Below are positions 1 through 64,000 of a stretch of DNA of 64,000 nt, one piece after another; positions within the stretch are counted from its first letter, which is position 1, and every line of letters begins with the position of its first letter. A program made the position numbers and the translations under genes. The notes beneath the pieces were generated by a model. The model did no database searches, had not been told where the DNA came from, and was given only the letters and a program-made list of their open reading frames with translations. The stretch lies in contig URLJ01000002.1 of assembly GCA_900548675.1 (NCBI GenBank), forward strand, positions 87,493 to 151,492, read 5' to 3'. Origin of the DNA: an uncultured Mollicutes bacterium (lineage in GTDB: Bacteria > Bacillota_I > Bacilli_A > ML615J-28 > CAG-313).

Positions 1-826
1 TTCTTTAGCCAAAGATATTAGTTTTGATGTCATACTATAATCATATGGCCCACTTCCATCTTTAGCACATATTGAAACTTTTTCTTCGGTTGTTGACAAA
101 TCCTCACCTATGCATCCCATATCTACTGCTAAGAGTTCATCTATTTCCGGAACGTTACTGCAGCCATGCCCCACTTCTTCATACGTTGTAAAGATAACCG
201 TTAAATTAGCGCGAGGCGTAATTTTTTCTTTTTTAATTTTTTCTAAAAGTGTAAGTAAGATAAAAACACTAGCTTTATCATCTAAAAAACGTGTTTTTAT
301 AAAACCATTACTAGTTATTTCAAACTTAGGGTCAATCGCAATAAAATCGCCATTTTCAATTCCTAAATTAACCGTATCATCTTTTGTATGTACTAATTCA
401 TCTAATCTAATATACATACCATCTTCATCACGGGTTAGAGTTGCGGCATTTTTATATACATGTGAACTTGGAGACTTTGATAAAACTGTACCAGTATATG
501 TTTTACCACTTCTTGTTATTATTTGACAATATTCACCATCGACAGTAGGAAGTTGTATTCCCCCAATTCTTGTAAACTTTAAATGACCATTACTCATAAT
601 CGAACGAACCATTAATCCTAGTGTATCCGTATGAGCACTAAGCCCTATGTTATAATTTTCTTTTCCTTTTACCGTTACTATTAGATTGCCTTTTTTATTA
701 ATAAAAGATTCATATCCTAATGATGTAACATAATCTCTAAGAAATTTCACTATTTTTTCTGTATATCCTGTTGGGGATGGAGTTTCAAAAATATGTTGTA
801 ATAATTGTAAATTTAGTTCCATTTTT
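1..826 (-). CDS. M42 family aminopeptidase (glutamyl aminopeptidase / CelM-like). The C-terminus runs off the left edge of the window.
   Basis: Reverse-strand translation from the ATG at 824-826 gives MELNLQLLQHIFETPSPTGYTEKIVK.. with the motifs LSAHTDTLG, TYEEVGHG and DMGCIGED typical of M42 peptidases. The frame stays open to position 1. The plus-strand ORF 110..526 overlapping it is low-complexity and spurious. Confidence 0.6.
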
Positions 827-831
827 TTCTC

Positions 832-1695
832 CTATCTAACTTTTATATTAACGCAATTCTTAAATGTATGGAAAACCATTCTTGTAACTCTTGCATCATC
901 TAAAGGATTATGTGTTTGAAGATATCCTACCTCTTCACCAAAATATGATAATGCATTAAACAATCCGATATCTGACTTTTGTCCTAAATAGTTTTTCATA
1001 AGTTGCATTAAATTAATAAATTTTTCTCTTTCGGCAAGCGGTTTTAACCTGTGAAGTTGATATGAAGCGTTTAAAACAAGTATATCATTTTTACCCCAAA
1101 CATATATTGTTGGATCATATAATTCTAAATAAGCTTTCATTTTTAAGTAAAACTTTTTATAACTTATCGCAATTTTCATATCGTTTTCTGTTATACCGAT
1201 AAAATCAAATGTACGTTCATTGATACCACTATGATACATTGGCTTTACGAGTGAACAATCTTCGTCTAAAACTTGTCCATTCTCATCTTCTATTACCAAA
1301 CCATATTGAATTATCTCATTTGTAAAAGGTGTACCTCTTGAAAACTCTCGTGGAGGCATTGTGAATTCCATATCTAAAAACATCTTATTTCCATCACGAT
1401 TCAAAACTTTTTTTAATGCCTCTTTGATTGTATTCATATCAAAATAAATTACACTACTGCGATGTTTTGTTTGAACCATTTTTGTGAAGCTAATTACTTC
1501 ATATGCTTTCATTCCTCCATGAAGAACCTTTTGTTCTTTGCAGGTGAAATGAACAAAGAGTCCTTCACAAAGATAGGCATTAAATTTTTTGATAAGAGAA
1601 CGTGATAAAAAATAATATTCTAATCTTTGTTTGCCTTTTATTTCAAACATTCGTTCTTTGTGATATATCCGTCTGATTCTACCACAGACCTCCAT
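832..1695 (-). CDS. DEDDh-type 3'-5' exonuclease domain protein (KapD/ERI-1-like)
   Basis: The motifs FLDMEFTMP...GQVLDE...HNPLDDARVT match Exo I/II/III of the DnaQ-like exonuclease fold. The SD AAGGGGTGA sits before the ATG at 1695. Confidence 0.55.
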   Translation of the reverse strand: MEVCGRIRRIYHKERMFEIKGKQRLEYYFLSRSLIKKFNAYLCEGLFVHFTCKEQKVLHGGMKAYEVISFTKMVQTKHRSSVIYFDMNTIKEALKKVLNRDGNKMFLDMEFTMPPREFSRGTPFTNEIIQYGLVIEDENGQVLDEDCSLVKPMYHSGINERTFDFIGITENDMKIAISYKKFYLKMKAYLELYDPTIYVWGKNDILVLNASYQLHRLKPLAEREKFINLMQLMKNYLGQKSDIGLFNALSYFGEEVGYLQTHNPLDDARVTRMVFHTFKNCVNIKVR

Positions 1696-1706
1696 AAAAT
1701 CACCCC

Positions 1707-1919
1707 TTACTTTAATTCTAATTCTTTCATTTTTATTAATTCAATAATAGCCTGGCTTCGGCCTTTTACACCTAATTTTTGAATTACATTAGAAATATGA
1801 TTTCTAACTGTTTTACTACTGATACCTAGTTCATCAGCTATTTCTTCTGTATCATAATTATTTACCAATAATTCAAATATTTCTCTTTCGCGTTGTGTTA
1901 AAAATTTATCTTTATACAA
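1707..1919 (-). CDS. LuxR/GerE-family HTH transcriptional regulator (70 aa, stand-alone)
   Basis: The C-terminal HTH EEIADELGISSKTVRNHISNVIQKLGV is LuxR-type. Its size and stand-alone architecture resemble GerE. Confidence 0.65.
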   Translation of the reverse strand: MYKDKFLTQREREIFELLVNNYDTEEIADELGISSKTVRNHISNVIQKLGVKGRSQAIIELIKMKELELK

Positions 1920-1968
1920 ATTTATCCCCCATTTATCACTTTATTTTATGCATATAGGGATAATGTTG

Positions 1969-3762
1969 CTACAAAGATAGATCATTTTTTATATTGTTTA
2001 TAACATCATCAGGGATGCCTAGTGCCTTTAGTTTTTCTTTTTCGGCATTTTTTATATCATCGATTGTTTCAAAATTTTCTAATAATTTTCGTTTTCGTGC
2101 TTTACCAATGCCTTTTATTTTATCAAGACTTGATGAAAGCATGCTTTCACTATGAACTTTTTTAAAGAACGTAATAGCGAAACGATGTACTTCATCTTGC
2201 ATTGCTTCAAGTAACAAATATAAATTTGAATTTTTCTTAATGTCACATTCTACTAGTTTATCATTAACAATAGCTCTAGTGCGGTGCTTATCATCTTTTA
2301 CAAGTCCTGCTACATTGATATCTGTTATATTAAGTTGTTTAAGTGCCATCTTAGCTGCTTTTACTTGGGGTATACCTCCATCAACTAAGATTAAATCGCA
2401 TTTTTCAAGATTATCACTAATCACTCTTTTATAACGTCTCGTTAATACTTCTTGCATCGTATGAAAATCATCGGCACCTTCGACCGTTTTTATTTTATAT
2501 TTACGATATCTCGAAGGGACTTTCACTCCATCAATATACGTGACCATCGCACTAACGCTACTTGCACCTTGAATATTGGAATTATCGAAAAGTTCAATCA
2601 CTCTAGGAGTTTTTATTCCTAAGATTTTGCCTAATTCCACTAAGGTATCAGAGGTACGTTCTATTTTTCTAAGTCTTGTAGTTAAAAGATTCTCTAGATT
2701 GTTTTTAGCATTGTCACACACTAAATCAACTAATTTCTTTTTAGTCGCAATCACTGGTATTATTAATTTAATTCCTAAAGCTTCTTCTAAAGTTTCTTTA
2801 TCTTGAATGTATGGTATTAAAACCTCTTGTGGATAAAGATTTGGATGATTATTATAAAACTGTAAGATATATGTCATAAAAGCATCTGTTGGTGAATCGT
2901 ATATATCAAATACTTCACCTTTTCTTTCTGTTATTTTACCATAACGCATATGAAATACCTGGATACTTATAATATTATCTTTTACATAAAATCCAAATAT
3001 ATCACGATTTACACCATCTGTAAGAGTAATCTTTTGATTTTCAAGAATAGTATTTAAACTATTAATCATATTACGGTATTCCAAAGCTTTTTCAAATTCA
3101 AGATTATTTGAAGCTTCTTCCATTTTGAGTGATAAAATATTTATTAATTCTGAATCACCTTTTTTTAAGTATTCATATGTTTTTTGTCTTAAGACATCAT
3201 ATTCGCTTTTTTCTATTTTATTTATACAAGGTGCTAAGCACTGATTAAGGTAATAATATAAACATGCTTTTTTGGGGATTGTATGACATTTTCTAAAGGG
3301 AAGTATTTTATTTAAAACATCAACCGTATTACGACAAGCTTTAACATCAGGAAATGGTCCATAAACCTCTCCTTTTGCTTTACGCTTTGAGGTATCAATA
3401 TCTCTTGTCACAATCAGACGAGGATTTGGTTCGTTTGTTACTGTAATATATGGATATGATTTATCATCCATTAGAAGGATGTTATACTTAGGACGATACT
3501 TTTTAATTAAGTTTTGTTCTAACAACAAAGCTTCTTTTTCACTGGATGTTATAATGTATTCAAAATGTTTAACACAAGAAACCATTTGCGTAGTTTTCGC
3601 ATCATGAGCTCCTGTAAAATAGCTTTTTAAACGATTTTGAAGAATTTTAGCTTTACCAACATAAATTATCGTGCCATCACTATTATACATTTGGTAACAT
3701 CCAGGTTTTTTAGGAACGAGTTTTAACTGTTCTTTAATGTCTAGTCTTGTTTCACTATCCAT
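1969..3762 (-). CDS. uvrC: Excinuclease ABC subunit C
   Basis: N-terminal GIY-YIG (PGCYQMYNSDGTIIYVGKAKILQNRLKSYF), a UvrBC-binding region and C-terminal HhH. Length is 597 aa. Confidence 0.95.
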   Translation of the reverse strand: MDSETRLDIKEQLKLVPKKPGCYQMYNSDGTIIYVGKAKILQNRLKSYFTGAHDAKTTQMVSCVKHFEYIITSSEKEALLLEQNLIKKYRPKYNILLMDDKSYPYITVTNEPNPRLIVTRDIDTSKRKAKGEVYGPFPDVKACRNTVDVLNKILPFRKCHTIPKKACLYYYLNQCLAPCINKIEKSEYDVLRQKTYEYLKKGDSELINILSLKMEEASNNLEFEKALEYRNMINSLNTILENQKITLTDGVNRDIFGFYVKDNIISIQVFHMRYGKITERKGEVFDIYDSPTDAFMTYILQFYNNHPNLYPQEVLIPYIQDKETLEEALGIKLIIPVIATKKKLVDLVCDNAKNNLENLLTTRLRKIERTSDTLVELGKILGIKTPRVIELFDNSNIQGASSVSAMVTYIDGVKVPSRYRKYKIKTVEGADDFHTMQEVLTRRYKRVISDNLEKCDLILVDGGIPQVKAAKMALKQLNITDINVAGLVKDDKHRTRAIVNDKLVECDIKKNSNLYLLLEAMQDEVHRFAITFFKKVHSESMLSSSLDKIKGIGKARKRKLLENFETIDDIKNAEKEKLKALGIPDDVINNIKNDLSL

Positions 3763-3797
3763 ATTATAACTCCTGTTTATTTTTATTACTACTAATT

Positions 3798-3826
3798 ATT
3801 ATACACATTTTCACTAAATAAATCAA
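3798..3826 (-). promoter_or_regulatory. sigma-A type promoter for uvrC (-35 TTGATT, 17-nt spacer, -10 TATAAT)
   Basis: The minus strand reads TTGATTtatttagtgaaaatgtgTATAAT, about 35 nt upstream of the uvrC ATG. Confidence 0.55.
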
Positions 3827-3837
3827 TGTGCATACTA

Positions 3838-3875
3838 TTTTTTTAAAAGCCTTGAGTTTTTCTCAAGGCTTTGGT
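3838..3875 (-). terminator. Rho-independent terminator after rbfA (end of the infB operon)
   Basis: Stem aagccttgag/ctcaaggctt with a 5-nt loop, immediately after the rbfA stop. A U-tract follows on the minus strand. Confidence 0.6.
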
Positions 3876-3877
3876 TT

Positions 3878-4219
3878 TTACTTATTATTAATTTCGTTTA
3901 ATATCTTTTCAATGCGACTACCATTTTCAAGTGACTCATCATATTTGAAACGCAACTCTGGTGATTTACGCAAATCAAGCTTTTTAGAAAGGCTACTTCT
4001 TAAAAAGCCTTTGGCATCTTCGAGAGCTTTTATTGTCGCTTCTTTTTCATCTTCTTCACCCAAAACTGTAAACCATATTGTTGCGATACTCATATCTTGC
4101 GTTAAAGCAACTTTCGTAATTGATACGAATTTTAGTAATTGATTTTTAGCTTCTTGAAGAAGGATCATTGAGAGTTCTTTTTCAATTATTTTTTCTACTC
4201 TTTCAACTCGGTATCCCAT
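3878..4219 (-). CDS. rbfA: Ribosome-binding factor A
   Basis: [26 protein letters not shown].. is typical RbfA. It sits directly downstream of infB. Confidence 0.9.
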   Translation of the reverse strand: MGYRVERVEKIIEKELSMILLQEAKNQLLKFVSITKVALTQDMSIATIWFTVLGEEDEKEATIKALEDAKGFLRSSLSKKLDLRKSPELRFKYDESLENGSRIEKILNEINNK

Positions 4220-6702
4220 TAGCGTTCAACTTCCTCCATAACAAAACATTCAATGCGGTCACCAACTTTAATATCATTATAATTTTCAATTGTCAATCCA
4301 CATTCATAACCTGCTTTGACTTCTTTAACGTCATCTTTGAAACGTTTTAGAGAAGAAAGTCGACCAGTATAAATTACGATACTATCTCTTATTAAGCGAA
4401 CTCCTGCACCACGAGGAATTACACCATCTGTTACGTAACAACCAGCGATTGTACCAATCTTAGAAACTTTGAATGTTTCTCTTACTTCAGCTTCACCTGC
4501 TGCCTTTTCTTCAAAGACAGGGTCCAACATGCCTTCAACAGCTTTTTCAATATCTTCTTGAAGTTTATAGATAATATCGTATAAACGGATTTCTATACCT
4601 TTTTCTTTAGCAAGATCAATAATAGCAGCACTAGGTCTAATGTTAAACCCGATAATAATCGCATTAGATGCAATAGCGAGATTGATATCTGTTTCCGTTA
4701 CGCCCCCAACACGAGATGCCACAAGATTAATTCTTGTACCAGGTATATCAATCTTTGTTAATAAACCTCTAATGGCTTCAATTGATCCTTGTACATCACA
4801 TTTTACAATTAAATTAAGTTCTTTAATTGAATCATCTTTTTGTTCATTAAATAATTCTTTTAAGGATACCCCTTTACCGACGCCTTTTTCTTCATTGAAG
4901 CGAATATGAGCTCTTGTTTCTGCTACTTCTCTCGCTTTTCTTTCATCATTGAAAATCATGAATTTTTCTCCTGCAAAAGGTACATCAGCAATACCTGTTA
5001 TTTCAACTGGTTTTGATGGTCCTGCAGTTTGTACATTGCGTCCTAATTCATCTTGCATAGCACGAATCTTTCCGTATGTGTTACCAACAACGATAATATC
5101 ACCAACTTTTATCGTTCCATTTTGAACAAGAAGGGTCGCAACTGGTCCACGTCCTTTATCAAGTTTAGCTTCTATTACTGTACCACTACCGAGACGATTT
5201 GGATTGGCTTTGTAATTATGTAAATCACTTACAAGAACAACCATATCTAGTAGATCCGAGACACCTTTTCCTGTAAGAGCGGAAATTTCAACGAAAATTG
5301 TATCGCCACCCCACTCTTCTGCGAGTAAGTTATATTCAGTCAATTCTTGTTTAATTCTGTCGCTAGATGCACCTGGTTTATCCATTTTATTAACAGCTAC
5401 AATAATTGGAACTTTAGCAGCTTGTGCGTGCTCTATAGCTTCTTTTGTTTGAGGCATAACGCCATCGTCTGCAGCAACTACCAAAATAACAATATCCGTA
5501 ATTTGGGCTCCACGTGCTCTCATTTCAGTGAAAGCTGCATGCCCTGGAGTATCTATAAAGGTAATTAATTTACCATCTTTTTCAACTTGGTACGCACCGA
5601 TGTGTTGAGTAATACCACCTGCTTCACCTTTTACAACATGACTACTTCTTATGGTATCCAAAAGTGTTGTTTTACCATGGTCAACATGCCCCATGATCGT
5701 AACAATTGGTGGGCGTGAAACAAGGTCTTTTTCATCATCTTCTATTTCCATTTCATCGAAACGAACCATATCGGTGATTTGTTTGTTTTTTATTTCGTAA
5801 TCGTATTCTATTGCGATTAATTCTACTGTTTCTCTTTCTAAAACACTTGAAGCAACTGCCATAACACCAATTGACATAAATAACTTTTTAACAAGATCTG
5901 TTACAGGAACATTCATCGCCTCAGCTATTTCTAAAACTGTCATACCTTTTTCATAATACAAAACGTGATCTTCATTTTGATTAGCTTTAACTGGTACATT
6001 ACTTCGACGCTTTTCAGTATTTTTATTGTTAGTATTTTTTATATTTTTCTTGCGGCGTTTTTCATCAGGTTGTGATTCACCGAAATTATCTCTTCTCTTA
6101 CTACGATTTTCTCTCACAATGTTATATTCATCATCTTCAAGATAATGATCATATTTTGCAAGGGTCTCTTCGTCGACACGTGGTTCAATAATTTCTGTAT
6201 CATATTTATTTAAAATAACTTTTTTGGGTCTAACATCCGCAATAACCACAGGTTTTATTTCTTCTTCTTTTTTAGTGGTTACTTTTTTAGTATCATTAAC
6301 TTTATTTTCTTCTTTTTTTACCTTTGGAGTCTCATTCAAAGAAACTTTTTGTTTTGGAAGAGGTGCCTTCTCTTCTTTTGAAGGTACTGCTTTTTTAGTT
6401 GGTTGATTATTTTTAGATATTTCCTTTAAGATTGGTTCATGCTCTTTTTGTTCTTGGGTAGGAGCTACTTTTGGTTGAGTTTTCCCTGGAATAACTACTC
6501 TATTAACAGGTTTATTTTTAACAGTTCCTGTAAAAGGGTAAGATACGTTATAGCGTTTAGCTAGTTTCTTTTCAACATCCTTTTCAACCATCGTTTCTTC
6601 TTGAAGTTTAATATCAACTCCAACATTTGATAATAAATTTAATAATTCACTTGTGCTCGTTTTAAAAATAACTGCTAAGTCTTTAACCTTCATTGTGGTC
6701 AC
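4219..6702 (-). CDS. infB: Translation initiation factor IF-2
   Basis: GTP-binding motifs [12 protein letters not shown] and DTPGH, a basic low-complexity N-terminal region, 827 aa. Confidence 0.97.
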
Positions 6703-7012
6703 CTCTTTCTGTTTCTTCTTGTAGAGTTCTCATAATTGCTTCAGCAAATCCCTTGTCGGTTAATCCGAAAACCATTGAAGAACGTTTTCCAACCGCAAAT
6801 GATAATTCCATAGAAGAATACTTTTTTATTAGTGGAATATGATAGAAGAAAGCTTTTTTCTCCATTTTATCAAGTGTCGAACTTGATGCATCACTTCCTA
6901 TTAGTATTAATTTAATCTTATTATTTTGTAAACTTTTAATCACACTATCTGTACCGATTACTAACTTGCCGCTTTTTCTTGCAAGCCCTATATACTGTAA
7001 AACTCTATCCAT
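6683..7012 (-). CDS. ylxQ: L7Ae-family ribosomal protein YlxQ
   Basis: [18 protein letters not shown] is the L7Ae/L30e signature. It lies between ylxR and infB. Confidence 0.8.
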
Positions 7013-7030
7013 TGAAACCTCTTTAATTAT

Positions 7031-7294
7031 TTAATTTTTAAGAAGTTCTAAAAGTTCATCATATATTTCGGCAGGAACTGGTATTTCTAAATAGCGATCT
7101 AACAATTTTTTCTTTTGCGCAGTTGTGATGACGGCTTTATCCTTTTTCAAATAAGCACCATGACCACGAACCTTACCAGTGGTATCGATACATATCGTGT
7201 TTTCAGGAGTTCTTACAATCCTAAACATCTCTTGTTTAGGAAGTTGTTCTGATGTCGCAATACATTTTCTTAAAGGAATTTTTCGTTCTTTCAT
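7031..7294 (-). CDS. ylxR: YlxR-family RNA-binding protein (DUF448)
   Basis: PLRKCIATSEQLPKQEMFRIVRTPE.. in the conserved nusA-ylxR-ylxQ-infB context. Confidence 0.8.
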   Translation of the reverse strand: MKERKIPLRKCIATSEQLPKQEMFRIVRTPENTICIDTTGKVRGHGAYLKKDKAVITTAQKKKLLDRYLEIPVPAEIYDELLELLKN

Positions 7295-7302
7295 ACTATC
7301 AC

Positions 7303-8391
7303 CTATTTGATAACTGCAACGTTTGGTTTGAATCTAATTCCTTCTTTGTAAGCTGTATCTTCACTCTTGATATCTATTTTCCATCCTGTTACTTGAGAAG
7401 CAAGGCGAACATTTTGTCCCCCAATTCCTATCGCAAGTGTAAATTGTTTATCAGGAACAATCGCAATACATTGATGATTAGCCTCATCAGGTAAAATACT
7501 AATAGCTTTAGCTGGCATAAGAGCTGATGCAATAAGCTGAATAGGATCATCTTGCCATTGGAAAATATCTATTTTTTCATCATTTAATGCTTCATTAATT
7601 TGTTTAATTCTTAAACCATTAAAACCAACGCAAGCTCCTTTTGGATCGACTAAAGGGTTATTAGATTTAACGCCCACTTTACTACGATATCCTGGGGCTC
7701 TCGAAATATTCATTATTTCAATCGTACCATTAGCAATTTCTGGTACAGCCATTTCAAATAATCTTTTAACGATATCTTTTGTAGTTCTTGAAACATATAC
7801 TTTAGGGCCACGTGGTGTTTCTTCAACTTTTGTGATATATACTTTTGTTTTATCACCAACTTTTAATTCTTCAGTTGGTAACGCTTCAGTTTTTGGCATA
7901 TAGGCATCATAGTCCATTCCAATTCCTAAAACATATGCATCAGGGAATATTTTATTGACTGTCGCTGTTATCATTTCGTTTTCATGTTCTTGGAAGAATT
8001 CAAAAGCACGTTTACGGCCAAGTTCTTTTAAGCCTTGTGTAAAGATTTGTTTAAATTGACTTGCGCCTTTTCTTCCAACTTCTTTTTCAAAGTTAACTTC
8101 TCTTTTTATTACACTTCCTACGCGAACACGACTCTTTAGTTCTTTTGCAGCATCTAAAAGAATTTGACCTTCTGGGCCTTCTGGATCAATTTCATCGACA
8201 ACTGTTCTAACTGAGAAAACTCTTATTTTCTTTAATTCAGGGTTAAATTCAACTTGAATATCTCCTTCAATCCCTTCTAATTGGCAAGCCTTTTTCATAG
8301 CTACTGCAACTTTTTCTAAAACATCATTAATATCTAAATTTCTTTCGCTCGCGATAATTTCAAGTGATTCATAAAAACTCTTACTAGTCAT
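7303..8391 (-). CDS. nusA: Transcription termination/antitermination factor NusA
   Basis: S1 and KH domains and 362 aa. It sits between rimP and infB. Confidence 0.93.
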   Translation of the reverse strand: MTSKSFYESLEIIASERNLDINDVLEKVAVAMKKACQLEGIEGDIQVEFNPELKKIRVFSVRTVVDEIDPEGPEGQILLDAAKELKSRVRVGSVIKREVNFEKEVGRKGASQFKQIFTQGLKELGRKRAFEFFQEHENEMITATVNKIFPDAYVLGIGMDYDAYMPKTEALPTEELKVGDKTKVYITKVEETPRGPKVYVSRTTKDIVKRLFEMAVPEIANGTIEIMNISRAPGYRSKVGVKSNNPLVDPKGACVGFNGLRIKQINEALNDEKIDIFQWQDDPIQLIASALMPAKAISILPDEANHQCIAIVPDKQFTLAIGIGGQNVRLASQVTGWKIDIKSEDTAYKEGIRFKPNVAVIK

Positions 8392-8401
8392 AATATTCCT
8401 C

Positions 8402-8893
8402 CTAATTCATTTTAATTGCTAATCTTATTTTCGCAATTAAACGGTTTGGTATTTCTACTTCATATTTAAATTGTTTAATTAAAGCATTAATAATTATTTT
8501 TTCATCATCGGCATATAATAAATCGCCTTCAAATTCTTTATATTCATTCTTTTTAACAGGTATCTTTTCATATGTTTTTACATTAACATACTTACCAATA
8601 GCGGCTTTTACATCACGGCTATTTTTTAATTCTCTTTCTAAACCTGGTGATGTTACTTCTATACAATACTCTGTATCAATAGGATCTATCTCATCTAGCT
8701 TTTCACTTACTTTTTCACTTACTGTAACAGTATCATCAATTGAAAGCGTACTTGTACTATTATCTATTACAAATGAAATAATTCGTGTTCCAAATTCTTT
8801 TCTTTCTTCTACTTCTAAAAGTTCAAATCCTAATTCTTCTATGATACCTTTTAACTCTGTATAAAGTTTTTGTTCTAATGCGTTCATAAGCAT
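8402..8893 (-). CDS. rimP: Ribosome maturation factor RimP
   Basis: 163 aa and the first gene of the nusA-infB operon. The fold is RimP-like. Confidence 0.8.
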   Translation of the reverse strand: MLMNALEQKLYTELKGIIEELGFELLEVEERKEFGTRIISFVIDNSTSTLSIDDTVTVSEKVSEKLDEIDPIDTEYCIEVTSPGLERELKNSRDVKAAIGKYVNVKTYEKIPVKKNEYKEFEGDLLYADDEKIIINALIKQFKYEVEIPNRLIAKIRLAIKMN

Positions 8894-8956
8894 ACCCTTT
8901 CAAATTAAAGAGTGAGCATAGCCCACTCTTGCTAATCACGATTATCAAGTACTTAA

Positions 8957-8985
8957 ATATTATCACAAATATGAAAAAAAGTCAA
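8957..8985 (-). promoter_or_regulatory. sigma-A type promoter of the rimP-nusA-infB operon (-35 TTGACT, 17 nt, -10 TAATAT)
   Basis: The minus strand reads TTGACTttttttcatatttgtgaTAATAT. The 5' UTR that follows contains the hairpin 8909-8935. Confidence 0.55.
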
Positions 8986-9113
8986 GCAATAGACAAATAA
9001 GGTGATTATAAGAAGAGCATTATCAAAATAACGATAGGAAAATTTCAAAAAACATTTTTGTTGGATAACTCATCTTTTTTATGATTAGTTTAAAATTTAA
9101 TGGATTATTTACT

Positions 9114-9142
9114 TGCATGAAAAATGAATCTAAGGTAAAATA
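9114..9142 (+). promoter_or_regulatory. sigma-A type promoter (-35 TTGCAT, 17 nt, -10 TAAAAT) for the uridine-kinase-like gene
   Basis: TTGCATgaaaaatgaatctaaggTAAAAT, followed by the SD AAGGAG and the ATG at 9163. Confidence 0.5.
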
Positions 9143-9162
9143 TAGATAAGGAGAAAAAAGAA

Positions 9163-10827
9163 ATGAATGAATTAATTAATGTTAAAATTTTAAATAGTGA
9201 TTTACCAGAGTCACTGACAATTTCTAAGGGGAGCACTTTATTAAGTATCTTACCAGATGAATTAAAAAAACAATATTATATATGTCTTGTTAATGGTAGA
9301 GCCCGTGAATTAAGTTTTAAAATTAGCTTTGATGCTACTTTAGAATATGTTGGATTAAACAATATCGAAGCAGGAAAAGCCTATGAAGCAAGTCTAAGAT
9401 ATGTTATGGCAATGGCTTTTTATAACCTTTTTAAAGATGTCAAAATCCGCTTTAGTTATAATGTATCTCGCTCTATTTTTTGTCAAGTAATCTCCAATAA
9501 TCTTAAAATTGATAAAGGTATCGTTGACAAAATTAAAGCTAAGATGGATGAAATAATTAAACTCGATTTACCGATTGAAAGAGTTACTGTTTCATGGGAC
9601 GAAGCCAAAAAAATCTATGAAGAATTTAAAATGGAAGATAAAATGGAGATTCTTGAATATCGTCCTGAAAAAGTTGTTCACTTGTACCATTGTGGATCTT
9701 ATTATAATTATATGCATTCTTATATGGTTCCATCCACAGGATATTTACAAAATTATCGTTTACGTTTATATGCCCCAGGTATTATTATTCAATATCCTCG
9801 TTATGAAATGGGTGGAATTATCCCTGCATTTGAAGAAGCACCTGTTTATGGTAAAACTTTAAAGGCAGCTTATGAATGGGCAAAACTAGTTGATTCACAA
9901 ACCATTTATAAAATCAATCACCATATTAGCGGCAAAAACACCAATGAATTTATTCAAATGTGTGAAACAAAACATAATAATATGTTGGCTGAATTAGGTG
10001 AAAGAATTAAAAACGATATTGAAAATATTAGACTTATCGCTATTGCAGGACCATCTAGCAGCGGAAAAACTACTTTCTCTAATCGCCTAAGAATTGAACT
10101 TATGTCAAGAGGGATCAATCCTGTTATGATTTCTATTGACGATTATTATTTAGATCGTGATAAAATAGAACCAAATGAAAATGGTGAAATTGACCTTGAA
10201 GATATCAATACTCTCGATGTAGAATTATTCAATCAACACATGTACGCCTTAATTAATGGTGAAGAAGTACAACTTCCACATTTTGATTTTGTACTAGCTA
10301 AAAGAGTTCCCGGAAAGAAAATCAAAGTGGCACCAAATTGTCCTATCATTATCGAAGGCATACACGCGTTAAATGAGTTAATGAGTTCTTCTATTCCAAA
10401 ACACCAAAAGTTTAAAATTTTTATTAGCCCACAAATTCAAATTAATATTGATAATCACTCACCTATGAGTACTACTGATTTAAGATTAATTAGAAGAATC
10501 GTACGTGACAAACAATTTAGAAATGCCCCTGCTACAAAAACTTTGTCAATGTGGCCTTCGGTTAGACGTGGTGAATTTAAATGGATTTATCCTAACCAAG
10601 AACAATCAGACTATGTATTTAACTCAGAATTAACTTATGAATTATGTGTTTTGAAAAAATACGCTCTTCCTTTACTAAAGGAAATCGAACCTGATAATGA
10701 ATATTTTATTGTAGCTAATCGTTTACTAAAATATCTTAAATACTTTAAATCTATTGATGAAGCAGCTATTCCATGTAATTCTTTAATTAGAGAATTTATT
10801 GGTGGAAGTTGTTTTAACGTATGTTAA
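9163..10827 (+). CDS. Uridine kinase family protein with an N-terminal TGS-like domain (long-form Udk)
   Basis: P-loop IAIAGPSSSGKTTFSNRL, ISIDDYY and a C-terminal Udk-like fold. The roughly 280-aa N-terminal extension resembles a ThrRS N-terminal/TGS domain. Confidence 0.7.
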   Translation: MNELINVKILNSDLPESLTISKGSTLLSILPDELKKQYYICLVNGRARELSFKISFDATLEYVGLNNIEAGKAYEASLRYVMAMAFYNLFKDVKIRFSYNVSRSIFCQVISNNLKIDKGIVDKIKAKMDEIIKLDLPIERVTVSWDEAKKIYEEFKMEDKMEILEYRPEKVVHLYHCGSYYNYMHSYMVPSTGYLQNYRLRLYAPGIIIQYPRYEMGGIIPAFEEAPVYGKTLKAAYEWAKLVDSQTIYKINHHISGKNTNEFIQMCETKHNNMLAELGERIKNDIENIRLIAIAGPSSSGKTTFSNRLRIELMSRGINPVMISIDDYYLDRDKIEPNENGEIDLEDINTLDVELFNQHMYALINGEEVQLPHFDFVLAKRVPGKKIKVAPNCPIIIEGIHALNELMSSSIPKHQKFKIFISPQIQINIDNHSPMSTTDLRLIRRIVRDKQFRNAPATKTLSMWPSVRRGEFKWIYPNQEQSDYVFNSELTYELCVLKKYALPLLKEIEPDNEYFIVANRLLKYLKYFKSIDEAAIPCNSLIREFIGGSCFNVC

Positions 10828-10854
10828 TCAAATAAAAACTAGACCTATAAAAAA

Positions 10855-10894
10855 GAGGCCATCACAAACGTAAATGTTTGTGATGGCTTTTTTT
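10855..10894. terminator. Bidirectional rho-independent terminator between the convergent genes
   Basis: Stem gccatcacaaac / gtttgtgatggc with loop gtaaat. An A-tract lies upstream and a T-tract downstream. Confidence 0.8.
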
Positions 10895-11501
10895 AATAAT
10901 TATAATTAACTACTATTGAAACTTCTTTACCTGCAATTTTATATGTTACATTATAACGAGATATTTTATCATTATTGCACTTTACATCTATTATGACATT
11001 AGTAATACTATTTGTTTCATCTAAAGTTAACCCAAGTATTTCTTTTGCAGCATCTTGTGTTAAATAACCATATATTTTTGAAACACTTCTGCCATAGGAA
11101 ACAGAATAATCGCCTCCTGAAAATGAATTTTCATTTAATACTTTTTCGATGGAAAGTTTATTAGGCATTTCATCCTTGTTTAAAGTTTTAGTAGTTTCTT
11201 CACATAAATATAAATCTCCATACGGATCGCTATTTAAAGTATACTTTTGTTCTTTAAAAGTGATTTCTGCACCAATTTCATATGATTGTAATGTGTACCC
11301 TACTTTGGTGGCATTATCTGTTATTGTCATTTCAGATTCTATTTTCTTGCATCCTTCAGTATTGCTTATTTGCGTTTTAACAAGTTCTAGAAGTTCTTTT
11401 TTTGTTGTTTCATCTATAACATTATTACTACTACATGATGCCAAACAAATTAAACTTATAAATAGTATAAATAAACTAGATAGTTTTATTATTTTTTTCA
11501 T
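10893..11501 (-). CDS. Small lipoprotein (202 aa), last gene of the giant-protein operon
   Basis: Signal peptide with lipobox MKKIIKLSSLFILFISLICLASCSSNN. No recognisable catalytic motifs. Confidence 0.6.
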   Translation of the reverse strand: MKKIIKLSSLFILFISLICLASCSSNNVIDETTKKELLELVKTQISNTEGCKKIESEMTITDNATKVGYTLQSYEIGAEITFKEQKYTLNSDPYGDLYLCEETTKTLNKDEMPNKLSIEKVLNENSFSGGDYSVSYGRSVSKIYGYLTQDAAKEILGLTLDETNSITNVIIDVKCNNDKISRYNVTYKIAGKEVSIVVNYNY

Positions 11502-11513
11502 TTTACTTTCCTC

Positions 11514-14500
11514 CTAGAATCTTTCTCTTTTCAAAATAACAGCCATTGCCGAAACCATTGTCATAACCATTATAACACTTATTACGATTTGGGCATTTAG
11601 CGTTTTATTTGAAACAGTATATACGTTTTCTAAACTTGCCACATAATCAGTCCAAAGTTCTTCATAATCATGTAATATTTTTGCCTGTCTTTGATCAAGA
11701 AGAGCTAATCCCTTTTCTTCTACAGTAAGTGTTATTACTACATCATGAGCATCTTGTAGTACAGCAGCCTTATTATATTTATTTATTTTTTCTAATAATG
11801 CTTCTAAACTAGAAACTTTTACAAATGATTTTTCTAAAACACTTGATACTTCTTCTTTTACCGCTGTTAATTTAAGAAGATTATCACTTGTAATAAACGA
11901 TTGACCTATTTCATCTAGTGATGCTATAAAAGCATATATTTGATACTTAGTATCATACGAAGTATCAGTTATCTCAGGATATTTTTCCATTAGTTCTTTT
12001 TCTTTTTCCGTAACAGACTTAAACATTACATTTAGCTCAGTATAACGATTTATAATATCTTCAACCAAATTTTGATATTCAGAGTTGTTAGAAATTAACA
12101 ATAGTTCAACACCACTTAAAGCATCTATTTTTTCTTTTAAACGCGTGCTATATTCTATTATTTCTAAGCCACGTTTTCTTTCAAGTTCAAGGCGACCATG
12201 TTTTAGTTTATTTATTGTTTCAGCAATGTTTTCAATAACTTCAAATTCCACAATTTTTTCGCCTTCATAATTATCATCAATAATTGTAACAACAAATTTA
12301 TACTTACCTAAACCTTCAATTAATTCAACTAAAGTATTATCTTTGTATAATTTTTGTTCAATATTAAGATCAATAGTCTCTTTTAAACTTACAATTGGTT
12401 TAGTTATTGTGTTGATATTTATGTAATTTTCCTTTTCAATTCCTTCAATAATGATATTATCTGAAATATCTTTTTTCGCAATCGTTATTTCAAATTCTGT
12501 TTGTGAATCTTTTTCAAATTCATATGAAGTTTTATGAACTATTTCCACAACCATTATATATGTACCGGCATTGCGTAACTCAACTTCTGTTTTTGATGCA
12601 TCACCACTTCGGTAATACCATGCTTTAAAAGCACTAGCAGTTGCACTTTCAAGATAACCTTCAATATTTTTAGTGTAGTCGAAACCTTCAAAGATTTCTC
12701 CTGTATAAGTATAATTAGTTATTATATTTACTACTCTTACTTGAGGTTTTATTACTTCAAGCATAGCATCAACAATTGTAACATTATAATTACTATTAGC
12801 AGCAGTGCCTGTAATTTTGTGTATTCCACCACATAAGTGTTTGTGATAGTTTTCTTGTGTAATTGTTTTACCATTCATGATAACGTACATCGTGAGATTC
12901 AAATCATCATTTTCACATAGTGTACCAGAACTAATCACATAACTAAGTTGTGACATAAGGTCAGAATATGATGTTTTATTGTTAATTGTAAGATCATTAA
13001 TAGTAACCTCAATTGCGCGAGGAGTTATTGTGTAAATAGAATAATCACCATTTGTATAAGAGACCCTAACGTTATAATTGTTTGATTTAGTGTTAACTAT
13101 TAGTTTATATTCTCTTGCATCAAGTCCTGTTTCTTTTAAAACCTCTAGAATTTCACTTAATTCTTCATTTTCTTTTAAAGTACCACTTATTACTGTTGGA
13201 ACGACTTCTTTTATCATATCACCATACACAGATGTTTCATTAGGAACTTCTATTAAAATAGCACGTTTTTCAATAGTATAAATTCCATTAACAAATGTTA
13301 TATGATAATTTTGATTTACTACTTCACCTTTAATTAAATAAGTATTAGCATCTAAACCATCTTCTTTATATAATCTATAAATTGATTTAACATCTACTGA
13401 TTCATCTTTCTCTGCTAAACCTTGAATTGTACCTGTTAATTCTACTAATGATTCTCCATAGATACTATTCTTATCATCAATTAACACTGTAGCGTTACGT
13501 TTAGTAATCACATATGCATCAGCACCATTAATGAATTCTACTTGATAGTTATCATTTACAACTTCACCTATAATGTCATAACTACCAACGATATCACCTT
13601 TTTCTCTTGTTAATTTGATTATAGCATTAAGCGTATCAGCACTAGGAATTTCTGTTAAAGATTTAGCACCAAGAATTGTATCGGTATCACCATATACTTG
13701 TTCTACTTTTGTTATTTCAACAATTATTTGTTTTTTAACAATAGTATATTCTCTAATTTCTTGAGTTTTTAAAATATAATTTTCAGCATCAGCACCAGTT
13801 AAACCTAAAGTTTCAACGAAATAATTACCAACATTAACATTAGTTGTGGCTTTAGTAATAACATCGACATCATCTGTTTCTATTTTCGATGTAACTACAA
13901 ATAATGGATTTTGAATTGCTCCATTATATACTAACTCTTTTGTGGTAATGTCTACCATTATTTCTCTTCGTTCTACTTCGAAAGTTGCTTTATTTTGATA
14001 TTCAACTTCATTAACAGTAACATTAATTGTATAAATACCTGCCTTCTTTATAACACTAGTATCTTTTCCTGTTAAAGTGTAAGAGATACCATCTACAACT
14101 TCTTCTTTAGTGTCATGTTTTACAACTTTAATATTAGGAATTACTTCTATACCATCATACACTTTGCTTGGTAAAAGTAATTCTACTCCATTAGAGGTGA
14201 ATGTTACTTCAACATCATAATAAGTATTGTCAATTAAAATAGTAATTTCACCTAAAGTAATATTTTCAATTTCATAGTATTCACTACTTATGATTGGTTT
14301 AATTTTATATGTTCCAATATCTAAAATATCTAAAACATTTCCAAGTTTATCAATTGAAGTAATATATATATTATTTTGATAAAGTTCATAACTGAATTCA
14401 TAATTATCATCAATATTACCACTAACACTTATTTCTATATCCGATATTTTAGTCGCGGAAGCTTTCATTATGTCTTTATGATTTAATACAGCAACATCAA

Positions 14501-17500
14501 TTTTACGTTTTGTTATTTCATATGTACCATTTTCTACTATTATATTATAACCTGGATGTTTTTTGATTGCAGTTATAGCGTAACTACCGGGTTTTGTACC
14601 ATCTTCTTTTATTAAATCTACAACATCTTTAATAGTATCATTATTTAAAAGATTAGCAGTAGCACTCAATTCTAATAATTCATCGCCATAAGTGCTCATC
14701 TTATCATCAATAATTATCTTTACATCAACAGCTGTGACATTATTTGTATCACACACTAAAATATCTTTGGCATCATAATAATCTACATCATATACAAAAT
14801 CTGCTTTGATACCATTACTATTTACTATATACGTTATATTTGCTACTACAGCATTTTTCTTAGTACCATCTAAGAATGTTAAAACAGCATCAGCCTTTGT
14901 CGCACCATAAGGAACTGTTGTTACAGTTATTTTAGCAGGAACTATTTCGATATAATCAAGATACTCACTTATTATTTGCATCAAGTATTCGGTTTCTTTA
15001 GCAGTTCTATTTTCTTTAAGTGCGGCTAACTCTTCATAGAGTTTAACGGCATCGTTTATTAAATCGTTAGATGATTTAAGCATATTGTAATTATTCTTAT
15101 AAATAGCTACTTCCATACTGCTAACATATATATCATGGGTTAAATTAACTAAATACTTACTAGATGATAATTCCGCATTTAGTGTTACGTATTTAGTATT
15201 ATCGATAGATGCGACTAAATCGATAACTTCTGTTTTACCTTGATAGAAAGTAACTAATGCTTTAATATCGAGTGGTTTAATAGTGCTACCTACTTCATCA
15301 TATACTAATTCGTAATTATTAGTATTTTGTAATTCTATTGTTTTCACCACTTCATCAAGAATCGTTAAATCATTCATGACAACACTTGCATAGTGATTAT
15401 AGAAATCGCTTAGTGATTTGTAATATATTTCATCAACAGCTACGTTCGCTGTGAATTTACCAAGAGCGTTTGTTTTATATATATTACCAGCTATTTCAAT
15501 ACTGATGTTTTCTATTTCTTCACCAATATAGAATTCTACATCGCTATAGTATTTACCATCTTTAAATTCTAAGAATCTTCCTTTTAACACTTCATTAATT
15601 ACTACTTCTACATTTGGATGATAAGTAGAACTACCTGAGTTACCACTATAATAACTCATAATGTATTTTTCAAGGATAAATTCATCATCATTATAAGCTT
15701 TATATGTCTTACCATTTTCTAGTGGGATTCTTCCATATAAGCCGTTTATTTCAGCTTTTAATTCAAAAATACTTCGGTTATCAGTGTAACCTCCGCCAGC
15801 ACCATCAGTAATAATCTTAGGTGCAACATCAGCATCTTCTGCTACTATTATAGTACCTGTATTTGATGTAGTTTGGATTATTCCAAGGAACAATCCTTTA
15901 ACGTCTAGTGTACCATTATTAATTAATACGCCTGTTTGACTAAAGCCATTAGCCTTTAAGATGCTTGATGAAGGATATTCTTTACCACTCTTTGGTGCTT
16001 GTAACAAGCCATTATAGACAAGTAAACCACCTTTTTTAGCAATTTCAATAGTTCCATTTTCTTTAATTTCGATAATTGAACCAGGCATTAATTTGTAGTA
16101 TTTTTCTAAAATTACTTTCGCATCCGCATTTATTATAAAGTTATAAGTATACGGGATAGAAAGGGTCATTTCGCTTGATCCATAACCTTGAAGAGAAAAC
16201 TCACCCGCGGTTATTACGCCATTTACTTCAACAATATTTAAACCACTATCACCTAAATGAACTGTATTATATTCATGATTAACTGCTTTTCCATCATATG
16301 TAATTACTAAACTACTTCCCTCATGAAGCCAAATTAATGATCCTTCACTTGAAGCCGTTCTATTTTCTATTTTATCAACTAAAACTACATCTTGAGTGTG
16401 AATAGAACTCCAGAAATATAGAGAAGTTGTTCCTAAGATTTTTGATCCATAATTAACTATTTTTTGACATTGGATGTTAGCTGTTGCGAATTGTACAAAT
16501 GGGAACTGGTTAGCCCCATAAAGATCAGAAGTATTAGTACCACCTGAATAATTATCTACCATAAATGGTTCTTTTAAAATAGCTCCATCATTTAATGTCA
16601 ATACACCGCTTCCTACAACTAATCCTCTTACATCCATTTTCCCATTGATTATTAAAGAACCATTGTTAACAAGTTTCGCATAAGCACCACTTGTCATACC
16701 TTGAGAAGCTTGGTTTGGTGCGTGTTGTACACCACCAACTATCAATTTACCATTAATAGTTACAGTAGCATTTTCACTAACTGTTAACGTTACATAAGGT
16801 TTGATACCTCTACCCCATGATGGGCGTTTAACATTAGCTGTGCCTATCTTCATTCCTTCTGTATCATCTAATTCAAATGGTAAAAGAATTGTAACATTTT
16901 CATTAATTGTAATATCATTAGATATTTCCATATCGGCAAGTATTCTAATGAATACTTCACTAGCAGAAGCCGTTGCATTAAGCGCTTCTTCTAGGGTTGC
17001 ATAGAATAAATTATTACACATTATTTTTGAATTTTCCGTTATGAAAATAGCTTTTACATTTAACGATTTAGAAAGATTATAAGTAAGTGTTGTTTGTCTT
17101 GATAAAATTCGACCATCTTGGTCTACCCAACCATAAAATTTTTCACTAGTATTTGTATTTGTAGCTGTCAATATTGCTTTCTTTCCAGCAGCAACAGTGC
17201 TTCCACTAGGTATTTCTACGTCATCAATTTTGGCCGTAATTGTCGTAGTAGAAGAATTAGTCTCATAACTAAATTCAAAGTTAGCTGAAATGAAATCAAC
17301 GTTCGCAATACCTGCCATATCATCACGATCTCTACTATAACCATCTTTTACGTAACCGATATATACAATTGTTTCTTCATCTTCAGCTCCTGATACTGGT
17401 ATAATACCTTTTTGCCATCCAGTTTCACCTTGAGCTAGGCTTGTGTTTGTTTCTTGTAAATTAGCGCCAGCATATCCTACAAGATTAGCATATTCTGGAA

Positions 17501-20500
17501 GCACATGACCATAAGATTCCCGATCTGATGATAAAACTTTTCCAAATTCTAGTACTGTGTTTATACCATATAATAATTTATCACCACTATCGGCTGTACC
17601 ATATCTATTAGAATTCGCTTCACTACTTACGAAATAATCAAATATAATTACTCCGCTTCCCTTTACCTTAAAAGCAGCACCTGATGTTGTCTTATCTATA
17701 TTACTATTCGTTGTAACATAAACAAATTTACCATCGGTTGATTTCTCATTACTAAATATTAAAGGGTATGTTGTATCATTAATTAATTCGATTGGTTTTG
17801 ATTCAGGAAGAATTAAATATTTATTAATGTCAGGAATTAGATTAATATATAACTTAATTATTGTATCTTTTGCTTCATCATCAGTGTAAATGAAATCTAT
17901 TTCGTGACTTTGACTAAAATCAGATAATGTATAAAAATACTTGCCTTTATCCGATAATAGTGGAAGTTCTTTTCCATTATCGTTCACTTTAACACTATAA
18001 CCTTGTATATCATTAACTTGATATATCATTTGCGTATCAGTTAAGATTTCTGTAAGAATTATTTCATCATAGTTCACAACTGAAGCATTGCTTATTTCTA
18101 CACCATTTTTTAATACACTATATTGAATTTCATTTTGGATATTTATTTTTTCTTTGAAAACTACACATATTTCAATATCTGTAGTCACTCTGATAAAATC
18201 ATTATTTTGAGAAATAAGTTCACCATATGTTCCATCAGCTTTTTTAATTTTATATCCTACATATTCCCAGTTCGATTGAGGAAGAGTTTCTGCATTTAGT
18301 TGGAATTCATTGAAAGTTTTATATGTGTTTTCTGTATTCATCGCTTCTTTTACAAAGCCATATATATCATAAACACTACCCTCACCAATAGTAGTTACTT
18401 TTACACTATGGTCAGTAGCTTTTAAAGCTTGAACATTTCTAATTGAACATGCATACCACGCGTAGTATGTAAACATTATTTTGATTGTATGCGTTCCTAC
18501 TGTATCAAAGTTATAGGCAAATGATTTATAATTGTAATCACCATTATTACCATCACCTGAAAGGAGAATTTCTTTACCATCAAATATCGCTGTAACTTTA
18601 TTTGCTTCATATGTTGTATCATCATATTCAAAATAGAATATATCAGTATCAGTAATTGTAAATGTAACAGAAGCATTTTTAGCTTCATCAGCAACAGTTG
18701 TGAAAACTCTTGTTGTTTCATCTAAGACAAATTTTCTTTCATCTTCATATTTATAATAAACATTCGTATCATATAAAGTCCCATAATCACTCGTACTATT
18801 TGTCATTTTTCCTCTTGATTTAGGAGCATTATTATTTGTTACAGTGATGTTCTTAATATAAGCAGTATCAAGCCCACCTTTACTGCTTGAATCTTTTTTA
18901 TAATATACCTTTAATAGAACTTTATCACTTGTTGTATTAGCGAAAGTATATTCGGTCCATTTAGCATTATCTGTGAAAAATTCATCCAAATTAGTATGAT
19001 CGTTATTTTTTCCCTTAGTATTAGTTACAGTGCCATTTGCATCAAAATATAAATAGTCCCAATTATTCTCAGAAGAACAAGCATATATAAATGAAATTGT
19101 TTTACCACTTGCTATTTCAAAAACAACATAACTACTTGTACTGTCTTCTCCTTGATTGCTTGAATATATATATGTTGTACCATTATATGAACCAAAACTC
19201 CAAGGGTATGTTTCATTTAAAAGTAGTGAAACTCCTTCATACTTAACGCCTTTAGCGTTACATATATCATAGGTTACATCATCAACTTTTGTGAAAACAT
19301 TATCTTTAGCTACTACTAAATGACTTTCTAGGTCTATTAAATCACCATCAACAACAATACTATATGCAACCTTTTTATCAAATTCATCTACAGCTGTATA
19401 AGGAATTTTACTGTTAGAGGCAACCTCAGCACCATTAGATTTTATAGTAATAAATTCTGGTACATTTTTAACTGCCAAATAATAAGTAGCAGTACCAAAT
19501 GAATCTAAACTATAATTGAGTTCACTCTTTTTGAGAAAATTACTTAGCGAAGTAAGGGCTTCACCATTTTCATTCTGAGCTTCTAGTAATAAATCAAGAT
19601 TTGTTAATAATTTAACATCAGCAACGTTTATACCATTTAATGAGGCTTTTACTTTAACTGCATTAAATCCTTCTTTAAAATCTATTACTAATTGTTTTGT
19701 TTTTGATGTAGTCTTTACACCATTGTGAACAACTTCGACGTCTACTTCTAATCCAAAATTAAACACACAATTAGTCGCATTTTTAGTTGTAACATAATTA
19801 GGGTTATTAATTATATCAGCATAAATATCATTTTCATCAAGTATAACTTCATATAAAATAGAGCCAACATTATTGGTTTGACCAACTGTTAAAAAGTATT
19901 CATAAGTTAATTTATTATATTTATCGTATATTTTATTATACTCTTCAACTATTTTTTCACTTACATAAGGAGCTACTACATCGATACCTAATTGTACAGG
20001 CCACATATTAGAGTAGCATTCACTTACTATCGTATTGTTATTTCCTTTTCCGTTAAATAAATATACACTATTTCCTGTTGCGATGAGGTATGAATTAATG
20101 ATATTAACGTTTTTAATTACCGAAGCGTATTTGTCATGATTGATACTATACACTACACCTGCAGTATAACCATTCGAACCACCATTAGCCATACTATTTG
20201 TTATGTTAACATTTTCTACTTTAATGCTCGCTTCACTCATACATGTAACAAACGCAAGATACATCGAATTAGTGTAATTTTCCACTCTACCGATGTAACA
20301 ATTATTGATATTACAATTTATGATTTCTGTACCAAAGGCTTTATTAACACCGACAATAATTGCTGCTTTATTGAATAATGTGTTTCCACATAGAACCTCG
20401 ATGTTTTCAAAATTGAGGTTTTTAATCGTTGTCTTCTTGTTAAAAGTGCTAAATATTCCGTTACCCATTTCATTATTCGCAATGATATTAGCATTTTTAA

Positions 20501-20876
20501 TAGCATGATTATTACCATCTAAGGTTCCTGAAAAATTTTCAATTGGAGACCATTTGTGACCATTAATATCAATGTCAACTAGTAACTTAATTGTATAATT
20601 AGAAAAATCAAATCCTTTCTTACACATATCAGCTAAACCTAAAAACTCAGCTGCAGTTGATATTTCTAAAATATTATCATCATAATCAAAGAAACTTCTA
20701 TCTACTGTTTTACCATCCCAAACACTAACATCACCATTTGCTTCAACACTTTTTGAGAAAATTATATTTCCGCCAAAGATTCCTAGTGCTAATGTCATAA
20801 TAAGTAAAACAATATTGATATTTTTTAGAGATTTGAATATTTTATCTAATAACTTATTTTTTATTAAACTATTCAT
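11514..20876 (-). CDS. Giant surface protein (3120 aa). It has an N-terminal signal/TM, a beta-helix-like region, tandem MBG-type repeats and a C-terminal TM tail anchor.
   Basis: A single 9.36 kb ORF. N-terminus MNSLIKNK...IVLLIMTLALGIFGGNIIFSKSVEANG. Repeated ...NYxIxxVNGxYxITKR..VYGD.. units match MBG-domain repeats. C-terminus IVISVIMVMTMVSAMAVILKRERF, with no LPXTG. Confidence 0.85.
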   Translation of the reverse strand: MNSLIKNKLLDKIFKSLKNINIVLLIMTLALGIFGGNIIFSKSVEANGDVSVWDGKTVDRSFFDYDDNILEISTAAEFLGLADMCKKGFDFSNYTIKLLVDIDINGHKWSPIENFSGTLDGNNHAIKNANIIANNEMGNGIFSTFNKKTTIKNLNFENIEVLCGNTLFNKAAIIVGVNKAFGTEIINCNINNCYIGRVENYTNSMYLAFVTCMSEASIKVENVNITNSMANGGSNGYTAGVVYSINHDKYASVIKNVNIINSYLIATGNSVYLFNGKGNNNTIVSECYSNMWPVQLGIDVVAPYVSEKIVEEYNKIYDKYNKLTYEYFLTVGQTNNVGSILYEVILDENDIYADIINNPNYVTTKNATNCVFNFGLEVDVEVVHNGVKTTSKTKQLVIDFKEGFNAVKVKASLNGINVADVKLLTNLDLLLEAQNENGEALTSLSNFLKKSELNYSLDSFGTATYYLAVKNVPEFITIKSNGAEVASNSKIPYTAVDEFDKKVAYSIVVDGDLIDLESHLVVAKDNVFTKVDDVTYDICNAKGVKYEGVSLLLNETYPWSFGSYNGTTYIYSSNQGEDSTSSYVVFEIASGKTISFIYACSSENNWDYLYFDANGTVTNTKGKNNDHTNLDEFFTDNAKWTEYTFANTTSDKVLLKVYYKKDSSSKGGLDTAYIKNITVTNNNAPKSRGKMTNSTSDYGTLYDTNVYYKYEDERKFVLDETTRVFTTVADEAKNASVTFTITDTDIFYFEYDDTTYEANKVTAIFDGKEILLSGDGNNGDYNYKSFAYNFDTVGTHTIKIMFTYYAWYACSIRNVQALKATDHSVKVTTIGEGSVYDIYGFVKEAMNTENTYKTFNEFQLNAETLPQSNWEYVGYKIKKADGTYGELISQNNDFIRVTTDIEICVVFKEKINIQNEIQYSVLKNGVEISNASVVNYDEIILTEILTDTQMIYQVNDIQGYSVKVNDNGKELPLLSDKGKYFYTLSDFSQSHEIDFIYTDDEAKDTIIKLYINLIPDINKYLILPESKPIELINDTTYPLIFSNEKSTDGKFVYVTTNSNIDKTTSGAAFKVKGSGVIIFDYFVSSEANSNRYGTADSGDKLLYGINTVLEFGKVLSSDRESYGHVLPEYANLVGYAGANLQETNTSLAQGETGWQKGIIPVSGAEDEETIVYIGYVKDGYSRDRDDMAGIANVDFISANFEFSYETNSSTTTITAKIDDVEIPSGSTVAAGKKAILTATNTNTSEKFYGWVDQDGRILSRQTTLTYNLSKSLNVKAIFITENSKIMCNNLFYATLEEALNATASASEVFIRILADMEISNDITINENVTILLPFELDDTEGMKIGTANVKRPSWGRGIKPYVTLTVSENATVTINGKLIVGGVQHAPNQASQGMTSGAYAKLVNNGSLIINGKMDVRGLVVGSGVLTLNDGAILKEPFMVDNYSGGTNTSDLYGANQFPFVQFATANIQCQKIVNYGSKILGTTSLYFWSSIHTQDVVLVDKIENRTASSEGSLIWLHEGSSLVITYDGKAVNHEYNTVHLGDSGLNIVEVNGVITAGEFSLQGYGSSEMTLSIPYTYNFIINADAKVILEKYYKLMPGSIIEIKENGTIEIAKKGGLLVYNGLLQAPKSGKEYPSSSILKANGFSQTGVLINNGTLDVKGLFLGIIQTTSNTGTIIVAEDADVAPKIITDGAGGGYTDNRSIFELKAEINGLYGRIPLENGKTYKAYNDDEFILEKYIMSYYSGNSGSSTYHPNVEVVINEVLKGRFLEFKDGKYYSDVEFYIGEEIENISIEIAGNIYKTNALGKFTANVAVDEIYYKSLSDFYNHYASVVMNDLTILDEVVKTIELQNTNNYELVYDEVGSTIKPLDIKALVTFYQGKTEVIDLVASIDNTKYVTLNAELSSSKYLVNLTHDIYVSSMEVAIYKNNYNMLKSSNDLINDAVKLYEELAALKENRTAKETEYLMQIISEYLDYIEIVPAKITVTTVPYGATKADAVLTFLDGTKKNAVVANITYIVNSNGIKADFVYDVDYYDAKDILVCDTNNVTAVDVKIIIDDKMSTYGDELLELSATANLLNNDTIKDVVDLIKEDGTKPGSYAITAIKKHPGYNIIVENGTYEITKRKIDVAVLNHKDIMKASATKISDIEISVSGNIDDNYEFSYELYQNNIYITSIDKLGNVLDILDIGTYKIKPIISSEYYEIENITLGEITILIDNTYYDVEVTFTSNGVELLLPSKVYDGIEVIPNIKVVKHDTKEEVVDGISYTLTGKDTSVIKKAGIYTINVTVNEVEYQNKATFEVERREIMVDITTKELVYNGAIQNPLFVVTSKIETDDVDVITKATTNVNVGNYFVETLGLTGADAENYILKTQEIREYTIVKKQIIVEITKVEQVYGDTDTILGAKSLTEIPSADTLNAIIKLTREKGDIVGSYDIIGEVVNDNYQVEFINGADAYVITKRNATVLIDDKNSIYGESLVELTGTIQGLAEKDESVDVKSIYRLYKEDGLDANTYLIKGEVVNQNYHITFVNGIYTIEKRAILIEVPNETSVYGDMIKEVVPTVISGTLKENEELSEILEVLKETGLDAREYKLIVNTKSNNYNVRVSYTNGDYSIYTITPRAIEVTINDLTINNKTSYSDLMSQLSYVISSGTLCENDDLNLTMYVIMNGKTITQENYHKHLCGGIHKITGTAANSNYNVTIVDAMLEVIKPQVRVVNIITNYTYTGEIFEGFDYTKNIEGYLESATASAFKAWYYRSGDASKTEVELRNAGTYIMVVEIVHKTSYEFEKDSQTEFEITIAKKDISDNIIIEGIEKENYININTITKPIVSLKETIDLNIEQKLYKDNTLVELIEGLGKYKFVVTIIDDNYEGEKIVEFEVIENIAETINKLKHGRLELERKRGLEIIEYSTRLKEKIDALSGVELLLISNNSEYQNLVEDIINRYTELNVMFKSVTEKEKELMEKYPEITDTSYDTKYQIYAFIASLDEIGQSFITSDNLLKLTAVKEEVSSVLEKSFVKVSSLEALLEKINKYNKAAVLQDAHDVVITLTVEEKGLALLDQRQAKILHDYEELWTDYVASLENVYTVSNKTLNAQIVISVIMVMTMVSAMAVILKRERF
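12950..14990 (-). repeat. Intragenic tandem array of about 8-10 MBG-like repeat units (about 80 aa each) within the 3120-aa protein
   Basis: Recurrent ITKR(K/N)..V, VYGD/IYGES and NYxV/I..xNG motifs at a regular period, for example DAYVITKRNATVLIDDKNSIYGESL and NGIYTIEKRAILIEVPNETSVYGDM. Confidence 0.6.
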
Positions 20877-20911
20877 ATTAGATTACCTTTCATTTCATTT
20901 TTTTAATTAAT

Positions 20912-23900
20912 CTATTTATCTTTTAATATATCGTAAGCAGATGTATCAAATATATCTTTTTCTTGCTTTTCAACTGTTAATGAACTTGTTGCATCATATA
21001 ACAAGAAACGGAATTTTTCTTTACCTGCAGTATAATATATAAATTTAGGATTGCTTGGTGAAAAATAATCTACATCAACTGTATAATCATGTAAATCTTC
21101 TTTAGCAGTAGATGTTGCTTCATCAAGTGCAACACAACTATAGTTTTTACCACCACCATAATACGCAATCGCACCATTAACATAAGTCTCACCATTATAA
21201 CTAGCTAATATTTTTTCATGTGATATATCTTCATCATAGTATTCTTTTAATAGACTACTGAAATCCAAATTGAACCCTATTTTAGAAGCCACCGTTGTAA
21301 GGTTACCATTACTATCTTTGATCCCTTCAATTAAAGTGTCACTATTTACAGAAGATACCTTTTTCCAATCATAGAAACGTACATCATCTTTTAATCTCAA
21401 TAATGCAGGATAACTAGTACCGCTAATTCCACCCCAGCCAAGTTCACTGCCAAATTTAAAGTTATCACTGAAGTCCCAACCATGGAGAACTAATCCCCCA
21501 AACATCGCTTCAAGACCTATGCTGAATAATCCGGCATTCATAAATACACAGTTTTGCACCGTGATATCTGTTAGAATATAATTATTGTAAAATTTTTCAT
21601 CTTTATAATTATTATTATCAATTACATAGTTTTTAGTGCCATTACTTAAGTATGGTGATGCATCATCATAATAACTTACGTTGGTAATAGCATCTTGTGT
21701 CGTACTAATTGTTTTATTTGTAACACGTGTTGTTTTCATCACTTGGTTTGTACCAATCTTTAATAAGAATTCACGAGCATTAGTAAAAAGTGTTTTTGAG
21801 AAAGTAGCAGTTATGCGGTAATCACTAGGATTAAAGGTAGTATCGGTATGAGCTTTACCAAAAACTCTAACTGCAGTTCTACCATTATTTATTCTTGAGT
21901 AAGAAACATTACAATTATCGCCAACTATTTCTAAAACAGTACCACAATAATCTAAATTAGTTAAATCATATTCGCCATTACTTGAGGCGATGCTTTCATC
22001 ATTACATCCTTTTAATTCAACATTATGAATATTTATATTATCCTTTAAAACTGCAAAAATAATATTATCTTGAGATTTTACTGCTAAGTTGTTTGGAGCA
22101 CCGTTATAATCTTTATTGTATCTTACTAAATCAATTGGGCCACGATAAACGCGCGTACCAAATTTTTTATTTAACAATTGTGTCAAATTGTCTGCTGATA
22201 TAGCGTAACCATTTCCATATAAATCTGTTGATATTTCTACTGCGTAACGAATAACTGCATCTTTTAATTTACCAGTATTTTTATAATATGTAACATCACA
22301 AGTAGGATCCATCGTTGTAAGACAACTTAATGCATACTTTTCATAATTATCATCTTTAGTCATTTTTTCTAGTTCTGGTGCTAGCATAATATTGTTTTTC
22401 AAAACCATTACGTATTCTTTATCTTCAATATTCTTGCTGCAAACCATCAACTCTTCATATGTAGATATATTTATACCATTACTTAAAACATTTAATTTGA
22501 TGCTAGTTGAAGTATTGAGGTTATTCTTATCGATAACATCTACTTCCACTAAGCCTGTTTTACCTCCTAAATAGAAATAACCATCTTCACCAATTGTAAG
22601 GATATCTTCATCACTACTTGTTAAAATTAATTTAGAATAATCTATTTTTTCACTACCATTAGATAACATTCCAATTAAAGGTAGTCTCATTTTATGATCT
22701 TTATCAAACGGAATTAAACTCTTTAAAGATGTAGCACTATCAAATGAATAATATCCAAGGGTAGGAATTTCAGTGAATGATCCACTAACAACTTTAACAG
22801 GCATCTCATCATTATCTATTGCGAGAGATACATAATTGCTGTAGATTTTAACTTCTAGTGTTTCTACATCAAATAATTTTACCCCCGTGTCTTTTTGTGT
22901 GATTGAACATGTTAATTTAAATACACCTTCTAATTTATTAGTAGGTTTTATAAAACATCCAAAATAATAATTATTAGTTAATGGATTAACTTCCGCAAGT
23001 GTTATAACTTCAGCAGCATCTTTTTCTGATAAGCTAAATTTAACACTTACCTTTGATATATCTTTTATATCTGTATATAAAGTTGCAACTCTTGTATTTG
23101 AGGCATTCTTTCTCATCAATACTTCTAAGTTTTTATCAGCGTAATTAGCATATGTTAATAATGTTTCTTCAGTATGGTTTATACCAATAATAACTGCAAC
23201 ATAATTAACATCACTAACCTTTACAAGGATTACATCAAGTTTATCACCTATTTGAATAGCGTATGTCTTTTCATTAGATAAGAAATCTTTAGGATTATTA
23301 AATTCATACTCACCTGTTTGATCATCCCATGAAAGAGCTTTTCTTGTCATAGTAGAACCGAGAACAACAATTTTATTATTACCATCTAAATCAGTTACTT
23401 TAAGAGCACCTATGCTTGTTGGCGCTAACTCTTCTTTTTCAGTACTTCCAAAGCCACTTACTTTAACAGTTGTCTTATAAGCATATTTCAAATCTAGTGA
23501 TTCATCTTTTTTTATTATTTCAGTCAAATCTAAAACTTCAATCTCAGGTTCAGGATGAACAACAGGTTTTTCATGTGGTGTTACCTTCACTATAATAGCA
23601 CTTAAAGTCGTACCTTTTACATCGTCGCGAACTACTAATAATTCTAGTTCATAACCTATTTTTATTCCTTTAGTTTTTTCATTAGTTAAGAAATTACTAG
23701 GATTACTAAATGTATATACACCTTTTTCTTTATCCCAAGTAAGAGCGTTAGTTGAAGCGGTTGATCCAATTACTACTACTCTATTTTCACCATTTAAATC
23801 TGTCGCTTTAAAACAACCAGTTTCACTTGCTGCATCATCATCATAACTGAGGTTATTCCCCCAACTTTCAACTAAAACAGTTGTACGATATGCTTTCTTT

Positions 23901-24064
23901 AAATTTTCATTAGAATCTAAAGCACATATTTCTTGTAAACTTTTCCCTATTTTAGCAGGTTCTTTAAAACCTTTATCACCACTATTTCCTCCGCCACATC
24001 CTACAGCTACTACTGCTAGTACTAATACTAACAACATTCCTAAAATTTTTTTGATGTTTTTCAT
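20912..24064 (-). CDS. Large lipoprotein (1050 aa) with an internal duplicated roughly 100-aa module and a beta-helix-like C-terminal region
   Basis: Lipobox MKNIKKILGMLLVLVLAVVAVGCGGG. The units ...KATDLNGENRVVVIGSTASTNALTWDKEKGVYTFSNPSNFLTNEKT.. and ..KVTDLDGNNKIVVLGSTMTRKALSWDDQTGEYEFNNPKDFLSNEKT.. are repeated. Asn/Gly-rich beta-helix-like repeats follow. Confidence 0.8.
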   Translation of the reverse strand: MKNIKKILGMLLVLVLAVVAVGCGGGNSGDKGFKEPAKIGKSLQEICALDSNENLKKAYRTTVLVESWGNNLSYDDDAASETGCFKATDLNGENRVVVIGSTASTNALTWDKEKGVYTFSNPSNFLTNEKTKGIKIGYELELLVVRDDVKGTTLSAIIVKVTPHEKPVVHPEPEIEVLDLTEIIKKDESLDLKYAYKTTVKVSGFGSTEKEELAPTSIGALKVTDLDGNNKIVVLGSTMTRKALSWDDQTGEYEFNNPKDFLSNEKTYAIQIGDKLDVILVKVSDVNYVAVIIGINHTEETLLTYANYADKNLEVLMRKNASNTRVATLYTDIKDISKVSVKFSLSEKDAAEVITLAEVNPLTNNYYFGCFIKPTNKLEGVFKLTCSITQKDTGVKLFDVETLEVKIYSNYVSLAIDNDEMPVKVVSGSFTEIPTLGYYSFDSATSLKSLIPFDKDHKMRLPLIGMLSNGSEKIDYSKLILTSSDEDILTIGEDGYFYLGGKTGLVEVDVIDKNNLNTSTSIKLNVLSNGINISTYEELMVCSKNIEDKEYVMVLKNNIMLAPELEKMTKDDNYEKYALSCLTTMDPTCDVTYYKNTGKLKDAVIRYAVEISTDLYGNGYAISADNLTQLLNKKFGTRVYRGPIDLVRYNKDYNGAPNNLAVKSQDNIIFAVLKDNINIHNVELKGCNDESIASSNGEYDLTNLDYCGTVLEIVGDNCNVSYSRINNGRTAVRVFGKAHTDTTFNPSDYRITATFSKTLFTNAREFLLKIGTNQVMKTTRVTNKTISTTQDAITNVSYYDDASPYLSNGTKNYVIDNNNYKDEKFYNNYILTDITVQNCVFMNAGLFSIGLEAMFGGLVLHGWDFSDNFKFGSELGWGGISGTSYPALLRLKDDVRFYDWKKVSSVNSDTLIEGIKDSNGNLTTVASKIGFNLDFSSLLKEYYDEDISHEKILASYNGETYVNGAIAYYGGGKNYSCVALDEATSTAKEDLHDYTVDVDYFSPSNPKFIYYTAGKEKFRFLLYDATSSLTVEKQEKDIFDTSAYDILKDK
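23164..23881 (-). repeat. Intragenic duplication of two roughly 300-bp units separated by about 400 bp
   Basis: Visible at the DNA level (compare 23340-23420 with 23740-23820) and at the protein level. Confidence 0.55.
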
Positions 24065-24084
24065 TTTCTCATTTCCTTTCCTTA

Positions 24085-24819
24085 CTAATTTTCAAATATT
24101 TCCATAAATTGATCTTCAAGTGTTTTGTTTGGATTATTCTTTTTAAATTCACTAATTACAATATCTGCAACTATTTCGCCACCATTTATGATATAAGCTC
24201 TATCACACGTTTTTTCAACAGCATCTAAATTATGAGAAGAATACAAAACAGCATTACCTTTTTCTTTGTAGACTTCCATATAATCCCTTAGAGCTTTACT
24301 AGTCTGTGGATCAAGACCAGTGAGTGGTTCATCTAAAAGCCACAATTTAGGACGATGGATTAAATTAGCCATTAAACAAATTTTTTGACGCATTCCATGT
24401 GAATAAGAAGAAATTAAATTATAAATTGCATCTCCAAGCTTAAAGACTTGTTGCATTTCTTCAATTCGCTCTTTTCTTTTGTCTTCTGCTACACCATGGA
24501 TATCTGCAATAAAATTTATATATTCAAACCCTGTCATCTTTTCAAACATAGCATGATTATCAGGAACATAACCAATTTCATTTTTAGCTTTTAAATCATC
24601 TTTAACAATATCATAACCGCATATCTTAATACTACCTTTATCAAAAGAGAAAAAACCTGTTAAACACTTTATGGTAGTAGATTTTCCTGCCCCGTTTTTA
24701 CCAAGTAACCCAACTATTTCTCCTGCATAACAATCGATATTTATGTCTTTTACCGCATAGGTCGTTTGTTTATTATATTTTTTATATAAACCTTTTATTT
24801 CTACTATTTTTTCTTTCAT
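24085..24819 (-). CDS. ABC transporter ATP-binding protein (ABC-2/BcrA-like)
   Basis: Walker A GKNGAGKSTT, signature variant YSHGMRQK, Walker B LWLLDEPLTGLD. Confidence 0.85.
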   Translation of the reverse strand: MKEKIVEIKGLYKKYNKQTTYAVKDINIDCYAGEIVGLLGKNGAGKSTTIKCLTGFFSFDKGSIKICGYDIVKDDLKAKNEIGYVPDNHAMFEKMTGFEYINFIADIHGVAEDKRKERIEEMQQVFKLGDAIYNLISSYSHGMRQKICLMANLIHRPKLWLLDEPLTGLDPQTSKALRDYMEVYKEKGNAVLYSSHNLDAVEKTCDRAYIINGGEIVADIVISEFKKNNPNKTLEDQFMEIFEN

Positions 24820-24829
24820 TTACTTTCAC

Positions 24830-25573
24830 CTAAATAACATTAACTAATATTTTAATTGTTTTTTCTTCATTTGAAATATTACCATTTTCATCAAGTAAAA
24901 CATATTTATAAGTTACGCTAACATAACTACTTCCTTTTTTAACTCCTGTTACTTTCCAACTGAACTTATCTGTAATAACTAGCACTTGTTCAGTTACGTT
25001 TTGAATGCTGAATTTACCCGTACCTAAAAGATAATCTCTTCCAATATTATATTTTTCTTGTAATTCTTCATCAAGTGGTAAATATTCAGTTATCGTGGTT
25101 TCTTCACCCACATTAATTGTGATTTCTCCTTTTTCAAAGTCAATTATTTTTACATCTTCTTTATTCATGTCTTTAGTTTTAATTCCCAAGGGTTCTGAGC
25201 AAATAAAATTAAAAGTTACAGCATCACTTCGATCCATCGCATTAACTCTTACCTTTATCCATCCGAGTGATTTAGGAATTACTACGCCATCATCCGTGAC
25301 TTCTACTTTTGCCTGCGGTTTGTTTTCAACTTCTTCGATAGTATATTTTAGTGTAATATTTACATCTTTTGGCATCACTATCGCCTCTATTTTTAGAAGA
25401 GGGTTATTTTCTAATTCTTTAGCGATATCCACTACCCTTGTGTGACGGCCATCTACACTAACACTTGTAACAGTAGGATTCACAACTATTGCGGTTTTTT
25501 TAATTACAACACTTGTTGTAAAAATTAAAATGATTGGAATTATTAGTATTAGAATTATTATTTTTTGTTTCAT
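24830..25573 (-). CDS. Membrane-anchored extracellular protein (N-terminal TM plus a beta-rich Ig-like ectodomain) associated with the ABC transporter
   Basis: MKQKIIILILIIPIILIFTTSVV is a TM helix. The remainder is beta-rich. The gene is wedged between the permease and the ATPase with 7-10 nt gaps. Confidence 0.5.
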   Translation of the reverse strand: MKQKIIILILIIPIILIFTTSVVIKKTAIVVNPTVTSVSVDGRHTRVVDIAKELENNPLLKIEAIVMPKDVNITLKYTIEEVENKPQAKVEVTDDGVVIPKSLGWIKVRVNAMDRSDAVTFNFICSEPLGIKTKDMNKEDVKIIDFEKGEITINVGEETTITEYLPLDEELQEKYNIGRDYLLGTGKFSIQNVTEQVLVITDKFSWKVTGVKKGSSYVSVTYKYVLLDENGNISNEEKTIKILVNVI

Positions 25574-25579
25574 AACTCT

Positions 25580-27250
25580 TTACCCCTCAAATTCATGATA
25601 TCTTTTATTTAACGATTTTATCAAATATAGATACGATAATACTAATATTACAACTACGCTAATAGTTAAAAAGCCGATGGATAACCACATAGCTAAAGCG
25701 CTAGATTTAAGAGTTGAAACCACTACGGATAGTGTGAGTGAACCTCCTCCTAAAATAATTGATACGATAAGACCTAGGAAGATAACAACCGATGTTCCAA
25801 CATTTTCTTCCGCATCATCACTATTAGTTATTTTAGGATTATTTAAGTCTTTTCTCGTCGCAAACATTATTTCTGATGCCGATAAGAGACTCGCAATTAT
25901 AAATATAACTAAGGCTTGATACCACGTAATGAAGCCTGTTGCGAGAAGTATTACATCACTTGCGATAAGGCCTATTTCCGAAACAATTAAACAGAACAAA
26001 ACTTTACTTAAAACGATTTGTTTACCACTAACTGGTAATGTTTTTAAAATATAAAGCATCTTTCCATCTCTTGAAATATTTGTGGTACAAAAAGTATTTG
26101 TTATTACAACAAACATTGTTATTACAAATATCGCTAATTCATAATCACAATTCACTAAAGCAATACCAGGTATTTTAATCATCATTTCTTTCATAATATT
26201 AACACAAACATATATCATAAATGGCAGAGTAACTGTCGTCGCAAGATATTGGAATGCATAACTTGGTGTTCTTAAAACCACCTTAAATTCTTTTATAATT
26301 AGGCTTGTAATAATATTCTGTTTTTTATATCTTACTTTAGGTGTTTTTTCTCTTTTATTTATGCCTTCAAGTTTGATTTGAAGTAGTTTTTTGTATACTA
26401 CACCAACAATAAAAACACTAAGAACAACACACAAGAAAGATAGTCCAATAATTATCATTAATGATAAAAAATAATTTTGATTTATCATCATTTTCGCAAA
26501 TAAATTAATCGGATATGCACGATCACATATTTTTTCTATTACTGCTATTCGCCGCAATTCAAAGAAGTATGTCATATCACCACTTTGAAGTAGGGCGGTT
26601 AAAACATTTAAAAATATACTATATAAATAAAAACCAATACCCAAGATTATTACATATATTACTAGATGGAGGATAAATTTCTTTTCAATAAAATCCATCA
26701 CATAATTGTATCCAATTGATAATACGGCGGCAATTCCACATGATACCATTGGAATTAAGAAAAGGTGAAGGACAATTGAAGAATAGAACGCTACTCCACT
26801 TGCATAACTACTGATATTAGCCACTACAATGCTGACGGGTATTATGATTATAGCAGTCGATGCTATTTGAGATAAATATATTTTAATTAACTTATACAAG
26901 AAAATGCTCTTTGAACTAATTGGATGAACCATAAGAACTTCCATATCTTTTGTACTCATCGTTGTCGTATATATCTTTTTCACACCCAGTAAAACGTTAA
27001 TTACGATGATTCCTCCATAAGTTATGGTAAGTATTTCAAATAATCTTCTTATTTCATTTGATGGATCATCAAACGTTTTTGTAATATACATTTTAGTAAA
27101 TTTATAATACACATATATAAATGTTCCATAAAGAATGAGGATTAAAAGGATTGTGGATATGTATCCTAATATATCTTTTTTATTTCTTTTAAAAATTGAT
27201 AAAAACCTTTCAGTAAAATCTTTTTTAAATAAAATTAGTACTTTATTCAT
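25580..27250 (-). CDS. Polytopic ABC transporter permease (about 12 TM; ABC-2 type exporter-like)
   Basis: 556 aa of alternating hydrophobic helices. It is the first gene of the operon and is followed closely by the ATPase. Confidence 0.6.
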   Translation of the reverse strand: MNKVLILFKKDFTERFLSIFKRNKKDILGYISTILLILILYGTFIYVYYKFTKMYITKTFDDPSNEIRRLFEILTITYGGIIVINVLLGVKKIYTTTMSTKDMEVLMVHPISSKSIFLYKLIKIYLSQIASTAIIIIPVSIVVANISSYASGVAFYSSIVLHLFLIPMVSCGIAAVLSIGYNYVMDFIEKKFILHLVIYVIILGIGFYLYSIFLNVLTALLQSGDMTYFFELRRIAVIEKICDRAYPINLFAKMMINQNYFLSLMIIIGLSFLCVVLSVFIVGVVYKKLLQIKLEGINKREKTPKVRYKKQNIITSLIIKEFKVVLRTPSYAFQYLATTVTLPFMIYVCVNIMKEMMIKIPGIALVNCDYELAIFVITMFVVITNTFCTTNISRDGKMLYILKTLPVSGKQIVLSKVLFCLIVSEIGLIASDVILLATGFITWYQALVIFIIASLLSASEIMFATRKDLNNPKITNSDDAEENVGTSVVIFLGLIVSIILGGGSLTLSVVVSTLKSSALAMWLSIGFLTISVVVILVLSYLYLIKSLNKRYHEFEG

Positions 27251-27292
27251 AAAATCTCCTGTTGATACGATTTTCCCCCTCTTTACTTGTTT

Positions 27293-27301
27293 ATTATAAC
27301 A
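27293..27301 (-). promoter_or_regulatory. Extended -10 element (TGtTATAAT) upstream of the permease start. This is the likely promoter of the ABC/giant-protein operon.
   Basis: The minus strand reads aTGtTATAAT about 40 nt upstream of the ATG at 27250. The SD agagggggaaaa lies between. No clear -35. Confidence 0.4.
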
Positions 27302-27393
27302 TATTGAAATTACAAAGCCTTATTTTACGTACCTACTAGTTCTAGTAAAAGACCTACCTTTGTACTACAAAAGCTAGTAGATAATTATTATTT

Positions 27394-27447
27394 AAAAAAA
27401 GCAGTTCTATTAAATACCCTTTAAAAGGATATATAGAACTGCTTTTT
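27394..27447 (-). terminator. Rho-independent terminator of the RHH/SPFH/TIR operon
   Basis: Stem agcagttctat...atagaactgct flanked by A- and T-tracts, immediately after the stop of the TIR gene. Confidence 0.7.
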
Positions 27448-27451
27448 ATTA

Positions 27452-30421
27452 TTAATTTTCTATTATGACTAGTGTTTGACCACCACTAACTGTTTCACCT
27501 TTTTTTACCCATATTTCTTTAACTGTCCCTGATATTGGTGAAACAATTTCGTTTTTTAACTTCATTGCTTCTAAAGATAATAGCGTACTTCCTTTAGGCA
27601 CTTTATCACCAACATTTACGGCTATATCTAATACTTCTCCTGCCATTGGGGCTTTAATTATTTCTCTTACTTTTTCTAAGGATGGTTCACTATTAAAATC
27701 CACATCAGTATCAACAATTATGATAGGTGCTATACCATGTCTTTTTTGATATACAAGTGATGATTCTTTTTCACCTTGGTTAGAAACGACGAAACATTTA
27801 TCAATAACAGTTGGGAAAGGAGTTCTTAAAAAGTAACTACCTTTTTTATCAAGTGTCGCACATCCTTTAGCAACAGCATAATCTGTAGGTCTTTTTACAT
27901 CTACTTGATCGATATAACAAGGTATCGTTACTTTGTCAATAGTGTTTTCACAAACACATCCAAGATATAGATTATTGCTGTTGTTTGCGGTATTAGGAGT
28001 AGTGTATATACTATTATCTACATTCATAGGTAGTATATATGTATCTAGTGCGTTGTTAAAGGCTTTTTTATAAAATTCATTATTAAGCCAACTGCGTACA
28101 TCAGAATATTCATAGTTATTAGGTTTAATCATTTTACCATCAATCATTCGTTCACGACACATTGAGGCATATTCTTGTCTATCAAGAATAGTTTCACTTA
28201 ATAAAATATATGCACTTTCTTTTCCTTCATCATTTTCAGTTTTTTGAACTGTCCATTTAATTGGCATTACTTTAAAGTAATAAGTTTTACCAGCCTCAAG
28301 AGCAGTTTGATCTGATGTGTAGTAATTACTAATATTAACATCAGCTACTACTTTTTCGTAACGTGCTCCGTCACTTCCCAAATAGTAACCATCTTTATCA
28401 GGGGTATCACTTGTTATTTTAACATATTCTTTTTTTAAATCTTGAGGATATTCTCCAAAATAAATGGTTTCACCATCTTTTTTTCCACCAATAGATGCCC
28501 ATTTAACTTTTAAAATGATTGTAGCAGTTTTATCTTCTGATACGGTATATTTATCAACCACTAATTCATTTGATTCACCTATACCTGGTTTTTTAGCTAT
28601 TAAATGACCATTTACTAATTTAACTAATCCTCCATTACCATCGTATGTAATATCAATCTTAAAGCCTAGTGACATAAGACTTGTAATTGCTTCTTTATAA
28701 TAATTGTTATAAAGTTTAAGTTTAGCATCATACATACCATTCTTTATTTTACCCTTAGCGAAGAGCCCAAGTTTGGCATCTTTTTGTGGTATTACTTCTA
28801 TTACTGTTTCAGTAAATCCCGCTTGTTTTAATCTTTCATTTTCTTCTGTGATAAATTTTTGTCTTTCTGTATAACGCTTTTCTTTTACTTCTCGTTGTTT
28901 TAATTCTTTATAAGTGTTGTTAACTTCTACAAATAATGCTCTACCTTCATCATCTAAATCAATATTCGATAATAAATTATATGCAGTTTTAACATCGCCA
29001 TCGGCAAATGCCTTTCTTACTTTCGTATATGTCTCTTGCATATATTGATATGTATTCTGGCAATCTTCAAGTTTATCTTTAGCATCACAGAAATCATCTG
29101 CTTGAGTTAATTCTTCAATTGCCTCTTTGTAATTATTAGTTAAAATATAATTTACTGCAGCATCATAATGTTTTTTACATTCATTATTTTTTATTATCTT
29201 ATTGCTGATTGACAGTAACTCTTCTTTATATTCAGCGTCCGCAAAAGTTAAAGCTTTTTTAAAGTTTTTATTATTTGTAATATCACTCGTGTAATTAACT
29301 AAATCGCCGGCTTTAGTAAGTGATAAGTCGATTAACATTAATAAAAAGTAAGCTTTGGCATTTTCAGGATCAATATTTAAAATATTATCAAGAACTTCTT
29401 TGGCTTTAGGATAATCTTCATCACTGATTAAAATTTCACTTCTTCTAAGTAAAGGAGATACGTTATTATTGATATTTGTGTTTTGAATTGTTTGTTCCAC
29501 CACTATTTGCTTTTTAATGGTTCTATCAAAGATTTTATCAATACCTCTTACAAGATCTTGAATAAATCCTAATTTATTCATATCCTGAGCTTGGAACAAC
29601 GCTAATTCTTCTGGTAACTCGTAAGCTTCCATATCTCTGTAACATGGTATAATATATCTTTTTTGGTCCGTATCATCCATCATACTGATGAATCTACTCC
29701 ACTCATTTTTAACCCATACCGCATTATAATATTCTGGCTTTGTTCCTATTACAAGCATAACTTTAGCACTTGATAAGGCAGCATATATATATGGTTCATA
29801 CTTAGCACCAGGAATACTTTCAAGGGTTATTTTTGAGAAGAATACCCGGTATCCTTTACTTACTAATTCATCATATACTTCTTGGGCTATTACAGAATCC
29901 CTCGTTCTTTTTCCTTCAGAACTTGTTTCTTTATAACAAATGAATATATCATAAGGCTCTTCTTTTTGTGATATCATCAATATCTCTTTTTGCAATCTAT
30001 TGATTTCTTCAGCTTCTGCTTGATATATTCTTTTAGCTACCACGTCACTGTTTTCAATGGCTGCTAAATAATCAATGTCATCAAAAATTGATTTTAATTG
30101 TGTTCTATGACATGTAGGAATCTTTCTATTTGTAGCTTTATCATCAACATATTCTATTCCATATCTACAAAGTAATAATCCCCAGTGAGCTTCTGCATCT
30201 TTAGGATTTTCATTAATAATGTTTTCATATGTTATGATAGCTTTATCAAACATATTATTTAGTCTTAAACTATTAGCTCTGTTATGAAGGGCGGCTAGCT
30301 TTTCATTATCTACAATATTAGGAACCGTTTGTTCTCTTTCACAATATTCACATCTAGCCGTTGTGGCTCCTTCTGGAACGTTAATTATAGCCCCACATGC
30401 TTTACATTTAAATTCTCTCAT
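27452..30421 (-). CDS. Multidomain protein (989 aa). Domains in order: N-terminal C4 zinc ribbon, TIR domain, helical/TPR-like region, unknown beta-rich region, and a C-terminal biotinyl/lipoyl (BCCP-like) domain.
   Basis: Zinc ribbon: CKACG...CEYCE. TIR: YDIFICYKETSSEGKRTRDSVIAQEVYDELVSKGYRVFF...AKVMLVIGT...YYNAVWVKNEWSRF (about aa 155-290). C-terminus: IKAPMAGEVLDIAVNVGDKVPKGSTLLSLEAMKLKNEIVSPISGTVKEIWVKKGETVSGGQTLVIIEN, which matches the AccB biotinyl-domain consensus including EAMK. Confidence 0.7.
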   Translation of the reverse strand: MREFKCKACGAIINVPEGATTARCEYCEREQTVPNIVDNEKLAALHNRANSLRLNNMFDKAIITYENIINENPKDAEAHWGLLLCRYGIEYVDDKATNRKIPTCHRTQLKSIFDDIDYLAAIENSDVVAKRIYQAEAEEINRLQKEILMISQKEEPYDIFICYKETSSEGKRTRDSVIAQEVYDELVSKGYRVFFSKITLESIPGAKYEPYIYAALSSAKVMLVIGTKPEYYNAVWVKNEWSRFISMMDDTDQKRYIIPCYRDMEAYELPEELALFQAQDMNKLGFIQDLVRGIDKIFDRTIKKQIVVEQTIQNTNINNNVSPLLRRSEILISDEDYPKAKEVLDNILNIDPENAKAYFLLMLIDLSLTKAGDLVNYTSDITNNKNFKKALTFADAEYKEELLSISNKIIKNNECKKHYDAAVNYILTNNYKEAIEELTQADDFCDAKDKLEDCQNTYQYMQETYTKVRKAFADGDVKTAYNLLSNIDLDDEGRALFVEVNNTYKELKQREVKEKRYTERQKFITEENERLKQAGFTETVIEVIPQKDAKLGLFAKGKIKNGMYDAKLKLYNNYYKEAITSLMSLGFKIDITYDGNGGLVKLVNGHLIAKKPGIGESNELVVDKYTVSEDKTATIILKVKWASIGGKKDGETIYFGEYPQDLKKEYVKITSDTPDKDGYYLGSDGARYEKVVADVNISNYYTSDQTALEAGKTYYFKVMPIKWTVQKTENDEGKESAYILLSETILDRQEYASMCRERMIDGKMIKPNNYEYSDVRSWLNNEFYKKAFNNALDTYILPMNVDNSIYTTPNTANNSNNLYLGCVCENTIDKVTIPCYIDQVDVKRPTDYAVAKGCATLDKKGSYFLRTPFPTVIDKCFVVSNQGEKESSLVYQKRHGIAPIIIVDTDVDFNSEPSLEKVREIIKAPMAGEVLDIAVNVGDKVPKGSTLLSLEAMKLKNEIVSPISGTVKEIWVKKGETVSGGQTLVIIEN

Positions 30422-30435
30422 ATATATCCTCTTTT

Positions 30436-31134
30436 CTATTTAGCACTGCGTATTTTAATACTTCTTTCTTTTACTAAAGATATGACTTTATCTATTTGAT
30501 ACGATACCTTTTCATAATCATTATCATAGTATGCTGATTTCAAGGAGGAATAATTATCATTGATTTCATCTTCGATATCTTCTACAATGCTCGTAGAAAT
30601 AGGATCAGTGTAAATTATCAATTCATATAGTTTAGCGAATTTTTCCCTTAATGGTTCGTATTTAAACTCATTATTAAATACTTTTATATCATCCCTTAAT
30701 GTTTTCATAAACTCTTGTTTAGCCTTTGCTTCTGCTTCATTTTCCTTTAAGGCATCTTTATAAAATTCCACTTTAATAATGCTCATTACTTCTAATCCTA
30801 CGATTATTACATTAACTATTAATACGAACCAAAGCGGTACATTAAAGAAATTATTAAAAATCGTTACAAGTATTGTTATAATAAAAGTTACGACAAGATA
30901 TATCAAACTAACCCTTACAAGAGGGATGCCGTATACCTTAATTTTTAAGTTTTTTTCTTTGTAAAAAGCTGCATAAAATGTATATAATTGAGCCAAAATA
31001 GCTACCATCATAAAGATATATGAGGTAATATAAACACTTAAATTTACATAGTTAAAAGGGATTATGAAATAGCATAAAGAGAATATTAAAGCAATTATAC
31101 CTAACGCAATAATAAATCTAATTTTATTTTTCAT
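30436..31134 (-). CDS. Membrane protein (four N-terminal TM helices plus a cytoplasmic charged/coiled C-terminal domain), the middle gene of the operon
   Basis: Hydrophobic helices within aa 8-120. The C-terminal region is rich in E/K/D and Y. It is separated from both neighbours by 2-14 nt. Confidence 0.55.
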   Translation of the reverse strand: MKNKIRFIIALGIIALIFSLCYFIIPFNYVNLSVYITSYIFMMVAILAQLYTFYAAFYKEKNLKIKVYGIPLVRVSLIYLVVTFIITILVTIFNNFFNVPLWFVLIVNVIIVGLEVMSIIKVEFYKDALKENEAEAKAKQEFMKTLRDDIKVFNNEFKYEPLREKFAKLYELIIYTDPISTSIVEDIEDEINDNYSSLKSAYYDNDYEKVSYQIDKVISLVKERSIKIRSAK

Positions 31135-31136
31135 AT

Positions 31137-32864
31137 TTATTCACCCTTTTTTGTTCCGCAATTAGGACAGAATGGTGTCGTTATATTTTTCATCCCACAT
31201 TCACAATCCCAGGTATTATTTGTTGTAGGTTTCTTACAGCCACACTCTGGGCAGAATGGTGTCGTTATATCACTTTTTCCGCAGTTAGGACAAACCCAAG
31301 TATTGTTCGGTGTCGGTTTTTTACTTCCACAATTAGGGCAGAAAAGTGTTGTTACTTCACTGTGACAATTAGGACAAGTCCATTTATTTTGACTTACTGG
31401 TTTTTCTTCTTTAAGATTTAACGTTGGATTGACCGTGTTTTTAACAGTACTAGCTACTTCACCCATTACTCCAAGGCCTACTCCTAAACCTACCATATCA
31501 TTCATCAATCCTGTCACTCCCCCTACTTGACCTTGATTTTCCATAGCAGCTTTAGCAACTTGACGTTGTGTCTCTTGTTGATATGTGTAACCTTTCATTT
31601 GCATTTCCTTAGCTTCAGCTTCAGCCTTTAGGCGATACGCTTCAGCAGATGCTTGCGCTTTGATAATTTCTTCTTGAGCGGCCGTTTGTGCCTCAACCAT
31701 TTTACGTTGTTGTGCGGCTTCGGCTTCAGCTTTTTTGATGCGTTCTTCTGCCACAAGCAAATATTTTTCAGCATATTGTTCTTTTAAACGTTTGAAGTTT
31801 GGATCATCATCTGGTGTCATAATTGTTGTAATAAAGAATTCTGGCATTATCAAGCCATATGCTTCGAGGGCTCTATTAATTTCATTCTTCAAAACATTTG
31901 ATATTTCTTCAATGTGTTCATCTACTTCTAAAATATTGATTGCTTCTTCTCTTATTGTCTTAGCCAAGAAAGACTTAACTTTAGCGGTAACTAATGCTTT
32001 GAATTTTCCTTTCATTCCCACATTTGAGTAATCACTTCCCATTAAATCATTTTGATTTAATTCACCTGTTGTACCTACTACTTTTATTAAAAGTTTTCTT
32101 GGATCATTAACTTTAATATTAAACTCACCACAGGCACCTAATTCAACATGCATGCCTGTTGCGGGATCAAACATTCTTATACGTGTATCAGTTCCCCATT
32201 TTATGCCCATTTGCGTTGTTAAATTAACATAGTAAACCTCTGCATGGAACATATTTGTATCTGATACAGTTGGAAGCTTATAAGTTTTATTTAATAATGG
32301 AATATTATCAGTATTAAGTGTGTATCTACCAGCTCCGAAGGAATCAAGAGCTTTACCATCTTTTAAGAATACAGCTTCTTGTGATTCATGAACAATAAGT
32401 TGTGTTCCCAAATTGAAATCTTCAACAGGATGTTTCCATACTAAGACATCATTAGGTCCTTCATATTTTATTACTGATATTATGCCATCTTTAGTCAAAT
32501 TTTGTTTTAAAATTTGTTCTTTAACATTAATTGTTGTATCACATAAAGGGCAAGTATATGTTGTAGCATTTTTATCTACCGTTAACTCGCAAGAACAAGT
32601 TGGACATTTGATTTCAGCAGTGTTTTTTAACGCATCTTCAGTTGCAAGTTTTTCTTTACAAATAGGACAAACAGCTTTGTTTCCTTTTGATTGATCATAA
32701 ACCACAGTGTTCTTACAATGAGGACAAACAATTGATTTCATCTTATCCTTTTTAATATTTATTACCATACCACAAGTACATTGGATATTCTTTTTTGAAA
32801 AAATTGATGTTGATGCTTCATTATAAGCACCGCAATGTGGGCATTCAATTACAAATTTTGCCAT
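31137..32864 (-). CDS. SPFH/band-7-like protein of the YdjI / 'virion core protein' (PRK13665-like) family, flanked by three N-terminal and three C-terminal C4 zinc ribbons
   Basis: Core HESQEAVFLKDGKALDSFGAGRYTLNTDNIPLL...VNLTTQMGIKWGTDTRI and an Ala/Glu/Gln coiled coil. The N-terminus has three CxxC..CxxC units. The C-terminus repeats W.CPNCG....ITTPFCP.CG.KKPT.NNT three times. Confidence 0.6.
   Translation of the reverse strand: MAKFVIECPHCGAYNEASTSIFSKKNIQCTCGMVINIKKDKMKSIVCPHCKNTVVYDQSKGNKAVCPICKEKLATEDALKNTAEIKCPTCSCELTVDKNATTYTCPLCDTTINVKEQILKQNLTKDGIISVIKYEGPNDVLVWKHPVEDFNLGTQLIVHESQEAVFLKDGKALDSFGAGRYTLNTDNIPLLNKTYKLPTVSDTNMFHAEVYYVNLTTQMGIKWGTDTRIRMFDPATGMHVELGACGEFNIKVNDPRKLLIKVVGTTGELNQNDLMGSDYSNVGMKGKFKALVTAKVKSFLAKTIREEAINILEVDEHIEEISNVLKNEINRALEAYGLIMPEFFITTIMTPDDDPNFKRLKEQYAEKYLLVAEERIKKAEAEAAQQRKMVEAQTAAQEEIIKAQASAEAYRLKAEAEAKEMQMKGYTYQQETQRQVAKAAMENQGQVGGVTGLMNDMVGLGVGLGVMGEVASTVKNTVNPTLNLKEEKPVSQNKWTCPNCHSEVTTLFCPNCGSKKPTPNNTWVCPNCGKSDITTPFCPECGCKKPTTNNTWDCECGMKNITTPFCPNCGTKKGE
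31140..31376 (-). repeat. Three tandem roughly 80-bp direct repeats encoding the C-terminal zinc-ribbon units
   Basis: The DNA-level unit recurs as ...ggacagaatggtgtcgttatat... / ...gggcagaatggtgtcgttatatc... / ...gggcagaaaagtgttgttac... Confidence 0.6.
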
Positions 32865-32868
32865 ATTA

Positions 32869-33072
32869 TTAATTCTCCTCCATATCTGAAATAACTAAAT
32901 TTTTTAATGAAAATTCTAAACACATAATCATAATCTCATTTCTCGTTCTACCAGTTTTTTCGGCAACCAAATCTATTTCTTTAGCAAGCTCACTTGGCAT
33001 TCTTGTAGAAACGACAATTGATTCACCTTTGTATTTTTTAGATTGAATCTCAAGTTTCACTTTACTTTCCAT
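32869..33072 (-). CDS. Ribbon-helix-helix (CopG/Arc-like) DNA-binding protein, the likely autoregulator of the operon
   Basis: MESKVKLEIQSKKYKGESIVVSTRMPSELAKEIDLVAEKTGRTRNEIMIMCLEFSL has a beta strand followed by two helices. The SD AAAGAGG lies 8 nt before the ATG at 33072. The longer ORF-track N-terminus has no SD. Confidence 0.6.
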   Translation of the reverse strand: MESKVKLEIQSKKYKGESIVVSTRMPSELAKEIDLVAEKTGRTRNEIMIMCLEFSLKNLVISDMEEN

Positions 33073-33094
33073 AACATTTACCTCTTTCATTAAC

Positions 33095-33123
33095 ATTATA
33101 ATACAAATGTATACAAATGTCAA
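33095..33123 (-). promoter_or_regulatory. Perfect consensus sigma-A promoter (-35 TTGACA, 17 nt, -10 TATAAT) driving the RHH/SPFH/TIR operon
   Basis: The minus strand reads TTGACAtttgtatacatttgtatTATAAT. The TSS is predicted about 15 nt upstream of the RHH ATG. Confidence 0.7.
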
Positions 33124-33154
33124 AGATAAAGCATTACAAATGTATACATTTGTA
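33101..33154. promoter_or_regulatory. Operator-like repeats: a tandem direct 10-mer (ATACAAATGT x2) in the promoter spacer and a perfect 20-bp palindrome (TACAAATGTATACATTTGTA) just upstream of the -35
   Basis: 33101-33120 is atacaaatgtatacaaatgt. 33135-33154 is tacaaatgtatacatttgta, which is self-complementary. The same ACAAATGT half-site occurs four times. Confidence 0.65.
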
Positions 33155-33194
33155 TTATATGCAGTATTATTTAAATGATTACAAACTAAAATAA

Positions 33195-33237
33195 AATAAA
33201 AAAGAATTTAAAATCCTCAAGGACTAAAAATTCTTTT
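33195..33237 (-). terminator. AT-rich hairpin and U-tract after trmH (weak terminator)
   Basis: aaaaagaattt...aaattcttttt with an inner tcc/gga stem. The stem is AT-rich, so confidence is low. Confidence 0.35.
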
Positions 33238-33983
33238 TACTTTAAATAATAATACATAAGAATGCTTGAAGCTACCGCAACATTAAGAGACTCGACATCA
33301 TTATGCATAGGAATTATAACAGAGGTAGTTGCATTATTTAGGAATTCCTTTGAAACGCCATTCGCCTCATTACCGACTATTATTGCGAAAACTGAAGTAG
33401 GGATAACCTCATCTAAAGTTCGTTTAGCATCTAAACTAGATACTACAATGTCAAAATCATTATTCTTTAAATAATTAATTATCTTACCCTTTTCTTCTAT
33501 AATTACTGGTATTTTAAACAAAGCTCCTTGTGTAGCTCTCACCACTTTATCATTATATGCATCTACAGTATCACTTGTTAAAATGACCGCATCCATCCCT
33601 AAAGCAGCCGATGTTCTTATAATTGTACCTAGATTACCAGGATCTTGAATGTTATCAAGAACTATTATTTTTTTAAAATCTTTACTAATGTAGTTTTTAC
33701 ATTTCTCTACAACCCCAATAATACCTTGTGTAGTAACAACATTTGAGAGTTTTTTAATTATTTCTTTTGTCACGATATATATATTAACACTTTGATAGTT
33801 TTTGATATCAATGGCATCAATATCTAAGATATACACTTCTTTTAGTAAACCATGTTTTAAGGCTTCTTCTACTAAATGATAACCTTCTACTAAATATGTA
33901 TTAGTCTGTTCGCGATACTTTTTTTCTTTTAGTTTGGCCGTTTCTTTTATTTTATTATTTTGTAAAGATGTAATTTTTTCCAT
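33237..33983 (-). CDS. TrmH/SpoU-family RNA 2'-O-methyltransferase
   Basis: SpoU methylase motifs ILDNIQDPGNLGTIIRTSAALG, FAIIVGNEANGVS and IPMHNDVESLNVAVA. Confidence 0.85.
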   Translation of the reverse strand: MEKITSLQNNKIKETAKLKEKKYREQTNTYLVEGYHLVEEALKHGLLKEVYILDIDAIDIKNYQSVNIYIVTKEIIKKLSNVVTTQGIIGVVEKCKNYISKDFKKIIVLDNIQDPGNLGTIIRTSAALGMDAVILTSDTVDAYNDKVVRATQGALFKIPVIIEEKGKIINYLKNNDFDIVVSSLDAKRTLDEVIPTSVFAIIVGNEANGVSKEFLNNATTSVIIPMHNDVESLNVAVASSILMYYYLK

Positions 33984-33985
33984 TT

Positions 33986-34633
33986 TTAACTGACCATTCC
34001 TATGAAACTCTTATATAAATAAACATTACTAAGCACAGTCATAGCGATTAAATAAACAACAAATATAATATATACAATTAAATATAAACGTTTATTTTCT
34101 TTTTTATTTTTATGATTACCAATAAATGTTAACCAAATAAGGGACATTACAGCTAAAATAATTAGTGGATAAATTGTGTTTATTCCTACTAATTTCCACA
34201 CATCTGCTTTTTCAGTAATACTTGTTATTTTATCATTTTCAATAAATTTATTTATAATTTTTATTCCCATGAAAACAAGGAACCAGAAATTCGTAAATAG
34301 CATCGCAATTATTCCACTCAAGTAATAGAAGTGATTAATACGATTTAACCACTCTAATTTCTTAGGCTTTTTTGCTTCTTCTTTTTCATGTTCCATTTCA
34401 TGTTTTTTTTCTATTTCTTCAGTAAGTGACAATCCTAATTTACTTTCTAACATTTCATATACATCTTGAAGTTCTTGATATTCTTCATCAGATATTGATG
34501 GTGTTCCATCTGTTAAAAGTTGTTCATTATAATTATTTATTTTATTAAAGACTTCCTCTTGTAGTTTTTTTGCTTCTTCGATATCATCAGGAATATTATA
34601 TTTATTCATAGTTTCCTCCTTCTCATACAACAA
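33986..34633 (-). CDS. Hypothetical membrane protein (acidic N-terminal region, 3-4 C-terminal TM helices)
   Basis: ORF with the SD GAAGGAGGAAAC. Helices run from about aa 95 to 215. Confidence 0.5.
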   Translation of the reverse strand: MLYEKEETMNKYNIPDDIEEAKKLQEEVFNKINNYNEQLLTDGTPSISDEEYQELQDVYEMLESKLGLSLTEEIEKKHEMEHEKEEAKKPKKLEWLNRINHFYYLSGIIAMLFTNFWFLVFMGIKIINKFIENDKITSITEKADVWKLVGINTIYPLIILAVMSLIWLTFIGNHKNKKENKRLYLIVYIIFVVYLIAMTVLSNVYLYKSFIGMVS

Positions 34634-34635
34634 AT

Positions 34636-34664
34636 ATTATACCCTATGTTGTCTATTATTGCAA
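34636..34664 (-). promoter_or_regulatory. sigma-A type promoter (-35 TTGCAA, 17 nt, -10 TATAAT) for the membrane protein and trmH
   Basis: The minus strand reads TTGCAAtaatagacaacatagggTATAAT. Confidence 0.5.
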
Positions 34665-34667
34665 TTA

Positions 34668-34708
34668 ATTTAAAAAAAATTAAAAGCACTAGAACTTTAC
34701 TAGTGCCT
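34668..34708 (-). terminator. Rho-independent terminator of the SASP gene
   Basis: Stem gcactag/ctagtgc with loop aactttac, followed by an 8-nt U-tract on the minus strand. Confidence 0.65.
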
Positions 34709-34724
34709 TAATCATTGTTTTTCA

Positions 34725-34925
34725 TTATTTAGTTGCGATTTGAGATTGAGCCATAGAAACTAAACGACGAGTAATTTCTCCACCAACTGTACCATTTTGA
34801 CGAGCAGTTGCATCTGGTCCTAAATGTACGCCAAGTTCGTTAGCGATTTCATATTTCATTTGAGAAAGAGCATTTTCTGCACCTGGAACAGCTAATCTGT
34901 TTTTGCTGTAAGATGAATTATTCAT
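34725..34925 (-). CDS. Small acid-soluble spore protein, alpha/beta type
   Basis: [60 protein letters not shown] closely matches the SspA/SspB consensus. Confidence 0.92.
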
Positions 34926-34949
34926 TGATTACACCTCCTGTCAAAATTA

Positions 34950-34980
34950 GTATGTACCATTTTGAGGTTTATATAACATT
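34950..34980 (-). promoter_or_regulatory. Forespore sigma-G/sigma-F-type promoter (-35 TGTTATA, 17 nt, -10 CATACTA) for the SASP gene
   Basis: The minus strand reads TGTTATAtaaacctcaaaatggtaCATACTA. CATACTA equals the sigma-G -10 consensus CATnnTA. The SD AGGAGG follows. Confidence 0.55.
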
Positions 34981-35005
34981 TTTTAAATGTTAATTTATGG
35001 TAAAT

Positions 35006-36220
35006 CTAGAATATATCTATTTCATCTTCTACTACTTGATATTTACGTTTAGTGTTTAAAGTAACATGCTCAGTTTTTTCAACTGCTTTGTTAATTAACT
35101 CTTTAAAATTAAATTTGTTTTCCTCTTTTATACAAACATCTAATCGAGGTTTAATTTGCGGATGTCTTGGAACATACACTGTACAACAATCTTCATGAGG
35201 TCTAATCGATATATTAAATGTGTCTATTTTATTAGCAATATCAATTATATCCTGTTTGTCAAACGTTACTAGCGGTCTAATAATTGGAAGTTTTGTAACC
35301 TCGCCGATTACGCTCATACTTTCAATTGTTTGACTAGCAACCTGTCCAACACTTTCACCATTGATAATGGCGATGGACTTTGTTTTTTCTGATAACTTTT
35401 CAGCTATGCGATACATCATTCTTCGCATTATTGTTATACAGTAATCTTCTCTAACATAATTATATATATTTTCTTGAATGTCTGTAAAAGGCACTATATG
35501 GAAATTAATCTTCTGGTTACTTGTATATGGGACTAACTTTTCTAATAAATCAACAACTTTTTGTAAAGCAAGATCTGATGTATATGGTGGTGATGCAAAG
35601 TGAACCGCTTCTATTTCGATTCCTTTCTTAATGGAAAGATAACCAGCAACAACACTATCGATACCACCGCTTATCATTAACAATCCTTTACCAAGAATAC
35701 CAGCAGGGAAACCTCCCATACCATAATATGTTTTAGTATATATATATGTACCCTCATATCTTACATCAATATCGAGTGTAATATCAGGGTTATGTACATC
35801 AGCTTTTAAGCCTTCGATACTTTTAAATAAATTTCTACTTACTTCTTTAGTAATCTCAGGGGAAGTATATGGAAAGTTTTTGTCACCTCTTGAGGTTTCT
35901 ACTTTAAAGGTTTTTCCTAGATAATTTTCACTTTTCATCACTTCTACTGTAGCATCTAATATAGTTTCCATCGTGCTTTCACATCTAGTAGCTAAACTAA
36001 ATGAATATATACCCGGGATTTTTTTTAATATTTCAACAACATCTAAAGGGTCCGTTCCATTTAAAATAACATAGTATCTTAACCCTTTTGATTCAAATGT
36101 TAGTTTATCATATGCCGCAAGAGCACGTTTTATATGTGTGGTTACCGCCTTAATAAATTGATTGCGGTTTGATTTTTTAAGCGCCAATTCGCCATAACGT
36201 ATTAAGATATGATTATACAT
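35006..36220 (-). CDS. thiI: tRNA 4-thiouridine(8) synthase ThiI
   Basis: PP-loop SGGIDS, a THUMP-like N-terminal region and 404 aa. It overlaps the end of the upstream desulfurase gene. Confidence 0.9.
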   Translation of the reverse strand: MYNHILIRYGELALKKSNRNQFIKAVTTHIKRALAAYDKLTFESKGLRYYVILNGTDPLDVVEILKKIPGIYSFSLATRCESTMETILDATVEVMKSENYLGKTFKVETSRGDKNFPYTSPEITKEVSRNLFKSIEGLKADVHNPDITLDIDVRYEGTYIYTKTYYGMGGFPAGILGKGLLMISGGIDSVVAGYLSIKKGIEIEAVHFASPPYTSDLALQKVVDLLEKLVPYTSNQKINFHIVPFTDIQENIYNYVREDYCITIMRRMMYRIAEKLSEKTKSIAIINGESVGQVASQTIESMSVIGEVTKLPIIRPLVTFDKQDIIDIANKIDTFNISIRPHEDCCTVYVPRHPQIKPRLDVCIKEENKFNFKELINKAVEKTEHVTLNTKRKYQVVEDEIDIF

Positions 36221-36223
36221 AAT

Positions 36224-37378
36224 TTATTTTCCTTTATTTGTTTTACTGATAGTTTTACTGCTGGTAATTTCTTCTAATACTTTTACTAATGTATCTATTT
36301 CTTCTTTTGTATTAAGATAAGAAAAACTTATTCTAATTGATGATAAAGCTCTTTCTTTATTATTGGTAACAGCTAAAACGGTTCTTTCAGGTGTTTTTTG
36401 TTTAGAGTTGCATGCACTACCTGCTGATAAATATATTTCATGTTTTTCAAAAATGTGAAGCATCGTTTCACTATTAATATTTAAAATACTAATATTAATA
36501 ATATATGGTGAATAAGAAAAGCTCGGGCTATTAATAATAATATCAGGGTTTTCTTTAACCAAATCTCTAAAATAATCATTTAATTCTTTAACATAAGTGA
36601 AATGCTCGTCCATATTTTTAGTAGCTATTTGAATTGCTTTAGCACAAGCAACACTACCAGCGACATTAATAGTACCTGGTTTTAAGCCATCTTGCTGCAT
36701 TGAACCTTTGAGTGGAGCATTTAGATTGATATTAGATTGGTAGAAAAGTGCCCCTGTTCCTTTTAAACCATTAATTTTGTGAGCACTCATTGTAAACATA
36801 TCGACATCATTAAAAGAGAAATGAGGTTTAAGTTTTGCAAGTCCTTGAACAGCATCAACATGGAGTTTCACTCTAGGGTATTTTCTAACTATTTCTATTA
36901 CTTTATCAATTGGTTGAATGGCGCCAATAATATTATTTACCCACATAATTGATACTAAAATGGTGTCATTGTCAATTTCTTTTTTTAAAGTTTCTAGATT
37001 AATTTGACCATTTTCCAAAACATCTAAGTAAACTACTTTAAAACCTTTCTTTTCTAAATCATTAAAACAAGAAAGAACGGAAGGATGTTCAATAGATGTT
37101 GTGATAATTTTCTTATTTTGATTTAAGTAATTGTTACAAACACCATATATCGCAAGATTATTGGCTTCAGTTGCCCCCGATGTAAATACTATTTTTTTAT
37201 TAGTTACACCTAAAGCATCCAGGCAAACTTTTTCAGCTTTTTCAAATAATTGATTAGCTTGAAGCCCTACCTTATATATGCTAGAAGCATTGTACCAACA
37301 TTTAGTGGCAACTTCTTCATATGCTTTTAAAACTTCATCACTTACTGGTGTAGTCGCAGTAGAGTCTAGGTATATCAT
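36224..37378 (-). CDS. Cysteine desulfurase (NifS/IscS family, class V aminotransferase), partner of ThiI
   Basis: MIYLDSTATTP start. PLP-lysine motif SAHKINGLKGTGALF. Active-site Cys in LSAGSACNS. The ATG at 37378 has a GGTGA SD. The longer ORF-track start at 37399 has no SD. Confidence 0.85.
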   Translation of the reverse strand: MIYLDSTATTPVSDEVLKAYEEVATKCWYNASSIYKVGLQANQLFEKAEKVCLDALGVTNKKIVFTSGATEANNLAIYGVCNNYLNQNKKIITTSIEHPSVLSCFNDLEKKGFKVVYLDVLENGQINLETLKKEIDNDTILVSIMWVNNIIGAIQPIDKVIEIVRKYPRVKLHVDAVQGLAKLKPHFSFNDVDMFTMSAHKINGLKGTGALFYQSNINLNAPLKGSMQQDGLKPGTINVAGSVACAKAIQIATKNMDEHFTYVKELNDYFRDLVKENPDIIINSPSFSYSPYIINISILNINSETMLHIFEKHEIYLSAGSACNSKQKTPERTVLAVTNNKERALSSIRISFSYLNTKEEIDTLVKVLEEITSSKTISKTNKGK

Positions 37379-37404
37379 TATTATCACCAATTCTTTCATG
37401 AATA

Positions 37405-37413
37405 ATTATACCA
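37405..37413 (-). promoter_or_regulatory. Extended -10 (TGgTATAAT) for nifS-thiI
   Basis: The minus strand reads tgTGgTATAATtattc, immediately upstream of the desulfurase coding region. Confidence 0.4.
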
Positions 37414-37463
37414 CATTTTTCATAGTTTGTCACTTAATTAAAAAAATGATAATTGCAAAGATA

Positions 37464-37492
37464 TTGAAAAAAAAAGAAAATATCACTATAAT
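37464..37492 (+). promoter_or_regulatory. sigma-A type promoter (-35 TTGAAA, 17 nt, -10 TATAAT) for the TSCPD-domain gene
   Basis: TTGAAAaaaaaagaaaatatcacTATAAT, then the SD GAGGT and the ATG at 37511. Confidence 0.55.
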
Positions 37493-37510
37493 ATACTTGT
37501 GAGGTATTTT

Positions 37511-37771
37511 ATGAAACATATATCGTATACACCGAAAGGTGTTTGTTCAAAACAAATAGATTTTGATCTTTCCGATAATTTTGAAATTTACAATCTCACC
37601 TTTACCGGTGGATGCAATGGTAATCTAAAAGCTATTTCAAAATTATTAGAAGGTAGAAAAGCCGATGAAATCATTCCTATTTTAGAAGGTAATGTTTGTG
37701 GCGTAAGAAATACTAGTTGTGCTGATCAATTAACCAAAGCATTAAAAGAAGCAATTGAATCATGTAAATAA
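37511..37771 (+). CDS. TSCPD-domain small protein (four Cys)
   Basis: MKHISYTPKGVCSKQIDFDL...FTGGCNGNLKAIS...GNVCGVRNTSCADQLTKAL carries the TSC(P/A)D-type motif NTSCADQ and four Cys. Confidence 0.55.
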   Translation: MKHISYTPKGVCSKQIDFDLSDNFEIYNLTFTGGCNGNLKAISKLLEGRKADEIIPILEGNVCGVRNTSCADQLTKALKEAIESCK

Positions 37772-37798
37772 AAAGGCTACTTTATGTAGCCTTTTTTA
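37770..37798. terminator. Bidirectional rho-independent terminator
   Basis: aaaaaGGCTACtttaTGTAGCCtttttt lies between convergent genes. Confidence 0.75.
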
Positions 37799-37811
37799 AG
37801 TAGTCTTTAAA

Positions 37812-38177
37812 CTATTTACTTTCTTTTTTTGCTTCAGTATATTGAGCACTCATAGCTCTTCCAGCCGCAAATGTAACAGTAATACTTTTTACAGTTTTAC
37901 CATCTTCATAAGCTTTGTTAGCTTCTTCTGCAGATTTATAGTTTTTGTACCAAGTTGCAGTACCAGTTCTTCCACTGCTACCTACTTCTGCAGTTAAGTT
38001 AATTTGAGGTTCACCAAGTTTTTTTACTACTTTTTCATAAGTAATGTTTTCTTTTTTGTCAGCAGCTTCGTTGATTTTATCAGCATAGCTCTTGCTTACG
38101 CTACAACTTGCAAGCGCTAAGAAAAGAACTAAACATAATGCAAAAATACCTGATAATTTTAAAACTCTTGCTTTCAT
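37812..38177 (-). CDS. Small lipoprotein (121 aa)
   Basis: MKARVLKLSGIFALCLVLFLALASCSVSK is a lipobox. Confidence 0.6.
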   Translation of the reverse strand: MKARVLKLSGIFALCLVLFLALASCSVSKSYADKINEAADKKENITYEKVVKKLGEPQINLTAEVGSSGRTGTATWYKNYKSAEEANKAYEDGKTVKSITVTFAAGRAMSAQYTEAKKESK

Positions 38178-38264
38178 TTTTTTCTCCTCCTTCTCACAAA
38201 ATTTCTATTAATATGTTATCATAAACAACCATTTTTTTCAAGAATTATGATAATGGTTTTATTA

Positions 38265-39701
38265 TTATAACCCACTAGCGAGCGCTTCTTGCAGTGCTCT
38301 TTTTTCTTTTACTTTATCTTTAATCACATCTTTTAATCTTAACCCAAAGTATAATGCAACATATAGTGCTGTATAACCAACATAAACAAAAAGTGAAAGA
38401 TGTGGCATTATTTTATATATGTCGCTTCCTAGTTCAACCCTAGTGAAAATTTCAAAGGCTGGGATTAAATCGATGATTACCTTTTTATTATACATAAACA
38501 AATAATTGACTTCGAAATAGTTATTACCATTTTTAATAGCTATTCCGTTTAAAACGGTATTGAGAATAAGACAAATAATAAAGTAAACCGAAAATCCTAT
38601 GAAAGCATCTAAAAGTGAACGTTTATCCATTTTAGGAAAAATCCCTAATGTAAGACACAAAATAGGTACTACCATTACATTAGTATGTTCATAAATAAAA
38701 TGCATATTCCAAACTTCAAATATTCCTGTGCCATTAACATCAGGAACGGCTAATGCTAGTGTTGCTCCTACCGCATTGATTAAGAAATTAAAATTAAAGA
38801 TATGTTTATTTTTAGTTATTAATGCGATTATTATCAAATACGAAGCAAGATTACACAATTGAAGGGGCAAGCGCTTAATGTTAATCGTTAACGCAAACAT
38901 TGAATTATACTGTATTATCAATGAGAGAGCTAAGACAAAACATAGCGCTAATTTAGTTTGATCACTTTTTTTCTTAAATAGAAGCGTTAATACCACCACT
39001 TTAATTGGTAAGTATAAAATCCAAATAATATGTGATATGCTAAATCCATCAAAAATAATATTACTATAGCCAAATAGTATTTGTGGTACATAAATAGGCA
39101 TATTTTGAATCATCAAAAGAATAAGTGTTATTAGTAAATATAGCCATTCTTTAGCGTTTTTCACACAGAAACGATGCTTATCTACAATATATATTTTAAG
39201 CGTTATAATAAAGGCTATAAGCCATTCTAGACTTAACCATATTGTTCTAAACACTTGATTTAACGAGACATCTTTTACACCCTGATTTAACCAATATATC
39301 ATGTTGATTCCACGGCCTTGAGGATCTAAATAATAAAGCATGTAAGTATTATAAGAAAAAATACTTATAATTGTTACGGGCAAACATATATATACTGCTA
39401 AATTTTTAAATAAACGATTTTTAAAAAATGTCGCAATAATGAGAATAATTGGTGTACAAGCATTAAAAATTCTAAGAATTGCGTGAGGTTTACTTAAAGT
39501 ATTTAATTCGAAGATATTATCTCCAACACTTTTAATAAAAGCATCAGGAAGTATTAACCCTACAAAAAATAATCCGAAATACGCAACAGCTAGTATTTGT
39601 GAAAATTTTGTGTTGACATTCTCATTTCCCTTTTTATTTAAAAAAAGAATTACTATTACTGTAATCAAGGTAATTACTAATAAAATAATTGTGCTTATCA
39701 T
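38265..39701 (-). CDS. Polytopic integral membrane protein (about 12 TM), function unknown
   Basis: 478 aa, highly hydrophobic, with no nucleotide-binding motifs. Confidence 0.55.
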   Translation of the reverse strand: MISTIILLVITLITVIVILFLNKKGNENVNTKFSQILAVAYFGLFFVGLILPDAFIKSVGDNIFELNTLSKPHAILRIFNACTPIILIIATFFKNRLFKNLAVYICLPVTIISIFSYNTYMLYYLDPQGRGINMIYWLNQGVKDVSLNQVFRTIWLSLEWLIAFIITLKIYIVDKHRFCVKNAKEWLYLLITLILLMIQNMPIYVPQILFGYSNIIFDGFSISHIIWILYLPIKVVVLTLLFKKKSDQTKLALCFVLALSLIIQYNSMFALTINIKRLPLQLCNLASYLIIIALITKNKHIFNFNFLINAVGATLALAVPDVNGTGIFEVWNMHFIYEHTNVMVVPILCLTLGIFPKMDKRSLLDAFIGFSVYFIICLILNTVLNGIAIKNGNNYFEVNYLFMYNKKVIIDLIPAFEIFTRVELGSDIYKIMPHLSLFVYVGYTALYVALYFGLRLKDVIKDKVKEKRALQEALASGL

Positions 39702-39798
39702 AGACTTCTCCTCCGGTAGTTACATTATACTCATTTTCCTTTTTTTTACAATAGCCTAAAAATCAAAATGCATTTTTAACTTATTAGAAAGCACTTTC

Positions 39799-39808
39799 TT
39801 GATATAAT
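39799..39808 (+). promoter_or_regulatory. Extended -10 (TGaTATAAT) for the PD-(D/E)xK-like gene
   Basis: cTTGATATAATg lies 25 nt upstream of the ATG at 39833. Confidence 0.4.
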
Positions 39809-39832
39809 GTATTTAAGTTATTGGTGATATAT

Positions 39833-40558
39833 ATGAATTTAGAAGAAATCTTAGAAAAAGTAAAAAAAAGTGAAATAATTAATGATTCTATTGGTACAAA
39901 ACAAGAGAAAACAATTCATAAAGTTTTAAAATTTTATCTTGCAGATGATGCAAAATATCATGAAATAAAAATTGATAATTATTTTATCGATGTATATAAA
40001 GATGGCATGATATATGAAATTCAAACAAAATCTTTCAATGCGATTAAAAATAAATTATCAAATCTTTTAATAAATCATGAAGTGACTATCGTTTATCCTT
40101 TGACTATTGAAAAGCATATATATATTGAAGATGATAATGGCGAACTTTTACGTAAAAGAAAATCACCTAAAACCGGTTCTCCTTTAATCATTTGTAGCGA
40201 ATTATATAAAATTAAAAGTTTACTTAAATCTAATAACTTGCATTTAATGATTGTTCTTTTAAAAACAAAAGAAAGAAGATTCTTAAGAATTAATAGATAC
40301 CATAGAACCGTTTCTTCTAGGATTGATGAATTACCTTTTGAGATTACTTCAAAACTTGATTTTAAAACTGTAGCTGAGTTATCTGATCTTTTACCAAATA
40401 CCTTGCCAGCTGAATTTACAACTAACGATTTAGTAAAAAACCTAAAACTAAGAAAGAAAGATGCCTCTTTAGTTGCAAATATTCTTTATAGCACCGGAGC
40501 ACTAGAGAGAACAGGAAAGGTCCGTAACTGTTATTTGTATAAAAAACATATATATTAA
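39833..40558 (+). CDS. Hypothetical protein with a PD-(D/E)xK nuclease-like motif
   Basis: MNLEEILEK... contains IDVYKDGMIYEIQTK, which has D..(x)n..E.K spacing. The N-terminal side has an HK/Q region. No other homology is recognisable by eye. Confidence 0.4.
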   Translation: MNLEEILEKVKKSEIINDSIGTKQEKTIHKVLKFYLADDAKYHEIKIDNYFIDVYKDGMIYEIQTKSFNAIKNKLSNLLINHEVTIVYPLTIEKHIYIEDDNGELLRKRKSPKTGSPLIICSELYKIKSLLKSNNLHLMIVLLKTKERRFLRINRYHRTVSSRIDELPFEITSKLDFKTVAELSDLLPNTLPAEFTTNDLVKNLKLRKKDASLVANILYSTGALERTGKVRNCYLYKKHIY

Positions 40559-40562
40559 TATC

Positions 40563-40600
40563 AAAAATACCTGCCCAATTTAAGAGGCAGGTATTTTAAT
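40563..40600. terminator. Bidirectional rho-independent terminator
   Basis: aaaaATACCTGCCcaatttaagagGGCAGGTATtttaattt. Confidence 0.75.
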
Positions 40601-40613
40601 TTATTGATTCTAA

Positions 40614-41483
40614 CTAATTCGTTTTATACTTTCTACTTATTTTATTAATAACAGAAGCTATTAAGAAAGCAATTAAATTCACTATTACAATACTAGCTGC
40701 TGATGAATATTGATAAAAACCAAAGAAAGCGATAATAAAGCAAACAACTGATATTGCTGCTGCAAACCATACAACTTTTTTGAAATTATTAAATAATCTC
40801 ATCGAAGTAAGTGCGGGGAAAATTATAATGCTAGATATTAGTAGGGTTCCCATTATTCTCATTCCAAATACAATTAAAATAGCAGTTAAAATTGACAAGA
40901 TACTGTTATATAGTTTTGTATTAATCCCTACCGCCTTAGCAAATGATTCATCAAATGTAACGGCGAAGATATGATTTTGAAAACAAATAAATAATCCTAC
41001 AACAACGACAGTTAAGGCTATTACAATATATAAATCTGTTCTAGTAACCGTGGTAATACTTCCAAACATATATTTAGAAATATCTGCAGATGTTCCACCA
41101 GAAACGCTAATCGCGAGATATCCCACTGCGAGTGAACTGCTGGCTATTAGGGCTATCGCACTATCACCTTTTATTTTTTTATTTTCACCAATTCTAAGTA
41201 GTACATATGCCGCAACAATTACAATTGGTATTGCGATTAATAATTCCCAACCTTCTTTTTTTAAACCTTTGTCATGCATTTCTAAAATAGTGTTAAAAGC
41301 AAGTGCTAAAGAAAATGCGCCAAAACCAACATGAGACAAACCATCACCAATCATTGAATATCTTTTTAACACTAATATAACTCCTATAATCGAAGCACTA
41401 ACGCATAATAAGATACCGACAATTATTGCTTCAGGCATATATTTCATAATACTCACGATATCATTAAGCCATGTTAGATACAT
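40614..41483 (-). CDS. znuB: Metal (Zn/Mn) ABC transporter permease
   Basis: ZnuB/MntB-like TM pattern. It is the last gene of the zur-znuACB operon. Confidence 0.8.
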   Translation of the reverse strand: MYLTWLNDIVSIMKYMPEAIIVGILLCVSASIIGVILVLKRYSMIGDGLSHVGFGAFSLALAFNTILEMHDKGLKKEGWELLIAIPIVIVAAYVLLRIGENKKIKGDSAIALIASSSLAVGYLAISVSGGTSADISKYMFGSITTVTRTDLYIVIALTVVVVGLFICFQNHIFAVTFDESFAKAVGINTKLYNSILSILTAILIVFGMRIMGTLLISSIIIFPALTSMRLFNNFKKVVWFAAAISVVCFIIAFFGFYQYSSAASIVIVNLIAFLIASVINKISRKYKTN

Positions 41484-42165
41484 TTACAGCACCTTCTTTC
41501 TTAAGATATTCTTTTGGCGTACCATCAAATTTAATTGTTTCATCGATTTCAATGATTCTATTAACATATTTAATTGTCGTTTCATTATCATGAGAGATCA
41601 TTACAATAGATACACCATATAGTTTATTAATTTCAGATAAAGTACGATATAACTGTTCTCTTGTTCGTTCATCCAAAGCATTGAATGGTTCATCTAAAAA
41701 AAGTATTTTTTCACAAGAGACAAGAGCTCTCGCTAATAAAACCTTTTGTCTTTCTCCACCTGATAGCTCTTTAAATGATTTATTCCGTAAATCATCAATA
41801 CCAAGAATCGTCATATATCTAATAGCTAAATTTCGTTCTTCTTTATTGTAAATGGCTCTTAAACCCAATCTATTGACGCATCCCGAAATAACTACTTCAT
41901 AGGCTGTTGCGGGAAAATCTGGATTAGCTTTTATTTCTTGAGGTAAATAACCGATGGCAGAGTGTTTTACTGATGGATCATATTTTATTTTACCACTGAG
42001 TGGTGGTAAAAGTTTTACTAATGTTTTAATTAGAGTACTTTTTCCACTGCCATTGGCACCAAAAATACCGATAAAATCTCCGGCTTCAATAGTTAAATTA
42101 ACATTTTTTAAAACTGTTTTATTATCATAACCTACTCTTAGCTTTTCACAAGCAATTAATTTCAT
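41464..42165 (-). CDS. znuC: Metal ABC transporter ATP-binding protein
   Basis: Walker A GANGSGKSTLIKTL, signature LSGGERQ, Walker B LFLDEP. Confidence 0.85.
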   Translation of the reverse strand: MKLIACEKLRVGYDNKTVLKNVNLTIEAGDFIGIFGANGSGKSTLIKTLVKLLPPLSGKIKYDPSVKHSAIGYLPQEIKANPDFPATAYEVVISGCVNRLGLRAIYNKEERNLAIRYMTILGIDDLRNKSFKELSGGERQKVLLARALVSCEKILFLDEPFNALDERTREQLYRTLSEINKLYGVSIVMISHDNETTIKYVNRIIEIDETIKFDGTPKEYLKKEGAVNVSNMA

Positions 42166-43094
42166 AAAAGCCCCCTCTCTAAGTTTTTAATATTATTTTT
42201 TAAAATATCTAAATAACTAATATTATTGTTAAAGTCTTCTCTACTAACATTATGCCCAGAATGAAGAACAAGGATTGCTGCAGAGGTCCCCTTCGTAATA
42301 GTCTTAGCCATACTATTATCTGTCATAAGTTCTTTTATATATATAACTGGTATGTTTTCTTTTTTAATCGCTTCATTCATTTGGATTATTGTCGAAATAG
42401 CCGGATCTACTTCCATTGAACAAGAATCATATGCAGACACGAAATCGAAACCATATTCTTCAGTTAAATAAAGAAAAGCAAATGGTGCTCCAAAATATAA
42501 CGTTGTTCTTTTAGCCTTCTTTTTTAATTCTTTTAAGGATGTATCAATTTCATTTAAAGACTTAATATATGCTGCTGCCTTTTCTTCATAATAAGCACTA
42601 TTGGCGTTATCAAGTTTTTTAATAGCTGTCAAAACATCTTCTACCATATATGTTACATATCTTGGGTTTGTCCATATATGGGGGTCAGCACTATGTTTAT
42701 GATGATGTTTATGTTCATTTCCATCGTGAGTTTCATGTAATTCGTATGTAATAATTCTTTCATCTTTAGAAAAATCCACTACTATTACATCACTACTCAA
42801 TCCCTCAACAATTTTAGAAGCCCATGTTTCCATAAAATCACCTGTATATATAAACATTTTAGCTTTTTTCACTAAAACAATATCTCTAACAGAAGGATCA
42901 TAAGAGTGGGTATCTTCACCTGGTGATAGAAGCATCTTAATATTAAAATTCTCTCCTGCTATAGTTCTAGCTATATCATAATGAGGAAAAAGGGTTGTAA
43001 CAATTATGGGTTTATTGTCTTCTTCTTTTTTACAAGAGGTGATTAAAACCACCATAAGTAGTATTACTACTACAATTCCTATTCTTTTTTTCAT
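42162..43094 (-). CDS. znuA: Zinc ABC transporter substrate-binding lipoprotein
   Basis: Lipobox LITSCKK. His-rich loop HETHDGNEHKHHHKHSADPH, typical of ZnuA/AdcA. Confidence 0.85.
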   Translation of the reverse strand: MKKRIGIVVVILLMVVLITSCKKEEDNKPIIVTTLFPHYDIARTIAGENFNIKMLLSPGEDTHSYDPSVRDIVLVKKAKMFIYTGDFMETWASKIVEGLSSDVIVVDFSKDERIITYELHETHDGNEHKHHHKHSADPHIWTNPRYVTYMVEDVLTAIKKLDNANSAYYEEKAAAYIKSLNEIDTSLKELKKKAKRTTLYFGAPFAFLYLTEEYGFDFVSAYDSCSMEVDPAISTIIQMNEAIKKENIPVIYIKELMTDNSMAKTITKGTSAAILVLHSGHNVSREDFNNNISYLDILKNNIKNLERGLL

Positions 43095-43501
43095 ACTTTC
43101 CCCCTACAATCTTCACATTTACCATAAAGAATTATTTTATCTGGATCAACATCAAAATGATGCTCTTTAGATACATGAGCGATAATCTTGCTGAAATCAT
43201 CACATTCCATATGTATAAGTTTTCCACATTCCATACACTTTAAATGAAAATGTTCATGGGAATTATCACAACCTAAATATTGATAACATGTTTTATCACT
43301 ATCTGGTAACACATACTTCCTAACATCACCTGTTGTTGTTAAAACATCCAAATAACGATACAATGTAGATTTACTTACTTGATTACCTTTTGCATATAAC
43401 ATATATAATATTTCATCAGCTGTAAGGTTCTTATTAATATTCTCTTGTAAAAACTCTAAAATTACACTTTTTTGTTTGGTATTATAACTTTTAGGTTCCA
43501 T
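43091..43501 (-). CDS. zur: Fur-family regulator, probably Zur
   Basis: Fur-family HTH and CxxC pairs (CMECG...CEDC). It is the first gene of the zinc-uptake operon. Confidence 0.8.
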   Translation of the reverse strand: MEPKSYNTKQKSVILEFLQENINKNLTADEILYMLYAKGNQVSKSTLYRYLDVLTTTGDVRKYVLPDSDKTCYQYLGCDNSHEHFHLKCMECGKLIHMECDDFSKIIAHVSKEHHFDVDPDKIILYGKCEDCRGKV

Positions 43502-43543
43502 AATAATCCTCCAATTTGAAATTGAGTCTTAGTTTATATTTAT

Positions 43544-43572
43544 ATTATACAACATCATCTAAAATTATACAA
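43544..43572 (-). promoter_or_regulatory. sigma-A type promoter (-35 TTGTAT, 17 nt, -10 TATAAT) for zur-znuACB
   Basis: The minus strand reads TTGTATaattttagatgatgttgTATAAT. Confidence 0.5.
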
Positions 43573-43604
43573 GTATTTAACAAAATAATTAATAAAAAGA
43601 AAAT

Positions 43605-43635
43605 ATCTCTAAACAATAAATTATTGTTCAGAGAT
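43605..43635. promoter_or_regulatory. 31-bp near-perfect palindrome (core AACAATAAaTTATTGTT). It is either a terminator for the LRR fragment or a Fur/Zur-type operator.
   Basis: atctctaAACAATAAATTATTGTTcagagat has an 8-1-8 perfect core with T-rich sequence downstream on the minus strand. Confidence 0.45.
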
Positions 43636-43653
43636 ATTATTAACATATATCCT

Positions 43654-43998
43654 CTATTTCTTGTATCCCCATACTACAGGATGGTTATCAAGATTCCAAT
43701 TAAAATCCCAACCATCTGGCTTGGAATTAGCCTCACAGTATATAGTTAAGTTATTACAGTCGATGAATGCATCGTCTCCTATACTTGTGATACTATTTGG
43801 ACTTACTATACTTGTTAGACTACTGCAGCCTCTGAATGCATTATCTTCTATACTTGTAATAGTGCTAGATATTATTGTTTTCATACATCCTTTAATTAAT
43901 GTATTAGTAGCAGTTTCTATTATTGCATTACAATTATCTCTAGAATCATATATTTTGTTTCCACTATCTACTTTAATACTTATTAAACTAGTACAATA
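43654..43998 (-). pseudogene. C-terminal fragment of a BspA-type leucine-rich-repeat surface protein (no start codon, no promoter)
   Basis: The frame is open from the stop at 43999-44001. It encodes ..[78 protein letters not shown].., which are BspA-like LRRs. Upstream it abuts a terminator. Confidence 0.55.
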
Positions 43999-44049
43999 TT
44001 AGAATGCATACCTTTCTAGACTTTTTTCTTTTTTATATTTTTATATATA

Positions 44050-44092
44050 AAAAGAGCCGATTAACAAGTAGTTTGTTAATGGACTCTTTTGT
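44050..44092. terminator. Rho-independent terminator after the TPR gene
   Basis: aaagagccgattaacaagtagtttgttaatggactctttt is a compound stem followed by T-tracts. Confidence 0.6.
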
Positions 44093-44097
44093 TTTGT

Positions 44098-45075
44098 TTA
44101 ATGGATATCATTTGTTTTATCTTCTATAATATCACTATACAGTTGTTCTATTGAATTGTGGAGTTCTTCTAAACCTGGTTCAGCAGTATCAGCTAGTATT
44201 TGTGTTAATGCATCAATTACTTCTTGGGTAGGAGTGAGAGGTATGTTATACGCTTTTAAAAGTTCATTTATTTTTTCAGGCGATTTAGCTGTAATATTGC
44301 TGTATTGACTTTCAATTTTTTTCATAGCTTTTATTGCGTAATCCATATCAATATAGCTAATTGTTTTTTCATATAAATAATAAGCTAATTCATAGTCACC
44401 TATTTCATAATAGTAACCCGCTAGTAAAAAATACCCTCTACCAAATTGTAACGTGTTAAATGCGTAAGATAAAGCTTTAATTATGCTTTCCATAAAGCCT
44501 TGTAAATTACCTAAACGTTTATGAGTATCTGCTTCTAAAACAAAATAATCAAAACAAACCGGATTTAACTCTAAGGCTTTTTCAACCATTTCTAGGGTTC
44601 CTTCATAATCCTTTGTTTCTCTTAAAACATATGCTAATTGATAATAGAATATTGATACTGGTTCTTCATACTGGTGGATTTTTATGTCACTATGAATTTC
44701 TTGATATATAGCTCTTTCAACAATATGATTGAATTGAAGATAGGCAGCCTCATCATCAGAGCGTTTAAACGGAAAAGTATCAATAAGTTCAGTTAGTAAA
44801 CGTGAAGCCTCTGAAAATTGTTTTTCTTTTATCGCTTCTATAGCTCTTTTGTATTTTTTGTGTCTTGCATCTATTTGGGCAGCAGCGACCTCCATCATGC
44901 GCACTCTGCCTTTTTCACCAAGATGTTTTTTAAACACCATAAGTATTTCCTTTACAAGTTCTTCAGTGCCTTTCATTCTTTGAAAATGAGCTGCTTCATT
45001 CATTAAATAATTGAAATCGTGATCGAAATCACCTGTAAGGTTATTTTCTATTACATCGATAATTTTTTTATTCAC
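44098..45075 (-). CDS. TPR-repeat protein, function unknown
   Basis: Helical repeat patterns such as AYYLYEKTISY and ALELNPVCFDYF. Length 325 aa. Confidence 0.5.
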   Translation of the reverse strand: MNKKIIDVIENNLTGDFDHDFNYLMNEAAHFQRMKGTEELVKEILMVFKKHLGEKGRVRMMEVAAAQIDARHKKYKRAIEAIKEKQFSEASRLLTELIDTFPFKRSDDEAAYLQFNHIVERAIYQEIHSDIKIHQYEEPVSIFYYQLAYVLRETKDYEGTLEMVEKALELNPVCFDYFVLEADTHKRLGNLQGFMESIIKALSYAFNTLQFGRGYFLLAGYYYEIGDYELAYYLYEKTISYIDMDYAIKAMKKIESQYSNITAKSPEKINELLKAYNIPLTPTQEVIDALTQILADTAEPGLEELHNSIEQLYSDIIEDKTNDIH

Positions 45076-45926
45076 TATTTTGTCTCCTTCATTTGAGCTA
45101 TTTGTTCTTTAGAGATAAAGACTAGTTGTGATGTTTTAGCCATTTCTTCAATAATAAGTTTTACAATATTTTCTAATTCTGATGATTTTCCATAATTTGC
45201 TTCACACACAAAGTTTACTCGATCATCTTTTAAGAGAAGCTCTACTTTAGATTTTTGAGCTTTTTGGTATATCGCAATCGATTTACCGCCATATTGCTTA
45301 ACAAGTTTCATACAAGGAACATCTGTTAATCCATCACCTAAGTAGATCATATTACGATAAGGGATGCGTCTGTCATCATCATTAGTTTTTCTATTTAAGG
45401 CTTCATCATCCATAACATCTAATACCCCTTTAGATATTCTAAATAGGTATTGTGTTTTTGTTGTAAAGTTTACCGCGTGTTGAGGCCAATCAGCATTGCC
45501 ACTTGCATTATAATGAAATTCACATGCATATATCTTTTTAAATTCAGAGGCAATAGCGGTACCCTCAATTATTTCTTTTAATCCCGATGATAAGATATAG
45601 TGTTCAATCGTTATCCCAAGGGATTTTCCAAATTCATTTATTCTTTTAAACCAAGTTTTTACACCATTATAAAGAATTACATCTTTTCCCAAAGCTTGGA
45701 ACGATTCTCTTCTAATCGAAATTTCTTTTTTCTTAGCTTCTTTTATCATCAAATACATATATGCAAGTATTTTATCCATATCACTATCGTGAGCTATTTT
45801 ATTGGCTTTACTCCAAAACTCACCTGCGTTCATCCCTACACTCGGTATAAAACTATACTCTTGCATATCTTTAGCACATAATGTTTTATCAAAATCATAC
45901 ATTAAGGCAATAATTGGTTTTTCCAT
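45075..45926 (-). CDS. HAD-superfamily hydrolase
   Basis: Motif I MYDFDKTLC (DxDxT) and motif IV YLGDGLTD. Confidence 0.75.
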   Translation of the reverse strand: MEKPIIALMYDFDKTLCAKDMQEYSFIPSVGMNAGEFWSKANKIAHDSDMDKILAYMYLMIKEAKKKEISIRRESFQALGKDVILYNGVKTWFKRINEFGKSLGITIEHYILSSGLKEIIEGTAIASEFKKIYACEFHYNASGNADWPQHAVNFTTKTQYLFRISKGVLDVMDDEALNRKTNDDDRRIPYRNMIYLGDGLTDVPCMKLVKQYGGKSIAIYQKAQKSKVELLLKDDRVNFVCEANYGKSSELENIVKLIIEEMAKTSQLVFISKEQIAQMKETK

Positions 45927-45946
45927 AAACCCTCCCTTTATCTTTT

Positions 45947-47128
45947 TTATCTAAAAAACTCATCAAGTAATTGTTTATGATGACCTAATAGCACTAAATG
46001 GTGATTACCATATGGACTGTATAACAAATAATTTCTAAATTCTTTATCTATAGCCAATGCCATTTGTGTACGACATAAATCTTTTTCTTGTAAGTTTCTA
46101 GTTATTTCTGTTTCATAAGCAACATAACCATCAAGCATTGGTGAAATCTTAAATATTGTTGCAGCTTGTTCTTTAACTTCACCTACGATTGCGATACCTT
46201 GATTAGACTCAAAATGAGTATCGAAGGTATATTTGTCTACCATATCTAGAGGAATTGTACAATGTGCTAATACTAATTCATCTTTAGAAAGAATGCTTGG
46301 GTTGGCTTGAAAACTACTAATATTTAATAATTTTCTTGCGATATGCATTGAAACAAGTGTTGCAAGATCGCCTTCACAACACGCGCTGATGCCTTCCTTA
46401 TTAAGCAAGGCTAAAGCTATACATGCGGTTGTTTTAGATTTTTCGATTAAATCAAAACAGCGAATAGTTACACCATCCAATTTATATTTTCTAATTAAAG
46501 ATTTAAAGGCACCATAAACCTTAAATACTTTTGCAACTTCTTTTTCAGGAAATTTTGACATTAGTTCTCTTAATAATTTATCATTAGATGCAAAATTAGT
46601 AACGACTTCAACTAAAAATTCATCCATAGGTATATGTATTACTTCAATGCCATACTTTTCCTTTAAATCATCTTCATTGACACTTGATGCGATTAACCAA
46701 TCAGATGGTTCGCCAATTACAGCTAAGCGTGTTTTTTCTAGGGCTTTTTTCGCCATTGTTATTTTATAAATTGTTTTTATTCTTTCGGCTATTTCTACAG
46801 GATCACCTTCAAGAATTTCAAATTTCTCGTTTTGTTCTTTTAAGTAACTAGCAATTTCTAAAGTGGCTGCTAATGAGTTACTAGTTGGCGAGGTTAATAA
46901 GTAATATGGGCCTTTTGTTTTTTCCTTTAACTTTAGAAATTCTCCTTCAACTCCGCCTGTTCTTACAAAGACGATATTTAATTCAAATTGGTCCCATGTG
47001 TTAACGGTTACTTTTTTAAAGTTTTCTCCTAATGCTTTTGTTATTGCAGCAACGAACGCTTTAGAAGAAGCGTTAACTTTTTCTTCATTTGCATTCATAG
47101 CACTTAAATTTAATAATCCTAACTGCAT
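45947..47128 (-). CDS. Hypothetical protein resembling the L-fucose/arabinose isomerase-like family (COG2407-like)
   Basis: 393 aa with CCEGDLATLVSMHIARKLL and HHLVLLGHH-type segments. The assignment is tentative. Confidence 0.35.
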   Translation of the reverse strand: MQLGLLNLSAMNANEEKVNASSKAFVAAITKALGENFKKVTVNTWDQFELNIVFVRTGGVEGEFLKLKEKTKGPYYLLTSPTSNSLAATLEIASYLKEQNEKFEILEGDPVEIAERIKTIYKITMAKKALEKTRLAVIGEPSDWLIASSVNEDDLKEKYGIEVIHIPMDEFLVEVVTNFASNDKLLRELMSKFPEKEVAKVFKVYGAFKSLIRKYKLDGVTIRCFDLIEKSKTTACIALALLNKEGISACCEGDLATLVSMHIARKLLNISSFQANPSILSKDELVLAHCTIPLDMVDKYTFDTHFESNQGIAIVGEVKEQAATIFKISPMLDGYVAYETEITRNLQEKDLCRTQMALAIDKEFRNYLLYSPYGNHHLVLLGHHKQLLDEFFR

Positions 47129-47183
47129 ACTATTAATCCTTTCCTTCGTTCATTAATTTTATTATATCATTTTTATTTTGATT

Positions 47184-47218
47184 TCAAGAAAAAAGTGCTT
47201 GATTTTTCAAGCACTTTC
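47184..47218 (-). terminator. Rho-independent terminator after the ABC exporter pair
   Basis: aaagtgcttgatttttcaagcacttt stem, then a U-tract on the minus strand. Confidence 0.7.
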
Positions 47219-49128
47219 TATTTATTTATTTCATCTTGATATTGTAAGCGATATAAATCATAGTAATGACCCTTAGCTTTTAAGAGTTCTTGGTGATTAC
47301 CTTGTTCAATGATTTTTCCATGATCTAGAACTATGATTTTATCAGCATGTTGAATCGTAGATAAACGGTGGGCAACTATTAGCATCGTTCCTATCGTCAT
47401 AATTTTTTCTAAAGAGTGTTGAATTAACACTTCTGTTTCAGTATCGATATTAGCTGTTGCTTCATCGAGAATCATAATACTAGGTTTATGAACAATGGTT
47501 CTTGCAAAAGACAAAAGTTGTCGTTCACCTGATGAAAAGTTGTTACCACGTTCTCTTACTTCTTCTAAGTAGCCATTTTTTAATTTATCGATGACATGTG
47601 TTGCCCCAACGTATTCACAAGCTGCTACCATTTCTTCATCAGAAATCGTATCATCATCCATTTTAATATTTGACTTAATTGTACCACTAAACAAGAATAC
47701 ATCTTGAAGCATTTGACCAATTTTAGAACGAAGGGAATCAAGTTTTATATCTTTTACATTTATTCCATCTAATAGGATTTCTCCTTTTTGAATATCGTAA
47801 TTTCGAACAAGAAGGGAAAGAATTGTTGTTTTACCACTTCCTGTTGCTCCAACAAAAGCAACAACTTCTTTAGGATTTATGTGGAATGATACGTCTTTTA
47901 AAATCCAATCTTCTTTTTCATAAGCAAACCATACATGTTTGAACTCAACTTCACCCTTAATTTCTGAAAGTTCAATCGCATCTTCTTTATCGGTTATTTC
48001 ACTTTGGGTATCTAAAATTTCGAAGATTCTTTCACCTGAAGCAAAACCTGATTGTAAAACGTTGAATTGTTCAGCTAATTGTTGAAGAGGATCAAATAAA
48101 TTGCCGATGTATTGATATAACGCAACAACAGCTCCTAAAGCGGCTAAATCCATTGTTTTTAAACCTTCTCTCGCTCCAAACCAAAGAACAATAATGATTG
48201 TCGCAATATATAAGAAATATATCGTTGGTCTAAAAATAGCAGCTACTAATATTTGTTTTAACGAACTTCTTTTTAATTTATTATTTTGTTCAACGAAGCT
48301 TTTCTTTTGTTTTAGGGTTGCATTATAGATTTGTATCACTTTCATTCCTGATAAATTCTCTGACAAATTGGCATTTAAACTAGATAAGTTTTGACGAACT
48401 TCGCGATGAGTTTTTCTTAAATAATATCTAAACGCAAAAGATAATAATACAACAAGTGGCATAACGAGTAAAACATAACCCGTAAGTCTTAAGTTTATGC
48501 AAGCCATAAATACGATAGCACCAATAATTGTCAAAATATTTTTAATTAAGTTTATCGCAACATCAGTAAACATTTCATTTAAATAGGCTGTATCATTAGT
48601 TACTCTCGTAACAAGTTTCCCAACTGGTATTTTATTGATTTGGGCGATTGATAATTTTTCAATATGAAAGAAAGTTTCGGTTCTAATTTCATAGATTATC
48701 TTTTGACCGACTTTTTGAAGTATCATTGTTTCATAATAAGAGAGCACAGCTGATGCTAAAATAATAACTGCTCCTGCTAGTACTAGATATATAACATGTC
48801 TAAATACGATTACTTCTTTACTTAATATTATTATTGCGTAATTTAAGCCTAGGGGGATTATTAAATTAAATCCTACCATTATAATCATAATTATAAAGGC
48901 AATTATGAAAGTTTTCTTATAAGGGATAATGTAACTAATTAATCGCTTAAAAATTTCTTTATCGCTCATTTTTCGGCCATTTTCGGCATTTTCTAACTTG
49001 CTTTCCTTTTTATTCTTTTGAATTATTTTAACAACTAACGTAATTACTAATATGAGTAAGATTGCAATTAATAATATGAAGAGGATTTTATTATTAGGAT
49101 TAGTCAAAATATTTTTAATTATTACCAT
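47218..49128 (-). CDS. ABC exporter, fused permease-ATPase (ABCB/MsbA-like), subunit 2
   Basis: Six TM helices, then Walker A GATGSGKTT, LSGGQRQ and Walker B ILDEAT. Confidence 0.85.
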   Translation of the reverse strand: MVIIKNILTNPNNKILFILLIAILLILVITLVVKIIQKNKKESKLENAENGRKMSDKEIFKRLISYIIPYKKTFIIAFIIMIIMVGFNLIIPLGLNYAIIILSKEVIVFRHVIYLVLAGAVIILASAVLSYYETMILQKVGQKIIYEIRTETFFHIEKLSIAQINKIPVGKLVTRVTNDTAYLNEMFTDVAINLIKNILTIIGAIVFMACINLRLTGYVLLVMPLVVLLSFAFRYYLRKTHREVRQNLSSLNANLSENLSGMKVIQIYNATLKQKKSFVEQNNKLKRSSLKQILVAAIFRPTIYFLYIATIIIVLWFGAREGLKTMDLAALGAVVALYQYIGNLFDPLQQLAEQFNVLQSGFASGERIFEILDTQSEITDKEDAIELSEIKGEVEFKHVWFAYEKEDWILKDVSFHINPKEVVAFVGATGSGKTTILSLLVRNYDIQKGEILLDGINVKDIKLDSLRSKIGQMLQDVFLFSGTIKSNIKMDDDTISDEEMVAACEYVGATHVIDKLKNGYLEEVRERGNNFSSGERQLLSFARTIVHKPSIMILDEATANIDTETEVLIQHSLEKIMTIGTMLIVAHRLSTIQHADKIIVLDHGKIIEQGNHQELLKAKGHYYDLYRLQYQDEINK

Positions 49129-50948
49129 CCTTTGCCTCCTTCTAACTCTTCTAGTTTTTGAAGATTAACTATTTCGTTATAAGCATCCGATGTTTTAAGT
49201 AATTCTTCATGAGTCCCGACACCAACGATTTTACCATCATCAAGAATAATGATTTTATCCATTTTTTGAACCGTCGATACTCTATGGGCCACTAGAATAG
49301 TAGTTTTATTTTTTCTTATCTTGTCAAGATTGTGGATGATTGCATCTTCAGTCTCAGTATCAACTGCTGATACCGAATCATCTAATATCAAAATACTAGG
49401 ATTTTTAATTAGCGCTCTCGCAATTGATGTTCTTTGGCGTTGTCCTCCACTGAGAGTTACACCTCTTTCACCTAACACTGTGTCATATTTTAGAGGAAAT
49501 TCTTCAATATTGTCATTAACAGCAGCTTCACTACAAGCTCTTACAACGTCTTCTAAATCAGTATCAGTCACTTCTTTTCTCGATAACAAAACATTATCTT
49601 TAATGGTTGTACTAAAAAGAAAATTATCTTGAGGTACATAACCGATGCCATCCCTTAAATCTTCTAGGGCTATTTTCATAATGTCAACACCATCAATGAA
49701 GATTTTATTTTCTTCGGGATTATATATTCTTAAAAGCATGTCAACAAGCGTTGTTTTTCCACTGCCTGTTTTACCGATTATTCCTACTCTTTCGCCTTCT
49801 TTTATGGAAAGACTAATGTTTTTAAGAACTTCTACATCAGAATCAGGATATTTGAATGATAAATCTTTAATTTCAATTGCACCTTTTATCTTTAAATGAA
49901 CTGCATCACTAGCATCTTTTATTTCAATTTTATGATCCAATAAACTATTTATTCTTTTTAAACTAGCTCGTGCTTGGCTCGTCATATTGATGAGGTTAGC
50001 AATAGCCATCATTGGCCATGTTAAAGTACTAAAATAAGATATAAATTCAACAAGTTTACCTACCGTGAAATGGCTTGGCATTTTATATACTAAATAACCA
50101 CCATATCCCACTATTATTAAAGTAATTGAACTGATAAAAACCCCTATTAATGCTTGAAGAATAGTTGAGAATCTTATGAATTCAATATTTTTGTTCATGT
50201 TTTCTTTATTAACGCGATTGAATTTTAATAACTCTAAACCTTCTTTTACAAATGCTTTTATTACGCTTATTCCTGAGAAACTTTCTTGAGTAACATCAGT
50301 CAAATCTGCATAGGCTTTTTGACGCATTTCAAATTTTCTCATCATGTATTTTCCAATAATTCCCCCACACGCTGCTAAAACAAGTAAAGGGATGCTCGCA
50401 AAACAGGCAAGTAATGCATCGAGTCTTATCATTTTAATAAAAGATAAACTACCTAAAAAGACCGCATCTACAAACATAACGAGTCCTGATCCAAAAGAAT
50501 TTTTAATTGTTTGGATATCATTAGTGTAAAGAGCCATCAATTGACCAACTTTGTTTTTATTATAAAAGTCAGTCGATAAAAGTTCAGAATAACTAAACAT
50601 TTCTTCTCTTAAATCAGTTTCAACCATTACGCCTAACCCAAATACAGTTATTCGCCAAATGAATCTACCCGCTAACATTATTAGGCCGATTAATCCGAGT
50701 TTAATCATTAAAGTTTCTAAAACATCTATTGTGAGTGGTTGGACTGGATTATCACCGCTTGGAGTGATGATAGCTTTTAAACCATCAATAATTTTACTCA
50801 TTATTTCTGGAATGATTAATTGAACATAGTTTACAAAAAGTAAGGCTACTACACCTATTATTATTAAGTAACTATATTTCAAATAAAATTTATTAACATG
50901 TTTACCGAGAATCATATTATCCTCCTTTATTAATAGTAAGTATAACAT
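49122..50948 (-). CDS. ABC exporter, fused permease-ATPase (ABCB-like), subunit 1
   Basis: Six TM helices, then [17 protein letters not shown] and ILDDSVSAVD. It overlaps the downstream partner by 7 nt. Confidence 0.85.
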   Translation of the reverse strand: MLYLLLIKEDNMILGKHVNKFYLKYSYLIIIGVVALLFVNYVQLIIPEIMSKIIDGLKAIITPSGDNPVQPLTIDVLETLMIKLGLIGLIMLAGRFIWRITVFGLGVMVETDLREEMFSYSELLSTDFYNKNKVGQLMALYTNDIQTIKNSFGSGLVMFVDAVFLGSLSFIKMIRLDALLACFASIPLLVLAACGGIIGKYMMRKFEMRQKAYADLTDVTQESFSGISVIKAFVKEGLELLKFNRVNKENMNKNIEFIRFSTILQALIGVFISSITLIIVGYGGYLVYKMPSHFTVGKLVEFISYFSTLTWPMMAIANLINMTSQARASLKRINSLLDHKIEIKDASDAVHLKIKGAIEIKDLSFKYPDSDVEVLKNISLSIKEGERVGIIGKTGSGKTTLVDMLLRIYNPEENKIFIDGVDIMKIALEDLRDGIGYVPQDNFLFSTTIKDNVLLSRKEVTDTDLEDVVRACSEAAVNDNIEEFPLKYDTVLGERGVTLSGGQRQRTSIARALIKNPSILILDDSVSAVDTETEDAIIHNLDKIRKNKTTILVAHRVSTVQKMDKIIILDDGKIVGVGTHEELLKTSDAYNEIVNLQKLEELEGGKGW

Positions 50949-50990
50949 ATATAGCGAGGCTTTATAATATTTTTACTATTTAATACGTTT

Positions 50991-51722
50991 TCATTTATTT
51001 CTTAGGGTTCTCACTTTCGCTTTTAACTCAAGCGGTATTCTATAAGAATCCAAAACTTTAGATATTGTTTTTCTATAAATAAAATCATCTAAAGGATTAT
51101 TTTTTAGAAAATTATATCCTATCTCAAAATCTTTTACCATTATTACTTGTAAAAGCCAAGCAATGGCCATCTTTATATAATACTCATTAGTATTTGTGTT
51201 TTTAATTATATCTAACATCTTTAAAATATACTCGTTTTCTCTTTTAACATAATAATTAAGCATAATTACAAAGTAAAATCTTACGCGATATATTTCAAGT
51301 TGCTCTTCTATTAATTTATTACTCTTTACTTTATTGAAGGAATTCATCATGTATTCCCACATTTCTTTATAATACTTATCTACCTGCTTAACTGATGATG
51401 CTACCATATCATTGGTTGCCCAATTATCAATTTTTTTAATAAAGATTTCTAAATAATAAATAAATTCTTCAAAACTAAAAGGCATTTTACTAATTATTAA
51501 TCCATATAATGTGACTTCTTCTAAATATGATGGTTCTTTCAAACCTTGATTTAAATAATTCATAGCCTCCGCTTTGTCTAAAGCAATTCTAGCAGCTAAG
51601 GCTTTTAAATCAGGTGTTCTCACGCCTAAAATATCCGTACTTCTAGCGGGGGTTAGTTTAAGTGAAAATGCTTGATATTTATCATCTTTTAGTTTTATTA
51701 ATTCCTCTTTTACATCAATCAT
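50991..51722 (-). CDS. DNA alkylation repair protein (AlkD-like HEAT-repeat glycosylase family)
   Basis: About 240 aa of helical repeats. The ATG at 51722 has an AAGGGA SD. The ORF-track start at 51740 is a TTG overlapping the upstream gene. Confidence 0.45.
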   Translation of the reverse strand: MIDVKEELIKLKDDKYQAFSLKLTPARSTDILGVRTPDLKALAARIALDKAEAMNYLNQGLKEPSYLEEVTLYGLIISKMPFSFEEFIYYLEIFIKKIDNWATNDMVASSVKQVDKYYKEMWEYMMNSFNKVKSNKLIEEQLEIYRVRFYFVIMLNYYVKRENEYILKMLDIIKNTNTNEYYIKMAIAWLLQVIMVKDFEIGYNFLKNNPLDDFIYRKTISKVLDSYRIPLELKAKVRTLRNK

Positions 51723-52638
51723 GCTTTTTTTCCCTTTCAAATAATTCTAAATAACGTTTATCGATATTTTCGTAATATGGGATATAACATTTAAAAAAGC
51801 CTTTGGTATCTTTTGTTATACATCTTTTATATGGCAATTCTTTTTCTATTTTTTTTAAATCATATTTACCATTAACTCGCCATTTATTTAAAATACCTGT
51901 ATTAAAAGCATCTTTGTGACAATTAAAAGAACATCTCATACACATTATACATTTATGATGAAATCTAATTTTTCCCTTTTTAACATATATATTGTTGACA
52001 GGACACGCCTTTACGCAAGCCATACATTTATCACACAAGTTATCATTAACATGATAAAAATAGGAATTCACACTTCCCCCTATATATTGTATTTTCAAGA
52101 TGTTACTGGTTAGAATATTGATTAAATGATATTTTTGAATATTCTTGATTTTATTCGTAACTTCTTCAACAAGAATATCTGCTAACTTATTATTCATTAC
52201 TAGCATTTCCCGAATAATTTCATCATCAAAACGAAAGCAGATGTTATATGGCATTACAAAATGATATTCATTGTTTGGATAGATTTTCTTTTTATTTAGC
52301 ACCTTTACTAAAGAGTAAGAACTAGCATTATTGACATTGTATACTTCACCACTATTTTTATAAATAAAACAATATGGCATCTGGCTAATATTTTCTTTTG
52401 AAAATTTTTGTTTTTTTATGTATTTTAAAAAATATTGAGGTGTATTAAAAGCATAAATAGGATACCCAAAGCCAACTATATCATAATTAGATAAATGAAG
52501 CACATCATTATAATTTTGGTTATTAACCTCTACCGTATCAACTACTGCCTGAGTTTTTTTTGTAAAGCGCAACTTTAATATATTTGTTATGTATCTAGTA
52601 TTATATGTACCTGTAAAGTAAACTAATAGAACTCTCAA
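51715..52638 (-). CDS. Flavodoxin-like domain plus 2x[4Fe-4S] ferredoxin domain protein (EFR1-type)
   Basis: TTG start with the SD AGGAGG at a 6-nt spacer. It gives MRVLLVYFTGTYNTRY.., a flavodoxin N-terminus, with C-terminal CDKCMACVKACP and CIMCMRCSFNCH. The ORF-track version (to 52785) reads through the tRNA and its terminator. Confidence 0.7.
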   Translation of the reverse strand: MRVLLVYFTGTYNTRYITNILKLRFTKKTQAVVDTVEVNNQNYNDVLHLSNYDIVGFGYPIYAFNTPQYFLKYIKKQKFSKENISQMPYCFIYKNSGEVYNVNNASSYSLVKVLNKKKIYPNNEYHFVMPYNICFRFDDEIIREMLVMNNKLADILVEEVTNKIKNIQKYHLINILTSNILKIQYIGGSVNSYFYHVNDNLCDKCMACVKACPVNNIYVKKGKIRFHHKCIMCMRCSFNCHKDAFNTGILNKWRVNGKYDLKKIEKELPYKRCITKDTKGFFKCYIPYYENIDKRYLELFEREKKHD

Positions 52639-52651
52639 TAATACCCTCCTA

Positions 52652-52698
52652 AAGAAAAAAGTCTTAAGAGTAATGGCATACACTACTTTAAGACTTGT
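52652..52698 (-). terminator. Rho-independent terminator immediately after the tRNA
   Basis: The minus strand reads gtcttaaagtagtgtatgccattactcttaagacttttttcttt. Confidence 0.65.
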
Positions 52699-52708
52699 AT
52701 TTGCATTA

Positions 52709-52783
52709 TGGAGCAGGTAACGAGGATCGAACTCGCATCTTCGCCATGGCAAGGCGGTATAATAGCCATTATACGATACCTGC
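52709..52783 (-). tRNA. tRNA-Gly (anticodon GCC), CCA-encoded, discriminator U
   Basis: The minus strand reads GCAGGTATCGTATAATGGCTATTATACCGCCTTGCCATGGCGAAGATGCGAGTTCGATCCTCGTTACCTGCTCCA. The acceptor stem is a 7-bp perfect pair. The T-arm is GCGAG/TTCGATC/CTCGT. The anticodon loop is TTGCCAT. It is one nucleotide shorter than canonical, so either position 26 is missing or the anticodon stem is 4 bp. Confidence 0.6.
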
Positions 52784-52803
52784 ATCTCTCAACTTGCAGG
52801 GTT

Positions 52804-52832
52804 ATTATACCAAAATGCTCCACTTTATGCAA
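52804..52832 (-). promoter_or_regulatory. sigma-A type promoter with extended -10 (-35 TTGCAT, 17 nt, TGgTATAAT) driving the tRNA
   Basis: The minus strand reads TTGCATaaagtggagcattttggTATAAT, with about a 20-nt leader before tRNA position 1. Confidence 0.55.
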
Positions 52833-52869
52833 GTGTTTTACAATAAATATTTTTTTAATTTATTATTTT

Positions 52870-55800
52870 TTAATTATTAAATACACCAGGAAGAACACTA
52901 AATAGTGTTATTTCATTTTTATATCCTTCTTTTTCAATTGTTACAGTATAACTTAGACATTCACTATATAATGGTTGATCGTATGTGCGACCATTATTGC
53001 GTAAATGATCAAGTGAGTTAGACTTAGCCGTGATTGTATATTCAGCAAAGTTACTTCTTCTGTTATACTCGGCTTCAACCAAGCTCATAAAGTGATACCA
53101 AAGTTTATTATCTCTCATTGTTTCTGGACAGTTTTTACCACTAAAGAAATGATGTGGTTTTACTCTTGAGGTATCAAGATTATTTTCCATTAATAGTTTG
53201 GCTACAAGGTTGGCTGTTTTTTGCCATGTCATATATAAGTCAGAACCTTGGTTTACGCATGTTTCAATGCCTATACTATTGTTGTTACCACCATAGTTTG
53301 ATATTTTTTGATATGTTCCATTATAGTATGTTTTACCTAAATAATAATATCCGTCATCACCAACAACATAATGAATACCGATATCGTTTATCGCTGAAGT
53401 TTTAAGAATATATCCATTATTAGTAGGAGCTTTTATTCCTGTATTTTTATTATTAATTAAATAGTATCCTTCAGCATCTATTGTAATTTTTACATCTTCT
53501 ACTTCTTCTGCAAGAACTTTTGTTTTAAGTAAACCATATTTAACATCTGTACCATCACCAGCATGGTATGCCACTTCATTATCTGGCATTTGGTGATAAA
53601 TTCCATCATTACCAACACTATAATGCCATGATGTACCGCCGCCACCAAGGTCCGCTACATATTTAGCGTGAGCTAAAGCATCAGCAGTACTTTCACTCGA
53701 TGCTGTATCATGAACAGTTATGAATTCTGTTGATTCTTTAATAGTACCTGGACGATTTGATCCAAGTGGAGCGATGTATTCAGTTATAGCGTTGTTACCA
53801 AAGAATAGCTTAGAAACACTTGATAAAATGTCATGATAATAAACAAATTTATAACCTGTTACAAGGATATTTGGTTTTACCATTACTTCACTATTATTTG
53901 CTTCAAGTATCATTTTTGTTACTTCATCTATTTTTTCTAAAACTGTTACACCGAGAGTCATCTCGTGTTCTGTATCTGGTATATATGCTTTCACCATTAC
54001 GATGCCTGGGGCTTTAGCACTTAAAGTACCATTTTCAATTACAGCTATTTTTTCATCGCTAACTTCCCAAACTAGTTTTGATGCATCAAGCCCATCAAGC
54101 ATGGCATTTATTCTTAAATCATCATTTACTAAAACCCATGAAGTGCTTTCGTATCTGAGTTCAATTCTAGCCGGTACATCAACTTTTACAGTGAATTCTT
54201 TTACCATTTCTCCACTATAATTTAGATATGCTTTTACCTGTACTTCACCTTTTTTAATTCCGTGCATCACACCATCTTTATCAATTGTCAAGATTTTTTC
54301 ATTCATACTAACAAATGTAACGCCTAAAACATTACTGCGATGTGGTATATAATCAAATGTAATAGGTGTCGATCCAAATAGATCAGCTTGAAGTGTTTCA
54401 GCGATTTCTATTCCGACAGGATAGATTAAGTCTTCTTTCACAGATTCTTTTTTATACATTACATTTGTTAAATTATCTAAAACACTTACTTTAGTGTTAA
54501 AGATGAAAGAATAAATTTCTTCACCTAAATCACTATAGTTACGGTCATAAGCTATTGACATTGTTGAAGCACTATTTACTACATCTTTAAAAACATAATC
54601 TAGATTATTGTTGTTAATAATTATATTATGTTTTACATTTATAGAACCTTTATTATTTTCATCAACAATGTTAATGTTAAACATTTTTGGTGTAGTAATA
54701 AAAGTATTATACATTATATTAATGTTTAATATACCATCATGACTCTTACCATTGATTACTATCATTTCGCCCATAACACGTTTTATATTATTACGATTAA
54801 TAAAGACTTCAAGGGCACTAGTATCTGGTGAATTAAATAATGATTCCGTAACATTTTCAATAACGTTATCATCTATTTTAATAATTCCTGTAGCTTTAGC
54901 AATCACAATCACATTTTTAGCACCTTTAACAATGTTTTTGGTAAAGGTCAAATCAGATGATTCTTCCATTGTTAGGATGGTATCATCATTTTTTTCAAAA
55001 TATGAATGAGTAACTGTAGCATTACCTTTTAAATAATTAAGTGTTGCATTACTATTAAAATAACTATATGCGATAACAGAACCTAAAGCGTTTATAGTTA
55101 CTTTGTCATTTATCACCAAACCATTCAACTCTACATTAACAGCATTGATATTTACTTTTCCTAAAATTACTTCATCATTTCTTACAAAAACTTGCGTTTT
55201 AGCATTAGCAGTTATAATTTTAATGTTAGGTGTTTTGATGGTTAATTCTTCTGCACGATAGTCACCTTTATATACGTAGATAATCCCATTTTCAGAAACT
55301 TTTTCCAAGGCTTCTGCGATTGAGCTAAAAGCAGTTTCGCCCATTTTGAACTCTACACCTTGGCGCTCAATTATCGTTCCTACTGAAACAGTTTTTAATG
55401 CATTATCTACTATAATCATTTCTTTATTCAATATAGTAGTATATTCTAAATATTCTTCATCATAATTCTTAATTACTAGGCTATTATTGATTTTTAAATT
55501 TGACGCAGGAGATAAGAAATTACTTTTAATACTTTCATTGTCACCTGTTTTTGTAAGATAGATGCTTTCACCTTTTTCTAAAATTATTTTTGTTGGAGTT
55601 TTATAAGTTGTTTTAATAACGCCGTTGCTTATAACAGAAGCTCCATTTCCAAAATAACTATTGCCATTTGCATCTTTTAAAGTAGAAAAGTCAAGTGTAA
55701 CTCTACTAGAAGCATTATTAATTAATAGTGTTGCATATAATGGGTTTTCTATAGATGCATTCGTTAAATCGCTCTCTTTTGAAAAACCAAATACGTTACC

Positions 55801-57333
55801 TTTTAAAAGGAAAATAGTATAAGCGCCGTATGTGATACTATATTTACTCCATCCGATAACATCACTACTTCCTGTTTCATCAGCACTTAATACTCTTGGA
55901 TCATTTCCATAATATAATCCTCTTTTAGAAGTCTCAAGAGCACCATAGTTAACATCTATTTCTTTTGTAATGGTTATATCACAATATGCAAATGTATATC
56001 TCACTTTAGAAATATATGTTTTTATTAATTCTTTAAAGTGCGCTCCTGTTGTTAAATCATGAATAGTCTTATCTTGTTCATTTACGTATTCCCATGTAAC
56101 AAACGCATTAGAAACAGATGGTGTTGGAAATTTATAATCAAATGTTATATGCTTAGGAACACTATTAATTATCTCATCACTAATATTCTTAATTTCATCT
56201 AAATTTAAATATTCTATTTCCTTATTAGCACATAATACCTCTAAACATTTATTTAATTTAATAATGGAATCATAAGAAACGTAAGCTAATACTTCATCAC
56301 TTAAAGAGTAGTAAGTAGTGATGACTTCCTTAACAATTTCTTTTTTAGCAATAATGCTTGCATCGTCATTTGGAATAGCCTTAACTGAGGCATCAAATTG
56401 TAGTGCGGCTTTTTCTGCTTTATCAAGTAAATCTTGTAATTTTTCAATCTTCTTAAAGATGTTGTTTAATACTTTAATATTTTTTACAAGACTTTTAGCA
56501 TCTTCATGAAGGGCATCATATTTATCTTTCACAATTAAAATATCTAAGATGTCTTCATATTTAGGATTACTATTTAATTTTGAAATCATTTCATCAAGTG
56601 AAAATGCTTCTTGAATATGAACTTGATGTTTAGCTAAAGCTTCTTTTAATGCTTCTTCTTTTTCAACTAATACTTGATAGTTTCTAACTATTACTTGTGC
56701 ACCATACTCAAGACTGCGATATATTTTTCTCGTGTTTGTTACTTTTTCTTCATCCGTAAACTTTATTTCTTTAGGAAGAGAAGCTATAGCGATTTCAGCT
56801 TCAAGAGCGTACATCATATTGCGGTTTTTAATTAAAATTTTTATTCTTTCATTAAAGTTATTATATTTTTCCATTAATAAAAGATAATCATCGCTTGCTG
56901 TTGATGATTCGTAATTAAAGTTTTCAACCTCTTTGTCGAACTCTTCTGCTTTTTTAGCTATATCCATATCGACTAAACTTGGGTTAATGGTTATTTCTAA
57001 CTCAGCATAAAGATCATCTTGCCCTTCATAGCGCATTATGATTAGGGCAGTTCCTTCTTTTTTGCCAATAATGTTATATGTTCCTTCTTCTAAAACAGCA
57101 TTGTCTGTATCAATTTCAATTATTACTTTATTTATATCTAATGAATCATCTAAATCAAGAATTAGTTCTAGTGACTCATCGACATTTACACTAGTTATTT
57201 CATTTTTAAACCCAAATTTTTTAATTGTAGGTTTAGGCGTAGATGCAGGGCAAGCACATACGCTTAAAAATAAACCTATCATCATAGGTATCACAAATAG
57301 TAATTGTAAATAGTTTTTTCTTTTTATTTTCAT
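52870..57333 (-). CDS. Giant lipoprotein (1487 aa) with a helical/coiled N-terminal region, a beta-helix-like core, Big_2 Ig-like domains and a C-terminal Amidase_2 (PGRP-type) domain
   Basis: Lipobox LFLSVCACPAS. Big_2-like GVMHGIKKGEVQVKAYL.. and GTLSAKAPGIVMVKAYI. Amidase_2 within about 53100-53770: FITVHDTASS...TSWHYSVGNDGIYHQMPDNEVAYHAGDG...NNNSIGIETC...HHFFSGKNCPETM, with an 80-aa Tyr/Gly-rich insertion. Confidence 0.75.
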   Translation of the reverse strand: MKIKRKNYLQLLFVIPMMIGLFLSVCACPASTPKPTIKKFGFKNEITSVNVDESLELILDLDDSLDINKVIIEIDTDNAVLEEGTYNIIGKKEGTALIIMRYEGQDDLYAELEITINPSLVDMDIAKKAEEFDKEVENFNYESSTASDDYLLLMEKYNNFNERIKILIKNRNMMYALEAEIAIASLPKEIKFTDEEKVTNTRKIYRSLEYGAQVIVRNYQVLVEKEEALKEALAKHQVHIQEAFSLDEMISKLNSNPKYEDILDILIVKDKYDALHEDAKSLVKNIKVLNNIFKKIEKLQDLLDKAEKAALQFDASVKAIPNDDASIIAKKEIVKEVITTYYSLSDEVLAYVSYDSIIKLNKCLEVLCANKEIEYLNLDEIKNISDEIINSVPKHITFDYKFPTPSVSNAFVTWEYVNEQDKTIHDLTTGAHFKELIKTYISKVRYTFAYCDITITKEIDVNYGALETSKRGLYYGNDPRVLSADETGSSDVIGWSKYSITYGAYTIFLLKGNVFGFSKESDLTNASIENPLYATLLINNASSRVTLDFSTLKDANGNSYFGNGASVISNGVIKTTYKTPTKIILEKGESIYLTKTGDNESIKSNFLSPASNLKINNSLVIKNYDEEYLEYTTILNKEMIIVDNALKTVSVGTIIERQGVEFKMGETAFSSIAEALEKVSENGIIYVYKGDYRAEELTIKTPNIKIITANAKTQVFVRNDEVILGKVNINAVNVELNGLVINDKVTINALGSVIAYSYFNSNATLNYLKGNATVTHSYFEKNDDTILTMEESSDLTFTKNIVKGAKNVIVIAKATGIIKIDDNVIENVTESLFNSPDTSALEVFINRNNIKRVMGEMIVINGKSHDGILNINIMYNTFITTPKMFNINIVDENNKGSINVKHNIIINNNNLDYVFKDVVNSASTMSIAYDRNYSDLGEEIYSFIFNTKVSVLDNLTNVMYKKESVKEDLIYPVGIEIAETLQADLFGSTPITFDYIPHRSNVLGVTFVSMNEKILTIDKDGVMHGIKKGEVQVKAYLNYSGEMVKEFTVKVDVPARIELRYESTSWVLVNDDLRINAMLDGLDASKLVWEVSDEKIAVIENGTLSAKAPGIVMVKAYIPDTEHEMTLGVTVLEKIDEVTKMILEANNSEVMVKPNILVTGYKFVYYHDILSSVSKLFFGNNAITEYIAPLGSNRPGTIKESTEFITVHDTASSESTADALAHAKYVADLGGGGTSWHYSVGNDGIYHQMPDNEVAYHAGDGTDVKYGLLKTKVLAEEVEDVKITIDAEGYYLINNKNTGIKAPTNNGYILKTSAINDIGIHYVVGDDGYYYLGKTYYNGTYQKISNYGGNNNSIGIETCVNQGSDLYMTWQKTANLVAKLLMENNLDTSRVKPHHFFSGKNCPETMRDNKLWYHFMSLVEAEYNRRSNFAEYTITAKSNSLDHLRNNGRTYDQPLYSECLSYTVTIEKEGYKNEITLFSVLPGVFNN

Positions 57334-57350
57334 ATTGCCACCTCTTAAAT

Positions 57351-57379
57351 ATTATACTATTTTTTTGTGTTTACCGCAA
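57351..57379 (-). promoter_or_regulatory. sigma-A type promoter (-35 TTGCGG, 17 nt, -10 TATAAT) for the amidase lipoprotein gene
   Basis: The minus strand reads TTGCGGtaaacacaaaaaaatagTATAAT, then the SD AAGAGG. Confidence 0.5.
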
Positions 57380-57397
57380 GCGTTTTCACTTAAATTC

Positions 57398-57430
57398 CAA
57401 AAGAAAAAGAGGATTAACTTCCTCTTTTTA
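57398..57430 (-). terminator. Rho-independent terminator after the small membrane protein gene
   Basis: aaagaggattaacttcctcttt stem with a U-tract on the minus strand. Confidence 0.65.
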
Positions 57431-57456
57431 AAAATATCTATGAACAAAAATTTTTC

Positions 57457-57921
57457 TTAGTAAGTAGTTTTGGTTTTATTTGAATAATTGTAGTATGCTT
57501 CATCTTTTTCTTGATATTTTTTAATACCTTCAATAATTGTAAAAATACTAGAAACTAGTAATAATAAAGCACCTACAGATCCTATTAACAAGTATGGAAC
57601 AAGCCACATAAGTCCTGTCATAATAGCAGCTACGCTATATTCGACAACACCAATTAACATTAGAATTGAGCCTGCAACTTCAGAATAAAAACTAATTGAA
57701 GCACCGACAATGCCGACAATACCACTAATTATAGCCATAATAGCTATTACTATTCCCATATTACCAAATTCAAAAACATATCCATTTACCCATGCTCCAC
57801 CTAACGCAAAATACGTTATAAAGGCGGTCATTAATAAATTAAAGATAGCACCAACTAAGCCTAATACGAAAGGAAACTTTTCCCTCGAAAATTCTTTTGG
57901 ATATTTTTCGTTATTCTGCAT
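57457..57921 (-). CDS. Small membrane protein (four TM; DUF4064-like)
   Basis: 154 aa of Gly/Ala-rich hydrophobic helices and a C-terminal charged tail. Confidence 0.5.
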   Translation of the reverse strand: MQNNEKYPKEFSREKFPFVLGLVGAIFNLLMTAFITYFALGGAWVNGYVFEFGNMGIVIAIMAIISGIVGIVGASISFYSEVAGSILMLIGVVEYSVAAIMTGLMWLVPYLLIGSVGALLLLVSSIFTIIEGIKKYQEKDEAYYNYSNKTKTTY

Positions 57922-58035
57922 AATGTCCTCCTCCTATTTTTGTTCATTATTATTTTTTGATAAATAGCATTTTTTATGAAAACCTAATTTTGTAAAATTT
58001 TTATTGTTACATATTGTGACACCAAAAAATTATAA

Positions 58036-58075
58036 TAAAAACAACATAACTAAAACAATTAGCTATGTTGTTTAT
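58036..58075 (-). terminator. Terminator after rpsD
   Basis: aacaacata...tatgttgtt stem followed by a T-rich tract on the minus strand. Confidence 0.5.
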
Positions 58076-58097
58076 TACTGCTTATTAGTGATTAATA

Positions 58098-58697
58098 CTA
58101 ACGATTGTAGAATTCAACAATTAGATTTTCACGAATGTCAGGCATAATTTCGCTTCTTTCAGGATAACGAACAAATGTACCTGTTAATGTATTTTCATCA
58201 AATGAAACAAATGGAAGACGAGAAACTGTAGCTTCTAAAGCATCTTTAACAATTTGTAAACCTTTTGAAGATTGTTTTAAAGAAATTGTTTGACCTTCTT
58301 TTACTAATAGTGAAGGAATGTCAGCTTTTTTACCATCTAGTAAAACATGTCCATGAGTAACTAATTGACGAGCTTGACGACGAGTTGTTGCGAAACCCAA
58401 ACGATAAACTAGGTTGTCTAATCTTGATTCTAATAAGAATAAGAAGTTGTCACCTTGTTTACCAGGGAATTTAGCAGCTTTGTCAAATAAAGTTCTAAAT
58501 TGTTTTTCGTTAACACCATATGTGAAACGAACTTTTTGTTTTTCTTGTAATTGTAATCCATATTCAGAAAGTTTTGCACGGCGTTGACCATGTTGACCTG
58601 GTGCATATGGACGTTTTTGTAATTCTTTACCATTTTCTAAAATAGAAAATTTTAATCTTCTTGATAACTTCCAAGAAGGACCTGTGTAACGTGCCAT
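58098..58697 (-). CDS. rpsD: 30S ribosomal protein S4
   Basis: [15 protein letters not shown]...S4 domain. Length 199 aa. Confidence 0.97.
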
Positions 58698-58877
58698 TTT
58701 ATTTTCTCCTTAAGTTTAAATTTATTTTTTAGTGGATAAAAATATTCAAACGCAGATAATAGGAAAGGTTATCTTATTGCTTTCGCCTAAGCAGCGAGAC
58801 TACTAACATCCTAAAGTGATAATCTTTTAAAAAGTGATAATCTTTTTTCTATTACTATTTGAATGCTGCCTTTATCG

Positions 58878-58906
58878 CACCTATAGTATTATACTCTTTT
58901 TTTAGT
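58878..58906 (-). promoter_or_regulatory. Consensus sigma-A promoter (-35 TTGACT, 17 nt, -10 TATAAT) for rpsD, followed by a roughly 180-nt leader
   Basis: The minus strand reads TTGACTttttactaaaaaaagagTATAAT. The leader contains a duplicated AAAGTGATAATCTTTT unit (58814-58846). Confidence 0.6.
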
Positions 58907-58992
58907 AAAAAGTCAAGGAATTAGATTCCCCATTACTTAAATAAGCCTTAAAATTTTAATATAACTAATAAGTCTTATTTATTTTATTTAGT

Positions 58993-59877
58993 CTATTCCT
59001 CTACTACAACATCATAGTTACTACCTATATATTTAAAGCCTACTTTTAAATATGCTTTATTAGAATATGGATTATCTTGATCTACAAATAAACTACAGCA
59101 CTTAAATCCTTCCTCAAAACTTTTTTCAACAAGTAGAGCAACTGTTGTTGAAGCATATCCTTTATTACGATATTTAGGAAAAGTATATACAAAGCTTAAA
59201 GCAGCGTGATCTTTTATTTTTCTCGTTATTGCTGCTAATGAAACAATAGTATTAGTTTCATCGTAGAATAAATATATTTTTTTATCAGCTATCATACTTT
59301 GAGCCATCTTCAAACATTCATCATCACTTTTTATTTCTTTAAAACAATCAAAACTAAAACCTTTAATCGCTGCTGCAATTTCTTTTTCGTCTTCTTGCAC
59401 GGCTTGTTTTAAGTATCCATCTCTATATTTGTCTAAAGAAATTTTTCCTATTTCCATTATATCCATTCTAATATTGATAAAAGCTTTTTTACCAAGAATA
59501 CTATTTGCTTTTTTTATAAAATACTCTGCTTCAGTAGGGTTCCCATTAATACCTTTTATCACTTTATTAGATGTTTTTACATATGTTAAAACGGAAGATA
59601 TCGATTCTTTTTCCTCTTCTATAGAAAGCGTTCTAAGCGGCATTATTTGTAATTTAAAAGGATAAGCATTTTGAAAAATCATAAGCTTTTCATTGTCTTT
59701 TTCTACATACCCAAAAAAGATATTTGAATCAAGAGAAACACCATCTTCTTTCTTTTGAAGATATATGTTTATGTTATGAATTATTAGTTGATTAACACTT
59801 ATATTGTTATATAGAAAATCATGAAATTGCTTTTCAAATTCTTCTATATCCGGTATTATAACAGTAACGTAATTCAT
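58993..59877 (-). CDS. GNAT-family N-acetyltransferase
   Basis: The C-terminal FPKYRNKGYASTTVALL is the acetyl-CoA binding motif. The ATG at 59877 is preceded by AGGAGG at a 7-nt spacer. The ORF-track N-terminal extension has no SD. Confidence 0.7.
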   Translation of the reverse strand: MNYVTVIIPDIEEFEKQFHDFLYNNISVNQLIIHNINIYLQKKEDGVSLDSNIFFGYVEKDNEKLMIFQNAYPFKLQIMPLRTLSIEEEKESISSVLTYVKTSNKVIKGINGNPTEAEYFIKKANSILGKKAFINIRMDIMEIGKISLDKYRDGYLKQAVQEDEKEIAAAIKGFSFDCFKEIKSDDECLKMAQSMIADKKIYLFYDETNTIVSLAAITRKIKDHAALSFVYTFPKYRNKGYASTTVALLVEKSFEEGFKCCSLFVDQDNPYSNKAYLKVGFKYIGSNYDVVVEE

Positions 59878-59970
59878 ATGTTTTCCTCCTAAAACAAGCA
59901 AAGTTTTGCATAAACGCATTCATTATATCATAGTTTCATTTTTCTATTTAAAAAGAAACTTATAAAACTT

Positions 59971-59999
59971 TTGAAGAAAATTTTTAAATATGGTATAAT
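59971..59999 (+). promoter_or_regulatory. sigma-A type promoter with extended -10 (-35 TTGAAG, 17 nt, TGgTATAAT) upstream of the pnuC remnant
   Basis: TTGAAGaaaatttttaaatatggTATAAT. Confidence 0.55.
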
Positions 60000-60115
60000 G
60001 CTCATACATTAATATAAATATTTGCCACCGGGCATAAGAATGTTAAGCATTCATATTACTTATCGTTAGATACTTGAAGATAAGTAAATGCGTGCTTATT
60101 TTTTTTGGAGAATAT

Positions 60116-60485
60116 ATGAAATTATTAAATAGATTTATAAAATATTTTTCTATAACTGAAATATTATTATAGTGTGGATCCGTAGTCCTAATTATCGTGT
60201 CATTCTGTATTTTTGATAGAGAAAACTACCTAACGCTTGCAGCATCACTCATTGGAGTAGCATCACTAGTTTTATAGCCGTATATCTAACTTTCAGAAGA
60301 AGTCCCTTTTATGCAGTGGTTATGCAGATAATGACATTGTATTAATTGTCTTGTGGATATTAGCAACACTGAAAAATTTATCTTACCTTTTTGTTGTTGT
60401 TTGTTTTGTTGCTTTTCTTGTAAATGATATTTATGGTTTCATAAATTGGCGAAAGCTTGAAAAAAAGCAACTTGCTGAAGTATAA
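60116..60485 (+). pseudogene. pnuC: Decayed pnuC (nicotinamide riboside transporter). It keeps an N-terminal fragment with an in-frame stop and frameshift plus an intact C-terminal roughly 70 codons. The middle is deleted.
   Basis: ATG at 60116 with SD GGAG, reading MKLLNRFIKYFSITEILL*. Continuing gives ..IFDRENYLTLAASLIGVASLVL*. A different frame (60270-60485) reads ..GYADNDIVLIVLWILATLKNLSYLFVVVCFVAFLVNDIYGFINWRKLEKKQLAEV*, a typical PnuC C-terminus. The total span is about 370 bp against about 700 bp for an intact pnuC. Confidence 0.6.
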
Positions 60486-60499
60486 TAAATACTTTTTAA

Positions 60500-60536
60500 T
60501 TAAAAAAAACGTGGGTGACCACGTTTTTATTTTTTA
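60500..60536. terminator. Bidirectional rho-independent terminator (end of pgk-tpiA and of the pnuC remnant)
   Basis: aaaaaaAACGTGGgtgaCCACGTTtttatttttt. Confidence 0.8.
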
Positions 60537-60541
60537 AGTTA

Positions 60542-61306
60542 TTAGTATTTGATTGAAGCAGCTACTTTAGCAAAGTTAATAAAGTCTTCAGCAACAAGAC
60601 TAGCACCACCGATTAAAGCTCCGTCAATATGAGGTTGAAGCATCAATGCTTCGATATTAGCAACTTTTACACTTCCACCATATTGAATACGGATTGCATC
60701 AGCTGTTTCTTCACCATACATATTATCAATCAAGAAACGGATATATCCACAAGTTGCGTTAGCCATTTCAGGAGTAGCTGTTTGACCAGTTCCGATAGCC
60801 CAGATTGGTTCATACGCAATTACTAGATCCTTTACTTGTTCTTTTGTTAAACCTGCAAGATCAGCAGTAATTTGTTCTTTAATACGCTTTTCAGTTAAAC
60901 CTGCTTCACGTTCATCTAGTGTTTCACCTACACAAAGAATAGGTTTTAGTCCATGTTTATATGCAGCGTGAAGTTTTTTGTTTACAGATTCATCAGTTTC
61001 ATTAAACATTGCTCGACGCTCACTATGTCCTATTATAACATATGTAACACCAAGTGATGTAAGCATTTCAGGAGCAACTTCACCAGTGTAAGCACCATTT
61101 TCTGCAAAATGCATATTTTGAGCACCAATGCGAAGATTTTCTCCTTGACGTTTTACAAGACATCTTAAAATTGTAAATTGTGAACAAATAACAGTGTCAA
61201 CTTCATCTATTGATGGCATCTCGTTGTTTACAGCGTAGATGAAACTTAAGGCTTCATCTCGTGTTTTAAACATTTTCCAATTGCCAGCGATAATAGGTTT
61301 TCTCAT
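60542..61306 (-). CDS. tpiA: Triosephosphate isomerase
   Basis: IAGNWKM, AYEPIWAIGTG and 254 aa. Confidence 0.97.
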   Translation of the reverse strand: MRKPIIAGNWKMFKTRDEALSFIYAVNNEMPSIDEVDTVICSQFTILRCLVKRQGENLRIGAQNMHFAENGAYTGEVAPEMLTSLGVTYVIIGHSERRAMFNETDESVNKKLHAAYKHGLKPILCVGETLDEREAGLTEKRIKEQITADLAGLTKEQVKDLVIAYEPIWAIGTGQTATPEMANATCGYIRFLIDNMYGEETADAIRIQYGGSVKVANIEALMLQPHIDGALIGGASLVAEDFINFAKVAASIKY

Positions 61307-61321
61307 ATCTTCACCAATACC

Positions 61322-62515
61322 TTATTTATCATTTAAGCAAGCAACACCTGGTAAAGTTTTGCCTTCAAGATATTCTAAACTTGCTCCACCACCTGTTGAA
61401 ATGTGTGTGAATTTCTTTTCATAACCTAAGTTAATAGCTGCAGAAGCAGAATCACCACCACCAATAATAGTTGTTGCGCCTTCTAAATGAGCTAACATCT
61501 CACATACACCAATAGTTCCTTTAGCAAAACGTTTGAATTCGAAAACTCCCATTGGGCCATTCCAAACAACTGTTTTTGCACCTTCAAGTTCTTTCTTAAA
61601 TAATTCAAGTGTTTTGTCACCAATATCAAGACCCATTTCATCATCATGAATGTCTGATGTTAAAGCAACACGATATTCAGCATCTTCAGCGAATTCTTTT
61701 GTTACAACTGTATCAAGTGGTAAAATAATTTTACCTTGTGCTTTTTCTAATAAGCCTTTTGCGAATTCAACAAAGTCATCTTCACATTTTGAAAGACCTA
61801 CATTTTTGCCTTGTGCTTTATAGAATGTATAAGCCATCGCACCACCGATAATAATTTTATCAGCTTTATTTAATAAGTTTTCAATTACAGAAATTTTATC
61901 AGATACTTTTGCTCCACCTAATATTGCTACGAAAGGTCTAACAGGATTATCAACAGCTTCACCGATAAACTTAATTTCTTTTTCTAATAAAAAGCCTGCT
62001 ACACTGTCTTTCATATTTGAAGCAATACCAACATTAGATGCATGTGCACGGTGTGCAGTACCAAATGCATCATTAACGAATACATCGCCAAGGCTTGCCC
62101 AATATGCACCTAATTCAGGATTATTTTTAGATTCTTTTTTGCCATCTACATCTTCATAACGTGTATTTTCAAGCATTACGATTTCAGATGTTTTCATATT
62201 ATTAATTGCATCTTCAACTAAAGCTCCTCTTGTTGCAGGAACAAAATGAACTGGTTGTTTTAATAATTCTTCCAAACGTTTTGCAACTGGTGCTAAAGAA
62301 TTTTTAGCTTTATCTTCTTCACTTGCAACACGTCCTAAATGTGATAAAAGAATAACTTTTGCATCATGTTCTAAAGCATATTTAATTGTTGGTAATGCTT
62401 GAACGATACGATTGTCATCAGTGATTACACCATCTTTCATTGGAACATTAAAATCAACTCTCATTAGGACCTTTTTTCCAGTTAAGTCGATGTCTCTAAT
62501 CGTTTTTTTAGCCAT
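61322..62515 (-). CDS. pgk: Phosphoglycerate kinase
   Basis: RVDFNVP...FAKGT, 397 aa. Confidence 0.97.
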
Positions 62516-62607
62516 ACAATTTACCTTCCTTTTTTATATTTTATTATTTTTACTACTTATATATTGTACTACTTTTTTATCTTTAATGCAAGCAAAATGT
62601 ATGAGGA

Positions 62608-63021
62608 CTAATATATATATCTTTTCTGTTTTGCATATTCTTCTATTACATGTGCCTTCTTTAAAGACAGTTTAACTTGTTTAATCTTTGCATCCACTTC
62701 TAAGCCTTCATGGCTATTAAAGAAAACGATTGTTTTATTATCATTTTCAATAACTCTTTTCACTGCCATAGCATTTATAAATAATATTTTTTTATTGTTA
62801 AGAGGCGTGAAATATATTAATATTATTTCTTCATTTATATATATGGGTGTTAATTTAACATATTTAAACATCTTTCTAATTGCTTTTACTCTTCCACTTA
62901 AAGTTGAAAAATGTTTTATACATTCATCTTCTAAAACTTTCAAAACTTTATCATTTTTTTTCGAAATGCCATTGTCACTAGCAATAATAGTTTCGTCATT
63001 TTTCCCTTTTATATAAAACAT
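62608..63021 (-). CDS. ComK-family protein (competence transcription factor-like), tentative
   Basis: The ATG at 63021 has a GGAGGG SD. MFYIKGKNDETIIAS...TLSGRVKAIRKMFKYVKLTPIYINEEIILIYFTPLNN follows the ComK pattern (G.T.I...GR.A......K.P......I..FPT). Confidence 0.4.
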   Translation of the reverse strand: MFYIKGKNDETIIASDNGISKKNDKVLKVLEDECIKHFSTLSGRVKAIRKMFKYVKLTPIYINEEIILIYFTPLNNKKILFINAMAVKRVIENDNKTIVFFNSHEGLEVDAKIKQVKLSLKKAHVIEEYAKQKRYIY

Positions 63022-63081
63022 TGTTAAAATCCCTCCTATTATATGACAAAAACCACGAGACAACTCGCGGTTTTTAATTTA

Positions 63082-64000
63082 TTATTTTGTTTCTGCTTCT
63101 TCTTTTGCTTCTTCTTCTTGAGCAATTTGTGCTTTACGCTTTTGATCGATTTTGATACGTTTTTCTGTTTCAGGATCAAAGAAGTGACATTTATCAATGT
63201 CTAAAGCCATTTCAAACATATCATTAGTATGAATATCAACACGTGCTTTTACTTTAGCAACAACCATTTGTCCAGCAATATCAGTACCAGGGAATTTAAC
63301 AGTTATTTGTGATTCTGCACCTAATAATTCAGAAACTTCAACTTTAGCAGTAACTTTTGAATCTTGGTGCTCTTTAATGAATTCAGGTTCATCGTGACAA
63401 TCTTCAGGTCTAATACCCATGATTACTTTTTCACCAATATATCCTTCGTGTTTTAAAACATTCATTTGTTTTTCAGATACTTTAATTCTAAATACACCAT
63501 GTTTATGAGTACCACATTCAAAGATACCATCTTCACCAACTGTACCTTCAATAAAGTTCATTGGAGGAGTTCCAATGAAACCACCTACGAATACATTATC
63601 TGGATAATCATATATTTCTTTAGGTGCTCCTATTTGTTGAATCCAACCATCTTTCATAACAACGATTCTACTTGCCATTGTCATAGCTTCAATTTGGTCA
63701 TGGGTAACGTAAATAGTTGTTGTTCCTAAACTTTCATGAAGTTTAATTAATTCTGATCTCATTTGTACACGTAATTTTGCATCTAGGTTAGATAGAGGTT
63801 CGTCCATTAAGAATACTTTTGCGTCACGAACGATAGCACGTCCTAATGCAACACGTTGACGTTGACCACCTGATAGAGCTGCAGGTTTACGATCTAAATA
63901 TGGTTTTAATCCTAATGTTTCAGCAGCACCTTGAACACGACGATCAATTTCATTACGAGAGAATTTTCTTAGTTTTAATCCAAATGCCATATTATCATAT
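63082..64000 (-). CDS. Sugar ABC transporter ATP-binding protein (MalK/MsmK/UgpC family). The N-terminus lies beyond the right edge of the window.
   Basis: [16 protein letters not shown], Walker [13 protein letters not shown], the H-loop TTIYVTHDQ and a C-terminal TOBE-like regulatory domain. The frame is open to the window end. Confidence 0.85.

What the first reader, a model, noticed from the sequence alone, without database searches (positions are those of the whole stretch)
33095..33154. Textbook promoter interlocked with operator repeats for the RHH protein
The promoter is an exact TTGACA-17-TATAAT. Its spacer is entirely made of a tandem direct repeat ATACAAATGT-ATACAAATGT. A perfect 20-bp palindrome TACAAATGTATACATTTGTA, with the same half-site, lies 11 bp upstream of the -35.

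Four copies of one half-site in direct and inverted orientation match the typical binding-site layout for RHH dimers of dimers. This implies tight autorepression of a strong promoter, which is classic for toxic, inducible cargo.
Basis: seen in the sequence. Interest (0 to 1): 0.6.

Follow-up and report, generated by a model that had tools for sequence, protein, structure and literature searches.

The report
Self-repressing promoter of RHH regulator
A perfect-consensus promoter carrying four copies of a 10-bp palindromic box sits in front of a small ribbon-helix-helix gene, and the same box is kept at this position in about 80 other gut Firmicutes species, so it is almost certainly the regulator's own operator: a clean but ordinary kind of switch controlling an uncharacterised membrane/TIR gene cassette.

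Summary
On the minus strand there is TTGACA(33123-33118)-17 bp-TATAAT(33100-33095). It is the only perfect promoter of this type in the 64 kb. The repeat ATACAAATGT x2 fills the spacer, and a perfect 20-bp palindrome lies 11 bp upstream of the -35.

The repeat unit is better described as a self-symmetric box, TACAWWTGTA, present four times (three exact, one 9/10).

Comparative evidence ties the box to the RHH gene:
- In 81 RHH loci, 103 of 107 exact boxes lie within 200 nt upstream of the RHH start.
- 78 of 81 loci have the box abutting the -10 of a near-consensus promoter.
- Seven related SPFH-membrane-TIR cassettes that lack the RHH gene have no box at their promoters (Fisher p = 2e-8).
- The invariant RHH residues V20, S22 and R24 alternate on the predicted beta-strand; S22 and R24 align with Arc's base-contacting residues.

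Best explanation: RHH dimers bind the boxes and occlude a strong promoter. This gives negative autoregulation of a four-gene operon (RHH, Zn-ribbon SPFH, membrane protein, TIR/TPR protein) that ends at a terminator near 27400.

The core matches the CopY/BlaI 'cop box', but its extended consensus is not met and no such repressor is encoded in the window. Binding is inferred, not shown, and 'toxic, inducible cargo' is untested. This is a new member of a known kind.

The parts
33118..33123 (-). -35 hexamer TTGACA; its last four bases GACA are also the first four of box O2
   Evidence: TTGACA is 6/6 in 55 of 76 unique family promoters
33095..33100 (-). -10 hexamer TATAAT; predicted transcription start about 33088
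   Evidence: the start site is inferred from standard -10 to +1 spacing and is not measured
33102..33111 (.). Box O1 (TACATTTGTA in gene orientation). Promoter-proximal operator box, 1 nt from the -10, about -23 to -14. This is the family-wide conserved box.
   Evidence: 1.7-2.0 bits per core position; 1-nt gap to the -10 in 71 of 76 unique promoters
33112..33121 (.). Box O2 (GACATTTGTA, 9/10), adjacent to O1 with 10 bp centre to centre, overlapping the -35
   Evidence: boxes at offset -10/-11 in 9 of 76 unique promoters
33135..33144 (.). Box O3 (TACATTTGTA in gene orientation), 33 bp upstream of O1, about -56 to -47
   Evidence: offset -33/-34 recurs in 15 other unique promoters
33145..33154 (.). 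Box O4 (TACAAATGTA in gene orientation), adjacent to O3. O3 plus O4 form the perfect 20-bp palindrome.
32869..33072 (-). 67-aa ribbon-helix-helix regulator gene (GAGG Shine-Dalgarno at 33084-33081)
   Evidence: Pfam RHH_1 19.9 bits against a cutoff of 20.5; hhalign to Arc 85%, E=6e-6; AF2 model plus Foldseek top hits Arc, AmrZ, TacA, CdbA, CopG; family alignment
31137..32864 (-). 575-aa zinc-ribbon / SPFH (Band_7_1) protein; starts 4 nt after the RHH stop
   Evidence: a homolog follows the RHH in 62 of 80 loci
30436..31134 (-). 232-aa multi-pass membrane protein; its start lies 2 nt after the SPFH stop
   Evidence: (homolog in 51 of 80 loci)
27452..30421 (-). 989-aa Zn-ribbon/TPR/TIR/DUF6273/biotinyl-lipoyl protein; last gene of the operon
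   Evidence: homolog in 32 of 80 loci
27396..27447 (-). Intrinsic terminator closing the four-gene unit (hairpin followed by a U run)
   Evidence: -24.8 kcal/mol, z = -6.9
33192..33244 (-). Intrinsic terminator of the upstream SpoU-methylase gene; insulates the RHH promoter from read-through
   Evidence: -16.8 kcal/mol, z = -4.6, U run follows

Best explanation
The four TACAWWTGTA boxes are the operator of the 67-aa RHH protein encoded immediately downstream.

Proposed mechanism. Each box is a two-fold symmetric site for one RHH dimer, whose beta-ribbon (V20, S22, R24) enters the major groove. O1 and O2 lie 10 bp apart, fill the spacer and overlap the -35. Two dimers bound side by side would exclude RNA polymerase from an otherwise maximal-strength sigma-A promoter. 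O3 and O4 lie 33 and 43 bp upstream, about three helical turns away and on the same face. They act as an auxiliary high-affinity pair that raises local repressor occupancy or cooperativity.

Consequence. The RHH gene is the first cistron, so this is a negative-feedback loop. It holds the RHH / Zn-ribbon-SPFH / membrane / TIR-TPR operon (33088 to about 27396) at a low set level.

Shown: the sequence features, their conservation and position, their exclusive association with the RHH gene, and the RHH fold assignment.

Inferred: which protein binds, the stoichiometry, the sign of regulation, and any inducing signal.
For: 1. The promoter and boxes are exactly as described and are unique in the window.
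2. The RHH family is present in 181 species-level genomes, of which 80 loci were fetched.
3. In 793 kb of these loci plus the window, 103 of 107 exact boxes lie in the 200 nt upstream of the RHH start, which is 2% of the sequence.
4. 78 of 81 loci have a box (two or fewer mismatches) plus -10 plus -35. The three exceptions have an extra gene inserted between promoter and RHH. In L076 the box precedes the first gene of the operon.
5. Box positions carry 1.7-2.0 bits, while the surrounding intergenic DNA carries 0.1-0.5 bits. A promoter spacer has no reason of its own to be conserved.
6. Auxiliary boxes recur at fixed offsets of -10/-11 and -33/-34.
7. Discriminating test: seven independent SPFH-membrane-TIR cassettes lack an RHH gene. 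Their SPFH is 53-67% identical to the window's. None has a box in promoter position, and two carry a divergent XRE regulator instead. A control cassette with an RHH (L255) has the box in its spacer. Fisher p = 1.9e-8.
8. In 69 unique RHH sequences, V20, S22 and R24 are invariant while residues 19, 21, 23 and 25 vary. hhalign aligns S22 and R24 with Arc N11 and R13; by register V20 corresponds to Arc Q9, which lies just before the aligned block. These are base-contacting residues in the Arc-operator structure, from established knowledge of 1PAR.
9. Four same-species contigs show SNPs and indels only outside the boxes and hexamers.
10. The central dinucleotide is AA, TT or AT without polarity, as expected for a symmetric dimer site.
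11. Terminators on both sides make the operon depend on this promoter.
Against: - No binding or expression data exist; the assignment of the RHH as the binder is guilt by association.
- The RHH Pfam score is just under the gathering threshold (19.9 against 20.5), and the Foldseek and PDB-profile hits are individually weak.
- The same 10-bp core is the operator core of an unrelated repressor family, CopY/BlaI/MecI (PMC7253601).
- A promoter with three such boxes at the same -34 offset exists next to an XRE-type regulator on a contig with no RHH (L236). The motif is therefore not exclusive to this RHH.
- The full promoter-plus-box pattern also occurs about 20 times in metagenomes in unrelated contexts.
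- The O2 and O3/O4 boxes are not conserved family-wide, so the 'dimer of dimers' layout is specific to this and some other lineages.
Confidence: 0.8

Rival explanations
1. The boxes are bound by a trans-acting repressor other than the RHH. One candidate is a winged-helix BlaI/MecI/CopY-family protein, whose operator core is TACANNTGTA. Another is an XRE-type HTH protein. The RHH would then have a different target.
For: The core TACANNTGTA is the published cop box (PMC7253601). L236 shows three boxes with the same spacing beside a divergent XRE gene and no RHH.
Against: - None of the three exact window boxes fits the extended operator RNYKACANNTGTMRNY that the paper says is required (read). Only 5 of 97 exact family boxes fit it.
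- No Penicillinase_R-family gene is found among the operon genes, the neighbours within 8 kb, or the small ORFs of the window.
- Flanking genes differ from locus to locus, so no second regulator travels with the box.
- Cassettes without the RHH lack the box.
Confidence: 0.08
2. The conserved spacer sequence is an intrinsic promoter element, or is kept simply by common descent with the RHH gene, and no repressor binds it.
For: The box always sits in the same register with the -10, and its GACA/TGTA parts overlap promoter elements.
Against: - RHH proteins are only 50-78% identical and the surrounding intergenic DNA is not alignable, so neutral descent cannot keep 10 bp at about 2 bits.
- Extra boxes occur outside the promoter at fixed helical offsets.
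- Sigma-70-type promoters need no specific spacer sequence (established knowledge).
- The palindromic symmetry points to a dimeric protein.
Confidence: 0.05
3. The RHH does bind the boxes, but the outcome is not simple autorepression. It could act as a dual regulator or activator. Alternatively, the upstream O3/O4 pair could control a second start site: a TATAAT lies at 33159-33154 immediately 5' of O4, and distal promoter-like copies with a box exist in other loci.
For: A 24-nt inverted repeat includes a second TATAAT. Many Oscillospiraceae loci carry TTGTAA-17-TATAAT with a box in the spacer 77-88 nt upstream.
Against: In the window the best -35 for the upstream TATAAT is TTGTAA with a 19-nt spacer, which is poor (read). 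A box centred near -18.5 inside the spacer is a classic occlusion position.
Confidence: 0.06
4. The inverted repeats are remnants of a mobile element (MITE or IS ends), or an RNA hairpin acting in a read-through transcript.
For: Arms 33097-33120 and 33136-33159 are 92% complementary. Weak miRNA-like Rfam noise hits reflect the hairpin potential.
Against: - There are no other copies in the window.
- Most related loci have a single box and no long inverted repeat.
- The upstream gene has its own terminator.
- The repeats lie upstream of the predicted start site.
- No Rfam family comes near its gathering score.
Confidence: 0.01

Closest known systems
Phage P22 Arc repressor at Pant (Arc/MetJ RHH superfamily)
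   Same: Both are small RHH proteins (53 aa and 67 aa). The profile alignment to Arc gives 85% probability, with S22/R24 on Arc N11/R13. In both cases the operator lies between the -35 and -10 of a strong promoter, and two dimers bind adjacent sites about one helical turn apart on the same face (Arc facts are from established knowledge).
   Different: The Arc operator is a 21-bp site with TAGA-type half-sites, whereas this one uses 10-bp palindromic TACAWWTGTA boxes. This locus adds an upstream pair of boxes. The regulated cargo is a chromosomal membrane/TIR cassette, not phage immunity genes.
MetJ met-boxes and plasmid pMV158 CopG / pSM19035 omega operators
   Same: All use tandem short boxes, each bound by one RHH dimer with cooperative contacts between dimers. 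The MetJ box (AGACGTCT) is itself a palindrome, like this box. CopG and omega autoregulate from sites overlapping their own promoters (established knowledge).
   Different: Box length and spacing differ: 8 bp for MetJ and 7-bp heptads for omega, against a 10-bp period here. There is no co-repressor domain and no evidence of a co-repressor. The box sequence is unrelated.
CopY/CopR/BlaI/MecI 'cop box' operator (TACANNTGTA)
   Same: The 10-bp core is identical, and it is also often found in pairs around the promoter (PMC7253601).
   Different: The binder there is a winged-helix repressor, and none is encoded in the window. The extended consensus RNYKACANNTGTMRNY is met by none of the three exact window boxes and by only 5 of 97 exact family boxes. 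No copper ATPase or beta-lactamase/BlaR genes lie downstream. This looks like convergence on a simple palindrome.
RHH antitoxins of type II toxin-antitoxin systems (for example MazE/EndoAI, RelB-like)
   Same: The best PDB and NCBIfam sequence hits are RHH antitoxins (EndoAI E=0.014; RelB-like 16.7 bits). Both are the first gene of an autoregulated operon that may encode harmful proteins.
   Different: Only about 10 residues follow helix B, so there is no toxin-binding tail. The downstream gene is a 575-aa SPFH protein, not a small toxin. The NCBIfam score is far below its cutoff (16.7 against 50).

Membership tests
Ribbon-helix-helix (Arc/MetJ/CopG) DNA-binding superfamily | Sequence match to RHH profiles | tested here: met
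   Pfam RHH_1 scores 19.9 bits, E=7e-4, just under the 20.5 cutoff. Several family members carry a precomputed PF01402 hit. hhalign of the family profile against Arc gives 85% probability, E=6e-6. The PDB profile hits are EndoAI, Arc and a CopG-family protein.
Ribbon-helix-helix (Arc/MetJ/CopG) DNA-binding superfamily | Strand-helix-helix topology, about 45 residues, with a G-x-[ST]-type turn before helix B | tested here: met
   The AF2 model has mean pLDDT 80 (over 90 across the helices), with helices at 27-40 and 44-57 preceded by an extended segment at 18-26. The Foldseek top hits are almost all RHH proteins (Arc, AmrZ, TacA1, CdbA, CopG), although their E-values are above 1, as expected for so small a domain. 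The invariant T40-G41-R42-T43-R44-N45-E46 turn is seen.
Ribbon-helix-helix (Arc/MetJ/CopG) DNA-binding superfamily | Dimer forms an antiparallel beta-ribbon that reads the major groove | not testable with these tools
   Only indirect evidence: the invariant alternating V20/S22/R24 and the palindromic box.
Autoregulated RHH repressor-operator module | Operator overlaps the regulator's own promoter | tested here: met
   Boxes O1 and O2 occupy -33 to -14. This position is conserved in 78 of 81 loci.
Autoregulated RHH repressor-operator module | The operator travels with the regulator gene, not with the cargo | tested here: met
   78 of 81 RHH loci have the box, against 0 of 7 RHH-less cassettes; p=1.9e-8.
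Autoregulated RHH repressor-operator module | The protein binds the operator and represses transcription | not testable with these tools
   Needs EMSA or footprinting and reporter assays.
CopY/BlaI/MecI cop-box regulon | 10-bp core TACANNTGTA | tested here: met
   Three exact cores at 33102, 33135 and 33145.
CopY/BlaI/MecI cop-box regulon | Extended 16-bp operator RNYKACANNTGTMRNY (PMC7253601) | tested here: not met
   None of the three exact window boxes fits it (read), and only 5 of 97 exact family boxes do.
CopY/BlaI/MecI cop-box regulon | Cognate winged-helix (Penicillinase_R) repressor and copper-export or beta-lactam sensing genes in the operon | tested here: not met
   No such domain appears in the operon genes, the neighbours within 8 kb, or the small ORFs of the window. 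The rest of the genome is unseen.
Type II toxin-antitoxin RHH antitoxin | C-terminal toxin-binding extension and a small toxin gene immediately downstream | tested here: not met
   Helix B ends at residue 57 of 67. The next gene is a 575-aa SPFH protein. NCBIfam RelB-like scores 16.7 bits against a cutoff of 50.
Known anti-phage defence systems (PADLOC) | Match of cassette proteins to defence-system models | tested here: not met
   The RHH, SPFH, membrane and TIR proteins have no PADLOC hit. The TIR protein has only a sub-threshold resemblance to Thoeris ThcB4 (22.6 bits against 220).

The most novel reading that the evidence does not exclude
The RHH/TACAWWTGTA module is the dedicated off-switch of an undescribed SPFH-membrane-TIR conflict or envelope-stress system that is widespread in gut Firmicutes. 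The system would be kept silent by the RHH and released when the repressor is titrated or degraded, for example on phage infection or membrane damage. The same cassette has swapped regulators (RHH or XRE) between lineages. A further twist is possible: because the operator core is identical to the cop box, BlaI/CopY-type repressors of the host could cross-regulate it.
Probability: 0.2. Interest if true: 0.65.

Novelty: new member of a known kind. Interest (0 to 1): 0.35.

Why it matters
The finding supplies a precisely defined promoter and operator, with a family-wide consensus (TTGACA ... A-W-TACAWWTGTA-N-TATAAT). These belong to an uncharacterised RHH family found in at least 181 species-level genomes.

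It identifies the RHH family as the likely regulator of a conserved but unstudied four-gene cassette: a zinc-ribbon SPFH protein, a membrane protein and a TIR/TPR protein.

There are three practical uses:
- It gives a ready handle for reporter fusions and de-repression mutants to find out what the cassette does.
- It is a compact, strong and probably tightly repressible promoter for Firmicutes genetics.
- It is a warning that TACANNTGTA hits should not be annotated automatically as CopY/BlaI sites.

As a regulatory mechanism it adds nothing new in principle.

Tried and rejected
- PADLOC scan of eight neighbouring proteins: only generic ABC/AAA hits for an unrelated transporter, and nothing for the cassette.
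- Rfam scan of 32700-33400: only noise far below gathering scores.
- Plasmid collection, tblastn with the RHH: no match.
- Viral contigs: the 17-mer box plus -10 occurs in 117 stretches, none with an RHH or cassette gene. No RHH relatives were found in viral contigs. The module is therefore not phage-borne in that collection.
- Metagenome scan for the full promoter-plus-box pattern: 43 hits. Of these, 19 are followed by the RHH, plus one (L205) whose RHH is cut by the contig end. The remainder are heterogeneous: a phage portal-like gene, cysteine synthase, or no ORF. This is compatible with chance or with other regulators, and it shows the pattern is not exclusive.
- Literature searches found no description of this RHH family, operator or cassette. 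I searched for the box sequences, for SPFH with TIR and RHH, and for SPFH with anti-phage. The nearest functional literature is B. subtilis YdjI, an SPFH protein linking PspA to the membrane (PMC8581546, PMC9239133).
- Protein-operator covariation was looked for (for example a terminal A or G of the box against beta-strand variants), but there was no clean correlation. The G variant also creates an extended -10 TG, which confounds the test.
- A second promoter upstream of O3/O4 in the window was considered, but the -35 spacing is poor (19 nt).
- MITE or terminal-repeat and RNA-hairpin readings were rejected.

Full report
**1. The observation**

Reading the minus strand gives:

...TATAATACAAATGTATACATTTGTAATGCTTTATCTTTGACATTTGTATACATTTGTATTATAATGTTAATGAAAGAGGTAAATGTTATG.

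- The -35 TTGACA is at 33123-33118 and the -10 TATAAT at 33100-33095, with a 17-nt spacer.
- It is the only 12/12 site in the 9-kb promoter scan.
- It is the only exact TTGACA-N17-TATAAT in the 64-kb window (expected 0.09).
- On the + strand, ATACAAATGT sits at 33101-33110 and 33111-33120. The repeat covers the whole spacer and runs 3 nt into the -35.
- The perfect 20-bp palindrome is at 33135-33154, 11 bp from the -35.
- The exact 10-mer occurs three times in the window, all here. TACAWWTGTA also occurs three times, all here (expected 0.94 per 64 kb).
- A 20-bp perfect palindrome alone is not remarkable at 30% GC (expected 0.25 per window). The clustering and the conservation described below are what make the feature real.

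The gene is the 67-aa ORF at 33072-32869, with GAGG 8 nt upstream of its ATG.

**2. Anatomy, refined**

The 10-bp 'half-site' is itself a palindrome, TACAWWTGTA. The window has four boxes, written here in gene orientation:

| Box | Coordinates | Sequence | Notes |
|---|---|---|---|
| O1 | 33111-33102 | TACATTTGTA | 1 nt from the -10 |
| O2 | 33121-33112 | GACATTTGTA | 9/10; shares GACA with the -35 |
| O3 | 33144-33135 | TACATTTGTA | upstream pair |
| O4 | 33154-33145 | TACAAATGTA | upstream pair |

- With a start site inferred near 33088, the boxes cover about -33 to -14 and -66 to -47.
- Within each pair the centres are 10 bp apart. O1 and O3 are 33 bp apart, about three helical turns.
- 'Direct' versus 'inverted' differs only in the central AA/TT.
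- An intrinsic terminator of the upstream SpoU-methylase gene lies at 33244-33192 (-16.8 kcal/mol, z = -4.6).
- A strong terminator follows the fourth gene at 27447-27396 (-24.8 kcal/mol, z = -6.9).
- Gene junctions are 4 nt, 2 nt and 14 nt.
- Together these define one transcription unit: RHH, a 575-aa Zn-ribbon/SPFH (Band_7_1) protein, a 232-aa membrane protein, and a 989-aa Zn-ribbon/TPR/TIR/DUF6273/biotinyl-lipoyl protein.

**3. The protein**

- Pfam RHH_1 scores 19.9 bits, just under the 20.5 cutoff.
- hhalign of the family profile against Arc gives 85% probability and E=6e-6. It aligns V21-S22-T23-R24-M25-P26 with Arc F10-N11-L12-R13-W14-P15.
- The AF2 model (pLDDT 80) has an extended N-terminal segment and helices at 27-40 and 44-57.
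- The Foldseek top hits are Arc, AmrZ, TacA1, CdbA and CopG, with weak E-values as expected for so small a domain.
- In 69 unique family sequences V20, S22 and R24 are invariant, while residues 19, 21, 23 and 25 vary.
- This alternating pattern is what is expected for the DNA-facing side of an RHH beta-strand. S22 and R24 align with Arc N11 and R13. By register V20 corresponds to Arc Q9, which lies just before the aligned block. All three are base-contacting residues in the 1PAR structure (established knowledge).

**4. Comparative evidence**

The RHH family has relatives in 181 species-level genomes, and 80 loci were fetched. They come from Erysipelotrichales, Oscillospiraceae, Acutalibacteraceae, Christensenellaceae, Lachnospiraceae and others. 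Protein identity to the window is 49-78%.

- Cassette. The RHH is followed by an SPFH homolog in 62 of 80 loci, the membrane protein in 51 and a TIR/TPR protein in 32. The flanking genes differ from locus to locus.
- Promoter. Upstream regions show the same promoter almost everywhere. 78 of 81 loci have a box with two or fewer mismatches, a -10 and a -35. In 71 of 76 unique promoters the box lies 1 nt from the -10. In 37 of 76 the hexamers match 12/12.
- Information content. It is 1.7-2.0 bits at T-A-C-A and T-G-T, against 0.1-0.5 bits in the surrounding intergenic DNA.
- Specificity. Of 107 exact boxes in 793 kb, 103 lie within 200 nt upstream of the RHH start.
- Exceptions. Three loci have an extra gene between promoter and RHH. 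In L076 the box precedes the first gene of the operon.
- Auxiliary boxes. They recur at offsets -10/-11, -33/-34 and -77 to -88. The window has -10, -33 and -43.
- Orientation. The central dinucleotide is TT 31, AA 20, AT 19, so there is no polarity.
- Within species. Four contigs of the same species carry SNPs or an indel only outside the boxes and hexamers.

**5. The rival and the discriminating test**

TACANNTGTA is the published operator core of the CopY/CopR/BlaI/MecI winged-helix repressors. The same paper shows that the 10 bases are necessary but not sufficient, and extends the site to RNYKACANNTGTMRNY (PMC7253601).

- None of the three exact window boxes fits the extended site, and only 5 of 97 exact family boxes do.
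- No Penicillinase_R-type gene is found in the operon, within 8 kb, or among the small ORFs of the window.

To separate 'the box belongs to the RHH' from 'the box belongs to the cassette or a host factor', I fetched close SPFH homologs and their contigs.

- Seven independent cassettes have no RHH gene. Their SPFH is 53-67% identical to the window's. tblastn found no RHH, and the gaps hold no RHH-like small ORF.
- None of the seven has a box at a promoter. One lone exact box lies inside a coding region in L252.
- Two of them (L251, L253) carry a divergent XRE/HTH_3 regulator instead.
- The one fetched cassette that does have an RHH (L255) has TTGACAAACGTATACAATTGTAATATAAT.
- 78 of 81 against 0 of 7 gives p = 1.9e-8.

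The box therefore travels with the RHH gene.

**6. Caveats**

- No binding or expression data exist.
- The pattern TTGACA-N7-8-box-N-TATAAT occurs 43 times in the metagenome collection. Nineteen hits (plus one cut by a contig end) are followed by the RHH. The rest are in unrelated contexts.
- One of these, L236, has three boxes with the same -34 offset next to a divergent XRE gene and a Zn-ribbon membrane protein, with no RHH on the 2.7-kb contig.
- The motif is thus a simple palindrome that other regulators may also use.
- O2, O3 and O4 are lineage-specific additions, not family-wide features.

**7. Mechanism**

Most likely (about 0.8): each box binds one RHH dimer. The dimers on O1 and O2 occlude the spacer and the -35 of a maximal-strength promoter. 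O3 and O4, on the same DNA face, add cooperativity or raise local repressor concentration. Because the RHH is the first cistron, the operon is under negative feedback.

The protein has no sensor domain (helix B ends at residue 57 of 67). Induction, if it occurs, would need titration, proteolysis or a partner protein, and nothing here shows any of these.

The cassette has a TIR domain but matches no PADLOC model. It has only a sub-threshold resemblance to Thoeris ThcB4. The SPFH protein belongs to the same Pfam family (Band_7_1) that I recall for B. subtilis YdjI. YdjI, a band-7/SPFH protein, tethers PspA to the membrane (PMC8581546, PMC9239133).

**8. Comparison and novelty**

In mechanism this works like Arc at Pant, CopG at Pcr and the MetJ met-boxes. 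As a family it is an uncharacterised RHH clade with a previously undescribed operator consensus; no paper was found for it.

It is not a member of the CopY/BlaI regulon: the extended operator and the cognate repressor were tested and not met. It is not a type II antitoxin: there is no C-terminal tail and no small toxin gene.

Verdict: a real, well-conserved, textbook-style autoregulatory promoter and operator. It is a new member of a known kind. Interest is moderate to low for the mechanism and somewhat higher for the unknown cassette it controls.

Noticed in passing
L245-L254 (contigs fetched via SPFH homologs), compared with window 27452-33123: The same SPFH-membrane-TIR cassette exists without the RHH gene in seven independent contigs. 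Two of them (L251, L253) have a divergently transcribed XRE/HTH_3 regulator in its place, with different promoter sequences. The cassette has therefore swapped regulators.
   Followed up: partly
L236:1368-1520: Three TACAWWTGTA boxes, including one 34 bp upstream of a box inside a TTGACA-17-TATAAT promoter, lie between a divergent XRE HTH gene (1516-1833) and a 433-aa Zn-ribbon membrane protein. No RHH is on this 2.7-kb contig. It is unexplained whether an RHH encoded elsewhere or the XRE protein binds the boxes.
   Followed up: partly
L013, L014, L018, L020, L025, L028 and others, about 77-88 nt upstream of the proximal box: Many Oscillospiraceae and Acutalibacteraceae loci carry a second promoter-like copy (TTGTAA or TTGCAA, 17 nt, TATAAT) with its own box in the spacer, upstream of the main promoter. 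These may be tandem promoters under the same repressor.
   Followed up: no
window 27452-30421 (-): The last operon gene has an unusual architecture: an N-terminal zinc ribbon, TPR repeats, a TIR domain, DUF6273 and a C-terminal biotinyl/lipoyl-carrier domain. The TIR partners in related loci are very variable, carrying LRR, WD40/RCC1, SH3 or TM2 domains.
   Followed up: partly
window 33097-33159: The whole control region is a 24-nt/24-nt imperfect inverted repeat (92% complementary) that includes a second TATAAT at 33159-33154 on the gene strand, just 5' of box O4. The best -35 for it has a 19-nt spacer, so its function is doubtful.
   Followed up: partly
window 11514-20876 (-) and 20912-24064 (-): There is a giant 3120-aa ORF with MBG (YGX-type) domains, probably a surface protein. 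It is preceded by a 1050-aa lipoprotein-like ORF with no Pfam hit and by an ABC transporter module (24085-27250).
   Followed up: partly
window 34725-34925 (-), 62608-63063 (-), 3878-8893 (-): Host context: an alpha/beta-type SASP gene, a ComK-like gene and the rimP-nusA-ylxR-L7Ae-like-infB-rbfA cluster, at 30% GC. Identical RHH contigs come from human gut metagenomes, and the closest species-level relative is an Erysipelotrichales MAG (78% identity). The cassette sits in core chromosome, not in a prophage or plasmid.
   Followed up: partly
L252:1695-1704: A lone exact TACAAATGTA lies 9 nt inside the start of a TIR/LRR gene in an RHH-less cassette. It is probably chance, but the true start codon was not checked.
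   Followed up: no

Follow-up and report, generated by a model that had tools for sequence, protein, structure and literature searches.

Does a giant lipoprotein with a peptidoglycan amidase domain, encoded beside a tRNA gene in a 64,000-nucleotide stretch of DNA from an uncultured Mollicutes bacterium (hereafter, the window), act on the wall of its own cell or on that of others, and was it acquired from elsewhere? The initial annotation proposed a surface-displayed hydrolase acting on other cells or during sporulation or germination, rather than a housekeeping autolysin, and raised the possibility of horizontal acquisition at the tRNA. Our analysis points to a lipid-anchored, vertically inherited, active zinc N-acetylmuramoyl-L-alanine amidase that, with moderate confidence on our part, is most likely an autolysin of the cell's own wall.

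As annotated, the reading frame was intact and predicted a protein of 1487 aa (Table 1). The protein was 100% identical to P0001, whose cluster comprised 25 members and was represented on dozens of contigs from metagenomes, NCBI entries among them. Comparison with the L001 orthologue gave a dN/dS of 0.215 over the whole gene, indicating that the amidase gene is under purifying selection. Since a putative hairpin with a T-run terminates the upstream 154-aa gene, the amidase gene looks separately transcribed. A scan with the promoter consensus gave no enrichment over shuffles.

Table 1. Features of the amidase locus, in window coordinates (all on the minus strand).
Feature	Position	Residues	Basis or detail
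tRNA-Gly(GCC), neighbour outside the enzyme	52709-52783		ARAGORN; Rfam 52.3 bits
Candidate promoter of the tRNA-Gly, TTGCAT-17-TATAAT	52804-52832		sequence
Lipoprotein amidase gene, complete	52870-57333	1-1487	ORF open throughout, 1487 codons
Amidase module, 355 aa	52873-53937	1133-1487	equals stand-alone proteins of ~360-390 aa
C-terminal beta tail, atrophied Ig-like (aBig_2-type) domain	52873-53058	1426-1487	
Amidase_2 core, C-terminal half	53059-53295	1347-1425	E1357, Zn ligands H1394 and C1402, K1400
Tyr/Gly-rich beta subdomain, 84 aa	53296-53547	1263-1346	gap at XlyA residue 85
Amidase_2 core, N-terminal half	53548-53763	1191-1262	Zn ligand H1208, Y1238, H1257; Pfam, XlyA alignment, invariant columns
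Tandem Big_2 Ig-like domains	53938-54381	~985-1132	Pfam 27.6 bits, two stretches
Asn/Ile/Val-rich repeats, possibly right-handed beta-helix	54454-55413	641-960	composition, weak AF2 model
Beta-rich domain	55414-56148	396-640	homologous stretches in other proteins
Alpha-helical region	56149-56973	121-395	AF2 helices at aa 121-391
N-terminal beta domain, probably Ig-like	56980-57228	~36-118	beta strands in low-confidence AF2 model
Signal peptide and lipobox, predicted lipidated Cys28	57250-57333	1-28	translation
Predicted RBS AGAGGTGG	~57338-57345		3' of candidate promoter; sequence reading
Candidate sigma-A-like promoter, TTGCGG-17 nt-TATAAT	57351-57379		sequence reading
Putative hairpin and T-run AAGAGGAagttaaTCCTCTTTTT, end of upstream 154-aa gene	57404-57428		sequence reading

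The last 355 residues form a self-contained unit, as judged from the confidence of the AF2 model (pLDDT 94, pTM 0.93; one compact unit) and from stand-alone homologues of the same span. Module homologues numbered 544, with identities of 45–53% over 93–99% of the query, and the small stand-alone forms started precisely at the module boundary. The module consisted of an XlyA-type Amidase_2 core, an inserted beta subdomain, a short N-terminal helix and hairpin, and an Ig-like tail. Pfam Amidase_2 matched the core in two stretches (68.9 bits; cut-off 26), and the previously listed motifs ITVHDTA, SWHYSV, AYHAGD, NSIGIE, and PHHFFSGKNCPE were all found in the translation. In a phmmer search of the PDB, the two core halves aligned to residues 7–85 and 85–149 of XlyA, leaving an insert of 83–84 residues (annotated as 80 aa), which was indeed Tyr/Gly-rich (13% Tyr, 11% Gly). 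This insert was present in 56 of 56 aligned family members, with N1316, Y1330, and T1335 invariant, and was modelled by AF2 as beta strands with a pLDDT of at least 85. Its dN/dS was 0.11, and the module as a whole, with insert and tail, gave values of 0.04–0.18. A probable function of the Tyr-rich insert is to extend the groove in which glycan is bound. The zinc ligands H1208, H1394, and C1402 were unsubstituted and, together with Y1238, E1357, and K1400, invariant in the 56 members, and the core superposed on XlyA at 1.3 Å rmsd. These features argue for a catalytically competent PGRP/Amidase_2 zinc amidase.

The annotated lipoprotein nature was supported by a predicted signal peptide and lipobox in the translation. 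The lipobox, MKIKRKNYLQLLFVIPMMIGLFLSVCA followed by C, matched the PROSITE-type pattern, with an unusual Cys at position −2; this VCAC motif was kept in P0002, a homologue with 70% identity. The remaining surface proteins in the window were lipoproteins or TM-anchored, and no LPXTG motif was found in them. Because the very long lipoprotein appears to carry a competent PGRP/Amidase_2 domain, it is reasonable to read the protein as a hydrolase displayed on the surface.

Fold assignments in the stalk are weak: the AF2 model of aa 1–1190 was unusable (pLDDT 34.6), and its secondary structure is a suggestion only. The annotated Big_2 domains were recovered by Pfam, and no other part of the N-terminal 1190 aa was shared so widely: the pair matched hundreds of large proteins. 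Big_2 was also the first domain after the lipobox in relatives (e.g., aa 26–81 of P0158); Pfam found none at aa ~36–118 of the window protein. In the regions annotated as coiled-coil and beta-helix, nothing was matched by Pfam at E ≤ 1 or by phmmer against the PDB. Parts of aa ~176–390 recurred in other large surface proteins, one of them a subtilase, and aa ~380–630 had homologues in GHL10 glycosidase-like proteins of 1200–1300 aa and in the 2424-aa amidase P0158; the beta-rich domain at aa 396–640 gave no Pfam or PDB match. The repeats at aa 641–960 were composed of 13% N, 12.5% I, and 10% V, and AF2 proposed a ladder of short strands at aa ~684–906 (pLDDT 50–60). Pfam Beta_helix matches were observed in the relatives P0199 and P0240, in segments not aligning to these repeats. 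The complete stalk (helical, beta-rich, and probable beta-helix) was common only to P0002, and in most relatives its place was taken by repeats of Flg_new, numbering up to 13 and absent from the window protein, and of Big_2. Between the host and its sister species, the stalk was 59–69% identical versus 97% for PGK, and its dN/dS of 0.29–0.35 (0.35 in the helical region) indicated fast evolution. This fast evolution, the weak stalk folds, and the unusual Cys were counted against the autolysin reading.

The size and domain mix, which had been regarded as exceptional, proved to be common in a large, uncharacterised family of which the window protein is one member. Relatives numbered 263 among GTDB species representatives, and the 75 loci listed were mostly from uncultured Bacilli or "Mollicutes" gut MAGs. 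These loci held 66 large forms of 636–3178 aa (lengths of stop-to-stop ORFs) with the module at the C-terminus. The small forms (~360–390 aa) consisted of the module alone and had no signal peptide; a strict lipobox was present in 56 of the 66 large members and in 0 of 19 small ones. The family module, including insert and tail, was shared at 38–57% identity, and that of the window protein fell into a group with mid-size lipoproteins, the L002 protein among them. Many genomes held a trio of a signal-less small form, a mid-size lipoprotein, and a giant lipoprotein. Since the same module occurs in lipoproteins of 640–3170 aa and in stand-alone forms, size, lipid anchor, and insert are traits of the family and not oddities of this gene. 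The family is characteristic of gut Bacilli with small, low-GC genomes (uncultured 'Bacilli', 'Mollicutes', or Acholeplasmatales-type MAGs). MAG names are unreliable, as near-identical loci were labelled Prevotella, Bacilli, and Anaeroplasma.

The closest known proteins were XlyA, the amidase of the B. subtilis prophage PBSX (PDB 3hmb/3rdr), and the catalytic domains of the endolysins PlyL and PlyG. XlyA is a phage lysin of ~300 aa with a C-terminal wall-binding domain and no signal peptide, whereas the window core has an 84-aa beta insert, an extra N-terminal segment, and an Ig-like tail, and sits C-terminally on a 1487-aa lipoprotein without phage context. The staphylococcal autolysins Atl/AtlE (AmiA/AmiE domains, PDB 4knk/3lat) and S. 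saprophyticus Aas were also compared. Atl and Aas, well known and likewise longer than 1200 aa, have a glucosaminidase as second catalytic domain, attach to the wall or to lipoteichoic acid by means of repeat domains, and undergo proteolytic processing; they carry no lipid anchor. Neither a second catalytic domain nor a wall-binding repeat was found in the window protein or four relatives. We also liken the protein to E. coli AmiD, an outer-membrane lipoprotein with an Amidase_2/PGRP-type zinc amidase; AmiD, however, is ~270 aa long with a Gram-negative outer membrane anchor and a PG_binding domain, and has neither stalk nor insert. AmpD/AmpDh, cytoplasmic or periplasmic anhydro-MurNAc-L-Ala amidases, were far more distant than XlyA in sequence and structure, and the window protein is predicted to be exported, unlike cytoplasmic AmpD. 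Members of the uncharacterised Bacilli MAG family had the same 355-aa module, with a lipobox common to the large forms and a mostly different stalk.

We propose that the N-terminal lipid anchor would fix the amidase to the cytoplasmic membrane on its outer side, with the catalytic unit of the last 355 residues carried at the tip of a ~1100-residue stalk made up, in order, of an Ig-like domain, a helical region, a beta-rich domain, a probable beta-helix, and two Big_2 domains. The anchor and long spacer would do the work that wall-binding repeats or sortase anchoring do in classical Gram-positive autolysins, and the enzyme would most likely serve the cell's own wall turnover or daughter-cell separation. 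Just outside the window, the host genome contained a full-length SpoIIE-like gene (203 bits, below the NCBIfam equivalog cut-off of 490.8), a GerE-type regulator, YlbD_coat, and YjcZ. These sporulation-type genes suggest that the host probably has a wall of its own, its peptidoglycan synthesis being deduced from them only. In related MAGs, a class A PBP adjoined a 911-aa family member, and a Mur-ligase/MraY-type (GT4)/Mur-ligase cluster lay ~6 kb from a 3112-aa member. Together, the sporulation-type and mur/PBP genes lean slightly toward the housekeeping autolysin that had been set aside. The ancestor of RFN20, RF39, and ML615J-28 is inferred to have lost most lyt/cwl hydrolases, and RFN20 and ML615J-28 to lack sortases (Field et al. 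2024, PMC10868615), losses that would leave room for a replacement autolysin family. Against an autolysin, the family also occurred in MAGs labelled Acholeplasmatales, Acholeplasmataceae, and Anaeroplasma, and some members of these groups are predicted to lack peptidoglycan (Field et al. 2024, PMC10868615).

A possible but rather unlikely alternative is that the amidase, with its long reach from the cell surface, removes peptides from the walls, or from fragments of the walls, of other gut bacteria. Imported muropeptides would then be processed in the cytoplasm, in an AmpD-like manner, by the ~380-aa paralogue that lacks a signal peptide, and the products would nourish a cell with a reduced genome or be used as precursors of its own wall. 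Rumen anaeroplasmas are said to be bacteriolytic, an observation credited to Robinson and Hungate in 1973. Bacteriolytic rumen anaeroplasmas are mentioned in PMC8941964. The family occurs chiefly in gut lineages with reduced genomes, among them the Acholeplasmatales-, Acholeplasmataceae-, and Anaeroplasma-labelled MAGs, and some such lineages are predicted to lack peptidoglycan or to need scavenged muropeptides (Field et al., PMC10868615; Wang et al.). The trio of forms is consistent with this alternative, as is a MurQ-like protein (MurNAc-6-P etherase, E 1.6e-16) located 3.4 kb from the small paralogue in one lineage. In addition, since GHL10-type glycosidases and a subtilase have stalk modules in common with the protein, a role as a surface digestive enzyme would also fit. 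However, the host probably has its own wall, as judged from its sporulation-type genes, two family members lie near PBP or mur genes, neither a muropeptide transporter nor a MurNAc catabolic gene was found near the window gene, and MAG names are unreliable.

We regard as improbable a lytic enzyme specific to spore formation or germination, with a part in engulfment, in the maturation or hydrolysis of the cortex, or in lysis of the mother cell. The host has sporulation-type genes, and the XlyA/CwlA/CwlH group of Amidase_2 enzymes, to which the closest solved structure belongs, includes a mother-cell lysis enzyme of B. subtilis. However, we know of no sporulation amidase that combines a lipid anchor with a stalk of 1100 aa. 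The neighbouring genes serve glycolysis, the ribosome, and ABC transport rather than the spore; the candidate promoter resembles sigma-A rather than sigma-E/K/G promoters, which is weak evidence; and the family includes lineages described as non-sporulating (PMC10868615).

It is very improbable that the protein is mainly an adhesin, its Ig-like/beta-helix/Big_2 stalk binding host mucus or other cells with the amidase secondary, in the manner of the staphylococcal adhesin-autolysins Aas/AtlE. The stalk domains are of types typical of adhesins, and the stalk evolves fast and differs greatly in make-up among relatives. Nevertheless, the amidase module is the only part conserved family-wide and is strongly constrained, and searches of Pfam and the PDB recognised no ligand-binding domain.

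The annotated tRNA-Gly(GCC) was confirmed 86 nt downstream of the stop codon, and it stood at the equal position in L001 and L029. A horizontally acquired island at this tRNA, or a domesticated prophage endolysin, is hardly credible: although the gene adjoins a tRNA, XlyA is a prophage amidase, and strains differ in a nearby segment (with ~6.5 kb of additional genes separating GNAT from rpsD in L083), the composition was typical of the window (GC 0.298 vs a mean of 0.299; GC3 0.178 vs 0.186; codon-usage distance among the lowest). Pfam detected no integrase in the flanks, and neither a second copy of the tRNA 3' end nor a meaningful direct or att repeat was found. The order ComK-PGK-TIM-GNAT-rpsD-154aa-gene-tRNAGly-Fer4-DNAalk-ABC-ABC was identical in the sister species, synteny at the tRNA was kept in L001, L084, and L029, and a more distant relative had lipoprotein-amidase genes in the same rpsD...tRNA-Gly slot. 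The gene has been passed on vertically, in a slot of the chromosome that is conserved. The family is also not phage-derived, as it was essentially absent from the 2.9 million viral contigs of IMG/VR (one weak partial match), BFVD matches covered the amidase core only, and the small paralogues were located among housekeeping genes. Finally, a PGRP without catalytic activity, able only to bind peptidoglycan and suspected solely for the large insert within the catalytic domain, is scarcely conceivable, being contradicted by the complete, invariant zinc ligands and catalytic residues and by the close superposition on XlyA.

By sequence, active-site, and fold criteria, the 1487-aa protein belongs to Amidase_2, and amidase activity is predicted for it. 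The Pfam model PF01510 matched near the C-terminus, where the initial annotation had placed a PGRP-type domain, with 68.9 bits against a cut-off of 26; the match came in two stretches because an insert splits the domain. The closest solved relative was XlyA, the PBSX prophage amidase of Bacillus subtilis (E 7e-24), whose residues 7-85 and 85-149 aligned with the two halves of the core. As the halves meet at residue 85 of XlyA, 83-84 residues (aa ~1263-1346) are inserted at a single point of the core, and their composition, 13% Tyr and 11% Gly, agrees with the Tyr/Gly-rich insertion of about 80 residues described initially. The zinc ligands H1208, H1394, and C1402 aligned to those of XlyA and, like Y1238, E1357, and K1400, showed no variation among the 14 and the 56 relatives aligned, so that the substitution of the His/His/Cys triad raised in the initial annotation was not seen. 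We take the three ligands to be equivalent to H17, H122, and C130 of T7 lysozyme, and Y1238, K1400, and E1357 presumably correspond to Y46 and K128 of T7 lysozyme and E90 of PlyL, respectively. Binding-only PGRPs have lost a zinc ligand, typically by a change of Cys to Ser; since C1402, both His ligands, and the catalytic residues were all kept, a dead, binding-only PGRP was excluded by sequence. An AF2 model of aa 1130-1487 built on the 56-sequence alignment reached a pLDDT of 94 and a pTM of 0.93, and therefore the pieces of the module pack into one body. The insert was modelled as beta strands and holds N1316, Y1330, and T1335, which were invariant in the same alignment, and aBig_2, the Pfam model of an 'atrophied Ig' domain, matched the equivalent C-terminal tail in five homologues. 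Hence, we concluded that a conserved, intact Amidase_2 active site lies on an XlyA-like fold, with XlyA-type lysins as its chemically nearest counterparts. The module is short (355 aa), has a confident model, should be easy to express, and may be a source of new lytic enzymes.

The gene lies in ordinary chromosome of about 30% GC throughout the window, in which Pfam identified UvrC, IF-2, NusA, RimP, ThiI, a zinc ABC system, Fur, two ABC exporters, RpsD, TIM, PGK, and a ComK-like gene; lgt and lspA were not found within the 64 kb. The candidate promoter belongs to a consensus whose matches were no commoner in a scan than in shuffles. The downstream tRNA-Gly gene noted in the initial annotation was present, was preceded by a promoter of its own (TTGCAT-17-TATAAT), and was the sole Rfam match in the whole window. 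The gene immediately 5' of the amidase gene encodes a multi-pass membrane protein with a weak DUF4064 match; its position is kept in the sister species (locus L001, 79-84% identity) and in L084, a locus with the arrangement of the window, and a terminator-like hairpin stands between the two genes.

Positions of the amidase gene, its candidate signals, and the other loci discussed (window coordinates unless a relative's locus is named)
Feature	Position	Strand	Remark
Amidase gene	52870-57333	-	1487 codons without a stop
Candidate promoter of the amidase gene		-	TTGCGG-17-TATAAT, by eye
Candidate ribosome-binding site, after the promoter		-	AGAGGTGG, by eye
Hairpin and T-run terminating the upstream 154-aa gene		-	5' of the amidase gene, by eye
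tRNA-Gly(GCC)	52709-52783	-	86 nt past the amidase stop codon
154-aa membrane protein	57457-57921	-	5' neighbour of the amidase gene
3120-aa surface protein	11514-20876	-
1050-aa lipoprotein	20912-24064	-	no Pfam match
989-aa TIR_2 protein	27452-30421	-
232-aa membrane protein	30436-31134
575-aa SPFH/Band_7_1 protein	31137-32864
Strain-variable region, TIM/GNAT to rpsD	L083 11975-20365		compare window 57922-60541
Two lipoprotein-amidase genes	L029 5794-8340, 9375-11678		848 aa and 767 aa
Sporulation-type genes	L081 9777-9989, 16388-17590; L083/L084 ~4464-6742; L001 191-2347		GerE-type regulator, YjcZ_2, YlbD_coat, YlbE, SpoIIE-like
Lipoprotein amidase and class A PBP	L065 8891-14635
Lipoprotein amidase and Mur-ligase cluster	L075 2258-20946
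Small family member	L079 8001-9152		383 aa, signal-less
Beta-lactamase-fold and MurQ-like proteins	L079 10512-14423

The N-terminus (MKIKRKNY...LFLSVCA|C) matched a PROSITE-type lipobox expression with its basic n-region, hydrophobic h-region, and terminal Cys, the Cys at position -2 being unusual. The motif was kept in P0002, a 70%-identical homologue, and a strict lipobox was found in 56 of 66 large relatives, in line with the initial assignment as a lipoprotein. We infer that Cys28 carries the lipid and that the protein is exposed on the outer side of the membrane. No LPXTG motif was detected among the other big surface proteins of the window, which are either lipoproteins or end in a TM helix. 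One of them (3120 aa) begins with a signal peptide, contains three MBG_2 domains, and has its TM anchor at the C-terminus; a 1050-aa lipoprotein adjoins it. The surface proteins of the window thus appear to be membrane-anchored rather than wall-anchored.

The stalk ahead of the module was less uniform. In an exhaustive HMMER search with aa 1-1190, P0002 was the only full-length relative, and all other matches were partial. The Big_2 pair (aa ~985-1135) was common to hundreds of proteins of 1000-3300 aa, aa ~380-630 recurred in a 2424-aa amidase and in proteins resembling GHL10 glycosidases, and aa ~176-390 in a subtilase-bearing protein and others. Pfam at E ≤ 1 found only Amidase_2 and Big_2, so that the Big_2 domains annotated ahead of the amidase were recovered. 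The stalks of relatives consist mainly of Big_2, Big-like, and Flg_new repeats, the last in up to 13 copies, and no second catalytic domain was found in any relative examined. An AF2 model of aa 1-1190 from a two-sequence alignment had a pLDDT of 34.6, too poor for a fold search; it hinted at helices at aa 121-391 and, with a low-confidence pLDDT of 50-60, at a strand ladder at aa ~684-906. A phmmer search of aa 381-1000 against the PDB gave no match at E ≤ 10. The right-handed beta-helix model PF13229 had no Pfam or PDB match for aa 641-960, and its matches in two homologous proteins (P0199 and P0240) lay only in segments unaligned to that region; BLASTP against the Cthe_2159 beta-helix protein encoded in a strain-variable region (L083) likewise found no similarity. 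Owing to the failed model and the lack of Pfam and PDB support, 'coiled-coil' and 'beta-helix' are therefore plausible labels for the stalk rather than findings.

Homologues of the module were numerous. A full-length query gave 2 homologues with the word index saturated by low-complexity candidates, which is not a sign of rarity; aa 1170-1487 retrieved 544 proteins, the best of which had 45-53% identity across 93-99% of the query length. Almost all were of 350-390 aa and contained the insert, which was sometimes longer. The window protein itself has an identical counterpart (P0001) in a cluster of 25 members from many metagenome contigs and NCBI. A scan of one genome per GTDB species counted 263 relatives; the window's own species was not among the matches, and the listing gave 75 distinct loci. 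Most of the 75 are assigned to uncultured 'Bacilli', 'Mollicutes', Acholeplasmatales, Anaeroplasma, 'Staphylococcus sp. CAG:324', 'Coprobacillus sp. CAG:698', and Erysipelotrichaceae MAGs, and a few bear evidently wrong labels. Near-identical or plainly related low-GC, Bacilli-type loci (L014, L015, L016; L020, L023, L040; L057, L058, L065) have names in NCBI such as Prevotella sp., Bacteroidales, Oscillospiraceae, Eubacteriales, and Anaeroplasma bactoclasticum; in this clade, MAG labels are no reliable guide to taxonomy.

In the ORFs re-derived from the 75 listed loci, the module was C-terminal without exception. Small forms (stop-to-stop ORFs of 361-409 aa, n = 19) never had a strict lipobox and are too short to fit a signal peptide beside the module, and their genes sit amid housekeeping genes. 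Among the large forms (636-3178 aa, n = 66), most of those without the strict motif had a looser L-x-S-C motif by eye. The argument from size in the initial annotation does not hold, as 66 large forms carry the same C-terminal module. Many genomes hold a trio of a small, a ~760-aa, and a ~3000-aa form, the latter two in tandem; some genes reach ~9.5 kb each and a tandem pair up to ~12 kb, in genomes that are small according to the literature. In a neighbour-joining tree of modules, the window protein grouped with its L001 counterpart and an 1135-aa protein of another locus (L002); this group is part of a clade that consists of mid-size lipoproteins and borders on the small forms. NCBIfam gave no family match for the whole window protein, and we found no paper describing the amidase family or its insert. 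The enzyme chemistry is ordinary, and its packaging is little known: within a clade in the course of losing its wall, one amidase module with a lineage-specific insert has expanded into a cytoplasmic form, a lipoprotein of middle size, and a giant lipoprotein.

The locus points to descent with the chromosome. An eleven-gene order including the tRNA is shared with the sister species (L001; PGK, TIM, and RpsD 97-98% identical), which has a 1475-aa orthologue of 70% identity, and the arrangement is repeated in L084. In a more distant relative (L029, PGK 84%), two lipoprotein-amidase genes occupy the slot between rpsD and tRNA-Gly, and their modules lie in a different clade of the tree from that of the window. 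The slot is conserved and its occupant has changed over time, a pattern that suggests that paralogues have replaced one another or recombined at a fixed position. Between the window and L001, dN/dS values, rough because dS is near saturation, were 0.215 for the gene, 0.29-0.35 for the stalk, 0.04-0.18 for the module, and 0.03-0.05 for PGK, TIM, and RpsD. The gene is vertically inherited under purifying selection and, on these sequence comparisons, is predicted to be functional, with a constrained enzyme and a fast-evolving stalk.

Horizontal acquisition at the tRNA-Gly, proposed in the initial annotation, did not hold. The gene showed no deviation in GC (0.298 versus 0.299 ± 0.027 for the window), GC3 (0.178 versus 0.186 ± 0.029), or codon usage (distance 0.014). 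No integrase or recombinase was found beside the tRNA by Pfam analysis of all window ORFs of at least 120 aa, the tRNA itself was the sole match to its 3' end in the window at ≤3 mismatches, and no meaningful direct repeat was detected, as had been noted initially. A tRNA-linked genomic island was rejected, as none of its four defining features (integrase, att repeat, deviating composition, and patchy presence) was found. A phage or prophage endolysin was rejected as well: the gene has housekeeping neighbours, the family was essentially absent from 2.9 million viral contigs of IMG/VR except for one weak partial match, and the N-terminus carries a lipoprotein signal, whereas that of an endolysin is signal-less.

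As for the host wall, RF39, RFN20, and ML615J-28 are predicted to mix walled and wall-less species, their common ancestor is inferred to have lost most lyt/cwl hydrolases, and sortases are inferred to be absent from RFN20 and ML615J-28 (Field et al. 2024, PMC10868615); mraY and murG are reported from the majority of RF39 genomes and from few of RFN20 (Wang et al. 2020, PMC7301438). For the host itself, sporulation-type genes (a 718-aa SpoIIE-like protein, a GerE-type regulator, YlbD_coat, YlbE, and YjcZ) lie ~10 kb beyond each window end on contigs with identical proteins, and the SpoIIE-like protein of L001 matched TIGR02865 over its full length with 203 bits, below the cut-off of 490.8; the organism may be a present or recent spore-former. 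A regex screen of 1.48 Mb of relatives' loci with 20-kb flanks detected peptidoglycan synthesis genes at two loci, and its silence elsewhere is uninformative given these flanks. One has a class A PBP (Transgly and Transpeptidase) 0.6 kb directly 3' of a 911-aa lipoprotein amidase (L065), and the other a Mur-ligase/MraY-type (GT4)/Mur-ligase cluster ~6 kb 3' of a 3112-aa lipoprotein amidase (L075); this adjacency was not kept in the other loci screened. At a further locus (L079), a signal-less family member has in its vicinity two genes with ties to peptidoglycan metabolism, one for a beta-lactamase-fold (PBP-related/D-peptidase-like) protein and one for a 610-aa protein whose N-terminus matches MurQ (MurNAc-6-phosphate etherase, E 1.6e-16), which hints at a link of this small form to muropeptide catabolism.

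We lean towards the view that the amidase acts as an autolysin on the cell's own wall. In this view, the stalk would keep the enzyme of the lipid-anchored protein tens of nanometres from the membrane, the Tyr-rich insert would extend the glycan-binding surface, and the usual substrate would be the cell's own wall. It may work as modular Gram-positive autolysins do; unlike the bifunctional Atl/Aas autolysins, neither the window protein (Pfam, E ≤ 1) nor the relatives examined showed the defining second catalytic domain (glucosaminidase) and wall/LTA-binding repeats. AmiD of Escherichia coli, an Amidase_2 enzyme of the Gram-negative outer membrane, is a precedent for such a lipoprotein, but is small.

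Harvesting or lysis of foreign peptidoglycan is, in our judgement, unlikely, though several observations are consistent with it: the family occurs in MAGs labelled Acholeplasmatales and Anaeroplasma, a cytoplasmic paralogue exists, stalk modules are common to other surface hydrolases, a MurQ-like gene lies near one small paralogue, and rumen anaeroplasmas have a bacteriolytic phenotype (mentioned in PMC8941964). If it were true, lipid-anchored amidases on stalks of 600-3000 residues would extend past a wall that is thin or missing and remove stem peptides from the peptidoglycan of other bacteria, and imported muropeptides would be finished by the cytoplasmic paralogue with this module. That the family is the molecular basis of such a peptidoglycan-harvesting, 'bacterioclastic' lifestyle, in genome-reduced gut Bacilli heading to wall-lessness, seems doubtful, as does a related reading in which stalk length would be a ruler setting the distance from the membrane at which the own wall is cut. 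In a clade without sortases or classical Lyt/Cwl hydrolases, some branches of which have lost the wall itself (PMC10868615), the family offers a handle on the way in which these uncultured gut bacteria, with no anchors that bind the wall, reshape a thin one, and on whether they feed on the peptidoglycan of other bacteria.

A sporulation-specific role is quite improbable. The small likelihood that remains is divided among a role mainly as an adhesin, an origin as an island or prophage, and a dead PGRP.

Two further loci were observed. Strains vary beside the amidase locus: compared with L084 and the window, a contig with identical PGK (L083) has additional genes, ~6.5 kb in all, inserted between TIM/GNAT and rpsD and encoding an NMN transporter, a histidine kinase with its response regulator, the 1169-aa Cthe_2159 beta-helix protein, and a 184-aa ORF. 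Elsewhere in the window, PADLOC matched no model in the neighbourhood of a 989-aa protein with TPR repeats, TIR_2 (aa 159-283), DUF6273, and a C-terminal biotin/lipoyl-like domain, which adjoins the 232-aa membrane protein and the SPFH/Band_7_1 protein; the neighbourhood looks defence-like.
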